In this document: positions 1 through 40,456 of the stretch, piece after piece | Layout: every line of letters starts with the position of its first letter | How positions within the stretch are numbered: the first letter of the stretch is position 1 | NCBI GenBank assembly: GCA_028040005.1 | Contig: JAOFKK010000001.1 | Location: 1 to 40,456 of the forward strand | Length of the DNA stretch: 40,456 nt | Source: Rickettsiales bacterium | GTDB taxonomy: Bacteria; Pseudomonadota; Alphaproteobacteria; Rickettsiales; UBA1997 | Direction: 5' to 3' | The notes under the pieces: generated by a model | Database searches by the model: none | What the model was told of the DNA's origin: nothing | What the model saw: the letters and a program-made list of their open reading frames with translations, nothing else | Position numbers and translations under genes: made by a program

Positions 1-1497
1 GGCAGCAGATTTATCTTTATATCCTCTTACTGAATATTGATCTCCAATAAAGATTTGCTCAGAGGAAAATAGCGAGTGGGGTGAGTATTGAGCCTCAAGA
101 GAGCTCATTAGATAAAATTTGTGTCTTTTTATTGGTAAATGCTTATAATATCTGCCAGAAAACTTATATTTTGTAAATTGGGCTCTCGGTGTTAATCCAT
201 CTATTCCAGCCTCATCTTTTTTGGCATCAAAAATTGAAAGACCTCTTATATAAGATAATACATAGCTAAAATACCCATATTTGCTACTATTTATGGTATG
301 TTCAAAAGCGGGTCTAATTATTGATAGTTTTCTTGATCCAGTAGGGACTTTTGATCCTTGTAAAAAACTAGCTATGTCGTATAAATCCAATTTTGTCATA
401 AGGGAAAATTCATGAACCTGACCTCTGTAAATTTTTCTTTTCACATGAAATGTTCTGCTCTTATTAAAACCACTACTTTTAATACTGTTGTTAGTTGAGG
501 TGATTGTACTTAAATATCTTGATTCACCATAAGATAATCCAGATTCCCAATATCCAAAAGGAACTGTAATTCCAATAAATTTACTTCTTGAGTATTTTTC
601 TTTATCATTATGCTCATTATCTTTTGTATAGCTAGCATAGATACTTTCATTTAAACCCAAGATATTATTTTGGTTTATACTAGCTCTTCTTCTTTTTTCA
701 CCAGTTGATTTCTGTCCTGAATTATTGTATCCAAAACCAACTACTGGTCTTTTTTTTATTTTACCTTTAATTACTACGGAAGAAAATCCTTCTTTGCTGC
801 CAGGCAATATATCCATAACGACATTATTTCCATCCAATCTATTTAATTGCGATAATCCTTGCTCAATATCTCTAATATTAAATATCTTACCTTCTAGATT
901 ACCAAAGGCTGTTAATTTTCTAGATTTATTAAATATCTCTAATTTGCTTTGAAGATTTTTATCAAAATTAATTTTTTCTAATTTCCCTTCAACTATATAT
1001 ATTTTAAGAATTCCTGTTGATATGTCCTGAGGGTTAACAAAGGACTTACTAGTTACATAACCCTTTTTTATATAAAAATTAGTAATTCTTCTGGTAATAT
1101 TATTTAGAAGTGTAGGCTCTATACACTGACCAATAAAATCTTTAATAACTTTATTAATTTTTCTTTTTGAGAAAATCTCTGAATTTTCTATTACTACTTC
1201 TTTTAATTTAAAGCATTTGCCTGCAAATTTTTTATCAATTTTCTTTTCAGGTTTTTCTGTGAATTCTTCAGGCAGCTTTATTTTAAGATCTTTGCTTTTT
1301 CTTTTTTCGAATATTTTTCTATCTCTTTCCTCTTCTTCTATTTTTTGTCTTATTTGCTGATTTTGTTCTTGTTGCAGTATTATTTGATCATTGGTAGTGG
1401 CAAATGAAGTTTTGCAAGCAAAAATACCAATTAATGTGATTAAGAGTAGATTGCATAAAATTTGAATAGGATGATTTAATATCTTGCTAGATTTCAT
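1..1497 (-). CDS. Two-partner-secretion outer-membrane transporter (ShlB/FhaC/HecB TpsB family); the 3' end runs off the left edge
   Basis: Absent from the ORF track because no stop lies in the window. My hand translation from the ATG at 1497 is open for 499 codons down to base 1. It starts MKSSKILNHPIQILCNLLLITLIGIFAC (signal-like). It has a POTRA-like KCFKLKEVVIENSEIFSKRKINKVIKDFIGQC...GYVTSKSFVNPQDISTGILKIYIVEGKLEKINF, then LEGKIFNIRDIEQGLSQLNRL, VPFGYWES, and FIGDQYSVRGY at the edge. All are typical of TpsB proteins. Confidence 0.85.
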   Translation of the reverse strand, partial: MKSSKILNHPIQILCNLLLITLIGIFACKTSFATTNDQIILQQEQNQQIRQKIEEEERDRKIFEKRKSKDLKIKLPEEFTEKPEKKIDKKFAGKCFKLKEVVIENSEIFSKRKINKVIKDFIGQCIEPTLLNNITRRITNFYIKKGYVTSKSFVNPQDISTGILKIYIVEGKLEKINFDKNLQSKLEIFNKSRKLTAFGNLEGKIFNIRDIEQGLSQLNRLDGNNVVMDILPGSKEGFSSVVIKGKIKKRPVVGFGYNNSGQKSTGEKRRRASINQNNILGLNESIYASYTKDNEHNDKEKYSRSKFIGITVPFGYWESGLSYGESRYLSTITSTNNSIKSSGFNKSRTFHVKRKIYRGQVHEFSLMTKLDLYDIASFLQGSKVPTGSRKLSIIRPAFEHTINSSKYGYFSYVLSYIRGLSIFDAKKDEAGIDGLTPRAQFTKYKFSGRYYKHLPIKRHKFYLMSSLEAQYSPHSLFSSEQIFIGDQYSVRGYKDKSAA

Positions 1498-2227
1498 TTT
1501 GACCTAAAAATTTTTTAACCACTTCCTTTTTATCAACATCTTTTGGAAACAAATCTTTTTTTACAGAGAAAAACTGACAACAATTTTTCATATATTTTTT
1601 AGCATTATTGATCATTTCCATAGATTTTTTTTTGCTATTATTATGAGGGATATTTAATAAATATTCGATAGACCAGAAATAATTTTTACCTCTAAATATC
1701 ATCATCGTAGAAAAGGCTTTTTGCCCCGGTAGGCAAATTTGCTTTATGTTCGGCTTGCAAGGCTTTTCGTAAGATACTGTTATCGTATCAAAGTTTCCTA
1801 AAGCTAAATCTTTTGTAACTAACCTTTTATAAGGTTTAAAATTTTTCATTATATAGTTATCTCTTCTCGAAAAATAATAATCTAAGTTATCTTTTTTGAT
1901 GTTAACTTTAAAATCTTTGGCAATAATTAACATTCTATCCCAACTTAAACGAGAATATGTTGGCTCATAAACAAACTCGTCAACAATCGAATCTTTACTT
2001 CTTCTAGAGTAGCTATTTTGAATAAAATCTTCAGGAATCTGAACTGCTATATAATAGTTATTTATTTCATCATCATCTATTTTTATAACTTCATGTCTTA
2101 GATTATTCTTAAACTCTCCATTGTTAAATGAAACAAGGTTACCTTCGGTAAAATTAGGAGCACAAGCTCCAATAAGAAAAACTATTGGTAAGAGAATAAT
2201 GTGAAATAAATACCTATTTTTAATCAT
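1487..2227 (-). CDS. Hypothetical lipoprotein (246 aa); its 3' end overlaps the TpsB start by 11 nt
   Basis: ORF track entry. The N-terminus MIKNRYLFHIILLPIVFLIGAC has a lipobox-like LIGAC. I recognise no other domain. Confidence 0.55.
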   Translation of the reverse strand: MIKNRYLFHIILLPIVFLIGACAPNFTEGNLVSFNNGEFKNNLRHEVIKIDDDEINNYYIAVQIPEDFIQNSYSRRSKDSIVDEFVYEPTYSRLSWDRMLIIAKDFKVNIKKDNLDYYFSRRDNYIMKNFKPYKRLVTKDLALGNFDTITVSYEKPCKPNIKQICLPGQKAFSTMMIFRGKNYFWSIEYLLNIPHNNSKKKSMEMINNAKKYMKNCCQFFSVKKDLFPKDVDKKEVVKKFLGQNEI

Positions 2228-2394
2228 TTTATAATTTTTATTCTAATTTATTTTTTTGTTTCACTGAGTGCTCAAGCACATAATTTTAAGGAGCAAATAT
2301 TTTTTAATTTCATTCCTCTCTTGTTTTCTATTATTTTCTATCCTATTCTATATAAGAAATTTTTTAATTCAACAAAACATATTGCAGGGTAACC

Positions 2395-2583
2395 ATGAGC
2401 ATCATTGATAATAACGACATAATGACAATGAAAGAGTTGGCTGACTATCTCAAGATAGCAGAAAAAACAGCTTATCGCTTTGCATCAGAAAAGAAGGTTC
2501 CGGGGTTTAAAGTTGGTAATGCTTGGAGATTTAGGAAGAGTGAAATTGATAATTGGATTAAGAAACAGGAAAAAACTAAATAG
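2395..2583 (+). CDS. Small excisionase/MerR-type helix-turn-helix DNA-binding protein (62 aa)
   Basis: MTMKELADYLKIAEKTAYRFASEKKVPGFKVGNAWRFRKSEIDNWI matches the excisionase-family HTH pattern. A near-identical paralog lies at 36076..36258 (-). Confidence 0.8.
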   Translation: MSIIDNNDIMTMKELADYLKIAEKTAYRFASEKKVPGFKVGNAWRFRKSEIDNWIKKQEKTK

Positions 2584-2590
2584 GAAAATT

Positions 2591-2997
2591 ATGGCCAATA
2601 ATCACGAAAATTTAATAGGTTTTATTTGGAACATAGCTAATAAATTGCGTGGCCCGTATCGTCCGCCACAATATAGGCGAGTTATGTTGCCAATGACTAT
2701 TCTTCGTAGAATGGATTGCGTTTTGTTATCTACAAAAGATGAGGTATTAAAACAATACGAGAAGCTTCAGGCGCAAGGTCATAGCGAAGATGCTATTCAT
2801 AAAATATTGGGTCGTACTGCCTCAAAAGATAGAGAGCAGCCTTTGTACAATACCAGTAAATATGATTTTAATAAATTGCTTGGTGATTCTGACAACATTG
2901 CTCGTAATTTAATATCCTATATCAATGGGCTATCTCCCAAAGCTCGTGAAATTTTTGAAAAATTTAATTTTGAACAAGAAATAGAAAAATTAGATAA
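2591..2997 (+). pseudogene. hsdM: Type I restriction-modification methylase HsdM; only the N-terminal domain remains, truncated by the IS3-family element
   Basis: MANNHENLIGFIWNIANKLRGPYRPPQYRRVMLPMTILRRMDCVL... is a typical HsdM N-terminal domain. The frame runs into the IS left inverted repeat at 2998 and stops at 3029-3031. No catalytic methylase domain, hsdS or hsdR follows. Confidence 0.8.
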
Positions 2998-3049
2998 TGA
3001 TGTGGTTACCTTTTTCCGGACAGTTTTTTAATCATTAATTTAATAAAAT

Positions 3050-3349
3050 ATGTCGAAAAGGGAACATAATAAATATTCTTTAGAATTTAAGGTTTCGTCT
3101 GTAAAATTAGCTCTTGAGTCGGATCAGCCTATAGCTCAAACTGCTAGAGATTTAGGTATTAATCCTAGTACTTTACATACTTGGATAGGTAAGGAGTCAA
3201 ATTTTAAAAAATCTAATAATAATATGGTAAAAAATAGTGAGTGTCATTTTGAAGAAGTAAAAAAGTTAAGGAAGGAGTTATCAATTGTTAAGCAAGAGAG
3301 GGATTTGCTAAAAAAGGCTGCCGCATACTTTGCCAAACAATCCCAATAA
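3050..3349 (+). CDS. IS3-family transposase OrfA (HTH)
   Basis: KYSLEFKVSSVKLALESDQPIAQTARDLGINPSTLHTWI plus a leucine-zipper-like tail ending LLKKAAAYFAKQSQ. This is a classic IS3 OrfA. Confidence 0.9.
   Translation: MSKREHNKYSLEFKVSSVKLALESDQPIAQTARDLGINPSTLHTWIGKESNFKKSNNNMVKNSECHFEEVKKLRKELSIVKQERDLLKKAAAYFAKQSQ
3310..3316 (+). promoter_or_regulatory. Programmed -1 ribosomal frameshift slippery heptamer A-AAA-AAG (OrfA to OrfAB fusion)
   Basis: AAAAAAG lies at 3310-3316 near the orfA end. Read by hand, the -1 frame is open from here into orfB (KKGCRILCQTIPIKYAWIKSNRNQFSITKMCNFMKVSRSGYYEW). Confidence 0.7.
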
Positions 3350-3396
3350 AGTATGCGTGGATTAAATCTAACAGGAATCAATTTTCAATTACAAAA

Positions 3397-4230
3397 ATGT
3401 GTAATTTTATGAAAGTTTCTCGTAGTGGATATTATGAGTGGTTAAACTATTCTATTAGTGATAGGGATAAGGAGAATATGAAAATAATGGGTAAAATAAA
3501 AGAAATTTCTATTCAAAATCGTAATATTTATGGTTCTCGTAGAATTTTAAAAAAATTAGAAGAAGAAAATATTTTTATAAGTAGAAAAAGGCTTGTTAGA
3601 TTGATGAGATTGGCAAATATTTCTTGTAAAACCAAGAGAAAATTCAAGATTACTATTAATTCTAAACATAATAAACCAATTTCACCTAATTTATTAAATA
3701 GAAATTTTGATTGTTTAGTTCCAAATAAATATTGGGTTGGTGATATTACCTACATTCCAACCCAGGAAGGATGGTTATATTTAGCAACTGTAATTGATCT
3801 TTATTCTAGAAATATCATTGGCTGGTCTATGTCTGATAATATGAAATCAAAATTAGTTAATGATGCTTTAACAATAGCATTATTTAAAAGAAAACCTAAA
3901 AAGGGGTTGATCTATCATACTGATCAGGGTAGTCAATATGATTCTGAATCTCACAGAGATATTTTAAAAGATCATGACATTATCCAAAGTATGAGTAGAA
4001 AAGGTAATTGCTGGGATAATGCTGTTGCAGAATCATTTTTTCATACCCTGAAAACTGAATTAACGCATCATCATAATTTTAAAAATAGAAAGGAAGCAAA
4101 AAATATAATATTTGAATATATTGAGGTTTTCTATAATAGAATAAGAATTCACTCTGCTAATAATTATCTAGCACCAGTTGAATTCGAAAAAAGAAACATA
4201 TACTTGAAAAAATATTCAACATCTGCTTAA
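3397..4230 (+). CDS. IS3-family transposase OrfB (DDE/integrase core); the frame is open upstream to the slippery site
   Basis: WVGDITYIPT, LIYHTDQGSQY and GNCWDNAVAESFF...YNRIRIHSA are the IS3 DDE catalytic-region signatures. Confidence 0.9.
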   Translation: MCNFMKVSRSGYYEWLNYSISDRDKENMKIMGKIKEISIQNRNIYGSRRILKKLEEENIFISRKRLVRLMRLANISCKTKRKFKITINSKHNKPISPNLLNRNFDCLVPNKYWVGDITYIPTQEGWLYLATVIDLYSRNIIGWSMSDNMKSKLVNDALTIALFKRKPKKGLIYHTDQGSQYDSESHRDILKDHDIIQSMSRKGNCWDNAVAESFFHTLKTELTHHHNFKNRKEAKNIIFEYIEVFYNRIRIHSANNYLAPVEFEKRNIYLKKYSTSA

Positions 4231-4261
4231 ATTGGGTGTCCGGAAAAAGGTAACCACATCA

Positions 4262-4723
4262 ATTTTTCAAAAATGCGTAATTCATAAAGAGAGGCAAATA
4301 TTACTAAAAACAAGACCAAAAGAAAAAGCAGAAATGGCTGAAGATTTAAAACATATATTTGATAATTTTGATGAATCTTCAACAATAGAAAATGCAAAAA
4401 ATAAGCTAGAATCCTTTATTAATAAGTGGAAATCTAAATATTCAAATATTAACAATTATTTTAAAGAAGGAATTGTAGATTATTACTTCTCTTATATTAA
4501 ATTTGATAAAGAAATAAGAAGATCTATATATACAACAAATGGAATAGAAAATCTTAATAAACAAATAAGAAAGGCTACAAAAAATAAATTATCCTTCGAA
4601 AAAGAAAATAGATTGCTGGATTATATATTTGTAGTTATAAAGGATTTTGAAGAAAAGAACTGGCAAAAATATTCAGTTCATTTATTCAAAAATTGGAAAA
4701 AGATAGGTGAAGGGAATAATTAA
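4262..4723 (+). pseudogene. IS256-family (Mutator-type) transposase, C-terminal fragment only
   Basis: AEDLKHIFDNFDESSTIENAKNKLESFINKWKSKY...YFSYIKFDKEIRRSIYTTNGIENLNKQIRKATKNK matches the IS256-family C-terminal region. The 5' part is missing, and the fragment begins directly at the IS3 right end. The sequence after the stop (AAAGACACAATTAAATT) resembles an IS256-type terminal repeat. Confidence 0.75.
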
Positions 4724-4770
4724 AAGACACAATTAAATTAACGATCCCTAGTCAAGACACCAAAGGTGGC

Positions 4771-4890
4771 TTGGTGGGGTACGGGATTCTTCAACATATA
4801 AAATGCCAATCAAGTTACCTCCTATCACAACATACACATAACTTTAAGTTGGCACTTTGGTGGGTACAGAATACTTCAACATATAAATTT
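4771..4890. repeat. Two copies of a ~35-bp dispersed intergenic repeat (TTGGTGGGGTA..CTTCAACATATAAAtt)
   Basis: 4771-4804 and 4857-4890 align at roughly 80 percent identity by eye. A short hairpin precedes each copy. A third copy lies at 25524-25560. Confidence 0.55.
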
Positions 4891-5053
4891 ACCTAATCAC
4901 TATTTTATTTTACTTTAAAATGAAGTTCTATAAAATCTTTTTAATATTAAAGAAACCTTTGCATTGACTTTCTAATAGAATCAAACACTTCAATTACAAA
5001 AAGGTCTCTTAAAATTCATTTCCGGGCTTTAAAGTAACTTTTTTAATAAAATT

Positions 5054-5761
5054 ATGACTAAAATAATAACAGCCGCCTATATTATGATAGGAGATGAAAT
5101 TCTTTCAGGAAGGACTAAAGATGAGAATTTAAATTTTTTAGCAACTAACCTTACAAATCTTGGAATTAATCTAAAAGAAGTTATTATTGTTCCCGATGAT
5201 GAAATAAAAATAATAGAAGCTGTTATCAATCTTAAGGATCAATATAATTATATTTTTACAACTGGTGGCATAGGACCAACTCATGATGATGTTACTATCG
5301 ATTCCATAGCTAAGGCTTTAAATGATAAATTAATCCTCAACAAAAAGGCCGAGCAAATATTAATTGATCATTATGGTAAAAATAACATTAATAAAGCCAG
5401 ATTAAAAATGGCAATTTTGCCATCAAAAGCCAAATTACTTAATAATCCAGTAACATCCGCACCTGGATTTATGATAGAAAATATCATAGTAATGGCAGGG
5501 GTGCCAAAAATAATGCGCGCCATGTTTAATTCTTCATTGGAATTTTTAGATTTTGGCGATAAGATTATATCAAAGGAAATTAGTCTAAATGTTACTGAAA
5601 GCTTCATAGCCAAAGATTTATCTGATTTACAGAATCAATTTCCTGAGGTTGCAATTGGTAGCTATCCATTTTTTGGTGGTACTTCTGTGGTTTTTCGCTC
5701 CTTTAATAAGGTCAAAATAAATCAATGTTATGATATAATATCTAACAAAAAATATGAGTAA
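5054..5761 (+). CDS. CinA/MoaB-type molybdopterin-binding (MoCF_biosynth) domain protein
   Basis: IGDEILSGRTKDENLNFLA...IFTTGGIGPTHDDVT...APGF is typical of the CinA N-terminal / MoCF domain. Confidence 0.75.
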   Translation: MTKIITAAYIMIGDEILSGRTKDENLNFLATNLTNLGINLKEVIIVPDDEIKIIEAVINLKDQYNYIFTTGGIGPTHDDVTIDSIAKALNDKLILNKKAEQILIDHYGKNNINKARLKMAILPSKAKLLNNPVTSAPGFMIENIIVMAGVPKIMRAMFNSSLEFLDFGDKIISKEISLNVTESFIAKDLSDLQNQFPEVAIGSYPFFGGTSVVFRSFNKVKINQCYDIISNKKYE

Positions 5762-6545
5762 TAAATTTAACCAAGAACAAAAAAAAATATATAATGACTA
5801 TGTTACAACCATGGTCGAAAAAAAGATGTTTTTTAAAGATTCGGTAAATTACTATCTATTATCCTATATATCGCCTAAATGCCATAGAACTTTTTTGATT
5901 ATTATTTTATTATTTACCAGCTCCATACTTTATATTTTAAGTGAAGAAATAATAAAATTACTACCAATTAAGCAACCTCTACCAATAATGGTTAATGCCA
6001 AAGATTCATCCATATATTACCCCGCTATTAAAAGCCTAAGAAAACCATATGATACTGACGTAATTTCAATTAATGAGATGGTGGCAAGATATTTAATCGA
6101 AAATTACATCACCCAAAGAGAATCATATGATTTTAGAACAGCAAATATCAATGATATTAATAATAAGTTAGAATTTATTAGAAATAACTCATCATCTAAA
6201 GAATATCGAAATTTTAAAAAATATTTTGATAGAACAAATCCATTAAGTCCAGTTCGATTTTTTGGTAAAGATTCATATAATAAGGTTGATATTATATCGG
6301 TTGCTTTTGAGAAGGAGGAAAATAAAAATCTACTTAAAATAGCGCAAGATTTTCTTTATATTAGCTTGGCTAAAGAGGCTGTTGTTAATTATAAAATTAC
6401 CAGATATATAGGCAATAAAACTAGCGTTACTAAAAAGAAAGCTAGAATATTCTTCTCTTTTTCTGGTATTAATAAAAAATCCGGTACATTAAAAAAAGAA
6501 TTAGACTTTACTGTCAATAATTTTATAAATTTAAAAGTTAAATGA
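5754..6545 (+). CDS. virB8: VirB8-like type IV secretion protein
   Basis: Bitopic layout, with a TM segment FLIIILLFTSSILYIL followed by a soluble domain. It has an NPLSP motif resembling the VirB8 NPxG motif. It overlaps the following virB9-like gene by 4 nt. Confidence 0.6.
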   Translation: MSNKFNQEQKKIYNDYVTTMVEKKMFFKDSVNYYLLSYISPKCHRTFLIIILLFTSSILYILSEEIIKLLPIKQPLPIMVNAKDSSIYYPAIKSLRKPYDTDVISINEMVARYLIENYITQRESYDFRTANINDINNKLEFIRNNSSSKEYRNFKKYFDRTNPLSPVRFFGKDSYNKVDIISVAFEKEENKNLLKIAQDFLYISLAKEAVVNYKITRYIGNKTSVTKKKARIFFSFSGINKKSGTLKKELDFTVNNFINLKVK

Positions 6546-7324
6546 TAAAAATATTAATTATTATCGCCACATTATTGATCCAAATAAATAACTCATATGG
6601 GGCTCAAGAACCTAGATTCTTAGGTAGTGAAAAAAAATTCAGATCATTCATCTATAACCCTAATGAAATATATAGATATACCGGACACTACACCTATCTT
6701 GGTTTTATAGAATTTTCTGAAAGTGACACTATATCATTAGTTACCATGGGTAATTCTAATCTGTGGATGTATGAAGCATCTGGTAATCGCTTATTTTTAA
6801 AACCTATTGAAAATAACGCCGAAACTAACATGACTGTTTTTACTAGTAGTGGCAAAGTTTATCACTTTGAATTAGTTGGTCGTGAAGCTAAAAATATCAA
6901 TGATGAAAATTTAGTTTTTGTAGTAAAATTTATCTATCCTGATGAAGCTAGCCAAAATATTGTTAATTTTCCAAAATCACTACCATCGGATGAGCCTGAT
7001 ATGCGCAAAATTGCAAATTATAACTTTAATTATGAATTTACTGGAGCCAGAATTATTGCCCCAATTAAGGTATTTGACAATGGTGAATTTACTTATTTTC
7101 AATTTAGTAAAACTAATGGGGAAGCTCCTGCAATTTATACTGTTGATTCAGCAGGATATGAATCAATGATTAATTACAGAGTTTCTGGGTCATATATTAT
7201 AGCCGAAATCGTCACATCACAATTTACATTGCGAAGCGGTAATGATATTGTCTGTGTTTATAATAATAGCATGATAATGAATAATGACCCAACAAAAAGT
7301 ACCGCCCCATCAATGAAATTTTAA
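6542..7324 (+). CDS. virB9: VirB9/TrbG/CagX-like type IV secretion protein
   Basis: A signal peptide is followed by IYRYTGHYTYLGFIEFSESDTISLVTMGNSNLWMYEASGNRLFLKPIE...MTVFTSSGKVYHFELV, which is typical of the VirB9 N-domain. Confidence 0.75.
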   Translation: MIKILIIIATLLIQINNSYGAQEPRFLGSEKKFRSFIYNPNEIYRYTGHYTYLGFIEFSESDTISLVTMGNSNLWMYEASGNRLFLKPIENNAETNMTVFTSSGKVYHFELVGREAKNINDENLVFVVKFIYPDEASQNIVNFPKSLPSDEPDMRKIANYNFNYEFTGARIIAPIKVFDNGEFTYFQFSKTNGEAPAIYTVDSAGYESMINYRVSGSYIIAEIVTSQFTLRSGNDIVCVYNNSMIMNNDPTKSTAPSMKF

Positions 7325-7983
7325 TATTTATTATTATGTAATATTTCTGCGGTAGATTTTCTTTGAATAGATGACATTCTTGTGGCATATGTTTTAAAAT
7401 TATTGACTACGCCAGAAAAATTTTCTCCTATTTCCATTCTAGCAATCTTTGTAACCTCAATAGGATCAATATTGGTAGCAATATTATCTACGCCATCAAT
7501 ATTAATGATTAATTTTTCTCTTCTTTGATCATATACAATTATCACAGAATGAGGAAGGGAAAAATTAGCATCATCAGCAATAGCTACAGAAAGACCATTG
7601 GTGCTTGTAGAATCAGCACCATGAACATAAAAAAACTCACCATTAGATTTAATTCCAGCCAAAGCAACAGGAAGACCTCCTGAAGTATTTTCATAGAAAG
7701 AAAATAAAGTTTGCTCAGCAGCGGGGGCGCCTTTTTTATCAACATTAAAATGCATAGAATAACCATTATCACTATAACCAGCAGCTATTGATTTAAAATT
7801 ATTTAAATGATTGGGAATATTTTGTGATTTAGAATAAAATACCAATGGATCATTACTATTGCAACCATCAGCTGCACTACTAAAAAACCTAACACCCTTA
7901 TCTGAGACCTCAAAGCAATTAGCATAAGATGTTGATATATATAAAAAAGAAGTAATAAAAGATAATAGAATTTTACGAGTCAT
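7321..7983 (-). CDS. Secreted hypothetical protein (220 aa), possibly a LamG/concanavalin-like fold
   Basis: Signal peptide MTRKILLSFITSFLYISTSYA. The fold guess rests on sequence flavour only. The stop overlaps the virB9 stop (convergent). Confidence 0.5.
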   Translation of the reverse strand: MTRKILLSFITSFLYISTSYANCFEVSDKGVRFFSSAADGCNSNDPLVFYSKSQNIPNHLNNFKSIAAGYSDNGYSMHFNVDKKGAPAAEQTLFSFYENTSGGLPVALAGIKSNGEFFYVHGADSTSTNGLSVAIADDANFSLPHSVIIVYDQRREKLIINIDGVDNIATNIDPIEVTKIARMEIGENFSGVVNNFKTYATRMSSIQRKSTAEILHNNKY

Positions 7984-8170
7984 GGCTAATATAATTAAAA
8001 TTAATAAACCATCAATTCTTATTTAAAAATAAGAAGGAGGAAGAAGATTAACATTCTTATTTTCAGATAGTAATTGATATATTTATTATATCAAATTTTT
8101 TGTTAAGATGCAATATTAATATTGATATATTGTTATAATAGTAATAAAATTTTTAAAAAATGGCATCATA

Positions 8171-9163
8171 ATGAAAGATCAAAATCATCAAACATTAACT
8201 TCCGAACTTAAAGAGGAAGATAAAAATCAAGAAAACATCTTAAGACCCCTATATCTAAAAGACTTCTTAGGGCAGAAAAAAATTAAAGAAAATCTTACCA
8301 TCTTTATTGAATCAGCAAAAAACCGCTCCGATTCTCTTGATCATACCCTATTTTACGGCCCTCCAGGTCTTGGAAAAACAACCTTAGCACAAATTATTGC
8401 CCATGAGATGGGGGTTGGATTTAAATCAACCTCTGGCCCCATGATTTCAAAATCCGGTGATTTAGCGGCAATTTTAACCAATCTACAAGAAGGTGATGTA
8501 TTATTTATTGATGAAATTCACCGTTTACATATTGCCATTGAAGAGGTTCTATATTCAGCAATGGAAGATTTTAAACTTGATATAATAATCGGTGAGGGGC
8601 CAGCAGCAAGGGCAATTAAAATTGACTTACCCAGATTTACATTAGTTGCTGCCACCACTAGAATTGGCCTTTTAAGTAACCCAATGCGTGACCGCTTTGG
8701 CATACCTTTAAGATTAAATTTTTATGAAATTGACGAATTGCAAGAAATTGTCATTCGAGATGCCAAAATTCTTAATTTACAAATAACAGATGATGGCGCC
8801 ACTCAAATCGCCAAAAGATCTAGAGGAACACCAAGAATTGCAATTCGCCTTTTAAAAAGAGTTCGTGATTTTGCATCTTTTGCTAAAGAAGATATTATTA
8901 ATGAACAAATTGCTGATGAATCTCTAAAAAAATTAGAAATTGACAATATAGGTCTTGATATATCTGATCATTTATATTTAAACTTCATCCTAACTAATTA
9001 TAATGGAGGGCCGGTTGGTATTGACACAATCGCATCAGGAATTAGCGATGAAAAAGACTCAATTTGCGACACAATTGAACCCTATTTAATACAAATAGGC
9101 TTTATTGATAAAACACCAAGAGGTAGAATTTTAACTCAAAAAGCTTTAAGCTATCTAAAATGA
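8171..9163 (+). CDS. ruvB: Holliday junction branch migration helicase RuvB
   Basis: [30 protein letters not shown] and a full-length match to the RuvB pattern. Confidence 0.97.
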
Positions 9164-9507
9164 ACAATAAATTCAATAATTTACTAGATAAATTTCCGCA
9201 TTTAGCATTATATTTACTTAAAACATTAATTCCTATTTTATCAGTGATTTTTGTTTTATCCTTTATTACCCTTTCAACTGAATTATTATGTCCAGACCAA
9301 GTTTTGGCAATTTTATTTGATATAGATGAAGATTATGAGCCAACTAAAAGATATCTTGCTTTTGAACAATTTATCAATTCTGGAAAGGAATTTATTTATT
9401 ATATCATTGATCAAATAGCAAATTTCTTTAAATATATGCTTCATGATTTAATGCCAAATCATCATTTTGGTGATTTTACCAGACCAACAAAATGTTTAGA
9501 AAAATAA
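9160..9507 (+). CDS. Small membrane protein, paralog A
   Basis: One TM segment; the start overlaps the ruvB stop (ATGA). It shares the block ...CP..(I/V)L..LFD......Y....F.QFI..G.EFI.Y.ID... with the next ORF. Confidence 0.5.
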
Positions 9508-9517
9508 TATTATAATA

Positions 9518-9919
9518 ATGTTTTCATCTATTGTCGATTTATTTCGAAGAGTTCCTATAACTGCCCTAGTGTTATTTTATGGTTTTATACCTACCATATT
9601 TTTATCTCTAACTGTTATTTTTATTATGCTTCATGTAGGGGCAATTTGTCCCACAACAATATTAGATTTATTATTTGATAATAATGAGTCAAATTACTAC
9701 CAGATAACCTTCCAATTTATTGATGCAGGTCAGGAATTTATTGGATATTTTATCGATATTATGTTCAACCTTATTAAAGCTACATTTGACGCCCTATTAG
9801 GTGATGAAAATTTTCTTGATTCCTTCACCTCAAATGGTGGGCAATGTCCCGATGTCGAATTTCCTATCCAGCCACTAGAAGAGATTGAAAATTTAAAAGA
9901 TAATTTAAATAATGACTAA
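9518..9919 (+). CDS. Small membrane protein, paralog B
   Basis: Tandem paralog of 9160..9507 (see the shared block there). Confidence 0.5.
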   Translation: MFSSIVDLFRRVPITALVLFYGFIPTIFLSLTVIFIMLHVGAICPTTILDLLFDNNESNYYQITFQFIDAGQEFIGYFIDIMFNLIKATFDALLGDENFLDSFTSNGGQCPDVEFPIQPLEEIENLKDNLNND

Positions 9920-10028
9920 ATTTTAAATTTAGCTATAGGAGTCTGTCGAAAAACTAAAATATGCATTTAGCAAAATTCTAATTTTTAGCTTTCTAACAGA
10001 TTCTTATAAAATAAAGATGATAAATTAA

Positions 10029-11033
10029 ATGATAGAAAAATTTCTAAGATTAACAATTGAAAAAAACGGGTCCGATTTACACCTATCCTCCAATAATGTC
10101 CCAACAGTTAGGGTTGATGGTGATTTGGTTAAAATTGGGTGGGAAAAATCCATTCCTGAATTTATCAATGAATCTGCCAAAAAAATATTATCAAAAGAAA
10201 AATTCCAAATATTTATCAGCGGCGATGAAGTTGATTATTCTTTTAGATATAATAAAGATTATCGTTTTAGAATTAACTGCTTCCACAATATTAATGGCCC
10301 CTCTATTAGTTTTCGTTGCTTAAAAAATAATATTCTATCTTTAGAAAAAATAATGGCTCCCGAAACTTTCAAAAAATTGTGCCACCTAGAAAAGGGCTTA
10401 ATTATCGTTTCTGGCGCTACAGGCTCAGGAAAGTCAACCACATTAGCCGCGATGATAGAATATATTAATCATAATTTTACAAAACATATTATATCAATAG
10501 AAGATCCAATTGAATATATCCATGATAGCGAAAAAGCTTTAATTGAACAAATTGAAATTGGCCAAAATACCCGGTCATTTTCCCACGCTCTTAAACATTC
10601 TATGCGTCAAGATCCTGATATTATTGTAATTGGCGAGGTCAGAGATCTTGAAACTATGAGATTAGCACTTACCGCCGCTGAAACTGGTCATTTAGTATTT
10701 GCAACCCTACATACTAACTCATCCTATCAAGCAATTAATAGAATTATTGATGTTTTTCCTGAAAATGACAAAAACACCGTTCGTTCCATGTTATCACTTT
10801 CTTTAAAAGGCGTGATATGTCAAAAATTAGTTAAAAAGAAAAAAGGTGGCAGATGTGCAGCTTTTGAAATTATGGTTGCAACTTCAGCGATACAAAATTT
10901 AATTAGAAGTAATAATATTCATAATCTTCACTCATCTATTGAAACAGGGTCAAAATTTGGAATGACAACTATGGATCAATATTTAAAAAAATTAACCAAT
11001 GAAAATATCATTGATCCAATACATTCATTTTAA
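10029..11033 (+). CDS. pilT: PilT-family type IV pilus retraction-type ATPase
   Basis: GSDLHL, Walker A GATGSGKSTTLAAM, SIEDPIEY, DPDIIVIGEVRD and GHLVFATLHT. Confidence 0.88.
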   Translation: MIEKFLRLTIEKNGSDLHLSSNNVPTVRVDGDLVKIGWEKSIPEFINESAKKILSKEKFQIFISGDEVDYSFRYNKDYRFRINCFHNINGPSISFRCLKNNILSLEKIMAPETFKKLCHLEKGLIIVSGATGSGKSTTLAAMIEYINHNFTKHIISIEDPIEYIHDSEKALIEQIEIGQNTRSFSHALKHSMRQDPDIIVIGEVRDLETMRLALTAAETGHLVFATLHTNSSYQAINRIIDVFPENDKNTVRSMLSLSLKGVICQKLVKKKKGGRCAAFEIMVATSAIQNLIRSNNIHNLHSSIETGSKFGMTTMDQYLKKLTNENIIDPIHSF

Positions 11034-11038
11034 CAAAT

Positions 11039-11971
11039 ATGAGTAATTTTGCAATTAATATTAAAAATCTTCAAAAAACCTACAATAAAGGTAAGAAATC
11101 TGAAAAAATCGCTCTAAAAAATATTAATTTAGAAGTTGAAAAGGGGTCATTCTTTGGTCTTTTGGGCCCTAATGGTGCTGGCAAATCTACCATTATCAAT
11201 ATTATGGCCGGTTTAGTTAAAAAAACTTCAGGCATGGTAGAAATTTGCGGTTTTAACATTGAAAAAGAACCAAATAAAGCCAAAAAAGAAATTGGCATAG
11301 TACCTCAAGAGCTTTTCATTGATCCATTTTTTAATGTTTTTGAAACATTAGAAATTTATGCTGGCTATTATGGTGTTCAAAAAAGAGATCGTAAAACTGA
11401 AGAAATTATAACAGCGCTTGGACTAAAAGATAAAATAACTGCCAAACCCAGATCGCTTTCCGGGGGTATGAAAAGACGACTCCTAGTAGCAAAATCATTA
11501 GTACATAATCCTCAAATTGTAGTTTTGGATGAGCCAACAGCAGGTGTTGATGTAGAATTGCGCGATAATCTTTGGTCCTATATTAAAAAACTTAATAAGG
11601 AACAAAAAACTACCATTATTTTAACCACTCATTATTTAGAAGAAGCAGAAGAATTATGCGACCAAATTGCTATCATCGATAATGGTTCAGTCATTAAATG
11701 CGATAAAAAATCCAACTTAATGAACTCCCTAGATGAAAGGGAAATAATTATTGATATTGCTGATCAAATTACCAAAATTCCAGATATTATATCTTCTAAA
11801 TTATCCGCTAATTTAATCAATAATAACAAGATAGCCATCAACTATAAATCTTGTGACATAGAATTTTATAAAATTCTTGATATTTTAAATCAATCAGGCC
11901 TTAAAATAACTGACTTTGAAACTAAAAGAGCCGATTTAGAAAAGATTTTTAAATATTTGATAAAAAAATAA
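11039..11971 (+). CDS. ABC transporter ATP-binding protein (ABC-2 type)
   Basis: Walker A GPNGAGKST, signature LSGGMKRR, Walker B VVLDEPTAGVD. Confidence 0.9.
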   Translation: MSNFAINIKNLQKTYNKGKKSEKIALKNINLEVEKGSFFGLLGPNGAGKSTIINIMAGLVKKTSGMVEICGFNIEKEPNKAKKEIGIVPQELFIDPFFNVFETLEIYAGYYGVQKRDRKTEEIITALGLKDKITAKPRSLSGGMKRRLLVAKSLVHNPQIVVLDEPTAGVDVELRDNLWSYIKKLNKEQKTTIILTTHYLEEAEELCDQIAIIDNGSVIKCDKKSNLMNSLDEREIIIDIADQITKIPDIISSKLSANLINNNKIAINYKSCDIEFYKILDILNQSGLKITDFETKRADLEKIFKYLIKK

Positions 11972-11972
11972 A

Positions 11973-12644
11973 TTGAAAATTAACATTTTTACCCTTTTTC
12001 CAGAAATTTTCTCCTCCTACTTATCTTGTGGCGTTATTTCTCGTGCTTTTGAAAAAGATATTTGTCAATTAAATCTTGTTAATATTCGTGATTTTGCCAA
12101 TAATAAGCGCCAAGATGTTGATGATTACCCTTTTGGTGGCGGTGCTGGCATGATTTTACGCCCTGATATTATTGGCAATGCCATTGATTCTCAAAAATTT
12201 AATCCCCATAAGAATAAATTTATTATTACATCACCAAAAGGTAAAAAATTTGATCAAAAAATGGCACAAAATTTAAGTCAAGAATCTGAAATTTCTATTC
12301 TTTGTGGCCGTTATGAGGGTATTGACCATCGCGTTATTACAGAATATAAAATGGAAGAAATTTCAATAGGAGATTACATATTATCAGGTGGTGAATTACC
12401 AGCACTTACCATGATTGACGCCATTTTGCGCAATATTTATGGGGTTTTAGGTAATCATGATTCATTAAATGAAGAAACATTTAATGATGATTTTTTAGAA
12501 TATCCACAATATACTAGACCAAGGGAATGGAAAAATCACAAAGTTCCAGATATTTTATTATCTGGCAATCATGCCAAAATTAAAGAATGGCAAGAAAAGA
12601 ATAATACCAAAATTAATATAAATAATGACAGTAAAAATAATTGA
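11973..12644 (+). CDS. trmD: tRNA (guanine37-N1)-methyltransferase TrmD (TTG start)
   Basis: FTLFPEIF, GGGAGM, CGRYEGIDHRV, SIGDYILSGGELPA. Confidence 0.93.
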   Translation: MKINIFTLFPEIFSSYLSCGVISRAFEKDICQLNLVNIRDFANNKRQDVDDYPFGGGAGMILRPDIIGNAIDSQKFNPHKNKFIITSPKGKKFDQKMAQNLSQESEISILCGRYEGIDHRVITEYKMEEISIGDYILSGGELPALTMIDAILRNIYGVLGNHDSLNEETFNDDFLEYPQYTRPREWKNHKVPDILLSGNHAKIKEWQEKNNTKININNDSKNN

Positions 12645-13500
12645 CGGTAAAAAAATAGCAAATAACCTAAAGCAAAATATTGCGCAAGAAGTGCAGCAAA
12701 TTAAGCAACAATATAATATTACCCCAACAATTGCAGTTATTTTAGTGGGTGACGATCCTGCTAGTAATATTTATGTTAGCGCCAAAGAAAAACAAGCCAA
12801 AGCAATTGGAATAAACTCATTAAAAATTACCCTTCCAAATAATATTAGCCAAAAAGATCTATTATCCCAAATTACAAAACTGAACAATGATCCTAAAATT
12901 CATGCTATTTTAGTGCAATTACCCCTACCGCAACATATTAATAGTGATAAGGTGATAGAAACTATCAACCCTGATAAGGATGTAGATGGCTTTCATATTA
13001 TTAATGTTGGTAAATTAACCATTGGCAAAATTGATCAAGCAATAATACCTTGTACCGCCATTGGCTCATTACATTTAATTGAAACAGTTGAGCCTGACAT
13101 TACTGGTAAAAATATCCTAGTTATCGGCTCTTCCAATATTGTTGGAATGCCATTATCTCGGCTCTTAATGCATAAAAAAGCCACTGTTACAATTGCCAAT
13201 AGCAAAACCCGCAATCTTAAATTTCTCTGTCAAAATGCTGATATTATTATCTCGGCCACTGGTGTTGCAGGCTTGGTAACAGCAGATATGATTCATCAAA
13301 ATAGTATCTTAATTGATGTTGGCATTAACCGCATTACAAAAAATGATGGTACAACCAAATTAATTGGCGATATTGATTTTGATAATTGCTCCAAAATTGC
13401 CAAAGCCATTACACCAGTACCAGGTGGCGTTGGTCCAATGACAATTGCTTATTTATTACAAAATTGCCTCAATTTATGTAAAAAATTAGAAGGGATATAA
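12625..13500 (+). CDS. folD: Bifunctional methylenetetrahydrofolate dehydrogenase/cyclohydrolase FolD
   Basis: IIDGKKIA, VGDDPAS.IYV, ILVQLPLP, DKDVDGFH, TPVPGGVGPMT. Confidence 0.95.
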   Translation: MTVKIIDGKKIANNLKQNIAQEVQQIKQQYNITPTIAVILVGDDPASNIYVSAKEKQAKAIGINSLKITLPNNISQKDLLSQITKLNNDPKIHAILVQLPLPQHINSDKVIETINPDKDVDGFHIINVGKLTIGKIDQAIIPCTAIGSLHLIETVEPDITGKNILVIGSSNIVGMPLSRLLMHKKATVTIANSKTRNLKFLCQNADIIISATGVAGLVTADMIHQNSILIDVGINRITKNDGTTKLIGDIDFDNCSKIAKAITPVPGGVGPMTIAYLLQNCLNLCKKLEGI

Positions 13501-13510
13501 TATTATAGGG

Positions 13511-14608
13511 TCATATGCTGAGTGTGCCTTCTCCTACTCTTATTTTCGCTTCTACTGGCTTCGGACTTACACTAGGACGACGATCACCCATTCCAATTCC
13601 CCCCCGTTCCAAATTATAATTGGCAAAAACTGGACAATCATCATGTTTTTTTTTATCTTCTTGTTTCTTGTATTGATTACCTTTATGAATATTATTCATT
13701 TGATGGATAGTCTCACCTATGGCAGCAGCCAATCTTGGATTTATCGCAGCAACTTGACCAATATTACTAATATTTATATCATTTGCATTTTTCTCAAGAG
13801 CTGCGAATTCATCTTTTGAAAAATGAAAAACTGTTTTTACTCCATTACCCTCTTTAAATTCTTCTTCTAAACCATTTGATTTTATACATAAATAATAACC
13901 ATTTGTTTTATCTTCAACTAATTTTCCAGTACATGTAATTTTTGGTTTATAAATTGTATTTTGTTCTGTTATGTTATATTCTTTTTCTAAATATTGCCTA
14001 GCAAGCCCTGTATTTATAGTCTTATCTTCTAAAATTAAGTCCTTATATTCTACTGCATCTAGTCCAAATTTTTCCCTAATAGCTTTTATATTATCGCCAC
14101 TGCCTTCTAATCCAAATTTTCTCTTTAATTCTTCCCAATATTTGTTAACCGCCTCATTATCACCACCATAAGCAGCAAATTCTAGAAAATGCTTAAAATA
14201 TTGCTTAGGATCATCTTCTGCAAAATGAAATTCCGGCTGACCAATAGTGCAGGAAATTCCATTATCTTGTGCTTGTCTAAGTGCATTATCGACTGTAATA
14301 AATGTTTCTCTATTACCAAAATCCGTCAGGTAACTTACATCGTCAACTATAACTGAATATCCTAATTTAATTAATTGAGGAATATAATCTTTTTTTTCTT
14401 CTGGTATAATAGCCATCAAATTACCTACAACTTTAGAACGCAATCCATCCAATCCTCCTATCAAGCCTTCAACATCGACATCTGCCCAATTATCATTATG
14501 CAATATAACAAGAGATTCTCGACTAATATCACCTTGTATAAATTCTGAAACATCATGTATGGCACAAGTTTTTGAAGCTAAATTTGCAAACATTACATTA
14601 ATCGTCAT
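13511..14608 (-). CDS. Orphan hypothetical protein (365 aa) with an in-frame G7 tract near the 3' end
   Basis: ORF track entry; I recognise no domain. The C7 run on the plus strand at 13599-13605 encodes ERGGIG. The stop lies 10 nt from the folD stop (convergent). Confidence 0.6.
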   Translation of the reverse strand: MTINVMFANLASKTCAIHDVSEFIQGDISRESLVILHNDNWADVDVEGLIGGLDGLRSKVVGNLMAIIPEEKKDYIPQLIKLGYSVIVDDVSYLTDFGNRETFITVDNALRQAQDNGISCTIGQPEFHFAEDDPKQYFKHFLEFAAYGGDNEAVNKYWEELKRKFGLEGSGDNIKAIREKFGLDAVEYKDLILEDKTINTGLARQYLEKEYNITEQNTIYKPKITCTGKLVEDKTNGYYLCIKSNGLEEEFKEGNGVKTVFHFSKDEFAALEKNANDINISNIGQVAAINPRLAAAIGETIHQMNNIHKGNQYKKQEDKKKHDDCPVFANYNLERGGIGMGDRRPSVSPKPVEAKIRVGEGTLSI

Positions 14609-14684
14609 AATTTTATTATTAAATTGTTTTAATATTTATAGTTGATTTTTTAAAATATAAATATATAATTTTACCCTCTATTGG

Positions 14685-14760
14685 GGGTGATTAGCTCAGC
14701 TGGTAGAGCATCTCCCTTACAAGGAGGAGGTCGGCGGTTCGATCCCGTCATCACCCACCA
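14685..14760 (+). tRNA. tRNA-Val (anticodon TAC)
   Basis: Cloverleaf folded by hand. Acceptor GGGTGAT/ATCACCC, D-arm GCTC..GAGC, anticodon stem TCTCC/GGAGG with loop CTTACAA, T-arm GGCGG TTCGATC CCGTC, and an encoded CCA. Confidence 0.95.
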
Positions 14761-14768
14761 CTTCATTA

Positions 14769-15975
14769 TCATCTTCTATCCCCATCCCCATTACTTAGTT
14801 TTGCCATATTTGTTATTGTAAATCCACCTGGTGTCACTGTGCGATTTCCTTGGGAAGGATTAGGACTAGGACTATTACTATTACTAGAACCGCTCCGTTT
14901 TGGACTTTGTTGTCTCCCGCTACTGTTTGCGCCTGGATGTCCTTCTGCTCGTTCATCACTTCTCCTACCCACAGTATGTGCTGGAGGCGCCAAATCACTT
15001 CCTTGTGCATCTAGTGAATTAGCTACATTACCTCCTTCAATACCAAGACCACCCTGTTGCGCCTTACCTCCTTTGTCAAGACGTTCTTTTTTTTCTATGT
15101 CGTCAAGACGTTTGTTGATTCTGTCTATGTCGTAAGATTCGTGAACTCCTTGTACTAACTCTATTGCTTTAGACTTACTTTTAAATACTGCATAAGTTGC
15201 ATCTGCTAATATATCGTCTTTTGTGGATTTAGAGGCGTTATCGTAGAACATACCGCCATATTGATTTGCAAATGACTGAAGTAATAGTCTTGTTATCTTC
15301 TCATTTGTACCATCCTTCTCATTATATTCCTTATATTCCTTGCAAACCGTAACCATCATATTAAAAAAATCATCCCTAGCTAGAGTTCTGGCGCGAGAAA
15401 GATGTTGAAAGACATAATAATATGTTTTTGCTTGTTGATCACGTCGATATTCTACTAACCTATCTACAAATTCATCTACATTATCTTCTGTAATAGTACT
15501 TTTTGTGACGGCGTTTTTTAACTGTGGTAAGTAACCTCCTGACCTTTGTAATGCTTTACTATCGTCTACTACTTTAGGTATATGTATTAATTCTTTATCT
15601 TCAGAAAGGGCTGCTAGTCTGAATACATCATCAATTTGTTCATCTTTATCAACACCTAAAACCTCAGAAGCTAATTCTGTAATTAAAATTGCCCGCTTTC
15701 GTAGCGTCTTTCCCGCTACTACTGCAATTTGAACTCCGTCTTTGAAGGCACCGCCGCTATCCTTGCCATTAGCAGCTCTATTTATTAAAACAACAATATC
15801 CTCCGGTCTTAATTCAGCTAGACTACTAAGGCCGTATTCCTTTAGATTTTCTGTTAATTTGTCTGATAATTGTTTTACATATTCTTTTAATTTCTCTTCA
15901 TTTTCTGCTGGAGCAGGTGGGACGACTTCACCCCCCCCAAACTGCCTTTGCTAACTTATCTATATCTAATGCCAT
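14769..15975 (-). pseudogene. Orphan ~400-aa gene interrupted by a G8 homopolymer frameshift (phase-variable, a pseudogene, or an assembly error)
   Basis: The ATG at 15975 reads MALDIDKLAKAVWGG and then hits TGA at 15928-15930. The adjacent frame is open from 15950 to the stop at 14769 but has no ATG for 197 codons, until 15359 (hand translation). Removing one G from the tract fuses the two frames. Confidence 0.6.
15931..15938 (-). repeat. Homopolymer tract: C8 on the plus strand, G8 on the coding strand
   Basis: Read directly from the sequence: ttca-cccccccc-aaactg. Confidence 0.95.
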
Positions 15976-16004
15976 AATATTTAAAATTTGTTAATATTTA
16001 TCCA

Positions 16005-16946
16005 TTATATCATATTTTTTAACCTAATGCAAGTTTTTATATTTACAAAATCATTAAAGCCGCTACCAGCAAATTTTTTTGCTTTATTAATATCATCTAT
16101 TTGTAAATAGGCGGTTAAAATTTTAAGCCTTTCTTGCAATAATTTTTGCTGTTTTTCTGACGTAAATTGTTCTAAAATTAAAGATTTGTCAATATCGACT
16201 TGATTAATATTATTATAATTATCCTCAAAAATTTTATAATATTTATCAATATTATTTTTATTTAATTTAAAAATTTCTTGCCATATTTTGGGGTTTGAAT
16301 TTTCTATCCTTAAGTGTTTTTTTAAAGATTGTGGTAAGTTATCTGGCCGCTTCTCCTTAAATTTAAAGCTAATATATTGCGGTAAATGAGAAATTAAGCA
16401 AAATATTTGATCATGATTATAAACATCTAAAATCTCAATTTGTGAGCCAATTTTTTGCCATAAATGGCTTATTTTGGCAATATTTTGTTGATTTTGACAA
16501 AATTTGGTAATTATTAATTTTTTTTGATCAAATAAATCAGGATCAGCATTTTCAATTCCCGAAGATTCCTTACCTGCAATTGGGTGGGTGGGAATAAAAT
16601 TATCTTTTTCATTAAAAATTTTAAAATATAAATTTTCAGGATATTGCTTGACTGAGCCAATATCAGTGATTAAAGCTTGATATTGACAATTTTTAATCTT
16701 TTGAAAAATATCTTCATAAGCAAAAAGTGGTGCGGCAATAATAATTAAATCATTTTTTGTTAAATTTTGGTCAAAATTAAATTTACCATCAATAATTTGA
16801 TTTTTTAACGCAAAATCCAATGATTTTTCACTGCGATTATGGGCTAAAATTTGTTTTGCTAATTTTTTTTGTTTAATTGCCATGGCAAGTGAACCACCAA
16901 TAAGACCAAGACCAATTATAATTATATTATTAAAAATTTGAGTCAT
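16005..16946 (-). CDS. tyrA: Prephenate/arogenate dehydrogenase family protein
   Basis: N-terminal Rossmann motif IIIIGLGLIGGSLA and the THPIAGKE motif typical of TyrA-family enzymes. Confidence 0.8.
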   Translation of the reverse strand: MTQIFNNIIIIGLGLIGGSLAMAIKQKKLAKQILAHNRSEKSLDFALKNQIIDGKFNFDQNLTKNDLIIIAAPLFAYEDIFQKIKNCQYQALITDIGSVKQYPENLYFKIFNEKDNFIPTHPIAGKESSGIENADPDLFDQKKLIITKFCQNQQNIAKISHLWQKIGSQIEILDVYNHDQIFCLISHLPQYISFKFKEKRPDNLPQSLKKHLRIENSNPKIWQEIFKLNKNNIDKYYKIFEDNYNNINQVDIDKSLILEQFTSEKQQKLLQERLKILTAYLQIDDINKAKKFAGSGFNDFVNIKTCIRLKNMI

Positions 16947-16982
16947 ATTTAATAAAATTTAAAGAATATTTTGATATTTGCA

Positions 16983-17033
16983 AGACCTTTGCAATTGAAG
17001 TAGTTTGATCAGAAAATGCAATTGCAAAGGTCT
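16983..17033 (+). promoter_or_regulatory. Perfect 15-bp-stem hairpin in the divergent tyrA/metE intergenic region
   Basis: AGACCTTTGCAATTG (16983-16997) pairs with CAATTGCAAAGGTCT (17019-17033) across a 21-nt loop, followed by CATTTTG. Function unknown. Confidence 0.3.
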
Positions 17034-17147
17034 CATTTTGTAAGAAGGTATGATTAATAGCAATTAAATTCATCGAATATTCTTGTTTTTTTAATAAGGT
17101 AAAATAATATTGTCAAACTAGTTTATGAATTGAATATAATAATAAAA

Positions 17148-19460
17148 ATGGTAAAATCAGCAAATTTAGGTTTTTCAAGAGTTGGCTTGAATAGGGAATT
17201 AAAAAGAGCAGTTGAAAAATACTGGAAAAAAGCAATCACAGCGGATGAATTGCAAAATACTGCAAAAAATTTAAGAAAAACCCATTGGGAGTTACAAAAA
17301 GATGCGAATATTGATTATATTCCTTCTAATGATTTTTCTTTTTATGATCATATTCTTGATATGATTGCAACAGTTGGTGCTGTACCAAAAAGATATGAGC
17401 ATGAGGCTGGCAAAGATATTGATCTTGATTTATATTTTTCTATGGCTCGTGGTCGTCAAGATGGCACGAAGGATGTTGTAGCAATGGAAATGACCAAATG
17501 GTTTGACACAAATTATCATTATATTGTTCCTGAATTTACTAAAGATACCAAATTTCAATTTTCTTTTTCTAAAATTATTGATCAATATTTGGAAGCTAAA
17601 AATTTAGGTATTAATACTCGTCCTGTTATTATTGGCCCTGTTTCATTCCTTTTACTTGGTAAATCATATGATGGGGTGAATAAATTTGATCTTTTAGATG
17701 ATTTATTGGCTACTTATAAGCAAATTATTGATAAATTAGTTACTAATGGCGCTAATTGGATTCAAATTGATGAGCCATTTTTAGCTACAGCCAATTTAAC
17801 TGATGAGTTAAAAACAGCTTATAATAAAGCTTATGAATTTTTAGGTAACATTACTGATGCAAAATTATTAACTACAACTTATTTTTCTGACTTGAGAGAT
17901 AATCTTAAATTTGCCTTAGAATTGCCAGTTGCGGGATTACATTTTGATTTAACAAAATCAGAATTAGCGCTTGATAATATTTTACAATCTCTTCCTAAGG
18001 ATAAGGTTATTTCTTTGGGCTTGGTTAATGGTTGCAATATTTGGAAAGCTGACATTAAAAAACTAACAGCACAAATTAATAAAGCTAAAAAAGTAATAGA
18101 TTCCGATAGAATCATCATTGCTCCTTCTTGCTCATTACTTCATGTACCAGTTGATTTAGATGTTGAAGATAATTTACGCCCTGAGTTAAAATCTTGGTTA
18201 GCTTTTGGTAAACAAAAATTACATGAGGTTAGCTTATTAACCAAAATTGCTAATGAAGGTGAGGATAAATATTCTGCACAAATTGAAGAAAATTACAACG
18301 CTATTTCTTCAAGAGATGAATCAAAATTAATTCATAATATCGAAGTTAAGGAAAGACATAATAATTTTGACCTTAAAAATGCCGATAGAGATTCCGACTT
18401 TAATACAAGAAATAAAATTCAAAAAGAATATTATAATTTCCCACTTTTACCAACTACTACTATTGGTTCCTTCCCTCAAACTACTGAAGTTAGACAATAT
18501 CGTTCTAAATTCAAAAAAGGTGAAATTTCTGCCACTGAATATGAAAAATTCTTAGAAGATGCAACTAAACAAGCAATTAAATGGCAGGAAGATGTTGATA
18601 TTGATGTTTTAGTTCATGGTGAATATGAAAGAAATGACATGGTAGAATATTTTGGCGAACAATTAAATGGCTATGCTTTTACCAAAAATGGTTGGGTACA
18701 AAGCTATGGTTCGAGATGTGTTAAACCACCTGTTATTTTTGGTGATGTTTCAAGACCAGAACCAATGACTGTAAGATGGTCTGCCTTTGCTCAAAACTTA
18801 ACTAAAAAGAAGGTTAAAGCAATGTTAACTGGCCCTGTTACTATGTTAAAATGGTCTTTTGTTAGGGATGATCAGCCTGTTTCTGCCACTTGTAAACAAA
18901 TTTCTCTTGCTATTCGTGATGAGGTTCGTGATCTTGAAAAGGCTGGTATTGATATTATTCAAATTGATGAGCCTGCTTTTAGAGAAGCCATGCCACTTCG
19001 TGATGAAGATCATGCTTCTTACTTAAAATGGGCGGTTGATTGCTTTAAAATATCTTCTTCTGGCATTAAGGATAGTACGCAAATTCACACTCATATGTGT
19101 TATTCTGAATTTAATGATATTATTAACGCTATTGCCGATATGGATGCCGATGTTATATCGATTGAGACTTCAAGATCGGCAATGGAATTATTAGATGCTT
19201 TTGTTGAATTTAAATATCCTAATGAGGTTGGTCCAGGTGTTTATGATATTCATAGTCCTAGAATTCCAAAAACCCAAGAAATGGAGCATTTATTAGAAAA
19301 AGCTCTTGATGTTCTTGATAAAAATCAAATTTGGAGTAACCCAGATTGTGGTCTAAAAACTAGAAATTGGGAAGAGGTTAAACCAGCATTAGAAAATATG
19401 GTTAAAGCCACCAAAAATATCAGAAAAAAACTTAAAGATAAAGAAGCTGCCACTGCTTAA
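17148..19460 (+). CDS. metE: Cobalamin-independent methionine synthase MetE
   Basis: Full-length two-domain MetE pattern: LGFSRVG..RELK, TTTIGSFPQT, NDMVEYFGE, HMCYSEF, NPDCGLKTR. I prefer the ATG at 17148 to the TTG at 17130 used by the track. Confidence 0.96.
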   Translation: MVKSANLGFSRVGLNRELKRAVEKYWKKAITADELQNTAKNLRKTHWELQKDANIDYIPSNDFSFYDHILDMIATVGAVPKRYEHEAGKDIDLDLYFSMARGRQDGTKDVVAMEMTKWFDTNYHYIVPEFTKDTKFQFSFSKIIDQYLEAKNLGINTRPVIIGPVSFLLLGKSYDGVNKFDLLDDLLATYKQIIDKLVTNGANWIQIDEPFLATANLTDELKTAYNKAYEFLGNITDAKLLTTTYFSDLRDNLKFALELPVAGLHFDLTKSELALDNILQSLPKDKVISLGLVNGCNIWKADIKKLTAQINKAKKVIDSDRIIIAPSCSLLHVPVDLDVEDNLRPELKSWLAFGKQKLHEVSLLTKIANEGEDKYSAQIEENYNAISSRDESKLIHNIEVKERHNNFDLKNADRDSDFNTRNKIQKEYYNFPLLPTTTIGSFPQTTEVRQYRSKFKKGEISATEYEKFLEDATKQAIKWQEDVDIDVLVHGEYERNDMVEYFGEQLNGYAFTKNGWVQSYGSRCVKPPVIFGDVSRPEPMTVRWSAFAQNLTKKKVKAMLTGPVTMLKWSFVRDDQPVSATCKQISLAIRDEVRDLEKAGIDIIQIDEPAFREAMPLRDEDHASYLKWAVDCFKISSSGIKDSTQIHTHMCYSEFNDIINAIADMDADVISIETSRSAMELLDAFVEFKYPNEVGPGVYDIHSPRIPKTQEMEHLLEKALDVLDKNQIWSNPDCGLKTRNWEEVKPALENMVKATKNIRKKLKDKEAATA

Positions 19461-19579
19461 TAAATGCCATAACTTCTAGATAAATATTTTTCTAGGAGTT
19501 ATACTAAAATTCATCTATAATGCAGCATTTAAGCAAAATATTTTAATTTTGGTATTAATAATAGCTAAAGGAATCTAGA

Positions 19580-20188
19580 ATGTTTGCAAAATTATCTGGT
19601 AACATTGATCATATTTTTGAAGATGCAATAATACTCAATGTCAATTCAGTGGGATATAAAATATTCCTATCTAAAAAAAATCTGGAACAAATAAGAAGTT
19701 CCGACGTTAAATCCTATAATTTTTATATTGAAACCATTGTTCGTGAAGATTATATCCATCTTTATGGCTTTAATAATATTGAAGAGCAGAGTTTTTTTAA
19801 TATTTTATGCAAAATTAATGGTATAAGTAGTAAAATTGCTATCAAAATATTAGGATCAATATCAATTGATCAAATTATCAACTCTATCAATAGTGATGAT
19901 AAAACTGTGTTTACCAATATATCGGGCATTGGACCAAAATTAGCTTCTAAAATTTTAATTGATCTTAAGGATTCTATTAAAAAATTGGATTATAATAATG
20001 AAATTTCCAATAATAATTCAATACCAGATATTAAGAATAATAATCAAATTATTTCTGATGCAATTTCAGCTCTTGAAAATCTTGGATATAAACGAAATGC
20101 CATCTATAAAATAGCCATAGATCAAATTAAAAAAAATCCCGAAATTACCTTAGAAACATTAATTACAAATTGTCTTAGAGAATTATGA
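19580..20188 (+). CDS. ruvA: Holliday junction DNA helicase subunit RuvA
   Basis: VGYKIF...YGF...E...F..L..INGISSKIAIKIL..., an HhH segment ISGIGPKLASKI, and a C-terminal domain ALENLGYKR. Confidence 0.9.
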   Translation: MFAKLSGNIDHIFEDAIILNVNSVGYKIFLSKKNLEQIRSSDVKSYNFYIETIVREDYIHLYGFNNIEEQSFFNILCKINGISSKIAIKILGSISIDQIINSINSDDKTVFTNISGIGPKLASKILIDLKDSIKKLDYNNEISNNNSIPDIKNNNQIISDAISALENLGYKRNAIYKIAIDQIKKNPEITLETLITNCLREL

Positions 20189-20967
20189 TCAATCAAAATT
20201 TAATTAATTTTGCTCATGAATTAGCCGATATTTCAGGCGATATTGCCAAAAAATATTTTCGTACTAATTTTGACGAAGTTCAAAAAAGCGATAAATCACC
20301 AGTAACACAGGCTGACAAGCAAATTGAAATGCGACTTAGGGCTAAAATTCACAAAAAATTTCCAGATCATGGTATAATTGGTGAAGAATTTGCAAATGAA
20401 AATATTGACGCTGAATATAAATGGATAATTGACCCAATTGATGGCACTATATCTTTTGCCATTGGTAAACCAATTTTTGGAACATTAATTGCCCTTACCT
20501 TTCAAGATAAGCCAATTTTAGGAATTATCAATCAACCCGTTAATAATGAAAGATGGTGGGGTATTGAAAATGATAAAGCTTATTTTAATGACATAACTAT
20601 AAAAACAAAAAATTGCCAACAAATATCAGATGCAGTTTTTTGTACGCAATCACCTTTCTTTTTTGAAGGTCGAATTAAAGAAAGAATTGAAATGATCACC
20701 TGCCAAACTAAATATCAACATCAAGGTGGGGCAATATATTCTGGCGATTGTTATCATTTTGCTCTTTTGGCACATGGTTTTGTCGATATTATTATTGAAC
20801 ATGGTCTTAATAATTATGATTTTTTGGCATTAGTGCCAATCATTGAATCTGCTGGAGGCGTAATTACTAACTGGCAAGGTGAAAAACTCAATGTCAATTC
20901 TGACGGTAGAGTAATTGCCACTTCTAGCCAATATTTACATGAATTAACGATAAACTATTTACAATAA
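20185..20967 (+). CDS. Inositol monophosphatase family protein (IMPase / HisN-like)
   Basis: GEE...WIIDPIDGT and the overall family pattern. Confidence 0.85.
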   Translation: MINQNLINFAHELADISGDIAKKYFRTNFDEVQKSDKSPVTQADKQIEMRLRAKIHKKFPDHGIIGEEFANENIDAEYKWIIDPIDGTISFAIGKPIFGTLIALTFQDKPILGIINQPVNNERWWGIENDKAYFNDITIKTKNCQQISDAVFCTQSPFFFEGRIKERIEMITCQTKYQHQGGAIYSGDCYHFALLAHGFVDIIIEHGLNNYDFLALVPIIESAGGVITNWQGEKLNVNSDGRVIATSSQYLHELTINYLQ

Positions 20968-20969
20968 TT

Positions 20970-21605
20970 ATGGATATTTTATTTAAAAAGATATTAGCTA
21001 ACACAATCGACTTATTCGCATCATTAATAGTAAGATTATTAGTTATATCAATAATTATAAGCCTATTTAGAGAATCTATATTAATATCGATAGAGGATTT
21101 TATGGCAAGCAATGAAGGTATTAAGGATCAAAAAGAAATTGCAATATTATTCTTAAAACATGATGTTTTTAAGATATTATTATCCTTAATAAGTATTTTT
21201 ATAGTTTCTGGATCAATATATAATATTTATTTTTACTCATCAACTTGGTGCGCCACTATTGGACAAAGATTAATGAGTATAGTTACAGTTAGGGAGGATG
21301 GGCAATATATTAACTTATCTCGATCTATTATATATTATATTACATCTGTCATACCATTTATTATAACATTATATTTTTTATTATTTCTTGTGGCTAATGG
21401 TGGTTTATATTTAAATAATGGTCTTTCTGGCATTTTAAATATATTTGGGGCTAATATTGTGAATATTATCATGTCTATAATGATGCTATTATGGGTTAAT
21501 CTACCATTTTTTATCAATAATAAAAAATCAATGGCTGATATTATCTGTAAAACTAAAGTTGAAATAGGCAAGACTGAAAGTAGATTTCCTAAAATAAGAA
21601 TTTAA
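20970..21605 (+). CDS. Multi-pass membrane protein, possibly RDD family
   Basis: Several hydrophobic segments. The RDD assignment is a weak impression only. Confidence 0.4.
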   Translation: MDILFKKILANTIDLFASLIVRLLVISIIISLFRESILISIEDFMASNEGIKDQKEIAILFLKHDVFKILLSLISIFIVSGSIYNIYFYSSTWCATIGQRLMSIVTVREDGQYINLSRSIIYYITSVIPFIITLYFLLFLVANGGLYLNNGLSGILNIFGANIVNIIMSIMMLLWVNLPFFINNKKSMADIICKTKVEIGKTESRFPKIRI

Positions 21606-21630
21606 AGAGATTTTATACCACTTCTTAACT

Positions 21631-23139
21631 TTAAAGTTGGGAAGTGGATAAACTCCTTAAGGCAAAATTACCCTCATAATATCTTTTACTATTACCGCTA
21701 CCACCCTTGCCACTACTAATTATAATGTCATCACCTATTTTGGTAAATTTGGTGGAATTACAAGAATTAATTGCCCGACAACAAGCATAGCAAGATAAAA
21801 CTCCGATTAAGTCATTATCAAAAATTATCTCTAAATGTTTTAAAATGTTAAAAAAATAGCTATTTTTATATTTATCAGACCCAATATTTGCTCCAGCAGC
21901 AATTTTAAGCAAAATATAATCATTATTTTGAGCAATAAAACTTACATAAATATCATTAAGCAAAATTGCAGAGCTAATATTAAAAATATTATGAGATTTT
22001 ACGCTATTTCTAATAATTACAACCATCGAAAGACCGGTGGCAATTATATGATCTGGCAATTTAACCTTTTTAATACCCTTATCAAATTGATATTTTACCT
22101 TATATCCTAGTGATAAATGCAATTTATTGGCATAAATATATTTTTTATTATTAGTTACAATTCCTGCCAAATTATTGCCATCCATTAATATTTCTTTAAT
22201 TTCAGTATTTTCTTGCCAATCTACATTATTCTTTTTAGCAATTTTAGAATTAACATCATGAATATCATATCTTAAAACATTATCTTGATTAAAAAGAAAT
22301 ATATTCTCAATTAAGTGATTATTACCAAATATTTTATTGATTTTAGATTGCGATAATCTGTTATTGGAAATATTTTTATTATTTTGATTCTTTAAAATAA
22401 TTTCTATAGCACTCTTGGAATCAATTTTTAGGTTAACTTTATTGGTTTTTTCTAATCTTTGCTGGATTTTAAGTGATTCTTGAGATTTTTCTAAATCTAA
22501 ATCATAGCTGGTTTGTAATTGGCATAATTTTCTTACTTTTTGATAAAGCCAATTAAATTCATTTAAAAAATAGATTTTTAATAGCTTAAAATTACAAGAT
22601 AATTTTACATCAATTTTGGGATAGTTAATATTACAAAAATCATATTTTTTAGGAAATATAAATCTTAAAAAAGCATTTTTAAGCAATTTATGGCCTGCAA
22701 AATAATCATTAGCATAAAGGGCGGAGCTATTGCGACTATGAATTTGTTTGGTTGAATGATGGATATTAGATTCAAGATAATTCTTAGTTAAATATATTAA
22801 ATTATCAAATTTATTTTTAATTTCAGGGCTAGTGGCAGCTATTATAATTTGCTCTTCAGCGGCAGGTCCACCAGCTGCAATCATGATATTTTGATCTTTA
22901 TTTTGACAATAATCATCAAAAAATGAACTATTTTTGACATCCTTAAAAAGAACATTTGAATCAGAATCTTTAATATTTTCTATCTCAAATTGACAATAAT
23001 CATTGCCCAAAACATCTTTTGCAATATTAATAATATCTTCATTAGAAGTAAAAAAAGATTTAAATTCTGACGATATTAAATGATAATCACTAACTTCCTT
23101 GATATTGTTAATTATTTTTTGCTCCTTTTTATCACTCAT
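21631..23139 (-). CDS. Hypothetical protein (502 aa)
   Basis: Long ORF with no confident domain. The C-terminal part is faintly reminiscent of FAD-oxidoreductase folds. Confidence 0.5.
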   Translation of the reverse strand: MSDKKEQKIINNIKEVSDYHLISSEFKSFFTSNEDIINIAKDVLGNDYCQFEIENIKDSDSNVLFKDVKNSSFFDDYCQNKDQNIMIAAGGPAAEEQIIIAATSPEIKNKFDNLIYLTKNYLESNIHHSTKQIHSRNSSALYANDYFAGHKLLKNAFLRFIFPKKYDFCNINYPKIDVKLSCNFKLLKIYFLNEFNWLYQKVRKLCQLQTSYDLDLEKSQESLKIQQRLEKTNKVNLKIDSKSAIEIILKNQNNKNISNNRLSQSKINKIFGNNHLIENIFLFNQDNVLRYDIHDVNSKIAKKNNVDWQENTEIKEILMDGNNLAGIVTNNKKYIYANKLHLSLGYKVKYQFDKGIKKVKLPDHIIATGLSMVVIIRNSVKSHNIFNISSAILLNDIYVSFIAQNNDYILLKIAAGANIGSDKYKNSYFFNILKHLEIIFDNDLIGVLSCYACCRAINSCNSTKFTKIGDDIIISSGKGGSGNSKRYYEGNFALRSLSTSQL

Positions 23140-23527
23140 TTAAATATTGAGAAGATTGCATAGAACGATAATGATAACCCCCCTTATATTGTTGTTTTGG
23201 TAATTTTTCTAACTGTCTTATCGCCTTTTCATCATCATCCATAAATTTATATCTTTTTTTCATACCATAAGGATATGGAACATTATCTGGATATTTTTTG
23301 ATTGAATTTGGCGCTAAGGGCGTCTTAAAAGGCTTTGATGTTAATGGCCTGTCCATTTGCATCATTTGCTTTGGAAAATCTGGTGGCATCTTCATATTTT
23401 GCTGCTGCATTGCTGGCTTTTTTTGGCCAGTAGTTGGGTAGCTATATAGCTTCATACAGGAAGATATAAAGCAAATTATAATAATTAAAATAAGTTTTTT
23501 CATATGATATTTAATAAAATATATCAA
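23132..23527 (-). CDS. Secreted M/Q/P-rich small protein (131 aa)
   Basis: Signal/lipobox-like LILIIIICFISSC. The 3' end overlaps the start of the downstream 502-aa gene by 8 nt. Confidence 0.45.
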   Translation of the reverse strand: MIYFIKYHMKKLILIIIICFISSCMKLYSYPTTGQKKPAMQQQNMKMPPDFPKQMMQMDRPLTSKPFKTPLAPNSIKKYPDNVPYPYGMKKRYKFMDDDEKAIRQLEKLPKQQYKGGYHYRSMQSSQYLNE

Positions 23528-23530
23528 AAA

Positions 23531-24433
23531 TTAGAATGATTGAAATACCAAAATTAAAATTCCTGATAATATTAAGAATATGCCAATTATTTCTAATATT
23601 TGTATTTTCTCTTTAAAGAATTTTTTAGATATTAACATCGAAAATATCATTTCTATCTGTCCAACCGCTTTAACATAAGCAACATTACTCAAAGCATAAG
23701 CAGTGTACCAACCAGTTGAAACAATTAAAGTTGTAAAGCCTACTATTAATCCATTTTTAAAATATTTTTTAACTTTAAATATCTCGTCCCTATTGGTAAA
23801 ATATAAATATAATCCAACTGCAATAGCCTGACTAAATAGCAAAAATACAATTGTAAATGAAGCATTAATAATGATTGGTGTTTCTGGCATGCTAAGGGTT
23901 GAATTTTTAACAAATAGACCAGATATGGCAAAAGAAGTACCAGAAGCAATTCCCATCAGAGCAGATGGGGTTGAGATGGCAAATATTATTCTTTTTAAAC
24001 CAATATGCTCCTTAGTAACTGAGATAAAAATTAAACCAATAAAAGCAATAATAATGGCAATCATGCCAATAAAGCTAATAGATTCATGAAAAAACACCAT
24101 GCCAATAATTGCACTTTGTATGGCGTCAGTTCTAATATAGGCCGTACCAACAGCAAAATTTTTACGAGAAAATAAAGCAACCAAAAAAGAAATACCGATA
24201 ATTTGTGCAATACAAGCTATAGAGACATTAATTAAAAATGTATTATTGATTTTAGGAAAATCATAACCGAAAAGCAATAATCCTAAAAAAGCCAATAAAG
24301 CAAAGGGAAAACCAAAAATAAACCTAACCCAAACAGTGGTGCTATTAGATAAAAATTGCCTTAAATGTTTTTGTGAAGCATTTCTAATGGTTTGAACAAA
24401 GGCAGTAAAAATTGATATAAAAATCCAACTCAT
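23531..24433 (-). CDS. EamA/DMT-superfamily transporter
   Basis: About 10 hydrophobic segments in 300 aa; typical two-EamA-repeat layout. Confidence 0.75.
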   Translation of the reverse strand: MSWIFISIFTAFVQTIRNASQKHLRQFLSNSTTVWVRFIFGFPFALLAFLGLLLFGYDFPKINNTFLINVSIACIAQIIGISFLVALFSRKNFAVGTAYIRTDAIQSAIIGMVFFHESISFIGMIAIIIAFIGLIFISVTKEHIGLKRIIFAISTPSALMGIASGTSFAISGLFVKNSTLSMPETPIIINASFTIVFLLFSQAIAVGLYLYFTNRDEIFKVKKYFKNGLIVGFTTLIVSTGWYTAYALSNVAYVKAVGQIEMIFSMLISKKFFKEKIQILEIIGIFLILSGILILVFQSF

Positions 24434-24444
24434 AATATTAAAAT

Positions 24445-24729
24445 TTAATCTTTTTCTTCTATTTTTGAACTTTTTTTAGTTAAGATTCTGATCTTTTCAG
24501 TTAATGCGTTTGAAATTTTAACCAAATCATCCTTATTATATTTTGTATAATCGGTATATTGGATCATATCTCTATCAAAAAGCATTTTATTATCGTCAGA
24601 TTCTATTATTTTAATTAATAAATTAATGGAATTATTGTCCTTTTTGACTTCTCGATCATTGGTAGGATAGCTACTAGCGCATGATGATAAAAATAGTGAT
24701 AAAATTATAACTCTTATTATGTTTTTCAT
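24445..24729 (-). CDS. Small lipoprotein (94 aa)
   Basis: Lipobox LFLSSC. Confidence 0.5.
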   Translation of the reverse strand: MKNIIRVIILSLFLSSCASSYPTNDREVKKDNNSINLLIKIIESDDNKMLFDRDMIQYTDYTKYNKDDLVKISNALTEKIRILTKKSSKIEEKD

Positions 24730-24744
24730 TTTAAAAGTAATTAA

Positions 24745-25035
24745 TTATTGCAAAATATGACTATCATTAACTATATTATCTATAATTTTAATATCATCCT
24801 TTTTTAATTTTTTAATTTTAGAATTAATACCACCATCGGCGCTATAGCCAGATATTTTACCATTTGCCAAAATTACCTTATAACAAGGATAAATATCAGG
24901 ATTTTTATTATATTTCATAATCATTGCCACTTTCCTTGGATGACATGAGAATTTTTCTGCTAAATATTTATAAGTAACAACTTTATTTTTAGGAATTATT
25001 GTTAAAAATTCTAATATTTGCTGCTTTATATCCAT
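24745..25035 (-). CDS. MGMT-family (methylated-DNA-protein-cysteine methyltransferase DNA-binding domain) protein
   Basis: IPKNKVVTYKYLAEKF..HPRKVAMIM..N......PCYKV......G.ISGY. The PCYKV motif replaces the canonical PCHRV. Confidence 0.7.
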   Translation of the reverse strand: MDIKQQILEFLTIIPKNKVVTYKYLAEKFSCHPRKVAMIMKYNKNPDIYPCYKVILANGKISGYSADGGINSKIKKLKKDDIKIIDNIVNDSHILQ

Positions 25036-25123
25036 ATTTGTTATTTTATGTCCATATTTATTATTTTATTATATAATATAAATTGATTTTATAAAGTTAA
25101 GATTATAAAATCTATTACTTCTT

Positions 25124-25209
25124 GGAGGGATGGCCGAGCGGTCAATGGCAGCAGACTGTAAATCTGCCCGCATATGCGTACGTAGGTTCGAATCCTACTC
25201 CCTCCACCA
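25124..25209 (+). tRNA. tRNA-Tyr (anticodon GTA)
   Basis: Acceptor GGAGGGA/TCCCTCC, anticodon stem GCAGA/TCTGC with loop CTGTAAA, long variable arm CGCATATGCG, T-arm GTAGG TTCGAAT CCTAC, and an encoded CCA. Confidence 0.95.
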
Positions 25210-25258
25210 CTGATTTTGTGGTTGAAATATTTTGAAGGTTGTAAGATAATAATGCTGT
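25192..25258 (+). repeat. 67-bp direct repeat, copy 1 (last 18 nt of tRNA-Tyr plus 49 bp downstream)
   Basis: Identical to 25355-25421 except for one C/T difference. Confidence 0.9.
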
Positions 25259-25354
25259 AAAAATTCGAACCTACGTTTAAATTAAATATGGTTCGACAGG
25301 AGCATTTGAGCGTAGCGAAAAGCGCAACTGCTAGTTAAGCGAAGCGCCAACGTC

Positions 25355-25421
25355 ATCCTACTCCCTCTACCACTGATTTTGTGGTTGAAATATTTTGAAG
25401 GTTGTAAGATAATAATGCTGT
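25355..25421 (+). repeat. 67-bp direct repeat, copy 2 (orphan tRNA-Tyr 3' fragment plus flank)
   Basis: See copy 1. It is preceded by 96 bp of G+C-richer sequence that contains an inverted tRNA-Tyr T-arm fragment, ATTCGAACCTACGT, at about 25262-25275. Confidence 0.9.
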
Positions 25422-25523
25422 TTAAAACTCCCCTTGAAATAAAATATTATTATAAATAATATTTTATGGCATGGGGGTAAAAAGCAATTAAGGCGCTTTT
25501 TTGTCTCAAAGCAATTTATTGCT

Positions 25524-25560
25524 TTGGTGGGGTATTAACACTTCCCAACACATAAATTAC
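25524..25560. repeat. Third copy of the dispersed TTGGTGGGGTA...ATAAATT repeat
   Basis: Aligns with 4771-4804 and 4857-4890. It is preceded by the 9-bp-stem hairpin CAAAGCAAT/ATTGCTTTG. Confidence 0.5.
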
Positions 25561-25616
25561 TTAATTACTACAGTAAAATATTTTTTTTGGTAAGGTATTG
25601 ATGTTACGACAGCAAT

Positions 25617-25845
25617 ATTATGACCAAATTAATAAGGACAGGTGGCTGAGTGTATGAGCGCAGCAGTTTGAAAACTGATTTTTTTTCTCGGCAGTTTTCA
25701 AGCTATTACTTAAATCGAGAAATTATGACCAAATTAATAAGGACAGGTGGCTGAGTGTATGAGCGCAGCAGTTTGAAAACTGATTTTTTTTCTCGGCAGT
25801 TTTCAAGCTATTACTTAAATCGAGAAATTATGACCAAATTAATAA
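25617..25845 (+). repeat. 105-bp tandem repeat (two full units plus the start of a third that runs into the genuine tRNA-Ser)
   Basis: Units start at 25617, 25722 and 25827. Each full unit holds the upstream flank ATTATGACCAAATTAATAA, a degenerate tRNA-Ser 5' half, a T8 run and an inverted copy of the anticodon region. Confidence 0.9.
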
Positions 25846-25935
25846 GGACAGGTGGCTGAGTGGTCGAAAGCAGCAGTCTTGAAAACTGCCGAGCGTGCAA
25901 GCGTTCCGTGGGTTCGAATCCCACCTTGTCCGCCA
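25846..25935 (+). tRNA. tRNA-Ser (anticodon TGA)
   Basis: Acceptor GGACAGG/CTTGTCC (one G-T pair), anticodon stem GCAGT/ACTGC with loop CTTGAAA, long variable arm, T-arm GTGGG TTCGAAT CCCAC, and an encoded CCA. Confidence 0.95.
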
Positions 25936-25979
25936 GTTTCTATACTGCAAACTCAATCTCCGCTCAAATTTTCTAAGAC

Positions 25980-26303
25980 TTATCTAGGTCTACAAGCCCA
26001 GTAATGGCGGTACTTGCCGAGTTTCATTTTCAAAAAGCACTCTAAAAATCTTGTAACCGATTCTCTTTTTATCCATATCTGATAGTGGTTTTTTTGCAAA
26101 TCAATTTCTTGCAGCAAATCTTCGCCACCAGTGATCTTAATTGATTCTCCGGATGGAGGATTGCATTTTTTTGCAGATAAACTAAGAAGATGCCTCTTGT
26201 CGTTTATTTTATCTTCATCTCTTACGCTAACTAAAGAAACCTTTAACTTACCAGCATCATAGATTAATGTCTCGTTTACTGTTTCAAAATATTTCTTAAT
26301 CAT
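25980..26303 (-). CDS. Hypothetical 107-aa protein, last gene of the defence-like operon
   Basis: The start overlaps the res stop (ATGA at 26300-26303). I recognise no domain. It ends 45 bp from the tRNA-Ser 3' end. Confidence 0.5.
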   Translation of the reverse strand: MIKKYFETVNETLIYDAGKLKVSLVSVRDEDKINDKRHLLSLSAKKCNPPSGESIKITGGEDLLQEIDLQKNHYQIWIKRESVTRFLECFLKMKLGKYRHYWACRPR

Positions 26304-29269
26304 GACTTATTTCCCATAGCTTGATCAAAAAAATTCTTATAATTACTAGCTACCATATAGCGAGCATCTTCACCAAGAGCTTCAAAATGTTTGCGTCCAC
26401 AGTCAATTTTTCCTTTTTCTAAATCACGCAACATTCCTTCAAATGTATCTCCTTTTGTTTCTACAACAAAATAAAGGTGATCCTTTCCATCTTGTTCTAT
26501 CAAAACAGCCCAATCTGGATTATATGATCCAAGTGGCGTCTCAATTTTAAACCAGGCTGGCAATTTTGTATAAACTTTTACTTCTTCATTTTTCTCAAAA
26601 GATTCAGCTAAGCTGGACTCAATATTTGAATCATAAACCACATGATCATAGGTAGATTTTGCAGCCTCAATCATATTTTTATTGAGATATCCATTAAGCT
26701 CTTCGCTTTCAAACATCTCTTGGGCGTAGAAGTGGTCATTACCAATTTTGTGATATTTTATTCCATCAACAATGAATCTTCTCATTTCACGCTTAATTAA
26801 CTCCTTAACTCCATCGATAAATTTTTGAGGATTATTTTTAAAGGCTTCTAGTCGGCCACTTTCTAATAAAATATTAAGTATCGATTCTCGCTTTAAATTT
26901 GTTTCATTTTGCAGATAACTAAGAATATCCGGAATTTCATAATCACGAGCATCATATAAATGATTACTCTCCTGACTATCAATAACATTCACACCACCTT
27001 TACTAATTTCTGTTTTAGCTTTGGCATAATTAAATCTAGTTTTCCCAACTATTAGATTTTTTCCAATAGATTCAGCGCATTTTTTTATTAATTCCTGCGG
27101 ATCAAATTCAACATTATAAATGGTTTTGTATTTTACTTTATCCCACAATTCTTTAAACTCAGGGCTTTCAAAAACAGCCTTGTTTAGCTTTATAGTTTTT
27201 TTATCATCATTATTTTTAATATTAAGGCCGCCAGCAACTTTCTTTAAAGTAGCTATTATTTGCTCAGATTGCTCCACATAAGCATCTGGCAATTCAACAC
27301 TTCCTTCTTTAAGAGCCTTCTTAAGATTATCACTAACTTTACCCTTATTATCGATATATTCCTTTGTCAGCAAATGATTCCACACATTTTCTGAAGCCTG
27401 CGCTCCCAAAAACTTATCCTCTCCTTTTTCATCTTGATAAACAATATTAGCAAATAAATGCTCCTCAACAACTCCAAAGCGGATATTTTCTTCTTTTTCT
27501 ATTTCCTTTTGCAAGCCGTCAACAAATGATTCGTATGATTCATTGGCCATAACCGTTAATGTATTAACATCAAAACCATGAACTCTTTGTCCTTCTTGAT
27601 TAACGCAAATTCTTAAACCCCTTCCTATTTCTTGTCGTTTTTTGATAACTGATCCAGTTTCATTTAAGGTGCAAATCTGAAAAACATTTGGATTATCCCA
27701 ACCCTCTTTTAAAGCAGAGTGAGAAAATATAAATTTCAATTTTGAGTCAAAACTCAATAACTTCTCCTTATCTCTCATAATAAGGCCATATGTATCTTCA
27801 TCAGCCTTAGTATCACCTCTAGTATCTTTAGCGCCCCCCTTGTCGCTCGAGAAATATCCATTATGAACATTCTGGGCTAAAGTGGAAACATCCAACTCCT
27901 TAAGCAGATTGTTGTATTTTGGTTTTTTGATTAATTTAGAATATTCTTCCTCAAAAATAACCGCATATTTACCCTTCTCATTAGCGGCGCTGTAATCACG
28001 ATAATTAGAAACTCTATCAATAAAGAACAGACTCAAAACTTTAATGCCAAGAGGAGTTAATTTTAATTCTCTATTTAAATGCTCTTCAATTGTTTTGCGA
28101 ATTTGTAGCCTTTTATATTCATCTTCATTCACCTCGCCAATTGCTTGATTTAATCGAAGAATTTCCGGCTTACTGGTAAAATCAATATACTCGTTACCTT
28201 GCTCAGAGTAAATATCATTTATGATATAACCATCGTAAATTGTACGACCATTTGAAATAGTAAGTAAATCATCACCTTGCTTCACCCATTTTGTAATTTT
28301 CTCAACATTGGTTTTTCTTTGAATAGAAAGTTCAATTTTAGCTTTATGTCCTTTCTTATTATCAACTTCCAAAAGCTTAATATAGGCCTTATTATCCCCG
28401 TCTTTCACCTGAATTGAGGCAACTTCTATTTGCTTAACCAACTTTTGTTCATAAGCATCAATAGAATCTAGTTTATAAAGCATATCATGCTTTTTGGTAT
28501 GAGTTGCAGAATAGCGGAAGGTGCAAAGTGGATTTAGAGATTTAATTGCCTGCGAAGATTTATCTGTTGTATCCACGCTTTGCGGCTCATCAATAATAAC
28601 AATCGGATTAGTTGATTTAATAAAATCAATTGGCACTCCTTGCATTTTGTCATTCCAACGATGAATAATATTTGCAGTAGTTTCTTTAGAAGGGTCAGAA
28701 AAGCTTTTACGAAAAGCGTCAATATTAATAACCATAATTTGAATACAGTCATTAGCGGCAAAACTTCTAACTTGTTCTAATTTGGAAGAATTATAGAAAA
28801 AATAATCAACCGGAACATTATCATATAATTCTTTAAAATGATCTTTGGTCATTTCTAAAGATTTAAAAACGCCTTCTTTTATGGCAATGCTTGGCACTAC
28901 AATAATAAACTTACTAAAACCATAAAGTTTATTCATCTCAAAAACAGAGCGTAAATAAACATAGGTTTTTCCAGTTCCAGTTTCCATCTCAATGGTAAAA
29001 TTACGATCCTGCAATTCTTTAGATTGTTTTAAACCGTTTTTAAGCTGAATAGATCTGACATTATTTAAAATTTCCTCATCAATTAATTTTAAGCGATTGC
29101 CATAACCTTTATCAGTTTGATTAGACCATAATGCATCGAGAAGACCTCCATCTTTAATAGATGGCATAGAAAAAGCAGATTTACAAAGCTCTTGCCCTTC
29201 AAAAACTGAGCAAACTGCTTCCCAAGCTTTTTTCTGATGGATTTGATTTGGATCGAATTTAATTTTCAT
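26300..29269 (-). CDS. res: Type III restriction enzyme Res-like subunit (SF2 helicase plus C-terminal PD-(D/E)xK nuclease)
   Basis: Motif I EMETGTGKTYVY, motif II VIIDEPQS, ALKEGWDNPNVFQICTL, and a nuclease-like PDWAVLIEQDGKDHLYFVVETKG. Confidence 0.88.
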   Translation of the reverse strand: MKIKFDPNQIHQKKAWEAVCSVFEGQELCKSAFSMPSIKDGGLLDALWSNQTDKGYGNRLKLIDEEILNNVRSIQLKNGLKQSKELQDRNFTIEMETGTGKTYVYLRSVFEMNKLYGFSKFIIVVPSIAIKEGVFKSLEMTKDHFKELYDNVPVDYFFYNSSKLEQVRSFAANDCIQIMVINIDAFRKSFSDPSKETTANIIHRWNDKMQGVPIDFIKSTNPIVIIDEPQSVDTTDKSSQAIKSLNPLCTFRYSATHTKKHDMLYKLDSIDAYEQKLVKQIEVASIQVKDGDNKAYIKLLEVDNKKGHKAKIELSIQRKTNVEKITKWVKQGDDLLTISNGRTIYDGYIINDIYSEQGNEYIDFTSKPEILRLNQAIGEVNEDEYKRLQIRKTIEEHLNRELKLTPLGIKVLSLFFIDRVSNYRDYSAANEKGKYAVIFEEEYSKLIKKPKYNNLLKELDVSTLAQNVHNGYFSSDKGGAKDTRGDTKADEDTYGLIMRDKEKLLSFDSKLKFIFSHSALKEGWDNPNVFQICTLNETGSVIKKRQEIGRGLRICVNQEGQRVHGFDVNTLTVMANESYESFVDGLQKEIEKEENIRFGVVEEHLFANIVYQDEKGEDKFLGAQASENVWNHLLTKEYIDNKGKVSDNLKKALKEGSVELPDAYVEQSEQIIATLKKVAGGLNIKNNDDKKTIKLNKAVFESPEFKELWDKVKYKTIYNVEFDPQELIKKCAESIGKNLIVGKTRFNYAKAKTEISKGGVNVIDSQESNHLYDARDYEIPDILSYLQNETNLKRESILNILLESGRLEAFKNNPQKFIDGVKELIKREMRRFIVDGIKYHKIGNDHFYAQEMFESEELNGYLNKNMIEAAKSTYDHVVYDSNIESSLAESFEKNEEVKVYTKLPAWFKIETPLGSYNPDWAVLIEQDGKDHLYFVVETKGDTFEGMLRDLEKGKIDCGRKHFEALGEDARYMVASNYKNFFDQAMGNKS

Positions 29270-29300
29270 ACTCTTTAATGATTAGTTGTTGGCTATTATT

Positions 29301-29606
29301 TTATTCAAAAATAAATAATGTTTTAGCTGATTCATCTATATGTCTTTTTAGTGGTGGATAATTGATAAAATTATAGCCTTTTATATCGATTTTTAAGCCA
29401 AGGCTTGATTCATCAAAAAGAGTGTTAATTCTGTCAATATCTTTCTGCTCTAAATTGCCATATAACACCAAATCAAGATCTGAATATCCTTTATATTTTC
29501 CATTAGCTCTGGAACCAAAAATTCCTACTTTGGTGATTTTATCCTTATAACTATTTATTATATTTAAAATGATTTTTAATTCATTATCTGATAACCCATT
29601 ATTCAT
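29301..29606 (-). CDS. mntA: Minimal nucleotidyltransferase (MNT, HI0073-like; MntA-type antitoxin candidate)
   Basis: GIFGSRANGKYKGYSDLDLVL matches the GSx(n)DxD NTase motif. I place the start at the ATG at 29606 (MNNGLSD), one nt after the HEPN stop, rather than at 29651 as in the track. Confidence 0.8.
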   Translation of the reverse strand: MNNGLSDNELKIILNIINSYKDKITKVGIFGSRANGKYKGYSDLDLVLYGNLEQKDIDRINTLFDESSLGLKIDIKGYNFINYPPLKRHIDESAKTLFIFE

Positions 29607-29607
29607 T

Positions 29608-30024
29608 TTATTTATTTGTTTCATGAAGTAATTTTTCATATAAATAATCAAATAGCCCGAAGTGATTATTTTCTATATTTTCTATAACTTGCGAGAATAC
29701 CTCGTGACTATATTGGTGACTCATCTTATTGCGATCATCCAAAGTTTTCATCCATTTTTCTCTATCAATAATAATTTTTGCTTCAATGGCCTTAATAATA
29801 ACTTCCTTAGGAGTAATTTTTTCTAAAACAACACCCTCATTATCTAAATAATCTTTGAGAGTTTTCCAGGCAAGTTCCCAGCTATATTCAAATCTTTGAA
29901 TAATTCCCTCTTCTTCTAATGGGGTTATTTTTTTTTCACTTCTCAATTCCATTGCCTCTCTTAAAAGAAGAAAAGCTCTTTTGTAATTATCAAATCTATA
30001 TTCCCATCTTAATTTTTCGCTCAT
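29608..30024 (-). CDS. hepT: HEPN-domain protein (HI0074-like nucleotidyltransferase substrate-binding family; HepT-type toxin candidate)
   Basis: Family-typical W..R..N...A...L.EA and IQRFEYSWELAWKTLK, plus an Rx4H motif (RNKMSH). Confidence 0.8.
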   Translation of the reverse strand: MSEKLRWEYRFDNYKRAFLLLREAMELRSEKKITPLEEEGIIQRFEYSWELAWKTLKDYLDNEGVVLEKITPKEVIIKAIEAKIIIDREKWMKTLDDRNKMSHQYSHEVFSQVIENIENNHFGLFDYLYEKLLHETNK

Positions 30025-30056
30025 GTTATTTTATAAATTAATTTTAATTGATTAAA

Positions 30057-32108
30057 TCAAAGGCTTTTAATATCTTCAATTCCGCTGCGTTTCAGTGTGG
30101 TAATGGCGTTGGTTTTAATTACATCATCCCTAAAGCCATTATCCGAAAATACCACTCGCATAATCTCAGGTGAAAGTTCCTCTTTTAAGGCGCAAATACC
30201 ATTTACCACTTCCATATTAATTCCATCATCAAGACATATTATTAAAGCCCCAAGACCAATGATATAAATCTCCTTTCCAGCAATATTTCTAGTTTCAATA
30301 GGAAGGGTTAAATCAAGCCCATATTTTAAAAGAATTTCAAAAACTATATCTTCATTTGAACGATCATTTTTAATGTAATCAACTGACGCAATAAGATCTT
30401 CTTTTAAGCTATCAAAACCAGCTTCCCATCTTTTTATGTTTGAGCTATCAAGTTTAAAAACTTTAAAGCCCAAATCTCCTTGATAATCAGGATTTTCTTC
30501 TTTGATTTTCTTGGAGGCGCGACGGATTCGTTCTTTGGAAATATCACAGACATTCTCAACAAAAGATAAATTATTCTTTGAATAGTATTGTGCTTTGTCA
30601 GCAGGTTTTACTTCTTCAGGTAATTGTATAGAAATAGAATTTATACTCTGTTTGCTTTCTAAGCTTTTTAGAAAACACGCATGTGCTGTGCTACATGAGC
30701 CTGCAAAATAATCTAGAACCAGACCGCTTTCGTTGTCCTCGAAGCATAGCTCAAGCATTCTCTGGATGAATTTAGTTGGTTTTTTTCCGTTTGGGTACGG
30801 CACTCCTCCTTCTAAAGATACGCTACTCCAAGATAGGTCATCCCACAGAGTTCCAACTTTATCTTTTTTAATGATACCTTCGTTTGATCGCTCTGCTACA
30901 CCGCTCAAGTAGCTAACCAAACGTTTGGTTTTGCCTTCAAAGGAGACTCTAGTTCTCTTACCTTTGTTTCGCCCAGAGACAGGTTTATAATATATATTTA
31001 TCAAACCATCATGCTCTGGAGCGGCATTGGCTACTCTATCACGAATAGATGTCTGAGCATTTTCAGTGGTAAAAATACTTTCGAAGTATTTCTCGTATAC
31101 TAATTCTTGTTCAATATTTTCTTCTTTTGCTAATTGTGAAACTGTTTTTATTTCATAACCACTTACTGTATAAACCTCGATATCGTTTCCAGAGCCATCT
31201 TTGATGGTTTTCAAGTAGTTTTCACTTCCTTCTTTTGTAAGGATTTTGGTGTACGCGAACCCTTTGCCAGCATCCTTACGGTCATTAATATATTTAATGA
31301 GTAATTCAACCTTGTATATATCATTGAACTTTCTGAAGGATTGGCTCTTTGAGAAACAAAGGAGGTGCTCAATATTTTTCTTTAAGCGTCTGTCTTCGCC
31401 ACCACCACTCGCGCCTGAGCTATCTTTTGCTTTAACGCTAATTAGGTTGATAAAGTTTTCTTCGCCAAATATTTCATTGCAAATTTTGATTAGATTATCT
31501 AACTCATTGTCATCAATCGAAATAAAAATAACCCCATCATCTTGTAGCAAATTTCTCGCCAATTTCAACCTTGGATACATCATATTTAGCCAATTAGTGT
31601 GGTATCTTCCTGCTGAGTTAGAGTTTGTTCCAAGTTTTTTACCGCTCTCATCTGTTTGCCCTGTCATTTTTAAATAATGCTTTATTCCATCTTTAAAATC
31701 ATCCTCATAAACAAAGTCATTTCCTGTGTTGTAAGGAGGGTCAATATAAATCATTTTCACCTTGCGGTGATAAGATTTTTGTAAAAGCTTTAAAACTTCT
31801 AAATTATCGCCTTCAATAAAAAGATTTTGTGTATTGTCAAAATCAACCGATTCATCTTTTGCTGGTCGTAGCGTTCCTGTGCTTGGAGTTTGTGCCAATC
31901 TGCCTGCTTTTCTTTTGCCATGCCAAGTGAAATTATAATGATCTTCATCTTGGTTTACATAATTTCCTAAAAGCTCTTCTAATTGCTCAAATTTAATTTT
32001 GTCTTCACTAAAAACTTCAGGGAATAACTCTTTTAGCTTTTCGATATTTTGCTTAACAATATCTTCACTTTGCATATCTTTGGCTAACAATTTTTTCATT
32101 TCGCTCAT
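30057..32108 (-). CDS. mod: Type III-like Mod DNA methyltransferase (beta-class; N6-adenine or N4-cytosine)
   Basis: Motif IV IYIDPPYNTGNDF comes before motif I VLDYFAGSCSTAHA. Size and order are typical of type III Mod. Confidence 0.88.
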   Translation of the reverse strand: MSEMKKLLAKDMQSEDIVKQNIEKLKELFPEVFSEDKIKFEQLEELLGNYVNQDEDHYNFTWHGKRKAGRLAQTPSTGTLRPAKDESVDFDNTQNLFIEGDNLEVLKLLQKSYHRKVKMIYIDPPYNTGNDFVYEDDFKDGIKHYLKMTGQTDESGKKLGTNSNSAGRYHTNWLNMMYPRLKLARNLLQDDGVIFISIDDNELDNLIKICNEIFGEENFINLISVKAKDSSGASGGGEDRRLKKNIEHLLCFSKSQSFRKFNDIYKVELLIKYINDRKDAGKGFAYTKILTKEGSENYLKTIKDGSGNDIEVYTVSGYEIKTVSQLAKEENIEQELVYEKYFESIFTTENAQTSIRDRVANAAPEHDGLINIYYKPVSGRNKGKRTRVSFEGKTKRLVSYLSGVAERSNEGIIKKDKVGTLWDDLSWSSVSLEGGVPYPNGKKPTKFIQRMLELCFEDNESGLVLDYFAGSCSTAHACFLKSLESKQSINSISIQLPEEVKPADKAQYYSKNNLSFVENVCDISKERIRRASKKIKEENPDYQGDLGFKVFKLDSSNIKRWEAGFDSLKEDLIASVDYIKNDRSNEDIVFEILLKYGLDLTLPIETRNIAGKEIYIIGLGALIICLDDGINMEVVNGICALKEELSPEIMRVVFSDNGFRDDVIKTNAITTLKRSGIEDIKSL

Positions 32109-32125
32109 TTTTTAATAATTAATAT

Positions 32126-32878
32126 TTATAAATTTTGTTCTAATTTTTTAATTAATTCAATCTTGTTTTTAATCTCAACATTTAACTCTACTTTACGGTT
32201 AAACTGAGTTTCTTTTTTTAAATCAGATTTTAGCACTGATATTTCATTTTCTAAATCAATAATTTGCTTTAAATATTTTTTGCGGATCAGTGTTTTCTCA
32301 ATAGTTGTTTTGCCATAATTGCCGCTGTAATTAGCAGCGCCAAGAGCAATTAATCTTTTGACTAAATCTTGATAAAATTCGTATAGATTTAAGGAAGAGA
32401 GTTTTTTCAAGTAGCAGTCATTTAAAAAATCCTTTTGAATTTCACTTAAATTTTGGCTATCTATCATTTCTGTTAAAAATTCTTCCGTAACCAATAACTT
32501 TGATTTATCAGCTTGGTTAATTCTTTTATTTGCCAGGCTTAGGGCAAATTTATCATTAAAATTAAACAATAATATCAACGGATAAGGAATTGCCTTATTT
32601 ATGAATGTAGCAATTTTTCTAATGCGATTATCACTTGCTAGATCAATTTTTAGAATTGCTATTTCTTGATATTCAACCAGTTCATCTTGATATTTGGCAA
32701 TGCCTGTATTGCTGGGCTTTAAAGTAAAAAGCCAAGTGATTTTTTTAATATCATCTTTGAGGGCTTTTTTGTCGGTCGCATCTAAATTGACATTTTCAAG
32801 GAATAGTTTTTTAAAAATGGGTTTATCTATTTTGCAAGAATCTGGCAGTTTTAAATTATTGAGAAAAATTTGGGTCAT
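32126..32878 (-). CDS. DUF4391-like protein of unknown function (250 aa)
   Basis: The sequence flavour (IFKKLF...L....K..L..DI.KI.W...L......I.........EI.I..I.L.......I......IPYP.IL) matches my memory of DUF4391 proteins found between helicase and methylase genes. This needs HMM confirmation. The start overlaps the SNF2 gene stop (ATGA). Confidence 0.6.
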   Translation of the reverse strand: MTQIFLNNLKLPDSCKIDKPIFKKLFLENVNLDATDKKALKDDIKKITWLFTLKPSNTGIAKYQDELVEYQEIAILKIDLASDNRIRKIATFINKAIPYPLILLFNFNDKFALSLANKRINQADKSKLLVTEEFLTEMIDSQNLSEIQKDFLNDCYLKKLSSLNLYEFYQDLVKRLIALGAANYSGNYGKTTIEKTLIRKKYLKQIIDLENEISVLKSDLKKETQFNRKVELNVEIKNKIELIKKLEQNL

Positions 32879-35800
32879 GATTTTTGCTCCTTAATAATTA
32901 AAAAGCTTATCACTTCAAAATCTTCAATTCCTTTGAAACTATCTTGAGATAGAATAGTTCCGCCTCGATTAAATAGGCTTTCAACACCTTTCTCATCATT
33001 TTTTCCTGATATATTTGATATTGCCGCTTCTAACATAAATTTGTAAGAGGACATATCTTTGCCGTTTTTTGTGGCTTCTTTTAGGTTTTTAATGGCATTT
33101 TCATCTAAGCTTTTTGCGCCTGAGCAAAGTTTTTTGAAAATATCGAGGATTTTTTTGCTTTGCAGATGGTTGAGAATGATATTGCCGTCACTGGCAACAT
33201 AAACCATGTAATATGGCGCCAAAGAGTAGTTTGAGTTTTCACTAACTTCTTTATGAATATCGCGCAAACAAAAAATTGTTCCTTCAGGTATTTCATCTAA
33301 ATTTCCTGAAATTGCTGCAAAAAAGCCAGAAGGAGATTTTTCTAAAACGGTTAAGTTATCTTTCATAAAGCTGGATAAATCCATGCGAAAATCGTTTAGT
33401 GTCATATCAGTAATTGAAACAGAGCCGTCAATATCCTCAATATCAATTACTGCATCTTGCAATTGTTTCATCTGGTTGCGGCGATATTCTAGATCATTCA
33501 TTTGGCGAGTTTCATCATAATCAATTACATTTTCCTCACCAGTTGCAGAAATATCTAATAAAACCATTCTTCCACTTACTCGGGCTTCTAGATTGATATA
33601 TTCATCTAGCTCCATATTAGGCCAAAAGTTAGCTAATTGAATTTTATCATTATGCGAGCCAAGTCGATCAACTCGACCAAATCTTTGAATTATTCGGACG
33701 GGATTCCAGTGAATATCGTAATTTATTAGCATATCGCAATCTTGAAGATTTTGTCCTTCAGAAATGCAATCTGTGGCAATTAATATATCAATGTGGTTTG
33801 TGGCTTCGGAGTCGATCTTATTTCTTTCTTTAGAGATTGGTGAGAAGTTGGTTAAAATATTATTTAAATCTTTACCAATATTTTTATCACTACATTGATT
33901 TAAGCCACTTCCAGTAACAAGGGCAGAATGAATTTTGTGCTTTTCTTTTACCCAAGGAGAGATGTTTTTGTAAAGATACTGTGCCGTGTCTGAAAAGGCG
34001 GTAAAAATAATAACTTTTTTATTATTTTCATTAAGAGGATTGGCAATTTTATCGCTTATTACCTCTTTTAGTTTTTGTAATTTAGCATCTTTAGTGGCAT
34101 CAATTTTTTTGGCTTCTTCTACTAAAATTCCAAGCAATTTGTAGTCTTCTTCTAAATCCTGTTTCCATCTGATGAGGTCAATATCTTGTATTAGAACTTT
34201 AATTTTGTTGCCGATTAGATATTCCTCAAATTCTGATGAATCGGTTTCTATGTCTTCAATGCTTAATTCTTCAAATTCTGAATTTTCTTGATCTTGGATT
34301 TGCGATAACAAATTACCAATCTTGTTTTGAAGCCTTTCTACTGTGATATGAAATGAATTTATTGAGCTTTCCATACGCTTCAACATATTCACCCTCATTA
34401 AGTGAATCATATTGCGCTCACGATCAACCTGACGAAAAACTGAAGCACCATCTTTAACTGCCTGATCATATTTGCGGCTGTATTCTTCTTGCTTATCCAT
34501 ACGCACATATTCAAGCGGGGCATAGGCGGCAAGATTGAGCTTCTTGATTGTCATATTGACATCTTTAAGCGGAGGGAACTTTCCATCAATGTCAATATCA
34601 GCCTTAATATTTTTTGGTTTTAGACGCTCGGGGAATTTGCCAATTTCAGCAACATCATAATATTTCTCTATGTGCTTTCTGGATCTGGCGATTGTTAGAA
34701 TATCAAGCAACTTAAAATAACCGAAGTTCATTTTTTCAAGCAAGCTTGCTGTTTTTCTTTGTCCATCTGGCAATTTTAGCCATTCATTGAATTTGGTCTG
34801 AGCTATTTTTAATGTGTTTTCAATGCTGGCTATTCCATGATCTGAAAGTGCATTGTCTTTTCCTTCGGTTATGAAGGCGACTTGGTTTTTTAAATCATTC
34901 ATTCGACTATTTACTGGCGTTGCCGACAGCATTAAAACTTTGGTCTTTACGCCAGCCCTAATGACTTGATCCATTAGTTTTTGATATCTGGAAATTGCTC
35001 CTGTTTTGGTTCCGGCATTTTTAAAATTATGTGATTCGTCAATTACGATAAGATCATAATTTTCCCAATTTAGGGTTTCTAAATTTACCTCTCCTGATTT
35101 TCCTGATGTTCTGCTTAAATCTGTATGATTTAAAACATCATAATTGAAGCGATCAGCGGATAAAATATTACGCTTATCATTTATGGTAAATACTGTCCAA
35201 TTTTCACGCAGTTTTTTTGGACATAAAACAAGAATGCGATCATTGCGAAGTTCGTAATATTTTATAACCGCTAAAGCCTCAAAGGTTTTTCCCAAGCCAA
35301 CACTATCAGCTATTATGCAGCCATTATATCTTTCTAATTTATCAATTGCCCCTAATACTCCATCTTTTTGAAATTTATAGAGTTTATTCCAAACAAGAGT
35401 CTCCTTAAAGCCAGTTTTTGATCTAATAATATTGTCTTCATCAATATCTTCTATAAAGTCCTTAAATAGGTTATAAAGGGTTATGAAATAAATTAAATTT
35501 GCTGGTTTTTCTTCAGCTAAATATTCCAGTTGCTCAGTTATTTCTTTTTTGATGTTTAAGGCAGATTTTGGATTGTTCCAGATTGTATCAAACCACTGTA
35601 ACATTTGATTTGTTCCTTCTTTGTCAGATATGCCGATATTAATCTCAATAGCACTAGAATTTGTTTCTCCTAACCCAGAAGTCGTAAATCCAGAACTGCC
35701 TTGAATGCAAAAATCTTTACCATCTTGGTTTTTTACATGAAAAAGATTCTGATTAACAGCAGATCCAACTAGTGATTTAATTTGCACATCTTTAGCTAGC

Positions 35801-36069
35801 CAAGAAGAGAATTCTTTGGCTATTTGAGCCTGATCTAAATTATTTTTAAAGCGTATTTCCTCCAAGCTTCCAGCTAAAGTATGAATAAAATTATCATCCC
35901 ATTTTGATAGTAAAATTCTGGCTCCAGACAGAGTTGACAACTCTTTTTTAAGCGAAGCATAGCCATATATTGAAAAAAGATGCGACAAGACAGAAAGTTT
36001 TGCATTCTTACCAATTGAGTTTTTTAACTCTAAGCCGACTTTGCCATGATTTTTGTTATCAAGTAGCAT
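32875..36069 (-). CDS. SNF2-family helicase with an N-terminal PLD-like (HxK) domain (1064 aa)
   Basis: SNF2 motifs ADSVGLGKTFEA, LIVIDESHNFKN, MLSATPVNS, ATDCISEGQNLQDCDMLINYDIHWNPVRIIQRFGRVDRLGS. The N-terminus has HGK (res 8-10) and LFHVKNQDGKDFCIQGSSGFT (res 110-129), which resemble PLD HKD signatures. Confidence 0.88.
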   Translation of the reverse strand: MLLDNKNHGKVGLELKNSIGKNAKLSVLSHLFSIYGYASLKKELSTLSGARILLSKWDDNFIHTLAGSLEEIRFKNNLDQAQIAKEFSSWLAKDVQIKSLVGSAVNQNLFHVKNQDGKDFCIQGSSGFTTSGLGETNSSAIEINIGISDKEGTNQMLQWFDTIWNNPKSALNIKKEITEQLEYLAEEKPANLIYFITLYNLFKDFIEDIDEDNIIRSKTGFKETLVWNKLYKFQKDGVLGAIDKLERYNGCIIADSVGLGKTFEALAVIKYYELRNDRILVLCPKKLRENWTVFTINDKRNILSADRFNYDVLNHTDLSRTSGKSGEVNLETLNWENYDLIVIDESHNFKNAGTKTGAISRYQKLMDQVIRAGVKTKVLMLSATPVNSRMNDLKNQVAFITEGKDNALSDHGIASIENTLKIAQTKFNEWLKLPDGQRKTASLLEKMNFGYFKLLDILTIARSRKHIEKYYDVAEIGKFPERLKPKNIKADIDIDGKFPPLKDVNMTIKKLNLAAYAPLEYVRMDKQEEYSRKYDQAVKDGASVFRQVDRERNMIHLMRVNMLKRMESSINSFHITVERLQNKIGNLLSQIQDQENSEFEELSIEDIETDSSEFEEYLIGNKIKVLIQDIDLIRWKQDLEEDYKLLGILVEEAKKIDATKDAKLQKLKEVISDKIANPLNENNKKVIIFTAFSDTAQYLYKNISPWVKEKHKIHSALVTGSGLNQCSDKNIGKDLNNILTNFSPISKERNKIDSEATNHIDILIATDCISEGQNLQDCDMLINYDIHWNPVRIIQRFGRVDRLGSHNDKIQLANFWPNMELDEYINLEARVSGRMVLLDISATGEENVIDYDETRQMNDLEYRRNQMKQLQDAVIDIEDIDGSVSITDMTLNDFRMDLSSFMKDNLTVLEKSPSGFFAAISGNLDEIPEGTIFCLRDIHKEVSENSNYSLAPYYMVYVASDGNIILNHLQSKKILDIFKKLCSGAKSLDENAIKNLKEATKNGKDMSSYKFMLEAAISNISGKNDEKGVESLFNRGGTILSQDSFKGIEDFEVISFLIIKEQKS

Positions 36070-36075
36070 AATATT

Positions 36076-36258
36076 TTATTTTGTTTTTTCCTGTTTTTTA
36101 ATCCAATTATCTACTTCACTTTTCCTAAATTTCCAAGCATTGCCAACTTTAAACCCCGGAACTTTCTTTTCTGATGCAAAGCGATAGGCTGTTTTTTCTG
36201 CTATCTTAAGATAGTCAGCCAGCTCTTTCATTGTCATGATGTCGTTATTAGTAGTCAC
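36076..36258 (-). CDS. Excisionase/MerR-type HTH protein (60 aa, GTG start), first gene of the operon
   Basis: 57 of 60 residues are identical to the C-terminal 60 residues of the 2395..2583 product. The stop lies 6 nt before the SNF2 start. Confidence 0.8.
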   Translation of the reverse strand: MTTNNDIMTMKELADYLKIAEKTAYRFASEKKVPGFKVGNAWKFRKSEVDNWIKKQEKTK

Positions 36259-36509
36259 AATATTTGCCTTTAGCGATTAATTTGTAGAAAAATATTGAAA
36301 ATAGAATAGGAGAGAAATGGGTAGAAAACAAGAGAAAATGAAAAATTGCTGCAGAAGAGTTATTTTTGGAACATACTTAAAGCAAATTTAACAAATTTAT
36401 TAGTTGCATTTTCTTTCATTATTTTTCTTGTCTAATATTATATTAAATATAAAATTACAACCGCTTATATGGCTAAATTTAATTTATAATTAATTAACGG
36501 AATATTACT

Positions 36510-36833
36510 ATGAAAAAGACAATTATTATCATATTAGCAGCTTTAGTTTTAATTGCCGCTGGCTTCTTGTTTTATGGGTTCGCAGATAATAGCACCATGC
36601 CGCATTTGAATGATAATGAAGAAGAGGTAATTGATGGAAATAATCTTGATAATAAAGCTGAGAAAGATTCTCAAAATGATTCTGAGGTCAATAAAAATGA
36701 TACAGAAAATAGTGAATCCGAGGAAGTTGATTCTGATGATAGTCAGGAGGATGAAAATAGCAATGAAAGTGAAACTAATGATAAATCAGATTATGATACA
36801 TATGATGATAGTGAGGAACAAACTAAGGAGTAG
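36510..36833 (+). CDS. Secreted or membrane-anchored, extremely acidic D/E/N/S-rich protein (107 aa)
   Basis: N-terminal hydrophobic segment MKKTIIIILAALVLIAAGFLFYGF, then about 80 residues that are almost entirely D, E, N, S, T and K. Confidence 0.6.
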   Translation: MKKTIIIILAALVLIAAGFLFYGFADNSTMPHLNDNEEEVIDGNNLDNKAEKDSQNDSEVNKNDTENSESEEVDSDDSQEDENSNESETNDKSDYDTYDDSEEQTKE

Positions 36834-36958
36834 AATATTAAAAAATATTTAAATCTTTAATTGTAGCTAATCCAGAAAGAATTGATTTTGATAAAATTGA
36901 AGTCAGGTCAACTAGATTAGATTTTTAAGTGTAATATTAACTTTTTAATAAATTTATT

Positions 36959-37198
36959 ATGAAAAAAATTAGCTCTTTTTTACTTTTAATTTCTGCTTTT
37001 ATTATAATTAGCTCTGCATCTTCTATGGCCGCAGAAAATGACAATTTGAATGATTATGGTGATAACGAGACTCATTATGACGATAGCGATACCTATGATA
37101 ACTCTAATGATACTTATGAAGATAATACAGAGTTAGAAGATGTTGAATCAAGCAATTCTGAAGTTGAAGAGGAAAGCGAATATGATGAAGAAGAATAA
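36959..37198 (+). CDS. Secreted, extremely acidic D/E/N/S/T/Y-rich protein (79 aa)
   Basis: Signal peptide MKKISSFLLLISAFIIISSASSMA, then an acidic region with repeated D-x-Y-D-like motifs, ending EYDEEE. Confidence 0.6.
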   Translation: MKKISSFLLLISAFIIISSASSMAAENDNLNDYGDNETHYDDSDTYDNSNDTYEDNTELEDVESSNSEVEEESEYDEEE

Positions 37199-37241
37199 TT
37201 CTCTTTGTCATATTTTATCGAAATTCTAATTCTTTAAAAAT

Positions 37242-39119
37242 ATGAAGAAGATACTTTATACCCAAAAAACTTTAGGTCCTGTCTCAGATTTAGAGCGCCA
37301 CTTACCAGCAGAGTGGTGGAAAACATTATTTAATTCTCTTTATCTTAAAACAGATGGAGATGTGGTTGAAAATAATATTAATACTGAATTTGAGGTAGAC
37401 CTTCTGATTGGTAAGCTGGATCTAAAAAAAGAAGATAATATTCTTGATTTATGCTGTGGTCAAGGAAGGCATTCTTTGGAGCTGGGTATGCGTGGTTTTA
37501 ATAATGTCTCTGGAATTGATCGATCTCGATATCTTATAAGATTGGCGCGCAAAAGAGCTCAGAAAAATGGTTTATTCATGCGTTTTTCTGAAGGAGATGC
37601 TCGTAAAATAAGGCTGCAAAGCGATACCCATGACTGCGTTTATTTAATGGGTAATTCTTTTGGTTATTTCGAGCAAGAAGATGATGATGCTAATGTATTA
37701 AAATCAATAAAAAGAATTCTTAAATCAAATGGCAAATTAGCTCTTGATATCACTAATGGAGAATTTTTGCGTAACAACTTTGAGTCTCGTTCATGGGAGT
37801 GGATAGATCAAAATCAGTTTGTATGCCGTGAGCGCTCCCTTTCTGCTGATAAAGAAAGAATTATATCTCGTGAAGTTATTGTGCATGCAGAAAAAGGAGT
37901 GATAACCGACCAATTTTACGCTGAAAGACTTTATGATGAAAATCAGATTAAATCTTTATTGAAAAAAGTTGGATTCGAAAATATTTCTGTAGAAAAAGAC
38001 AACATAATTGCCAGCTCAACCAGAGGTCATGATTTAGGTATGATGGCAAATAGGTTATTTATTACAGCTAAAGCTCCTGAGAAAATTATTCAACAAAAAA
38101 TAACCGCTAAAAAGCAAGAAGTTTTGGTACTTCTTGGAGATCATACCTTGTCAGACACAATAAAGAAAAACGGAACTTTTAATGAAGAGGATATTGTCAC
38201 CATCGACAAACTGAAGGATAATTTGTCTTTACTGCCAAATCATAATTTTCAATATTTTGGCAATCATCAAAATTTACTCAAATATTTTCAAAATAACAGC
38301 CCTCAATTTGTATTTAATTTATGTGATGAGGGATTTAAAAACGATGCTAATATGGAATTACATATTACAGCGATTTTGGAAATGTTTGGCATTCCTTACA
38401 GTGGAAGCGGCCCATCTACTCTTGCTCTTTGTTACAATAAATCAATTGTTCGAGCGATTGCTAGTGATTTAGATATAGCAGTTCCTCAAGAAGCTTATTA
38501 TGGTGACATGGATCAAGCAGCATCCTTGGCATCAATATTTCCAGCTCTCTTAAAACCAAATTTTGGTGATAGCTCTATTGGCATCACTACTGGGGCAGTA
38601 GTTCATAACTCTAAGGAATTTATGAGCTATCTAGATAAACTGAAAAAAGAGTTTCCCAAAACTCCAATATTAATCCAAGAATTTTTGGAAGGCAATGAGT
38701 ATAGCGTTGGTATTGTTGGCAATCCAGGAAATTACCAAATACTTCCAATTTTAGAGGTTGATTATAGTAATTTACCAAAAGATTTACCAAAAATATTGGG
38801 TTATGAGTCAAAATGGCTACCAGAATCTCCTTATTGGAAAAATATCAGCTATAAAGAATCTGCTATTGGCGAAGAAGATAGGCGCCAACTAATAGATTAT
38901 TCAACAAAGCTTTTTGAGCGAACAGGTTGTCGTGATTATGCCAGATTTGATTTTCGTGCTGATAAAGATGGTGTAATTAAGCTTCTAGAAGTTAACCCTA
39001 ATCCTGGATGGTGCTGGGATGGTAAGTTAAATATTATGGCTGGATTTCAAAACACATCTTATAAAGAATTGCTAGAGATGATTCTAAGGGCAGCAAAAGA
39101 AAGGCTAGGATTAGTTTAG
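37242..39119 (+). CDS. Fusion protein: N-terminal class I SAM-dependent methyltransferase plus C-terminal ATP-grasp (D-Ala-D-Ala-ligase-like) domain
   Basis: SAM motif I ILDLCCGQGRHSLEL and post-I/II GDARKI..., VYLMGNSFGY. The ATP-grasp part has ALLKPNFGDSSIGI, ILIQEFLEGNEYSVGIVGN and RFDFRADKDGVIKLLEVNPNPG. Confidence 0.8.
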   Translation: MKKILYTQKTLGPVSDLERHLPAEWWKTLFNSLYLKTDGDVVENNINTEFEVDLLIGKLDLKKEDNILDLCCGQGRHSLELGMRGFNNVSGIDRSRYLIRLARKRAQKNGLFMRFSEGDARKIRLQSDTHDCVYLMGNSFGYFEQEDDDANVLKSIKRILKSNGKLALDITNGEFLRNNFESRSWEWIDQNQFVCRERSLSADKERIISREVIVHAEKGVITDQFYAERLYDENQIKSLLKKVGFENISVEKDNIIASSTRGHDLGMMANRLFITAKAPEKIIQQKITAKKQEVLVLLGDHTLSDTIKKNGTFNEEDIVTIDKLKDNLSLLPNHNFQYFGNHQNLLKYFQNNSPQFVFNLCDEGFKNDANMELHITAILEMFGIPYSGSGPSTLALCYNKSIVRAIASDLDIAVPQEAYYGDMDQAASLASIFPALLKPNFGDSSIGITTGAVVHNSKEFMSYLDKLKKEFPKTPILIQEFLEGNEYSVGIVGNPGNYQILPILEVDYSNLPKDLPKILGYESKWLPESPYWKNISYKESAIGEEDRRQLIDYSTKLFERTGCRDYARFDFRADKDGVIKLLEVNPNPGWCWDGKLNIMAGFQNTSYKELLEMILRAAKERLGLV

Positions 39120-39122
39120 TGT

Positions 39123-40031
39123 ATGTCAGACGATAATCATAATATTCGCTCAATTGAAAGTATTGGATGGTTTATACTCCATTGTTTGCTTTTTTCTCTA
39201 ATTTCAGTATTGACAAAATATGTCATGAAAACTGGTATCTCCATTGTAGAGATTATTGCTTTTCAAACATTTTTTACTTTTATATTTTTAACAATCATCA
39301 AGAAGGGTACATTTAAAATATTACCTACAAAAAGAATATTATTTCTTCATGCTGTTCGTGCATTTCTTTGGTTAATCGCTACTGCCATATTCTTTAAAAG
39401 TCTTAACCACATATCACTTCCAAAAGCCACATCACTCAGTTTTTCTACTCCATTATTTACCATAATTTTTGCAATTATTATCTTAAAGGAAGTAATGCAT
39501 AAACATTATATTATTCCATTATTTTTGGGATTTATAGGAATGTTGGTGATTTTACGCCCAGGATTTGATGGGTATGACTCTGAATCATTACTAGTTTTAG
39601 TGGCTTGTATTTTGTGGTCAATTACCGACATCATAATAAAGCATCTGTGCGCGTCCCATGAAAATGCAAATATAACATGGTTCTTTACTGGCTTTAGTTT
39701 TTTAATGATTCTTCCAATATTGCCACAATTCTGGACAACTCCAAATATAATGCAATTTGGAATTATGATGGCAATAGCAGTATTATTTTTACTAAATATA
39801 TTATCGCTAACTAATGCCTATAAGCTTGGTAGTATGACCGTTATGCAGCCATTTGCTTTTACAAACTTAATTTTTGTAGCAATTTTATCATATTTTGTAT
39901 TTGATGAAATGATTGTAACTCCAACCATTATTGGAAGTGTTATAATTATTATGAGTACAAGTTTTATTGCTTATAATGAGCGTAAAAAATATCAAAAATG
40001 GTTATCTTATAAAATTGGTAGTGATTTTTGA
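39123..40031 (+). CDS. EamA/DMT-superfamily transporter
   Basis: About 10 TM segments. It starts 3 nt after the fusion gene's stop. Confidence 0.75.
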   Translation: MSDDNHNIRSIESIGWFILHCLLFSLISVLTKYVMKTGISIVEIIAFQTFFTFIFLTIIKKGTFKILPTKRILFLHAVRAFLWLIATAIFFKSLNHISLPKATSLSFSTPLFTIIFAIIILKEVMHKHYIIPLFLGFIGMLVILRPGFDGYDSESLLVLVACILWSITDIIIKHLCASHENANITWFFTGFSFLMILPILPQFWTTPNIMQFGIMMAIAVLFLLNILSLTNAYKLGSMTVMQPFAFTNLIFVAILSYFVFDEMIVTPTIIGSVIIIMSTSFIAYNERKKYQKWLSYKIGSDF

Positions 40032-40041
40032 TGATCGTAGT

Positions 40042-40456
40042 TTAAACTTTTAATTGAAATTCTGTCCATTTACCAATTTCAGATCTGCAAATAATATCGC
40101 CCTCAAAAGCGGTCATTATTCTTTTGCAAAATGGCAACCCCAAGCCAGTTCCATCTTTTTTACCAGAGGTAAAGAAGCTTTCAAAAATTAATGCCAATTT
40201 ATCCTTTTCAATTCCAGGGCCGTAATCTTTAAAATACAGATAATTGCCATCTGGTTTTGCTTCGGTTCTAATTTTAATTTTTGATTTATAATAAAGGGAG
40301 TTTTTAAGCAGATTAAAAATAACAAAAATCATCATATTTTCATCACCCCTAAAAATGAAGTCATCTTCTAAATCTAGATTAATCAGATTTTTTTCTTCCT
40401 GATTCTTGTAAGAATATTGCTTAATTGCCTTTTTGACTGTATCAGAAATCGATAGA
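40042..40456 (-). CDS. Sensor histidine kinase, C-terminal HATPase_c part; the 5' end runs off the right edge
   Basis: N box FNLLKNS, G1 DYGPGI, G2 GTGLGL. The frame stays open upstream of the track's ATG (40335) to the window end (hand check). Confidence 0.85.
   Translation of the reverse strand, partial: LSISDTVKKAIKQYSYKNQEEKNLINLDLEDDFIFRGDENMMIFVIFNLLKNSLYYKSKIKIRTEAKPDGNYLYFKDYGPGIEKDKLALIFESFFTSGKKDGTGLGLPFCKRIMTAFEGDIICRSEIGKWTEFQLKV

Follow-up and report, generated by a model that had tools for sequence, protein, structure and literature searches.

A reading frame broken at a single homopolymer may mark a genetic switch, a fresh pseudogene or a simple error. The question arises in the window, that is, the whole stretch of DNA analysed here (40,456 bases, GC 30.5%), where a short minus-strand frame stops directly after a run of eight G and the neighbouring frame continues as a long open frame. 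The first-pass annotation took this arrangement for a candidate phase-variable locus, and named a fresh pseudogene and a homopolymer error as alternatives. ON/OFF switching at homopolymers is well established for a few cultured pathogens adapted to hosts. To our knowledge it is hardly documented in uncultured environmental bacteria, in whose assemblies a frameshift is mostly put down to error or to a pseudogene. Here the idea can be tested in part with public metagenomes and metatranscriptomes. As described below, they show a real gene that is intact in nature and strongly expressed there, with the frameshift at a tract that is conserved in the genus.

Anatomy of the tract and its reading frames

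On the minus strand, the frame opened by ATG 15975 encodes MALDIDKLAKAVWGG and ends at TGA 15930–15928. The run comprises exactly eight G, lies 12 codons past this ATG and brings the stop to codon 16. From the tract on, the neighbouring frame has no stop before 14769, and its earliest ATG, GTG or TTG is found at 15359. The description given by the first-pass annotation was reproduced, and so was its statement that G7 (loss of one G) or G10 (gain of two) yields one continuous ORF, of 401 or 402 aa. The G9 form restores no ORF and meets a stop after 14 more codons. In the G7 form, the codons under the tract are TGG GGG GGT, encoding Trp13-Gly14-Gly15. The repeat thus lies inside the reading frame, and a change in its length exchanges a full-length for a truncated product. 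All 386 codons downstream of the tract are open and carry no second lesion. A scan for indels that would fuse ORFs was uninformative at the tract because the downstream frame is already open across it.

The 196-aa ORF that gene callers annotate on this contig begins at a conserved internal Met-Met. This call is a frameshift artefact, and the true product has 401 aa. The features discussed in the text are collected in Table 1.

Table 1. Positions of the features of the poly-G locus and of its surroundings (window coordinates unless a contig is named).
Feature	Position	Strand	Remark
Candidate promoter, TTGCAT-17 nt-TATAAT	16004..16032	−	Read from sequence; overlaps the stop codon of the upstream tyrA-like gene
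Whole poly-G gene	14769..15975	−	401 aa with G7; fast-evolving orphan
15-codon frame	15928..15975	−	ATG 15975 to TGA 15930–15928; translation of the G8 allele
Poly-G tract	15931..15938	−	From sequence; G8 in the contig (C8 on the + strand), G7 in other assemblies
114-bp (38-codon) unit	15481..15594	−	Single copy in the window; bounded by the 8-bp microhomology GAAGATAA
196-aa ORF	14769..15359	−	Starts at the first in-frame start past the frameshift; annotation of gene callers (P0001)
tRNA-Val(TAC)	14685..14760	+	Convergent; 9 bases beyond the stop of the poly-G gene; place conserved in a related lineage
Second orphan gene of the islet	13511..14608	−	365 aa; contains a G7 tract at 13599–13605
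G9 tract of the ortholog	L007 2930–2938; L008 2113–2121		Splits the ortholog into 496 + 170 aa

Chance expectation for the G run

The poly-G tract is the single G/C run of at least eight in the window, where an i.i.d. model predicts 0.02 such runs and a first-order Markov model 0.08. When runs of seven are included, the expectations rise to 0.13 (i.i.d.) and 0.54 (Markov), against two loci observed, the other being the G7 tract of the adjacent orphan gene. The observed run count was reached in two of 100 dinucleotide shuffles. A G8 run by chance is therefore unlikely, while the natural length of G7 is only mildly so. Moreover, the coding of a conserved Trp-Gly-Gly dictates six of the seven Gs, which leaves a single synonymous position to account for the conservation of the tract. 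The earlier claim that such a run is improbable in sequence this AT-rich thus holds for the eight-G allele of the contig, but for G7 only mildly, part of that run being imposed by the protein.

One gene read across the tract

When 1.8 billion representative proteins were searched exhaustively with HMMER, four matches were obtained, one of which (P0001) is the 196-aa fragment from the same contig. The remaining three, P0002 (456 aa), P0003 (619 aa) and P0004 (496 aa), share about 33% identity (30–36%). A word-indexed protein search with the fused protein gave no match, a profile search and a search with the fused protein of contig L007 returned only P0002–P0004 again, and neither the fused protein nor its tyrA-like neighbour gave a match when used to scan species-representative genomes. 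The 401-aa product belongs to a tiny, genus-restricted family. What had been called an orphan is accordingly better described as a near-orphan, with three distant homologs.

The homolog alignment crosses the tract, pairing DIDKLAKAVWGGEVVP with NINIAVALAWGGILPG, and Trp13 and Gly15 are invariant. Since the alignment spans the tract, the N-terminal peptide of 15 residues belongs to one protein with the long frame downstream. At their N-termini, the homologs have one or two additional modules of about 170 aa each, and their equivalent Trp-Gly-Gly stands at codon 161 of 456 and at codon 343 of 619, away from the start. The position of the tract just inside the 5′ end, which had been put forward as the classic layout of a contingency gene, is therefore peculiar to the window lineage and does not carry over to the family.

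All homologs occupy a common genomic slot, with the order metE, (hisI), tyrA, the gene itself, tRNA-Val, the second orphan, folD and trmD. Between lineages, the flanking housekeeping proteins are 80–93% identical, whereas the poly-G gene and the second orphan retain only 30–36%. This gap indicates that the two orphans change much more quickly than the genes around them. The first-pass view that the frameshifted ORF of about 400 aa is one real gene is borne out by the alignment across the tract, the shared gene order, the intact copies in other assemblies and the strong transcription described below.

Tract length in near-identical assemblies

Seven independent assemblies were available for comparison: the metagenome contigs L001, L002 (the same contig as L005), L003 and L004, which come from different projects, the aquatic metatranscriptomes X1 and X2, and the DNA metagenome X3. 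In runs X5–X12 the tract is not covered. All seven, at 99.6–99.9% identity to the window, carry G7 and an intact ORF. The tract of L001–L004 reads TTT GGGGGGG TGAAG, and the contigs of X1, X2 and X3 have one base fewer than the window at 15931. Since these assemblies differ from the window by just 1–2 substitutions per 1.7 kb, the length variation lies between very close strains. G8 is thus found once, in the window contig, and G7 in seven assemblies, a tally taken at contig level only; the X-run data are assembler contigs, in which minor variants are dropped. These assemblies show that G7 is the common natural state of the tract. G8-specific words (two 31-mers sampled from a query of 71 bases centred on the tract) were absent from every indexed public run.

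The explanation that we tentatively favour, while holding it at somewhat less than an even chance, is that the tract is a slippage-prone ON/OFF toggle, with G7 as the prevalent ON form and the window contig as an OFF variant. In the natural population, codons 13–15 are carried as G7 and the gene is intact at 401 aa. Slipped-strand mispairing on the homopolymer during replication would add one G, and in the resulting G8 allele the ribosome would meet TGA at codon 16. As no in-frame start follows for 192 codons past this TGA, the product would be lost, and a subsequent loss of one G or gain of two would bring it back. Because loss or gain of G flips the frame, the tract could act as a mutational ON/OFF toggle. 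We infer that the eighth G exists in the organism and is no miscall, that the tract switches back and forth often enough to be of use and that selection favours this switching. The tally itself, one OFF against seven ON in the window lineage, speaks against the toggle. The locus is a candidate phase-variable gene, with one OFF form among eight observations and a tract length at the low end.

The same tally would be obtained if the extra G were a sequencing or assembly miscall of the homopolymer and the organism had an ordinary, intact G7 gene, as the first-pass annotation had allowed. That alternative predicts G7 in the seven other assemblies and the absence of G8 words from the indexed runs, both of which were found, though neither result establishes it. 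In addition, the G8 run is the longest G/C run of the contig and hence the likeliest place for a length miscall. We nevertheless judge a miscall to be quite unlikely, and the points against it are set out below.

Homopolymer accuracy and genotype of the contig

Long homopolymers were defined as A/T runs of at least seven and G/C runs of at least six, which gives 58 in the window. Contigs of four runs were compared with it over its whole length, covering at least 42 of the 58. Lengths agreed at 41 of these 42 (including A9, T9, A8, T8 and C7), and the sole mismatch was the poly-G tract. Over 40 kb, the window and the other assemblies differ by just two indels, one at the tract and one at 13518, and both fall within the two orphan genes. 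This agreement makes a technology with systematic homopolymer error unlikely, while a single miscall is still possible. Systematic error as an explanation of the frameshift was rejected on the same grounds, the 41 matching lengths and the two indels in 40 kb.

The window also represents a distinct genotype. It differs from every run, with about 0.1–0.5% substitutions relative to the other assemblies, and the poly-G gene itself contains a private non-synonymous change (T at 15403, giving His where all others have Arg). Homopolymers are mutable, and in a distinct strain a private slippage event would a priori be likelier than a consensus error. On such mutation-rate grounds, a private change of tract length would be expected in this genotype, which argues further against a miscall.

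Poly-G tracts in related lineages

In the related lineages represented by L006 and L009, the Trp-Gly-Gly is coded TGG GGG GGC, which again gives G7 at the same codons and is the longest G/C run of the locus. In the window's other genes, GGG accounts for 8% of Gly codons. Retention of G7 therefore takes one unfavoured synonymous choice, and this choice has been made in three lineages.

A different situation is met in L007 and L008, which come from two samples and are 99.96% identical. Both copies of the G7 site are broken there (TGG AGG GGC), and a separate G9 tract (...AAT TCT TGG GGG GGG GCC..., encoding NSWGG) shifts the last 170 codons out of frame. With G8 or G11, a single protein of 673 or 674 aa would result, which aligns with the homologs. 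The same G9 is present in both contigs, so that it appears stable across two samples rather than visibly variable, and a protein search with the L007 fused protein did not find an in-frame form of this lineage. Assemblies are thus out of frame in two of four lineages, each precisely at a poly-G run and at no other site. For the sister lineage this holds in two separate assemblies, a further point against a miscall.

A plain pseudogene would be expected to have orthologs disrupted at other positions. In the comparison proposed by the first-pass annotation, the ortholog was found broken elsewhere only in L007/L008, and there too at a poly-G tract, so that the pattern of a plain pseudogene was not seen. 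An old or decayed pseudogene was rejected as well, given the single lesion, the strongly transcribed intact copies and the location of the only other break. A fresh pseudogene requires more attention. In that case, the G8 would be real but a one-off loss of function at a mutational hot spot, in a dispensable, fast-evolving gene, and switching would be neither selected nor practically reversible. The prevalence of G7, carried by seven of eight assemblies, is in keeping with this, as is the shortness of a seven-base tract. The window strain has, besides the private His/Arg change at 15403, a private 1-base indel in the neighbouring orphan, which fits relaxed constraint. The wholesale replacement of the gene in other strains and its split in L007/L008 suggest that loss or remodelling is tolerated. 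However, the 386 codons downstream of the tract have collected no further lesion, G7 is retained in three lineages although GGG is rare, two lineages are out of frame exactly at poly-G, and the intact gene is among the most transcribed of its region. We regard a fresh pseudogene as possible but unlikely.

The claim of phase variation, as it was first made, stands in part. The gene is real, the length and position of its tract are those used to recognise such loci in silico, the tract differs in length between near-identical sequences (G7, and G8 in the one contig), and in a sister lineage another poly-G tract of the gene breaks the frame. On the other side, all seven other assemblies have G7 and G8 words occur in none of the indexed runs.

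As a separate observation, intergenic pairs of C5 and G5 runs, about 25–30 bases apart, occur in L006 at 6194–7022 and 12196–12318. They look like a family of small hairpin repeats capped by G+C.

Possible expression of the G8 allele by recoding

Stop-stimulated +1 shifts and homopolymer slippage are established phenomena, and the sequence of the G8 allele brings both to mind. The run leads straight into UGA, and at this hungry stop (GGG-UGA-A) the P-site tRNA-Gly could slip by +1 from GGG to GGU, where it would re-pair and return to the wild-type reading. RNA polymerase slippage that loses one G would have the same outcome, and either event would give the wild-type WGGEVV. A precedent is prfB (RF2), in which a programmed +1 frameshift takes place at CUU-UGA. 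As in prfB, a slippery P-site codon stands right before UGA in the G8 allele, and the complete product would return after a +1 shift. Unlike prfB, the G8 layout is conserved in no relative and in no other assembly; across the tract, every other assembly is simply in frame, as are the homologs in L006 and L009. A programmed ribosomal frameshift site was rejected for this reason. Furthermore, the G7 RNA contigs come from populations that have G7 in their DNA too. We consider expression of the G8 allele through recoding very improbable as an explanation of the locus.

Transcription and the encoded protein

Sequences of the organism were found in aquatic, estuarine and marine samples. Where intact, the gene is among the most transcribed of the region: the depth of RNA contigs over it is 40–88×, compared with a DNA depth of 2–4×, and RNA depth over the upstream tyrA-like gene is near 0–5×. 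The RNA contigs end at 15974 and 15980, just downstream of the candidate promoter. This promoter was not listed by a scan for consensus promoters, because its first hexamer matches at only three of six positions.

Searches with the product against Pfam, NCBIfam-type families, PHROGs, PADLOC and PDB sequences gave no credible match. An AlphaFold model based on four sequences is of low confidence (pLDDT 56). It is entirely helical as far as about residue 290; from there a tail of some 100 disordered residues, in which Ser, Gly, Pro and Asn are abundant, runs to a basic end. A Foldseek search with this model found nothing below E = 0.3, and its matches were not used. No signal peptide or membrane segment was seen by eye in the 401-aa product. 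As neither a signal peptide nor a matching family or fold was seen, the usual logic of phase-variable surface antigens is unsupported, and nothing points directly to the surface or effector role mentioned at first. Indirect signs of such a role are the fast evolution of the gene relative to its neighbours, the replacement of its allele between strains and the presence of VirB8 and VirB9 genes in the window. It is conceivable, as a speculation, that the product is a secreted effector, given that VirB8 and VirB9 are encoded in the window.

A hypervariable islet beside tRNA-Val

Tract length is not the only property in which the gene varies. The 114-bp unit is perfectly duplicated in tandem, in frame, in L001 (382–617). 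In X12 there is a joint that goes back 114 bases, and in X2 a junction contig stands at about threefold depth. In the marine metagenomes X13, X14, X16 and X19 (2024–25), the match extends on the tyrA side as far as 15979 and in the tRNA-Val region over 14629–14760, and between these matching flanks the poly-G gene has no match at 80% identity or above. The allele of these strains is replaced or highly diverged.

The second orphan shows a similar pattern. Between L001 and the window, its middle is about 70–80% identical, with indels, while its flanks are near-identical, and the 1-base indel at 13518 alters its C-terminus (...LSI* in the window versus ...LKHMTL* in L001 and X1). tRNA-Val(TAC) forms the downstream edge of the hypervariable segment. 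The islet bounded by tyrA, tRNA-Val and folD is a hypervariable, strongly expressed hot spot.

Taken further, the toggle may be one of three devices acting on a single gene. A small genus of uncultured, AT-rich estuarine or marine bacteria with type IV secretion genes would then keep a poly-G switch in a highly expressed, hypervariable orphan by tRNA-Val, and would vary it through slippage (G7/G8, and G9 in the sister lineage), through the copy number of the 114-bp unit and through replacement of whole alleles. The G8 form might, in addition, be leaky by way of a +1 shift at GGG-UGA. We put this wider scenario forward as possible, though rather doubtful.

Comparison with known systems and implications

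The poly-G tract (G8 in the window, G7 elsewhere) lies at or above the cut-off of at least seven G/C that was used in the PhasomeIt survey of Campylobacter phasomes (PMC6321876). The same work warns that mutability at such tract lengths may be below 1e-5, and documents tract variability in Campylobacter jejuni NCTC 11168 for tracts of at least eight (PMC6321876). Like the phase-variable genes of C. jejuni, the locus has an intragenic G run of at least seven in an AT-rich genome (about 30% GC), a one-base change toggles its frame, the ON length is the one that gives the longest of the three frames, and tract length differs between close strains, here through the single G8 contig (PMC6321876). 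In contrast, the tract is at the bottom of the working range, with G7 as ON and G8 as OFF, and the window has two tracts in 40 kb. While the C. jejuni genes encode enzymes of glycosylation and surface structures, the product here is an all-alpha orphan without export signals, and its tract lengths are taken from contigs alone.

Similarly to hmbR and hpuAB of Neisseria meningitidis, the gene carries a poly-G inside its ORF and its ON/OFF state can be scored from tract length across isolates (PMC3786947). Isolate collections of Neisseria commonly contain both states, and the function, that of a haemoglobin receptor, is established, whereas the window gene is represented by one OFF among eight (PMC3786947). 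A third parallel is offered by the ESX-1-associated genes of Mycobacterium tuberculosis, where short G/C homopolymers in an otherwise stable genome give rise to recurrent frameshift variants (PMC11898584). Both that species and the window genome encode a specialised secretion system, a likeness that for the window gene is one of co-occurrence alone (PMC11898584). Recurrent independent emergence and fitness assays underpin the M. tuberculosis case, while recurrence at the present locus is only suggested by the tract of the sister lineage (PMC11898584).

If the switch proves true, a contingency locus will have been recorded directly in environmental populations rather than in a cultured pathogen. 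The orphan gene and its neighbour would then mark the organism's front line with a host, prey or phage, and would offer a handle on an unknown protein family. If it does not, the lesson is narrower, namely that one extra G has turned a 401-aa product into a 196-aa gene call.

Further features of the window

The VirB8-like and VirB9 genes are chromosomal and stand beside housekeeping genes, at 5754–7983 of the window; from this location a Rickettsiales-like organism might be guessed. Adjoining them, a 220-aa ORF (7321–7983, minus strand) has a signal-peptide-like N-terminus and belongs to no family; its RNA depth of 36–81× is at the level of the poly-G gene. Strong RNA signal was also found over the 636-bp spacer between tRNA-Tyr and tRNA-Ser (25210–25845), with a depth of about 55–67× in two metatranscriptomes. 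The spacer holds no ORF of at least 40 aa and has no Rfam match; its RNA may be a transcript not described so far, or come from a tRNA precursor or spacer.

A restriction-modification or defence-like cluster extends over 26300–36069. It comprises a ResIII helicase with an endonuclease domain (989 aa), an N6/N4 DNA methylase (683 aa), a DUF4391 protein (250 aa) and an SNF2-type helicase (1064 aa), and two small overlapping ORFs lie within it at 29301–30024.

Follow-up and report, generated by a model that had tools for sequence, protein, structure and literature searches.

A four-gene SNF2-DUF4391-Mod-Res module beside tRNA-Ser in a Rickettsiales bacterium as a candidate extended type III restriction-modification system

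The window analysed here, a 40,456-nt stretch of DNA from a Rickettsiales bacterium, carries a block of eight tightly packed open reading frames, all on the minus strand, at the positions and with the spacings given in a preliminary description of this DNA (Table 1). Specifically, the gaps measure 6 nt between the HTH and SNF2 genes, 17 nt between DUF4391 and Mod, 32 nt between Mod and HEPN, 1 nt between HEPN and MNT, and 31 nt between MNT and Res, and the SNF2/DUF4391 (4 nt) and Res/orf107 junctions are ATGA overlaps. The start of MNT was taken as the ATG at 29606; the mechanical reading frame begins at TTG 29651. The end of orf107 lies 44 nt from tRNA-Ser(tga). The block adjoins this tRNA, as first described, but the tRNA-fragment repeats (25617-25884) thought to lie between the tRNA and the operon sit upstream of tRNA-Ser, adjoining tRNA-Tyr. 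The same tRNA (Ser) is found immediately after Res in a related locus (L011), and a second copy of the tRNA-Ser 3' end was not found elsewhere in the window. As part of the explanation favoured below, we consider it somewhat better than an even chance that the block was acquired horizontally, as a defence island adjoining tRNA-Ser. The AT-rich region upstream of the HTH gene is presumed to be the promoter/operator of the module; a scan of it gave promoter-like matches no more numerous than in shuffled sequence, and it contains no convincing operator repeat.

Table 1. Positions of the genes and other features at the locus (window coordinates).
Feature	Position	Strand	Remarks
HTH	36076..36258	-	60 aa
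SNF2-family ATPase	32875..36069	-	1064 aa, core gene 1
PLD-fold N-terminal domain of SNF2 protein	35455..36069	-	aa 1-205
DUF4391 protein	32126..32878	-	250 aa, core gene 2
Type III Mod	30057..32108	-	683 aa, core gene 3
HEPN	29608..30024	-	138 aa, cargo
MNT	29301..29606	-	101 aa from ATG at 29606, cargo
Type III Res	26300..29269	-	989 aa, core gene 4
orf107	25980..26303	-	outside the system
tRNA-Ser(tga)	25846..25935	+	ARAGORN; boundary of inserted block
AT-rich intergenic region upstream of HTH gene	36259..36509	n/a	

Mod is a beta-class N6-adenine DNA methyltransferase that matches N6_N4_Mtase in Pfam (1e-28) and EcoP15I Mod (5e-51), and the only PADLOC models matching it are MTase_III (1e-182) and MTase_II. 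In Res an SF2 helicase-like ATPase is followed at the C-terminus by a PD-(D/E)xK endonuclease; the protein matches the PADLOC model REase_III over its full length (E=0), RE_endonuc (5e-37) and ResIII in Pfam, and EcoP15I Res (8e-69), and scores 385 against a cutoff of 564 in the NCBIfam equivalog. Motifs DPPY and FxGS of Mod, and TGTGKT, DEPQ and PD...ExK of Res, are invariant in 54/54 sequences. Mod and Res are thus shown to share true homology with their EcoP15I counterparts, and their catalytic motifs are intact.

The SNF2 protein begins with a PLD-fold domain, continues with a Swi2/Snf2 helicase core and ends in a conserved C-terminal region. It matches SNF2-rel_dom, Helicase_C and ResIII in Pfam and the PADLOC model C3a139 'HKD+Snf2' (3e-128), and identities across phyla are 55-73%. 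Its ATPase motifs GLGKT, DESH and QRFGRxDR are invariant in 54/54 sequences; with the ATPase motifs of both SNF2 and Res invariant, 'two-motor, methylation-based', the wording of the preliminary description, is a fair label. The PLD-like domain of the window protein scores below the Pfam threshold (E 0.005), and among 45 family members 31 match PLDc_2, the best at E 2e-6. In the structural model this domain is predicted at pLDDT 83-93 and the helicase part is of low confidence. The top Foldseek match of the model is SauUSI (7CLG, E 2.4e-7), and further matches of the domain are the FAM83 pseudo-PLD 4urj (TMt 0.59) and phosphatidylserine synthase. Taken together, the weak matches across the family and the predicted structure confirm the PLD fold of the N-terminal domain. 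The domain had also been read as nuclease-type, and that part of the claim did not hold: His111 is kept in 52 of 73 family members, the catalytic Lys113 in 5/73 and the Asn position in 3/73. Because the Lys and Asn are so seldom present, the domain should not be counted as a nuclease, and it is probably not the nuclease of the module. The window protein itself reads H-V-K...G-S-S-G-F-T, keeping His111 and Lys113 without the Asn, and with this H-x-K a residual PLD activity is possible for this member.

The DUF4391 protein matches PF14335 (5e-65). Its AF2 model (pLDDT 92.5, pTM 0.86) has an alpha/beta domain, after which come three long helices at the C-terminus. No structural relative was detected in the PDB (best E 0.036, TM 0.18) or BFVD; no sequence relative was found in the PDB, and no second family was matched. 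In one protein (P0380) DUF4391 is fused to an unrelated nuclease-helicase, and because of this fusion a part as a helicase partner is suggested.

To place the locus, 80 loci were gathered by a DUF4391-seeded search. They span at least 7 phyla, with Alpha- and Gammaproteobacteria, Clostridia, Bacteroidota, Parcubacteria, Chloroflexota and Planctomycetota among the taxa, and the module is also carried on plasmids of E. coli, Acinetobacter, B. cereus, Listeria, Lactococcus, E. faecium and one archaeon. The order SNF2-DUF4391-Mod-Res was found in 80/80 loci, contig ends and one locus without an SNF2 match excepted. No further conserved flanking gene was seen; the commonest is present in 7 of the 80 loci. 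The SNF2/DUF4391 overlap of 4 nt recurs in 37 of 76 loci, and the two genes are translationally coupled. As judged from this survey, the conserved core is the four genes for the SNF2 ATPase, DUF4391, type III Mod and type III Res, and the comparison shows that these move as a set, in fixed order, in bacteria and archaea. The gene-neighbourhood survey proposed with the preliminary description thus finds SNF2 and DUF4391 together with the Mod/Res clade across phyla and not beside it by chance, but the seven- or eight-gene system described there shrinks to four genes, with an HTH gene added in some loci.

This HTH protein, confirmed as a probable regulator, belongs to HTH_17 (Pfam, 5e-14) and is excisionase/MAD1-like, matching NCBIfam antiphage_MADS1 (NF047737; 81.6 bits, cutoff 80), TIGR01764 and PADLOC mad1 (6e-7). 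In 30 of 72 loci (~40%), SNF2 has a homologue of it no more than 700 nt upstream. It is a probable transcriptional regulator of the module, accessory rather than universal by its distribution.

HEPN and MNT form a genuine pair of toxin-antitoxin type, as had been proposed, but do not belong to the system. HEPN is a member of the HI0074/NTase_sub_bind family (PF08780, 2e-35; TIGR01987, 92.7 bits, cutoff 55.8) with an RxxxxH motif; MNT matches Polbeta and NTP_transf_2 and has a GS-x10-DxD motif, and scores 20.5 bits against a cutoff of 60 for NCBIfam MntA. The pair thus shows the type VII features of an Rx4-6H HEPN, a GSx10DxD MNT and adjacent genes, in which HEPN would be the toxin half and MNT the antitoxin half. 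Homologues of HEPN and MNT occur in none of the 80 related loci. In other loci the same junctions are taken up by GmrSD, RhuM, Fic, Gabija-like and further defence genes, and the junctions DUF4391-Mod (occupied in ~17 loci) and Mod-Res are the cargo hotspots. By this comparison HEPN/MNT is cargo, not core. Because the cargo genes of ~30 loci are all defence-type, the module sits in a defence context. Such embedding resembles the hma operon and HEPN genes inside restriction-modification operons, where a methylation-based operon has unrelated defence genes set between its core genes (PMC11232893; PMC3710099); it differs in the position of the hotspots, which are here the two junctions of this module.

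Similarly, orf107 was taken for an operon member and turns out to be a dead Shedu fragment. No protein family was assigned to it, and only 3 homologues were found among 5.8 billion proteins. One of these, P0242, directly precedes an SduA_C gene. DNA homology (80%) to the other contig extends from the orf107 start codon to about 26025, and on that contig the matching frame runs on into the nuclease ORF. From this alignment, orf107 is what remains of the 5' part of a Shedu-like gene, coding for an N-terminal domain without the SduA_C nuclease and broken off near the tRNA.

The explanation that we favour as a whole, at a probability of about 0.6, is that the block has at its core a type III restriction-modification module in extended form, [HTH]-SNF2-DUF4391-Mod-Res. 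Like EcoP15I, EcoP1I and StyLTI, it has homologous Mod and Res with DPPY, Walker A/B and PD-ExK intact and with Mod before Res. It differs from them in the SNF2 ATPase and DUF4391 that precede this Mod/Res clade in every locus examined, partners which the canonical enzymes do not have, and in the cargo often embedded between its genes; Mod plus Res is not the whole conserved unit here. In canonical type III systems Mod and Res are sufficient alone; the hallmarks of such systems are an asymmetric site that is hemimethylated and a cut that requires a pair of unmethylated sites in inverse orientation. Since canonical Mod and Res suffice, the SNF2-DUF4391 pair might be dispensable.

This bears on an alternative in which two independent neighbours, a self-sufficient type III system (Mod and Res) and a two-gene SNF2-DUF4391 defence system, are merely co-localised in islands. 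SNF2/DUF4391 and Mod/Res do make up two co-evolving pairs: the pairwise-identity correlations within them (rho 0.88 and 0.86, respectively) exceed the cross-pair values of 0.52-0.60. Because of these cross-pair values and the cargo often found between DUF4391 and Mod, the histories of the pairs are partly separate, and the PADLOC models class Mod and Res as plain type III, for which by the textbook nothing else is needed. However, co-occurrence, order and orientation are kept in essentially all 80 loci and on plasmids, and a fixed order over bacteria and archaea is not expected of unlinked systems. No DUF4391 locus without Mod/Res was seen among the 80 where the contig was long enough. Additionally, sampling from the Res side, 4/4 plasmid Res homologues of 35-45% identity belong to the same module; the canonical EcoP1-like Res proteins, at 28-32% identity, are ordinary type III endonucleases by PGAP name alone. 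We therefore regard two independent systems as unlikely, though they are the best placed of the alternatives.

Slightly less probable is a working like that of MANTIS (Gao_RL; the DUF499-centred BREX-related type 2), with the PLD-SF2 protein as nuclease effector, DUF4391 as an MtsB-like methyltransferase co-activator and Res replacing the DUF499 ATPase as loader or second ATPase. Both systems are methylation-based, have two ATPases and a PLD-fold plus SF2 protein, and place a small protein without known fold relatives beside the methyltransferase, between it and the helicase. The SauUSI-like arrangement, which is the best structural match here, has been reported for MtsD (bioRxiv 10.64898/2026.09.23.753747), and the His111 and Lys113 of the window protein fit an effector. 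Against this stand the PLD catalytic residues, degenerate in this family and active in MtsD, when set beside the invariant PD-ExK of Res. The window proteins include no DUF499 AAA+ ATPase (MtsA) or BrxC-like ATPase, DUF4391 takes the place of DUF3780 (MtsB) with no detected relation, Mod is a type III beta-class enzyme, and Res is present (MANTIS features from bioRxiv 10.64898/2026.09.23.753747; PMC12839542). SauUSI, an ATP-dependent type IV restriction enzyme, likewise has an N-terminal PLD domain and then an SF2 motor, but there a single protein makes up the enzyme, the PLD site is active, and modified cytosine is read by a built-in target-recognition domain; the SNF2 protein has no such conserved catalytic residues in its PLD domain and comes linked to a Mod and a Res.

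Least probable is a DISARM-type system, working in the manner of DISARM, with SNF2 as a DrmD fused to a DrmC-like PLD domain, Mod as DrmMI and Res in place of the DrmA/DrmB helicase module. The operon of class 1 DISARM also combines a helicase of the SNF2 type with an adenine methylase and a PLD-fold element, the SNF2 protein partially matches DrmD (PADLOC 7e-43), and on a B. cereus plasmid the four-gene module is directly preceded, in the same direction, by genes annotated as DrmA and as a DUF1998 protein, but the NCBIfam DISARM_DrmD score is 167 bits against a cutoff of 610 and covers the C-terminal helicase lobe only, Mod matches type III models and not DrmMI, Res is a clear EcoP15I homologue, and neither DrmA nor DrmB (DUF1998) occurs among the window proteins or in the 80 loci.

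The first gene and the methylation-based mode of defence are shared with MADS, the methylation-associated defence system, which also begins with a MAD1-type HTH; mad1 is the sole PADLOC mads match among the window proteins, with MAD2-5 and MAD6-8 unmatched. MAD6, MAD7 and MAD8 are mandatory in the authors' model of MADS, and MAD1 has been described as a widely distributed regulator that can be deleted with little effect (bioRxiv 10.1101/2023.03.30.534895). PglZ and BrxC of BREX were not found in the window, and the sole BREX matches are partial ones of BrxHI/HII helicase models to the SNF2 protein. Membership in DISARM, MADS, BREX and MANTIS thus failed for this locus, the hallmark genes being missing (DrmA/DrmB, MAD6-8, PglZ/BrxC and DUF499), and the separation from DISARM and BREX made in the preliminary description is borne out. 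Its statement that the helicase/DUF4391/Mod/Res arrangement has no assigned mechanism also stands: our literature search found no paper on this module or assigning it a mechanism.

For the extended type III reading we propose the following working. Mod would hemimethylate adenine in a short asymmetric site of host DNA and provide sequence recognition, and, as in EcoP15I, incoming DNA that is unmethylated would be cut by Mod-Res with the PD-ExK nuclease that Res carries. SNF2 and DUF4391 would form a second ATP-driven sub-complex needed by this Mod/Res clade, in which SNF2 may be a translocase or remodeller of double-stranded DNA and not a nuclease, with a PLD-fold domain that probably serves for dimerisation or for clamping DNA, arranged as in SauUSI and, as reported, in MtsD. 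DUF4391 would be the adaptor joining the motor to Mod/Res, through which the pair may license methylation, or potentiate and gate cleavage. A precedent for such accessory parts is given by MANTIS, where MtsB, a small protein of unknown fold, activates the methylase and the effector role falls to the PLD-SF2 protein (bioRxiv 10.64898/2026.09.23.753747). The HTH protein probably tunes expression, and HEPN/MNT would be independent type VII-like toxin-antitoxin cargo. Both the role of the SNF2-DUF4391 pair and the phage-defence activity of the module are what we infer from sequence. On comparative evidence, the module is a real, widespread and uncharacterised variant of type III restriction-modification.

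The block beside tRNA-Ser(tga) consists of eight co-directional minus-strand ORFs with the spacings given in the preliminary description, whose gene labels also hold in family scans (table below). The window Mod and Res are homologous to the Mod (5e-51) and Res (8e-69) of EcoP15I, respectively, and a DUF4391 gene 97% identical to the window copy was found in an uncultured Rickettsiales genome.

Features of the window and of the loci compared with it, with family results where obtained
Feature	Position	Strand	Result
tRNA-Tyr, last 18 nt plus 54 nt downstream, duplicated	25192-25263, 25355-25426		72 nt, 96% identical, 163 nt further on
tRNA-Ser 5' part, repeated	25617-25884		three tandem copies, 105-nt spacing; third copy begins the real gene
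tRNA-Ser(tga)	25846-25935		last ORF of block ends 44 nt away
Block	25980-36258	minus	eight ORFs
orf107, last ORF of block	25980-26303	minus	no family match
Res		minus	type III, PADLOC E=0
MNT		minus	minimal nucleotidyltransferase
HEPN		minus	HI0074-type HEPN protein
Mod		minus	type III, PADLOC 1e-182
DUF4391		minus	family match 5e-65
SNF2 helicase		minus	label upheld by family scan
HTH		minus	matches HTH_17
Two acidic proteins just past block	36510-37198	plus	107 and 79 aa
L071, Gabija-like pair	6324-10006		OLD-type ATPase/TOPRIM and UvrD helicase genes between DUF4391 and Mod
L086, Lactococcus plasmid pLLUL021B	6639-7969		two short 'DNA methyltransferase' ORFs between Mod and Res
L089, orf107-like frame	2679-3780		runs on into SduA_C nuclease ORF
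L002, another Rickettsiales genome	6805-15516		SNF2 broken into four ORFs, Res into three
L085, Listeria plasmid	5565-6122		185-aa protein at DUF4391 position
L084/L088, B. cereus plasmid NZ_AP022916.1	28632-42365		annotated DrmA and DUF1998 protein directly upstream of module

A DUF4391 homology search gave 414 homologues, of which diverse matches were aligned, and 80 loci were taken from one-genome-per-species contigs and their ORFs searched with the eight window proteins. These loci cover Alpha- and Gammaproteobacteria, Clostridia and other Bacillota, Bacteroidota, Parcubacteria, Chloroflexota, and Planctomycetota. Across the 80, the order SNF2, DUF4391, Mod, Res is kept wherever the contig permits, the sole exception being a locus without an SNF2 match. 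HEPN, MNT, and orf107 have no match among the ORFs of the 80 loci, and no further conserved flanking gene was found, none occurring in more than 7 of them. The comparison reduces the seven-gene system first proposed to a core of four genes, preceded in 30 of 72 loci by a MAD1-like HTH gene directly 5' of SNF2. Plasmid annotations show the core as well, in E. coli, Acinetobacter, and an archaeon, Methanomethylovorans, and in four Firmicutes (B. cereus, Listeria, Lactococcus, and E. faecium) whose loci were found starting from Res. Among complete E. coli genomes, 10 of 5,426 carry the module, mostly on plasmids. All four sampled Res homologues of 35-45% identity lie within the module, while EcoP1-type Res genes, annotated as plain type III endonucleases, reach only 28-32% identity. 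The DUF4391 family itself comprises 2,215 clusters at 50% identity (E<=1e-3) in bacteria and archaea. The split genes of the second Rickettsiales locus, L002, mean either that the module is decaying or that long-read assembly introduced frameshift errors.

Pairwise-identity correlations were computed over the 53 complete loci. They reach 0.88 for SNF2 with DUF4391 and 0.86 for Mod with Res, versus 0.52-0.60 across the pairs, and 37 of 76 loci have a 4-nt overlap of the SNF2 stop with the DUF4391 start; the module thus consists of two tightly co-evolving pairs. The two pairs stay together, though with some recombination. Of the four core proteins, SNF2 shows the strongest conservation, homologues from different phyla sharing 55-73% identity with the window protein.

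All 54 sequences compared keep the catalytic motifs of the core unchanged: in Res, Walker A, DEPQ, and the nuclease motif PD...ExK; in Mod, DPPY and FxGS; and in SNF2, GLGKT, DESH, and motif VI. The N-terminal 205 residues of SNF2 are modeled with pLDDT 83-93, and PLDc_2 is weakly matched by 31 of 45 family members. Beyond this domain the full-length model is poor, and therefore its helicase and C-terminal parts support no claims. The nearest Foldseek match of the SNF2 protein is SauUSI (E 2.4e-7), a restriction enzyme that combines PLD and SF2 parts, and its PLD-fold matches include a pseudo-PLD. The PLD fold is real, and the nuclease-type activity implied by the original label is probably absent: the motif His occurs in 52 of 73 homologues, the catalytic Lys in 5 of 73, and the catalytic Asn in 3 of 73, the window protein having H-V-K at the motif and Gly at the Asn position. 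Given this lack of conservation at the Lys and Asn positions, an active PLD nuclease is rejected as a family-wide property. We conclude that the predicted nuclease of the family is Res, and that the role of the PLD-fold domain is most likely a structural one.

The DUF4391 protein is modeled with confidence (pLDDT 92.5, pTM 0.86) as a six-strand alpha/beta domain followed by three long helices. No sequence relative was found in the PDB, and Foldseek gave nothing usable against the PDB (best E 0.036) or BFVD (best E 2e-3, TM 0.24); a known fold or nuclease was rejected on these searches. In P0380, a 1419-aa protein of the representative library, DUF4391 is joined to the C-terminus of an unrelated RNase_H_2-type (RNase-H-fold) nuclease plus SF1 helicase (AAA_11/AAA_12), a helicase partner other than SNF2. 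This fusion, together with the coupling to SNF2, points to a role of DUF4391 as a helicase partner or adaptor. The shorter, divergent protein of the Listeria plasmid locus (hhalign 83.6%) aligns with the DUF4391 N-terminal domain alone and may lack the C-terminal helices. The same Res clade, at ~35% identity, is seen on Enterococcus, Staphylococcus, and Lactococcus plasmids.

Roughly 30 of the 80 loci have additional co-directional genes at the DUF4391-Mod or Mod-Res junctions. This cargo includes GmrSD (8 loci), RhuM (4 loci), and Fic (3 loci), as well as an AbiH/DUF4917 protein, YhcG nuclease, DUF6119, a HerA-like ATPase, and an Abi_C protein, and the pairs of OLD-type ATPase with UvrD helicase and AAA_21 with DUF4276. 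The GmrSD type IV restriction gene (563-565 aa) occupies the Mod-Res junction in loci from different genera (L017, L018, L029, L037, L042, L047, L048, and L051), which suggests that an operon pairing modification-dependent with modification-blocked restriction has either arisen recurrently or been inherited. The window HEPN/MNT pair was rejected as a core part because it has no match in any other locus; it lies at the Mod-Res junction and is one more cargo. HEPN genes inside R-M operons (PMC3710099) and insertions within the hma operon (PMC11232893) have been noted previously. The comparative evidence supports the view that the block embeds cargo and a regulator. The short ORFs of the Lactococcus plasmid locus may represent an additional methylase or a broken one; a lactococcal study mentions a second M in type III systems (PMC12418389). 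Lcr007I, a type III system tested in lactococcal work, has no established tie to this Mod/Res clade.

The last ORF of the block, orf107, which NCBI lists as a hypothetical protein, has only two relatives besides itself, one of them directly 5' of a Shedu SduA_C nuclease gene. At the DNA level, homology begins at the start codon and breaks off near 26025, and in locus L089 the matching frame continues into the nuclease ORF, with a poly-A-run frameshift between the two parts. Thus, orf107 is the truncated 5' piece of a Shedu-like gene; the gene counted before as part of the system is a pseudogene fragment, and an eighth component is ruled out.

The block is flanked by housekeeping-type proteins, no integrase was found in these flanks, and the G+C content is ~0.33 in the block versus ~0.26 on the tRNA side. 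In a Thiomicrospira locus, tRNA-Ser(tga) lies directly after Res, as well. The repeats at tRNA-Tyr and tRNA-Ser look like scars of repeated integration or excision at both tRNAs; within 3 mismatches, the window holds no second tRNA-Ser 3' end marking the far boundary of an integrated element. Promoter and terminator matches were no more frequent than in shuffled sequence, and no convincing operator repeats were seen 5' of the HTH gene. The two small proteins just past the block are very acidic, rich in Asp/Glu/Asn/Ser, and have signal-peptide-like N-termini; the larger gives only a sub-threshold SpoIIIAH match and the smaller no family match.

Among known systems, type III R-M has sequence tests that the block Mod and Res both pass; type III enzymes are a textbook two-subunit system, whereas the block is not confined to two genes. 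MANTIS, or BREX-related type 2, in which MtsA and MtsB license the methylase, offers the closest working analogy: it pairs two ATPases with a PLD-SF2 protein resembling SauUSI and with a methylase-activating small protein of unknown fold, but the block lacks its DUF499 and DUF3780 proteins (PMC12839542; bioRxiv 10.64898/2026.09.23.753747), and membership was rejected. DISARM was rejected likewise: DrmA and DrmB are missing, the block Mod is not DrmMI, and SNF2 scores 167 bits against DrmD, versus a cutoff of 610. On the B. cereus plasmid, the DrmA and DUF1998 genes are co-directional with the module, with no separate DrmC and no other methylase at the locus, possibly a hybrid of DISARM and type III; this arrangement is seen in none of the 80 loci. 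MADS was dismissed, as the block matches only MAD1, a regulator reported to be widespread and to have little effect (bioRxiv 10.1101/2023.03.30.534895), and so was BREX, whose PglZ and BrxC are missing. The comparative evidence supports the original proposal that the block is a two-motor system based on methylation and distinct from textbook type III, DISARM, and BREX. In the openly accessible main texts covered, including YprA/ARMADA, BREX-related, Dnd, modularity-network, and comparative-genomics papers, we found no description of the module, and within the same scope DUF4391 is named only in two unrelated papers and PF14335 nowhere.

We favor, with low confidence, a reading in which SNF2 would be a non-nucleolytic translocase and, with it, the DUF4391 adaptor would license or potentiate Mod/Res. 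More broadly, we assign a probability of about 0.45 to the proposal that SNF2 and DUF4391 are obligatory in a distinct, widespread class of methylation-based immunity derived from type III R-M, in which a second, ATP-driven motor, coupled via DUF4391 as an adaptor of new fold, sets the time or place of methylation by Mod or of cleavage by Res. If true, Mod/Res would be governed by a separate Swi2/Snf2 remodeller, a mechanism undescribed for any restriction system, and DUF4391 would gain its first function. The copies on E. coli plasmids, one of them on pLAO18 (NZ_OP242248.1, bases 3154-12215), make the role of SNF2-DUF4391 directly testable. Current defence finders would call such loci plain 'RM type III', passing over half of the conserved genes. 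The module is also a landing pad for other defence genes, such as GmrSD, RhuM, Fic, Gabija-like, and HEPN/MNT, and helps to discover new cargo. That a large type III clade is always accompanied by a Swi2/Snf2 motor and an unknown-fold protein suggests that restriction has a level of control or potentiation not recognised so far.

Follow-up and report, generated by a model that had tools for sequence, protein, structure and literature searches.

The locus considered here lies in a 40,456-nt stretch of DNA from a Rickettsiales bacterium, referred to below as the window. ORF translation places four genes on its + strand. The first two encode hyper-acidic mini-proteins, acid1 (36510-36833, 107 aa), which is predicted to be exported or anchored, and acid2 (36959-37198, 79 aa), which carries a Sec signal. 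They are followed by a gene for a 625-aa fusion of a methyltransferase and an ATP-grasp ligase (37242-39119) and, starting 3 nt past the fusion stop codon, by the gene for a 302-aa EamA/DMT transporter (39123-40031), whose product contains two EamA domains (PF00892, E 2e-21) and conforms to the pattern of that transporter family. A preliminary description, made from the sequence alone, had reported the same four ORFs at the same coordinates, including the EamA gene at 3 nt, and all of them prove to be real and on one strand; its domain calls (methyltransferase, Ddl-like ATP-grasp, EamA) are borne out by Pfam matches. A scan for sigma-70 promoters and intrinsic terminators gave a site count not above that of shuffled sequence, a result compatible both with joint and with separate transcription of the four genes.

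Acid1 opens with the hydrophobic anchor or signal MKKTIIIILAALVLIAAGFLFYGF, which gives way to a tail of D/E/N/S composition containing the stretch SDYDTYDDSEE. A typical Sec signal with the end SMA|AE opens acid2, and the mature part is devoid of K or R; its D/E/N/S/T/Y tail includes DSDTYDNSNDTYEDN and terminates in EYDEEE. The acidity of both proteins exceeds chance: with D+E fractions of 0.30-0.32 and K+R fractions of 0.03-0.07, they are clear composition outliers in the window, where 68 ORFs reach 60 aa or more and the next most acidic has a D+E fraction of 0.20. Searches of acid1 against Pfam and NCBIfam returned sub-threshold compositional matches only. Both acid1 and acid2 behave as genes, being predicted by public gene callers, acid1 also in contigs of the same species (L081). 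The acid2 frame survives a 6-nt indel, itself in frame, in a relative with 92% nucleotide identity, and the orthologue is kept in frame in L001, L175 and L176. The acidic proteins evolve fast, with 67% amino acid identity for this orthologue versus 96% for the accompanying enzyme, and a dN/dS of about 0.38 for acid2 versus 0.08 for the fusion.

The C-terminal half of the fusion (aa 286-625; 38097-39119) is an ATP-grasp ligase of Ddl fold whose nucleophile pocket has been remodelled. Residues 429-615 match Pfam Dala_Dala_lig_C (E 2e-19), Foldseek relates the three-domain ATP-grasp fold to Ddl with TM 0.77-0.80, and Ddl is also the top match in Pfam, in NCBIfam and in the PDB, with Ddl and VanA closest by fold and sequence. 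The equivalents of DdlB K144, S150, K215, R255, D257, E270 and N272, the set that handles ATP, Mg and the acyl-phosphate, are invariant. These likenesses, together with the names “D-alanine--D-alanine ligase” or “ddlA1” that sources give to some members, would suit an ordinary peptidoglycan D-alanine--D-alanine ligase that has gained a methyltransferase domain. Next to no credence can be given to this reading, however, as the half scores 101.6 bits against a Ddl cut-off of 243 and 97.9 against 245.65 (NCBIfam models PRK01372 and TIGR01205), and the D-Ala2 pocket is replaced: DdlB S281/L282 align to G594/K595 inside an invariant W590-C-W-D-G-K595 segment, and Y216 is exchanged for W525, likewise invariant. 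Nor does a mur/ftsQ-type neighbourhood surround the fusion in any of the surveyed loci. The firm clustering with bona fide Ddl that the preliminary description had named as an argument against its own proposal is therefore not what the scores indicate. At E<=0.01 the fusion has 12 Pfam matches, and RimK, Rimk_N and TTL are not among them.

The N-terminal half (aa 1-285; 37242-38096) is a class I SAM methyltransferase. Residues 67-164 match Pfam Methyltransf_25 (E 2e-17), with further matches to Methyltransf_31 and Methyltransf_11, and the SAM motifs D69-x-CCGQG, D93, D119 and G137-NSFG are invariant. The AF2 model has pLDDT values mostly between 80 and 94, and its Foldseek matches are small-molecule methyltransferases. 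The closest solved relative is NmbA (PDB 9ri2; E 4e-23 across aa 24-246, a span that takes in the beta-strand cap), a bacillithiol N-methyltransferase that methylates the cysteine amine (alpha-amine) of this small molecule (PMC12719100). The alignment covers NmbA residues 19-234 of 266 at ~30% identity. Orthology to NmbA has been defined by E<=1e-20, identity >25%, coverage >80% and similar length (PMC12719100), and the fused protein, at 625 aa, departs from the last of these. Fused forms go unmentioned in that paper (PMC12719100), and no BshA, BshB or BshC is seen in the annotations of the 40-kb window.

The fusion belongs to a large, tightly conserved and uncharacterised bacterial family. 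More than 5000 homologues are found, and the best 120 are all full-length, at least 60% identical and spread over Rickettsiales, Gammaproteobacteria, Nitrospinota, Planctomycetota and Chlamydiia. At least 376 species representatives carry the fusion, with ~60% identity across phyla, and 503 representatives are recovered at E<=1e-30 when stand-alone methyltransferase and stand-alone ligase forms are included. Apart from the Ddl-type names, source names are generic, and the literature yielded no characterised example of the methyltransferase-ligase fusion, in agreement with the earlier remark that none was known. The enzyme lacks a signal peptide and is cytoplasmic. Its pI is 5.2-6.0 and its conserved residues include more D/E than K/R, so that a cationic substrate fits better than a polyanionic one.

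A survey of the fetched flanks in 99 lineages shows which genes accompany the fusion. About 60 of the 99 lineages lack any of the tested neighbour gene families. A carboxypeptidase is present near the fusion in 18 lineages (M32 in 14, MATCAP in 4). In 23 of 168 loci, the gene immediately downstream is M32, on the fusion strand and 5-92 nt past the end of the fusion match; these loci span Gamma- and Betaproteobacteria, Nitrospinota and Nitrospirae. MATCAP adjoins the fusion in 4 loci, and in L005 it sits between the fusion and an acidic ORF. Firm homospermidine-type polyamine genes occur near the fusion in five lineages (L086, L169, L171, L045 and L058) from two phyla. Their DS gene scores 588-595 bits against a cut-off of 500 for the NCBIfam equivalog 1,9-bis(guanidino)-5-aza-nonane synthase and is found, with agmatinase and an arginine or ornithine decarboxylase, 0.1-4.5 kb from the fusion. 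This combination resembles the ADC, SpeB and SpeY set that constitutes a homospermidine pathway (PMC10407285). Three of these lineages are low-GC and use a PLP-dependent decarboxylase, and the other two are Planctomycetota with the pyruvoyl PvlArgDC; of such genes, another five lineages have no more than a PLP decarboxylase scoring below the lysA cut-off.

Orthologues of the window EamA protein are present in four lineages (L086, L091, L169 and L172; 50-58% identity). Such orthologues lie in or beside homospermidine genes of relatives, and in L169 the EamA gene lies inside the operon, between the DS-type synthase and agmatinase genes with overlapping ends. Outside the low-GC, probably Rickettsiales-like clade of the window, no EamA gene was found beside the fusion in the surveyed loci. 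The window holds no DS synthase, ureohydrolase or arginine/ornithine decarboxylase gene, and its own link to polyamines consequently rests on orthology of the fusion and EamA. Synteny within the clade extends to a divergent regulator of the Crp family and to a 2OG oxygenase downstream. Taken together, what is seen over some 100 related lineages points to an enzyme for a small, polyamine-related metabolite rather than to peptide-modifying machinery.

The acidic genes show a narrower and tighter association. Acidic mini-ORFs with signal peptides occur near the fusion in 7 of the 99 lineages, all low-GC close relatives, while the fetched flanks of the other 92 contain no acidic ORF, even when the search drops the signal-peptide requirement. 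In the window, L084 and L018/L101 their distance to the fusion is 24-107 nt, and in another four lineages it is at most 3.3 kb; a position test gives p of about 0.0015, or conservatively 0.008. The L084 ORF, 63 aa long and 24 nt upstream of a fusion gene whose product is 77% identical, is analogous to acid2. A reverse search with an acid2 profile retrieved three proteins, two of which (from L175/L176 and L084) are encoded directly upstream of the fusion gene, the third (P0281) being on a 1.1-kb contig to which the statement on adjacency does not extend. A family of acidic proteins with two Cys has 8 members in 5.8 billion proteins, and in a reverse search every one is beside a fusion gene. Finally, a 2.3-kb piece of the window comprising acid2, the fusion and the first 31 EamA codons (36877-39205) is 92.4% identical in nucleotide sequence to L001:5640-7964, the product of a horizontal transfer that brought the piece, still intact, to a 50%-GC genome: the insert has 34% GC, interrupts a PQQ_2 beta-propeller gene, and recurs with the same flanks in the independent assemblies L175 and L176 at 99.3% identity. 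Acid1 is missing from the L001 copy and is therefore dispensable for that unit.

These associations speak for the idea, central to the preliminary description, of a fusion enzyme whose targets are the acidic proteins, which it would cross-link, tail or methylate at carboxyl groups. In its most developed form, the ATP-grasp half would ligate an amino acid or polyamine to their C-terminal or side-chain carboxylates prior to Sec export, the other half would methylate, and M32 or MATCAP would reverse the ligation. Beyond proximity, the reverse searches and joint transfer with both genes intact, this would accommodate the L005 arrangement, the several acidic tails that end in Y or E-rich runs, and an acidic ORF immediately upstream of rimK in L086, a lineage that has a genuine RimK, complete with Rimk_N, encoded apart from the fusion. 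The idea is nonetheless improbable. The fusion is widespread without acidic ORFs, as the co-occurrence survey that the preliminary description had called for reveals, an outcome which that description itself had listed as refuting its proposal, and its ~60% identity across phyla argues for one universal substrate, whereas the acidic proteins diverge rapidly. The mini-proteins are exported by Sec and the enzyme is cytoplasmic; its halves resemble Ddl and NmbA, with no RimK or TTL match at the threshold given above; and the enzyme is itself acidic, which sets it apart from what is known of enzymes that grip polyanionic tails.

A second alternative holds that the genes are functionally independent, the product of the fusion enzyme being a metabolite that stays inside the cell, such as an N-methyl dipeptide that resembles an osmolyte or a low-molecular-weight thiol and is recycled by M32, with EamA and the acidic ORFs merely syntenic in one clade. 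Most neighbourhoods are indeed unconserved, the clade retains other synteny (the Crp-family regulator and the 2OG oxygenase), and the promoter and terminator scan gives no sign of an operon. Moreover, the nearest distinct relative (L002, 84% identity) has neither acidic ORF nor EamA by its fusion, which is instead flanked by a tRNA and DUF3050 upstream and galU downstream. Yet the acidic ORF, EamA and fusion stay close together while their order and strand vary among lineages, which is not as passive synteny predicts; a second phylum again has the polyamine genes, there with a decarboxylase that is not homologous; and acid2 is intact in the transferred unit. Functional independence is possible, if on the whole unlikely. 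The fallback offered in the preliminary description, a small methylated peptide-like metabolite exported by the transporter, fares better than its main proposal, given EamA orthologues in or beside homospermidine operons and polyamine genes flanking the fusion in two phyla, but its corollary that the acidic proteins are unrelated is overstated in view of the seven low-GC lineages, the reverse searches and the joint transfer.

The account tentatively preferred here is that of a cytoplasmic bifunctional small-molecule enzyme, with EamA and the acidic polyanions as accessories of the clade. The product of the fusion is most likely a small amide, N-methylated and derived from a cationic substrate of the arginine or polyamine type. 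The Ddl-fold half would activate a carboxylate by turning it into an acyl-phosphate, the carboxylate probably being that of an amino acid whose alpha-amine is free, and then couple it to an amine of arginine, agmatine or a cation of the homospermidine branch, and the NmbA-like half would N-methylate an amine of the substrate or product. In other lineages, the adjoining M32 or MATCAP carboxypeptidase may turn the product over. EamA and the exported polyanions are most likely clade-specific accessories: EamA probably carries a polyamine or derivative across the inner membrane, and the exported, Tyr-rich mini-proteins plausibly act as periplasmic polyanions that bind such polycations, these accessory roles being the weakest step of the scheme. 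The data establish the domain identities, the conserved catalytic residues, the size of the family and the neighbourhood statistics; a small-molecule product, a cationic or polyamine-type substrate, N- in place of O-methylation, and the parts played by EamA and the acidic proteins are deduced from these. Several observations count against the preferred account. The evidence fits O-methylation as well as N-methylation, and about 60 of the 99 lineages have none of the tested neighbour families. Carboxypeptidase partners point to a product with a free C-terminal carboxylate, which an X-Arg/Orn/Lys dipeptide suits better than an acyl-polyamine; firm homospermidine genes are confined to the five lineages named; and the tight association of the acidic proteins could equally mean that they are substrates.

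A bolder version, which is hardly probable, has polyamines of the homospermidine type linked to carboxylates and N-methylated by the enzyme, either to yield a new class of N-methyl-aminoacyl-polyamine metabolites or, in the clade of the window, to decorate the exported, Tyr-rich acidic mini-proteins. If so, the former product could conceivably be a thiol-polyamine conjugate, because of the kinship with NmbA, and the latter would amount to silaffin-like polyaminated polyanions or to a bacterial cycle of tail ligation and carboxypeptidase action like tubulin tyrosination.

The fusion can be set beside several known systems. With the Ddl family (DdlB, DdlA and VanA), it shares the ATP-grasp fold and the ATP, Mg and acyl-phosphate residues, but it differs in its sub-cut-off scores, its WCWDGK pocket, the attached methyltransferase and a context that is not that of cell-wall synthesis. 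NmbA shares the beta-strand cap and an N-terminal EW...LYLK segment with the other half, but bears no ligase, is only ~30% identical and is a bacillithiol enzyme, whereas no bacillithiol genes are seen near the fusion. Graspetide systems (microviridin, and fuscimiditide with its PIMT-type O-methyltransferase) likewise combine ATP-grasp and methyltransferase enzymes with small adjacent Asp/Glu/Ser/Thr-rich ORFs. Here, however, the ligase is of the Ddl clade, the methyltransferase is NmbA-like and not of PIMT type, and a leader-and-core precursor is not conserved in the family, the acidic ORFs having Sec signals and being restricted to a few lineages. The RimK/S6 and tubulin TTL-MATCAP cycles also pair an ATP-grasp ligase with a carboxypeptidase, and the acidic tails of the mini-proteins, with ends in E-rich runs or in Y, recall these cycles as well. 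This likeness is one of gene neighbourhood only, and the missing RimK, Rimk_N and TTL matches, the exported candidate substrates and the acidic enzyme speak against a RimK-type C-terminal glutamate ligase. A graspetide- or RimK-type module is thus not supported. Glutathionylspermidine and trypanothione synthetases, which are ATP-grasp-like, join a carboxylate to a polyamine amine and have an amidase domain but no methyltransferase; they are comparable in the proposed polyamine amide chemistry and the link to polyamine genes, that is, by chemistry and context and not by sequence. In belactosin/cystargolide assembly, small peptides are put together by a SAM methyltransferase and ATP-grasp ligases, with an ornithine-containing amine among the coupling partners (PMC11427300). 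This offers a precedent, by function and not by homology, for the two activities working on a peptide-like metabolite with a basic amino acid, although there they are separate proteins of a large actinomycete biosynthetic gene cluster, and the methyltransferase makes a transient carboxyl methyl ester.

The two hyper-acidic mini-proteins acid1 and acid2, the fusion of a SAM methyltransferase with a Ddl-fold ATP-grasp ligase, and the EamA transporter are encoded by four forward-strand ORFs, and their placement in the preliminary description agrees exactly with the ORF coordinates. The acid1 gene (36510-36833, + strand) encodes 107 aa, with a hydrophobic N-terminal segment followed by a D/E/N/S tail, and acid2 (36959-37198, +) encodes 79 aa with a textbook Sec signal (…SSASSMA/AE), a mature part with zero Lys or Arg, and the ending EYDEEE. 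In the 625-aa fusion (37242-39119, +), residues 67-164 match Methyltransf_25 and residues 429-615 match Dala_Dala_lig_C, and the EamA gene (39123-40031, +), with two EamA repeats, starts 3 nt after it. Both acid1 and acid2 are composition outliers among the 68 window ORFs of at least 60 aa and are predicted by public gene callers; the acid2 frame is preserved across an in-frame indel in a relative with 92% nucleotide identity, and dN/dS is 0.38 for acid2 versus 0.08 for the fusion. They are thus real, fast-evolving genes. A promoter and terminator scan for operon signals gave nothing above shuffled sequence and was uninformative, and a search for a riboswitch or other RNA clue with Rfam at gathering thresholds, in the window and nine relatives, returned tRNAs only.

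The methyltransferase half has as its closest solved relative 9RI2 (E 4e-23 over residues 24-246), the structure of NmbA, which N-methylates the cysteine amine of bacillithiol (PMC12719100). In the AF2 model (mean pLDDT 81, from an input alignment of 36 sequences), the ligase half matches Ddl structures with TM 0.77-0.80. When the family profile is aligned to E. coli DdlB, the ATP, Mg and acyl-phosphate residues K144, S150, K215, R255, D257, E270 and N272 are invariant, yet Y216 of DdlB is W525 in the fusion, and the D-Ala2-binding S281/L282 map within an invariant W590-C-W-D-G-K595 motif. The numbered residues of the DdlB sequence used as reference were confirmed. A further motif of the fusion, C361-D-E-G, is likewise conserved. 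Because the catalytic residues are invariant, both halves look catalytically competent, and since the D-Ala2 pocket is replaced and the Ddl score is low, the sequence indicates that the ligase half is not a D-Ala-D-Ala ligase. Tests for membership among bona fide Ddls failed on these same two counts (101.6 bits against the best NCBIfam Ddl model, with a cut-off of 243), and those for a graspetide module or RimK failed as well. The fusion protein is acidic (pI 5.2-6.0), and D/E exceed K/R at conserved positions.

Extra stand-alone ATP-grasp paralogues, one or two per locus (330-380 aa, 49-70% mutual identity), are found 0.3-5 kb downstream of the fusion in Berkiella-like gammaproteobacteria (loci L011, L014, L017, L022, L026, L030 and L104). 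GLNWLTL stands in place of WCWDGK in the paralogues of L014 and L026 and in one of the two of L017; others have different replacements, and one L017 paralogue keeps WCWDGK. The swapped motifs suggest a different second substrate.

The fusion belongs to a large family. A word-indexed search gave more than 5000 relatives, the best 120 of which are every one full-length with at least 60% identity, and when representatives at 50% identity were scanned exhaustively with HMMER, 503 matched at E<=1e-30, among them stand-alone methyltransferases (280-300 aa) and stand-alone ligases (340-370 aa). Relatives occur in Rickettsiales, Gammaproteobacteria, Nitrospinota, Planctomycetota and Chlamydiia under generic names, those of highest identity being labelled mostly Rickettsiales or Alphaproteobacteria, and the fusion is present in at least 376 GTDB species representatives. 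One of the surveyed loci, L007, comes from a cultured organism, Kistimonas scapharcae JCM 17805. The name "D-alanine--D-alanine ligase" that databases give to proteins of this family is probably wrong.

Gene neighbourhoods were surveyed at 80 genome loci, 80 metagenome loci and 16 loci obtained via exact-protein look-up, with the fusions clustered at 90% identity into 99 lineages and the neighbours clustered without bias by blastp. Across these loci neither the acidic ORFs of the window nor its EamA is conserved beside the fusion; in L002, the distinct relative that comes nearest (84% identity), the fusion is preceded by a tRNA and DUF3050 and followed by galU. The preliminary description had proposed that the fusion may modify the acidic proteins, and as a general enzyme-plus-substrate-peptide module this proposal is refuted on its own terms, because its partners are not conserved beside the enzyme. 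An M32 carboxypeptidase gene is found directly downstream on the same strand in 23/168 loci, representing 14 lineages, 5-92 nt past the end of the fusion match, an adjacency that spans Gamma- and Betaproteobacteria, Nitrospinota and Nitrospirae (Taq-type M32 in L012, L017, L020, L021, L030, L033, L038, L041, L048, L050, L055, L061, L073, L075, L103, L115, L130, L135 and L164). The pair looks like an unreported ligase/carboxypeptidase operon. MATCAP (PF08014) adjoins the fusion in four lineages, in one case fused to an FGase domain.

Other neighbours are of more local distribution. Glutathione-reductase-like, hexapeptide-repeat, oligopeptidase A, MFS and AroE genes were taken as plain synteny within one Berkiella-like gammaproteobacterial group and set aside as partners. 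In the low-GC clade, a 2OG-Fe(II) oxygenase (2OG-FeII_Oxy_3, ~220 aa) is encoded immediately downstream, overlapping or abutting the fusion stop codon in L005, L091, L169 and L172 and at +2.9 kb in L062, and a Crp-family regulator is encoded divergently upstream in L003, L018, L086, L091, L169, L171 and L172; both are absent from the window.

Hyper-acidic mini-ORFs with a signal peptide are found near the fusion in 7/99 lineages, all low-GC (28-43%) close relatives; restriction to the window species is rejected by their presence in six further low-GC lineages. In higher-GC lineages, a search for acidic ORFs found none, whether or not a signal peptide was required, and turned up only spurious antisense ORFs. 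L084, whose fusion is 77% identical, has a 63-aa acidic ORF 24 nt upstream (…SYEEEEYYNDDDYNFDEEESEEGGANY), and L018/L101 have one 56-107 nt downstream; the acidic ORF is flanked by EamA and rimK in L086, adjoins MATCAP in L005 and EamA in L091/L172, and follows polyamine genes in L171. A small 2-Cys motif (signal peptide ... C-x(4-8)-[ED]-[IVM]-A ... W-x(6)-C-[MI]) is common to five of the seven lineages, in exported acidic proteins with no Pfam match (L005:9916-10170, L091:9907-10149, L172:9588-9836, L171:6171-6443, L018:7955-8173 and L086:2681-2986) whose genes vary in position and orientation relative to the fusion. A profile search of 5.8 billion proteins, of limited sensitivity for such short, biased sequences, found only eight members of this 2-Cys family, all beside a fusion gene. 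An acid2-type profile, similarly limited in sensitivity by short biased sequences, found three proteins only, which in 2/2 contexts examined (L175/L176 and L084) are encoded immediately before a fusion. A test of position, confined to the fetched loci, gave p ~0.0015, or 0.008 with the window and L084 counted as one event. In the window's clade, the fusion is thus linked with exported proteins that are acidic and rich in Tyr.

So tight an association, like the carboxypeptidase partners, would be accounted for if the fusion tailed or polyaminated the acidic proteins ahead of their export, in a cycle like that of TTL/MATCAP or RimK, but the distribution across the family, the topology and the charge of the fusion enzyme all speak against this idea, and we consider it improbable. 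The least strained role for the acidic proteins would be that of periplasmic polyanions that bind exported polycations.

The acid2-fusion pair has moved between genomes. Window positions 36877-39205, comprising acid2, the fusion and the first 31 EamA codons, are 92.4% identical to L001:5640-7964, a 2.3-kb insert of 34% GC that interrupts a PQQ_2 beta-propeller gene within a 50%-GC contig labelled Verrucomicrobia. Two independent assemblies, L175 (a Logan run) and L176 (GCA_041294365.1), carry the same insert with the same flanks at 99.3% identity, which rules out an assembly chimera and establishes a recent horizontal transfer of acid2 and the fusion. In the recipient copy both genes are intact; the transfer left out acid1 and included only a truncated EamA. 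The system of acidic protein and fusion is thus mobile.

The remainder of the ~30%-GC contig, whose origin is probably Rickettsiales-like, has features of its own. An IS-type rve integrase (3397-4230) and the type IV secretion genes for VirB9/CagX-like (6542-7324) and VirB11-like (T2SSE; 10029-11033) proteins share it with ruvB (8171-9163) and metE; the interspersion of VirB-like with housekeeping genes is reminiscent of the scattered vir genes of Rickettsiales. A 10-kb restriction/defence island (25980-36258, - strand) beside tRNA-Ser ends 250 nt before acid1 and encodes a 989-aa protein with ResIII helicase and RE_endonuc domains, a nucleotidyltransferase/NTase_sub_bind pair, a 683-aa N6_N4 DNA methylase, DUF4391, a SNF2 helicase of 1064 aa whose N-terminus is weakly PLD-like, and an AlpA-like HTH_17 protein. 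The adjoining tRNA-Tyr and tRNA-Ser (25124-25935) are bordered by repeats of tRNA fragments. The 5' part of tRNA-Ser, together with its upstream region, is copied in two perfect tandem units of 105 nt (25617-25826), and the 3' end of tRNA-Tyr recurs in a 72-nt repeat (25192-25263 and 25355-25426). Both kinds of repeat look like integration scars beside the island. Convergent with the EamA gene is a 97-aa HATPase_c-only ORF (40042-40335, -) that appears to be what is left of a truncated histidine kinase, and a second, unrelated EamA-family transporter is encoded 13 kb upstream (23531-24433, -).

The strongest functional clue is the presence of a homospermidine-type pathway beside the fusion in two phyla, with decarboxylases of different fold. 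In three low-GC lineages (L086, L169/170 and L171), the fusion is 0.1-4.5 kb from a polyamine operon that pairs a DS-family enzyme with a PLP decarboxylase of Orn/Arg type, joined in L169/170 and L171 by an agmatinase-family ureohydrolase; the part of L086 that was fetched showed no such ureohydrolase. Two Planctomycetota lineages (L045/L122 and L058/L150) have an analogous trio divergently upstream, behind a TetR gene, which uses PvlArgDC, a pyruvoyl arginine decarboxylase non-homologous to the PLP type. Scored against the NCBIfam equivalog model of 1,9-bis(guanidino)-5-aza-nonane synthase, both DS proteins (588 and 595 bits) lie above the cut-off of 500, and the L169 ureohydrolase lies above that for agmatinase. 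Clusters of ADC, SpeB and SpeY are recognised homospermidine pathways (PMC10407285). The PLP decarboxylase downstream of the fusion in one alphaproteobacterial group falls below the lysA cut-off and is weak evidence for polyamines.

Orthologues of the window EamA (50-58% identity) are present in L086, L091, L169 and L172, in two of which (L169 and L086) EamA is part of the polyamine operon. In L169 it has the DS gene on one side and the agmatinase gene on the other, and the gene ends overlap; the window EamA therefore looks like the transporter of an L169-type polyamine operon relocated beside the fusion, and would most simply carry a polyamine or its derivative.

A small-molecule fold of Ddl type with a rebuilt nucleophile pocket, joined to an NmbA-like small-molecule N-methyltransferase, leads us to propose that the fusion uses a cationic substrate, which may be drawn from the arginine, agmatine or homospermidine branch, to make a small product, either an N-methylated amide or a compound resembling a dipeptide. 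The acidic enzyme, the stand-alone forms of its domains, and the polyamine and carboxypeptidase partners further support this notion. The carboxypeptidase partners suggest that the product retains a free C-terminal carboxylate, in which case the acceptor would more likely be a basic amino acid; the polyamine operons point instead to a polyamine.

Such a methylated amide, turned over by a carboxypeptidase dedicated to it, would probably represent a new branch of bacterial polyamine/arginine metabolism, and the clade-specific coupling with exported polyanions and a DMT transporter could offer insight into the handling of envelope polycations by streamlined low-GC bacteria. For an orphan bifunctional enzyme conserved at ~60% identity across at least five phyla and hundreds of species, the identity of the product would give the family a function. 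The preliminary description knew of no characterised example of the fusion, and literature searches likewise yielded no characterised counterpart of the fusion, its rebuilt pocket or its gene partnerships. Each of the two domains is of a known kind, and together they define not a demonstrated new system but an orphan family, large in size, for which there is now a concrete hypothesis that can be tested.
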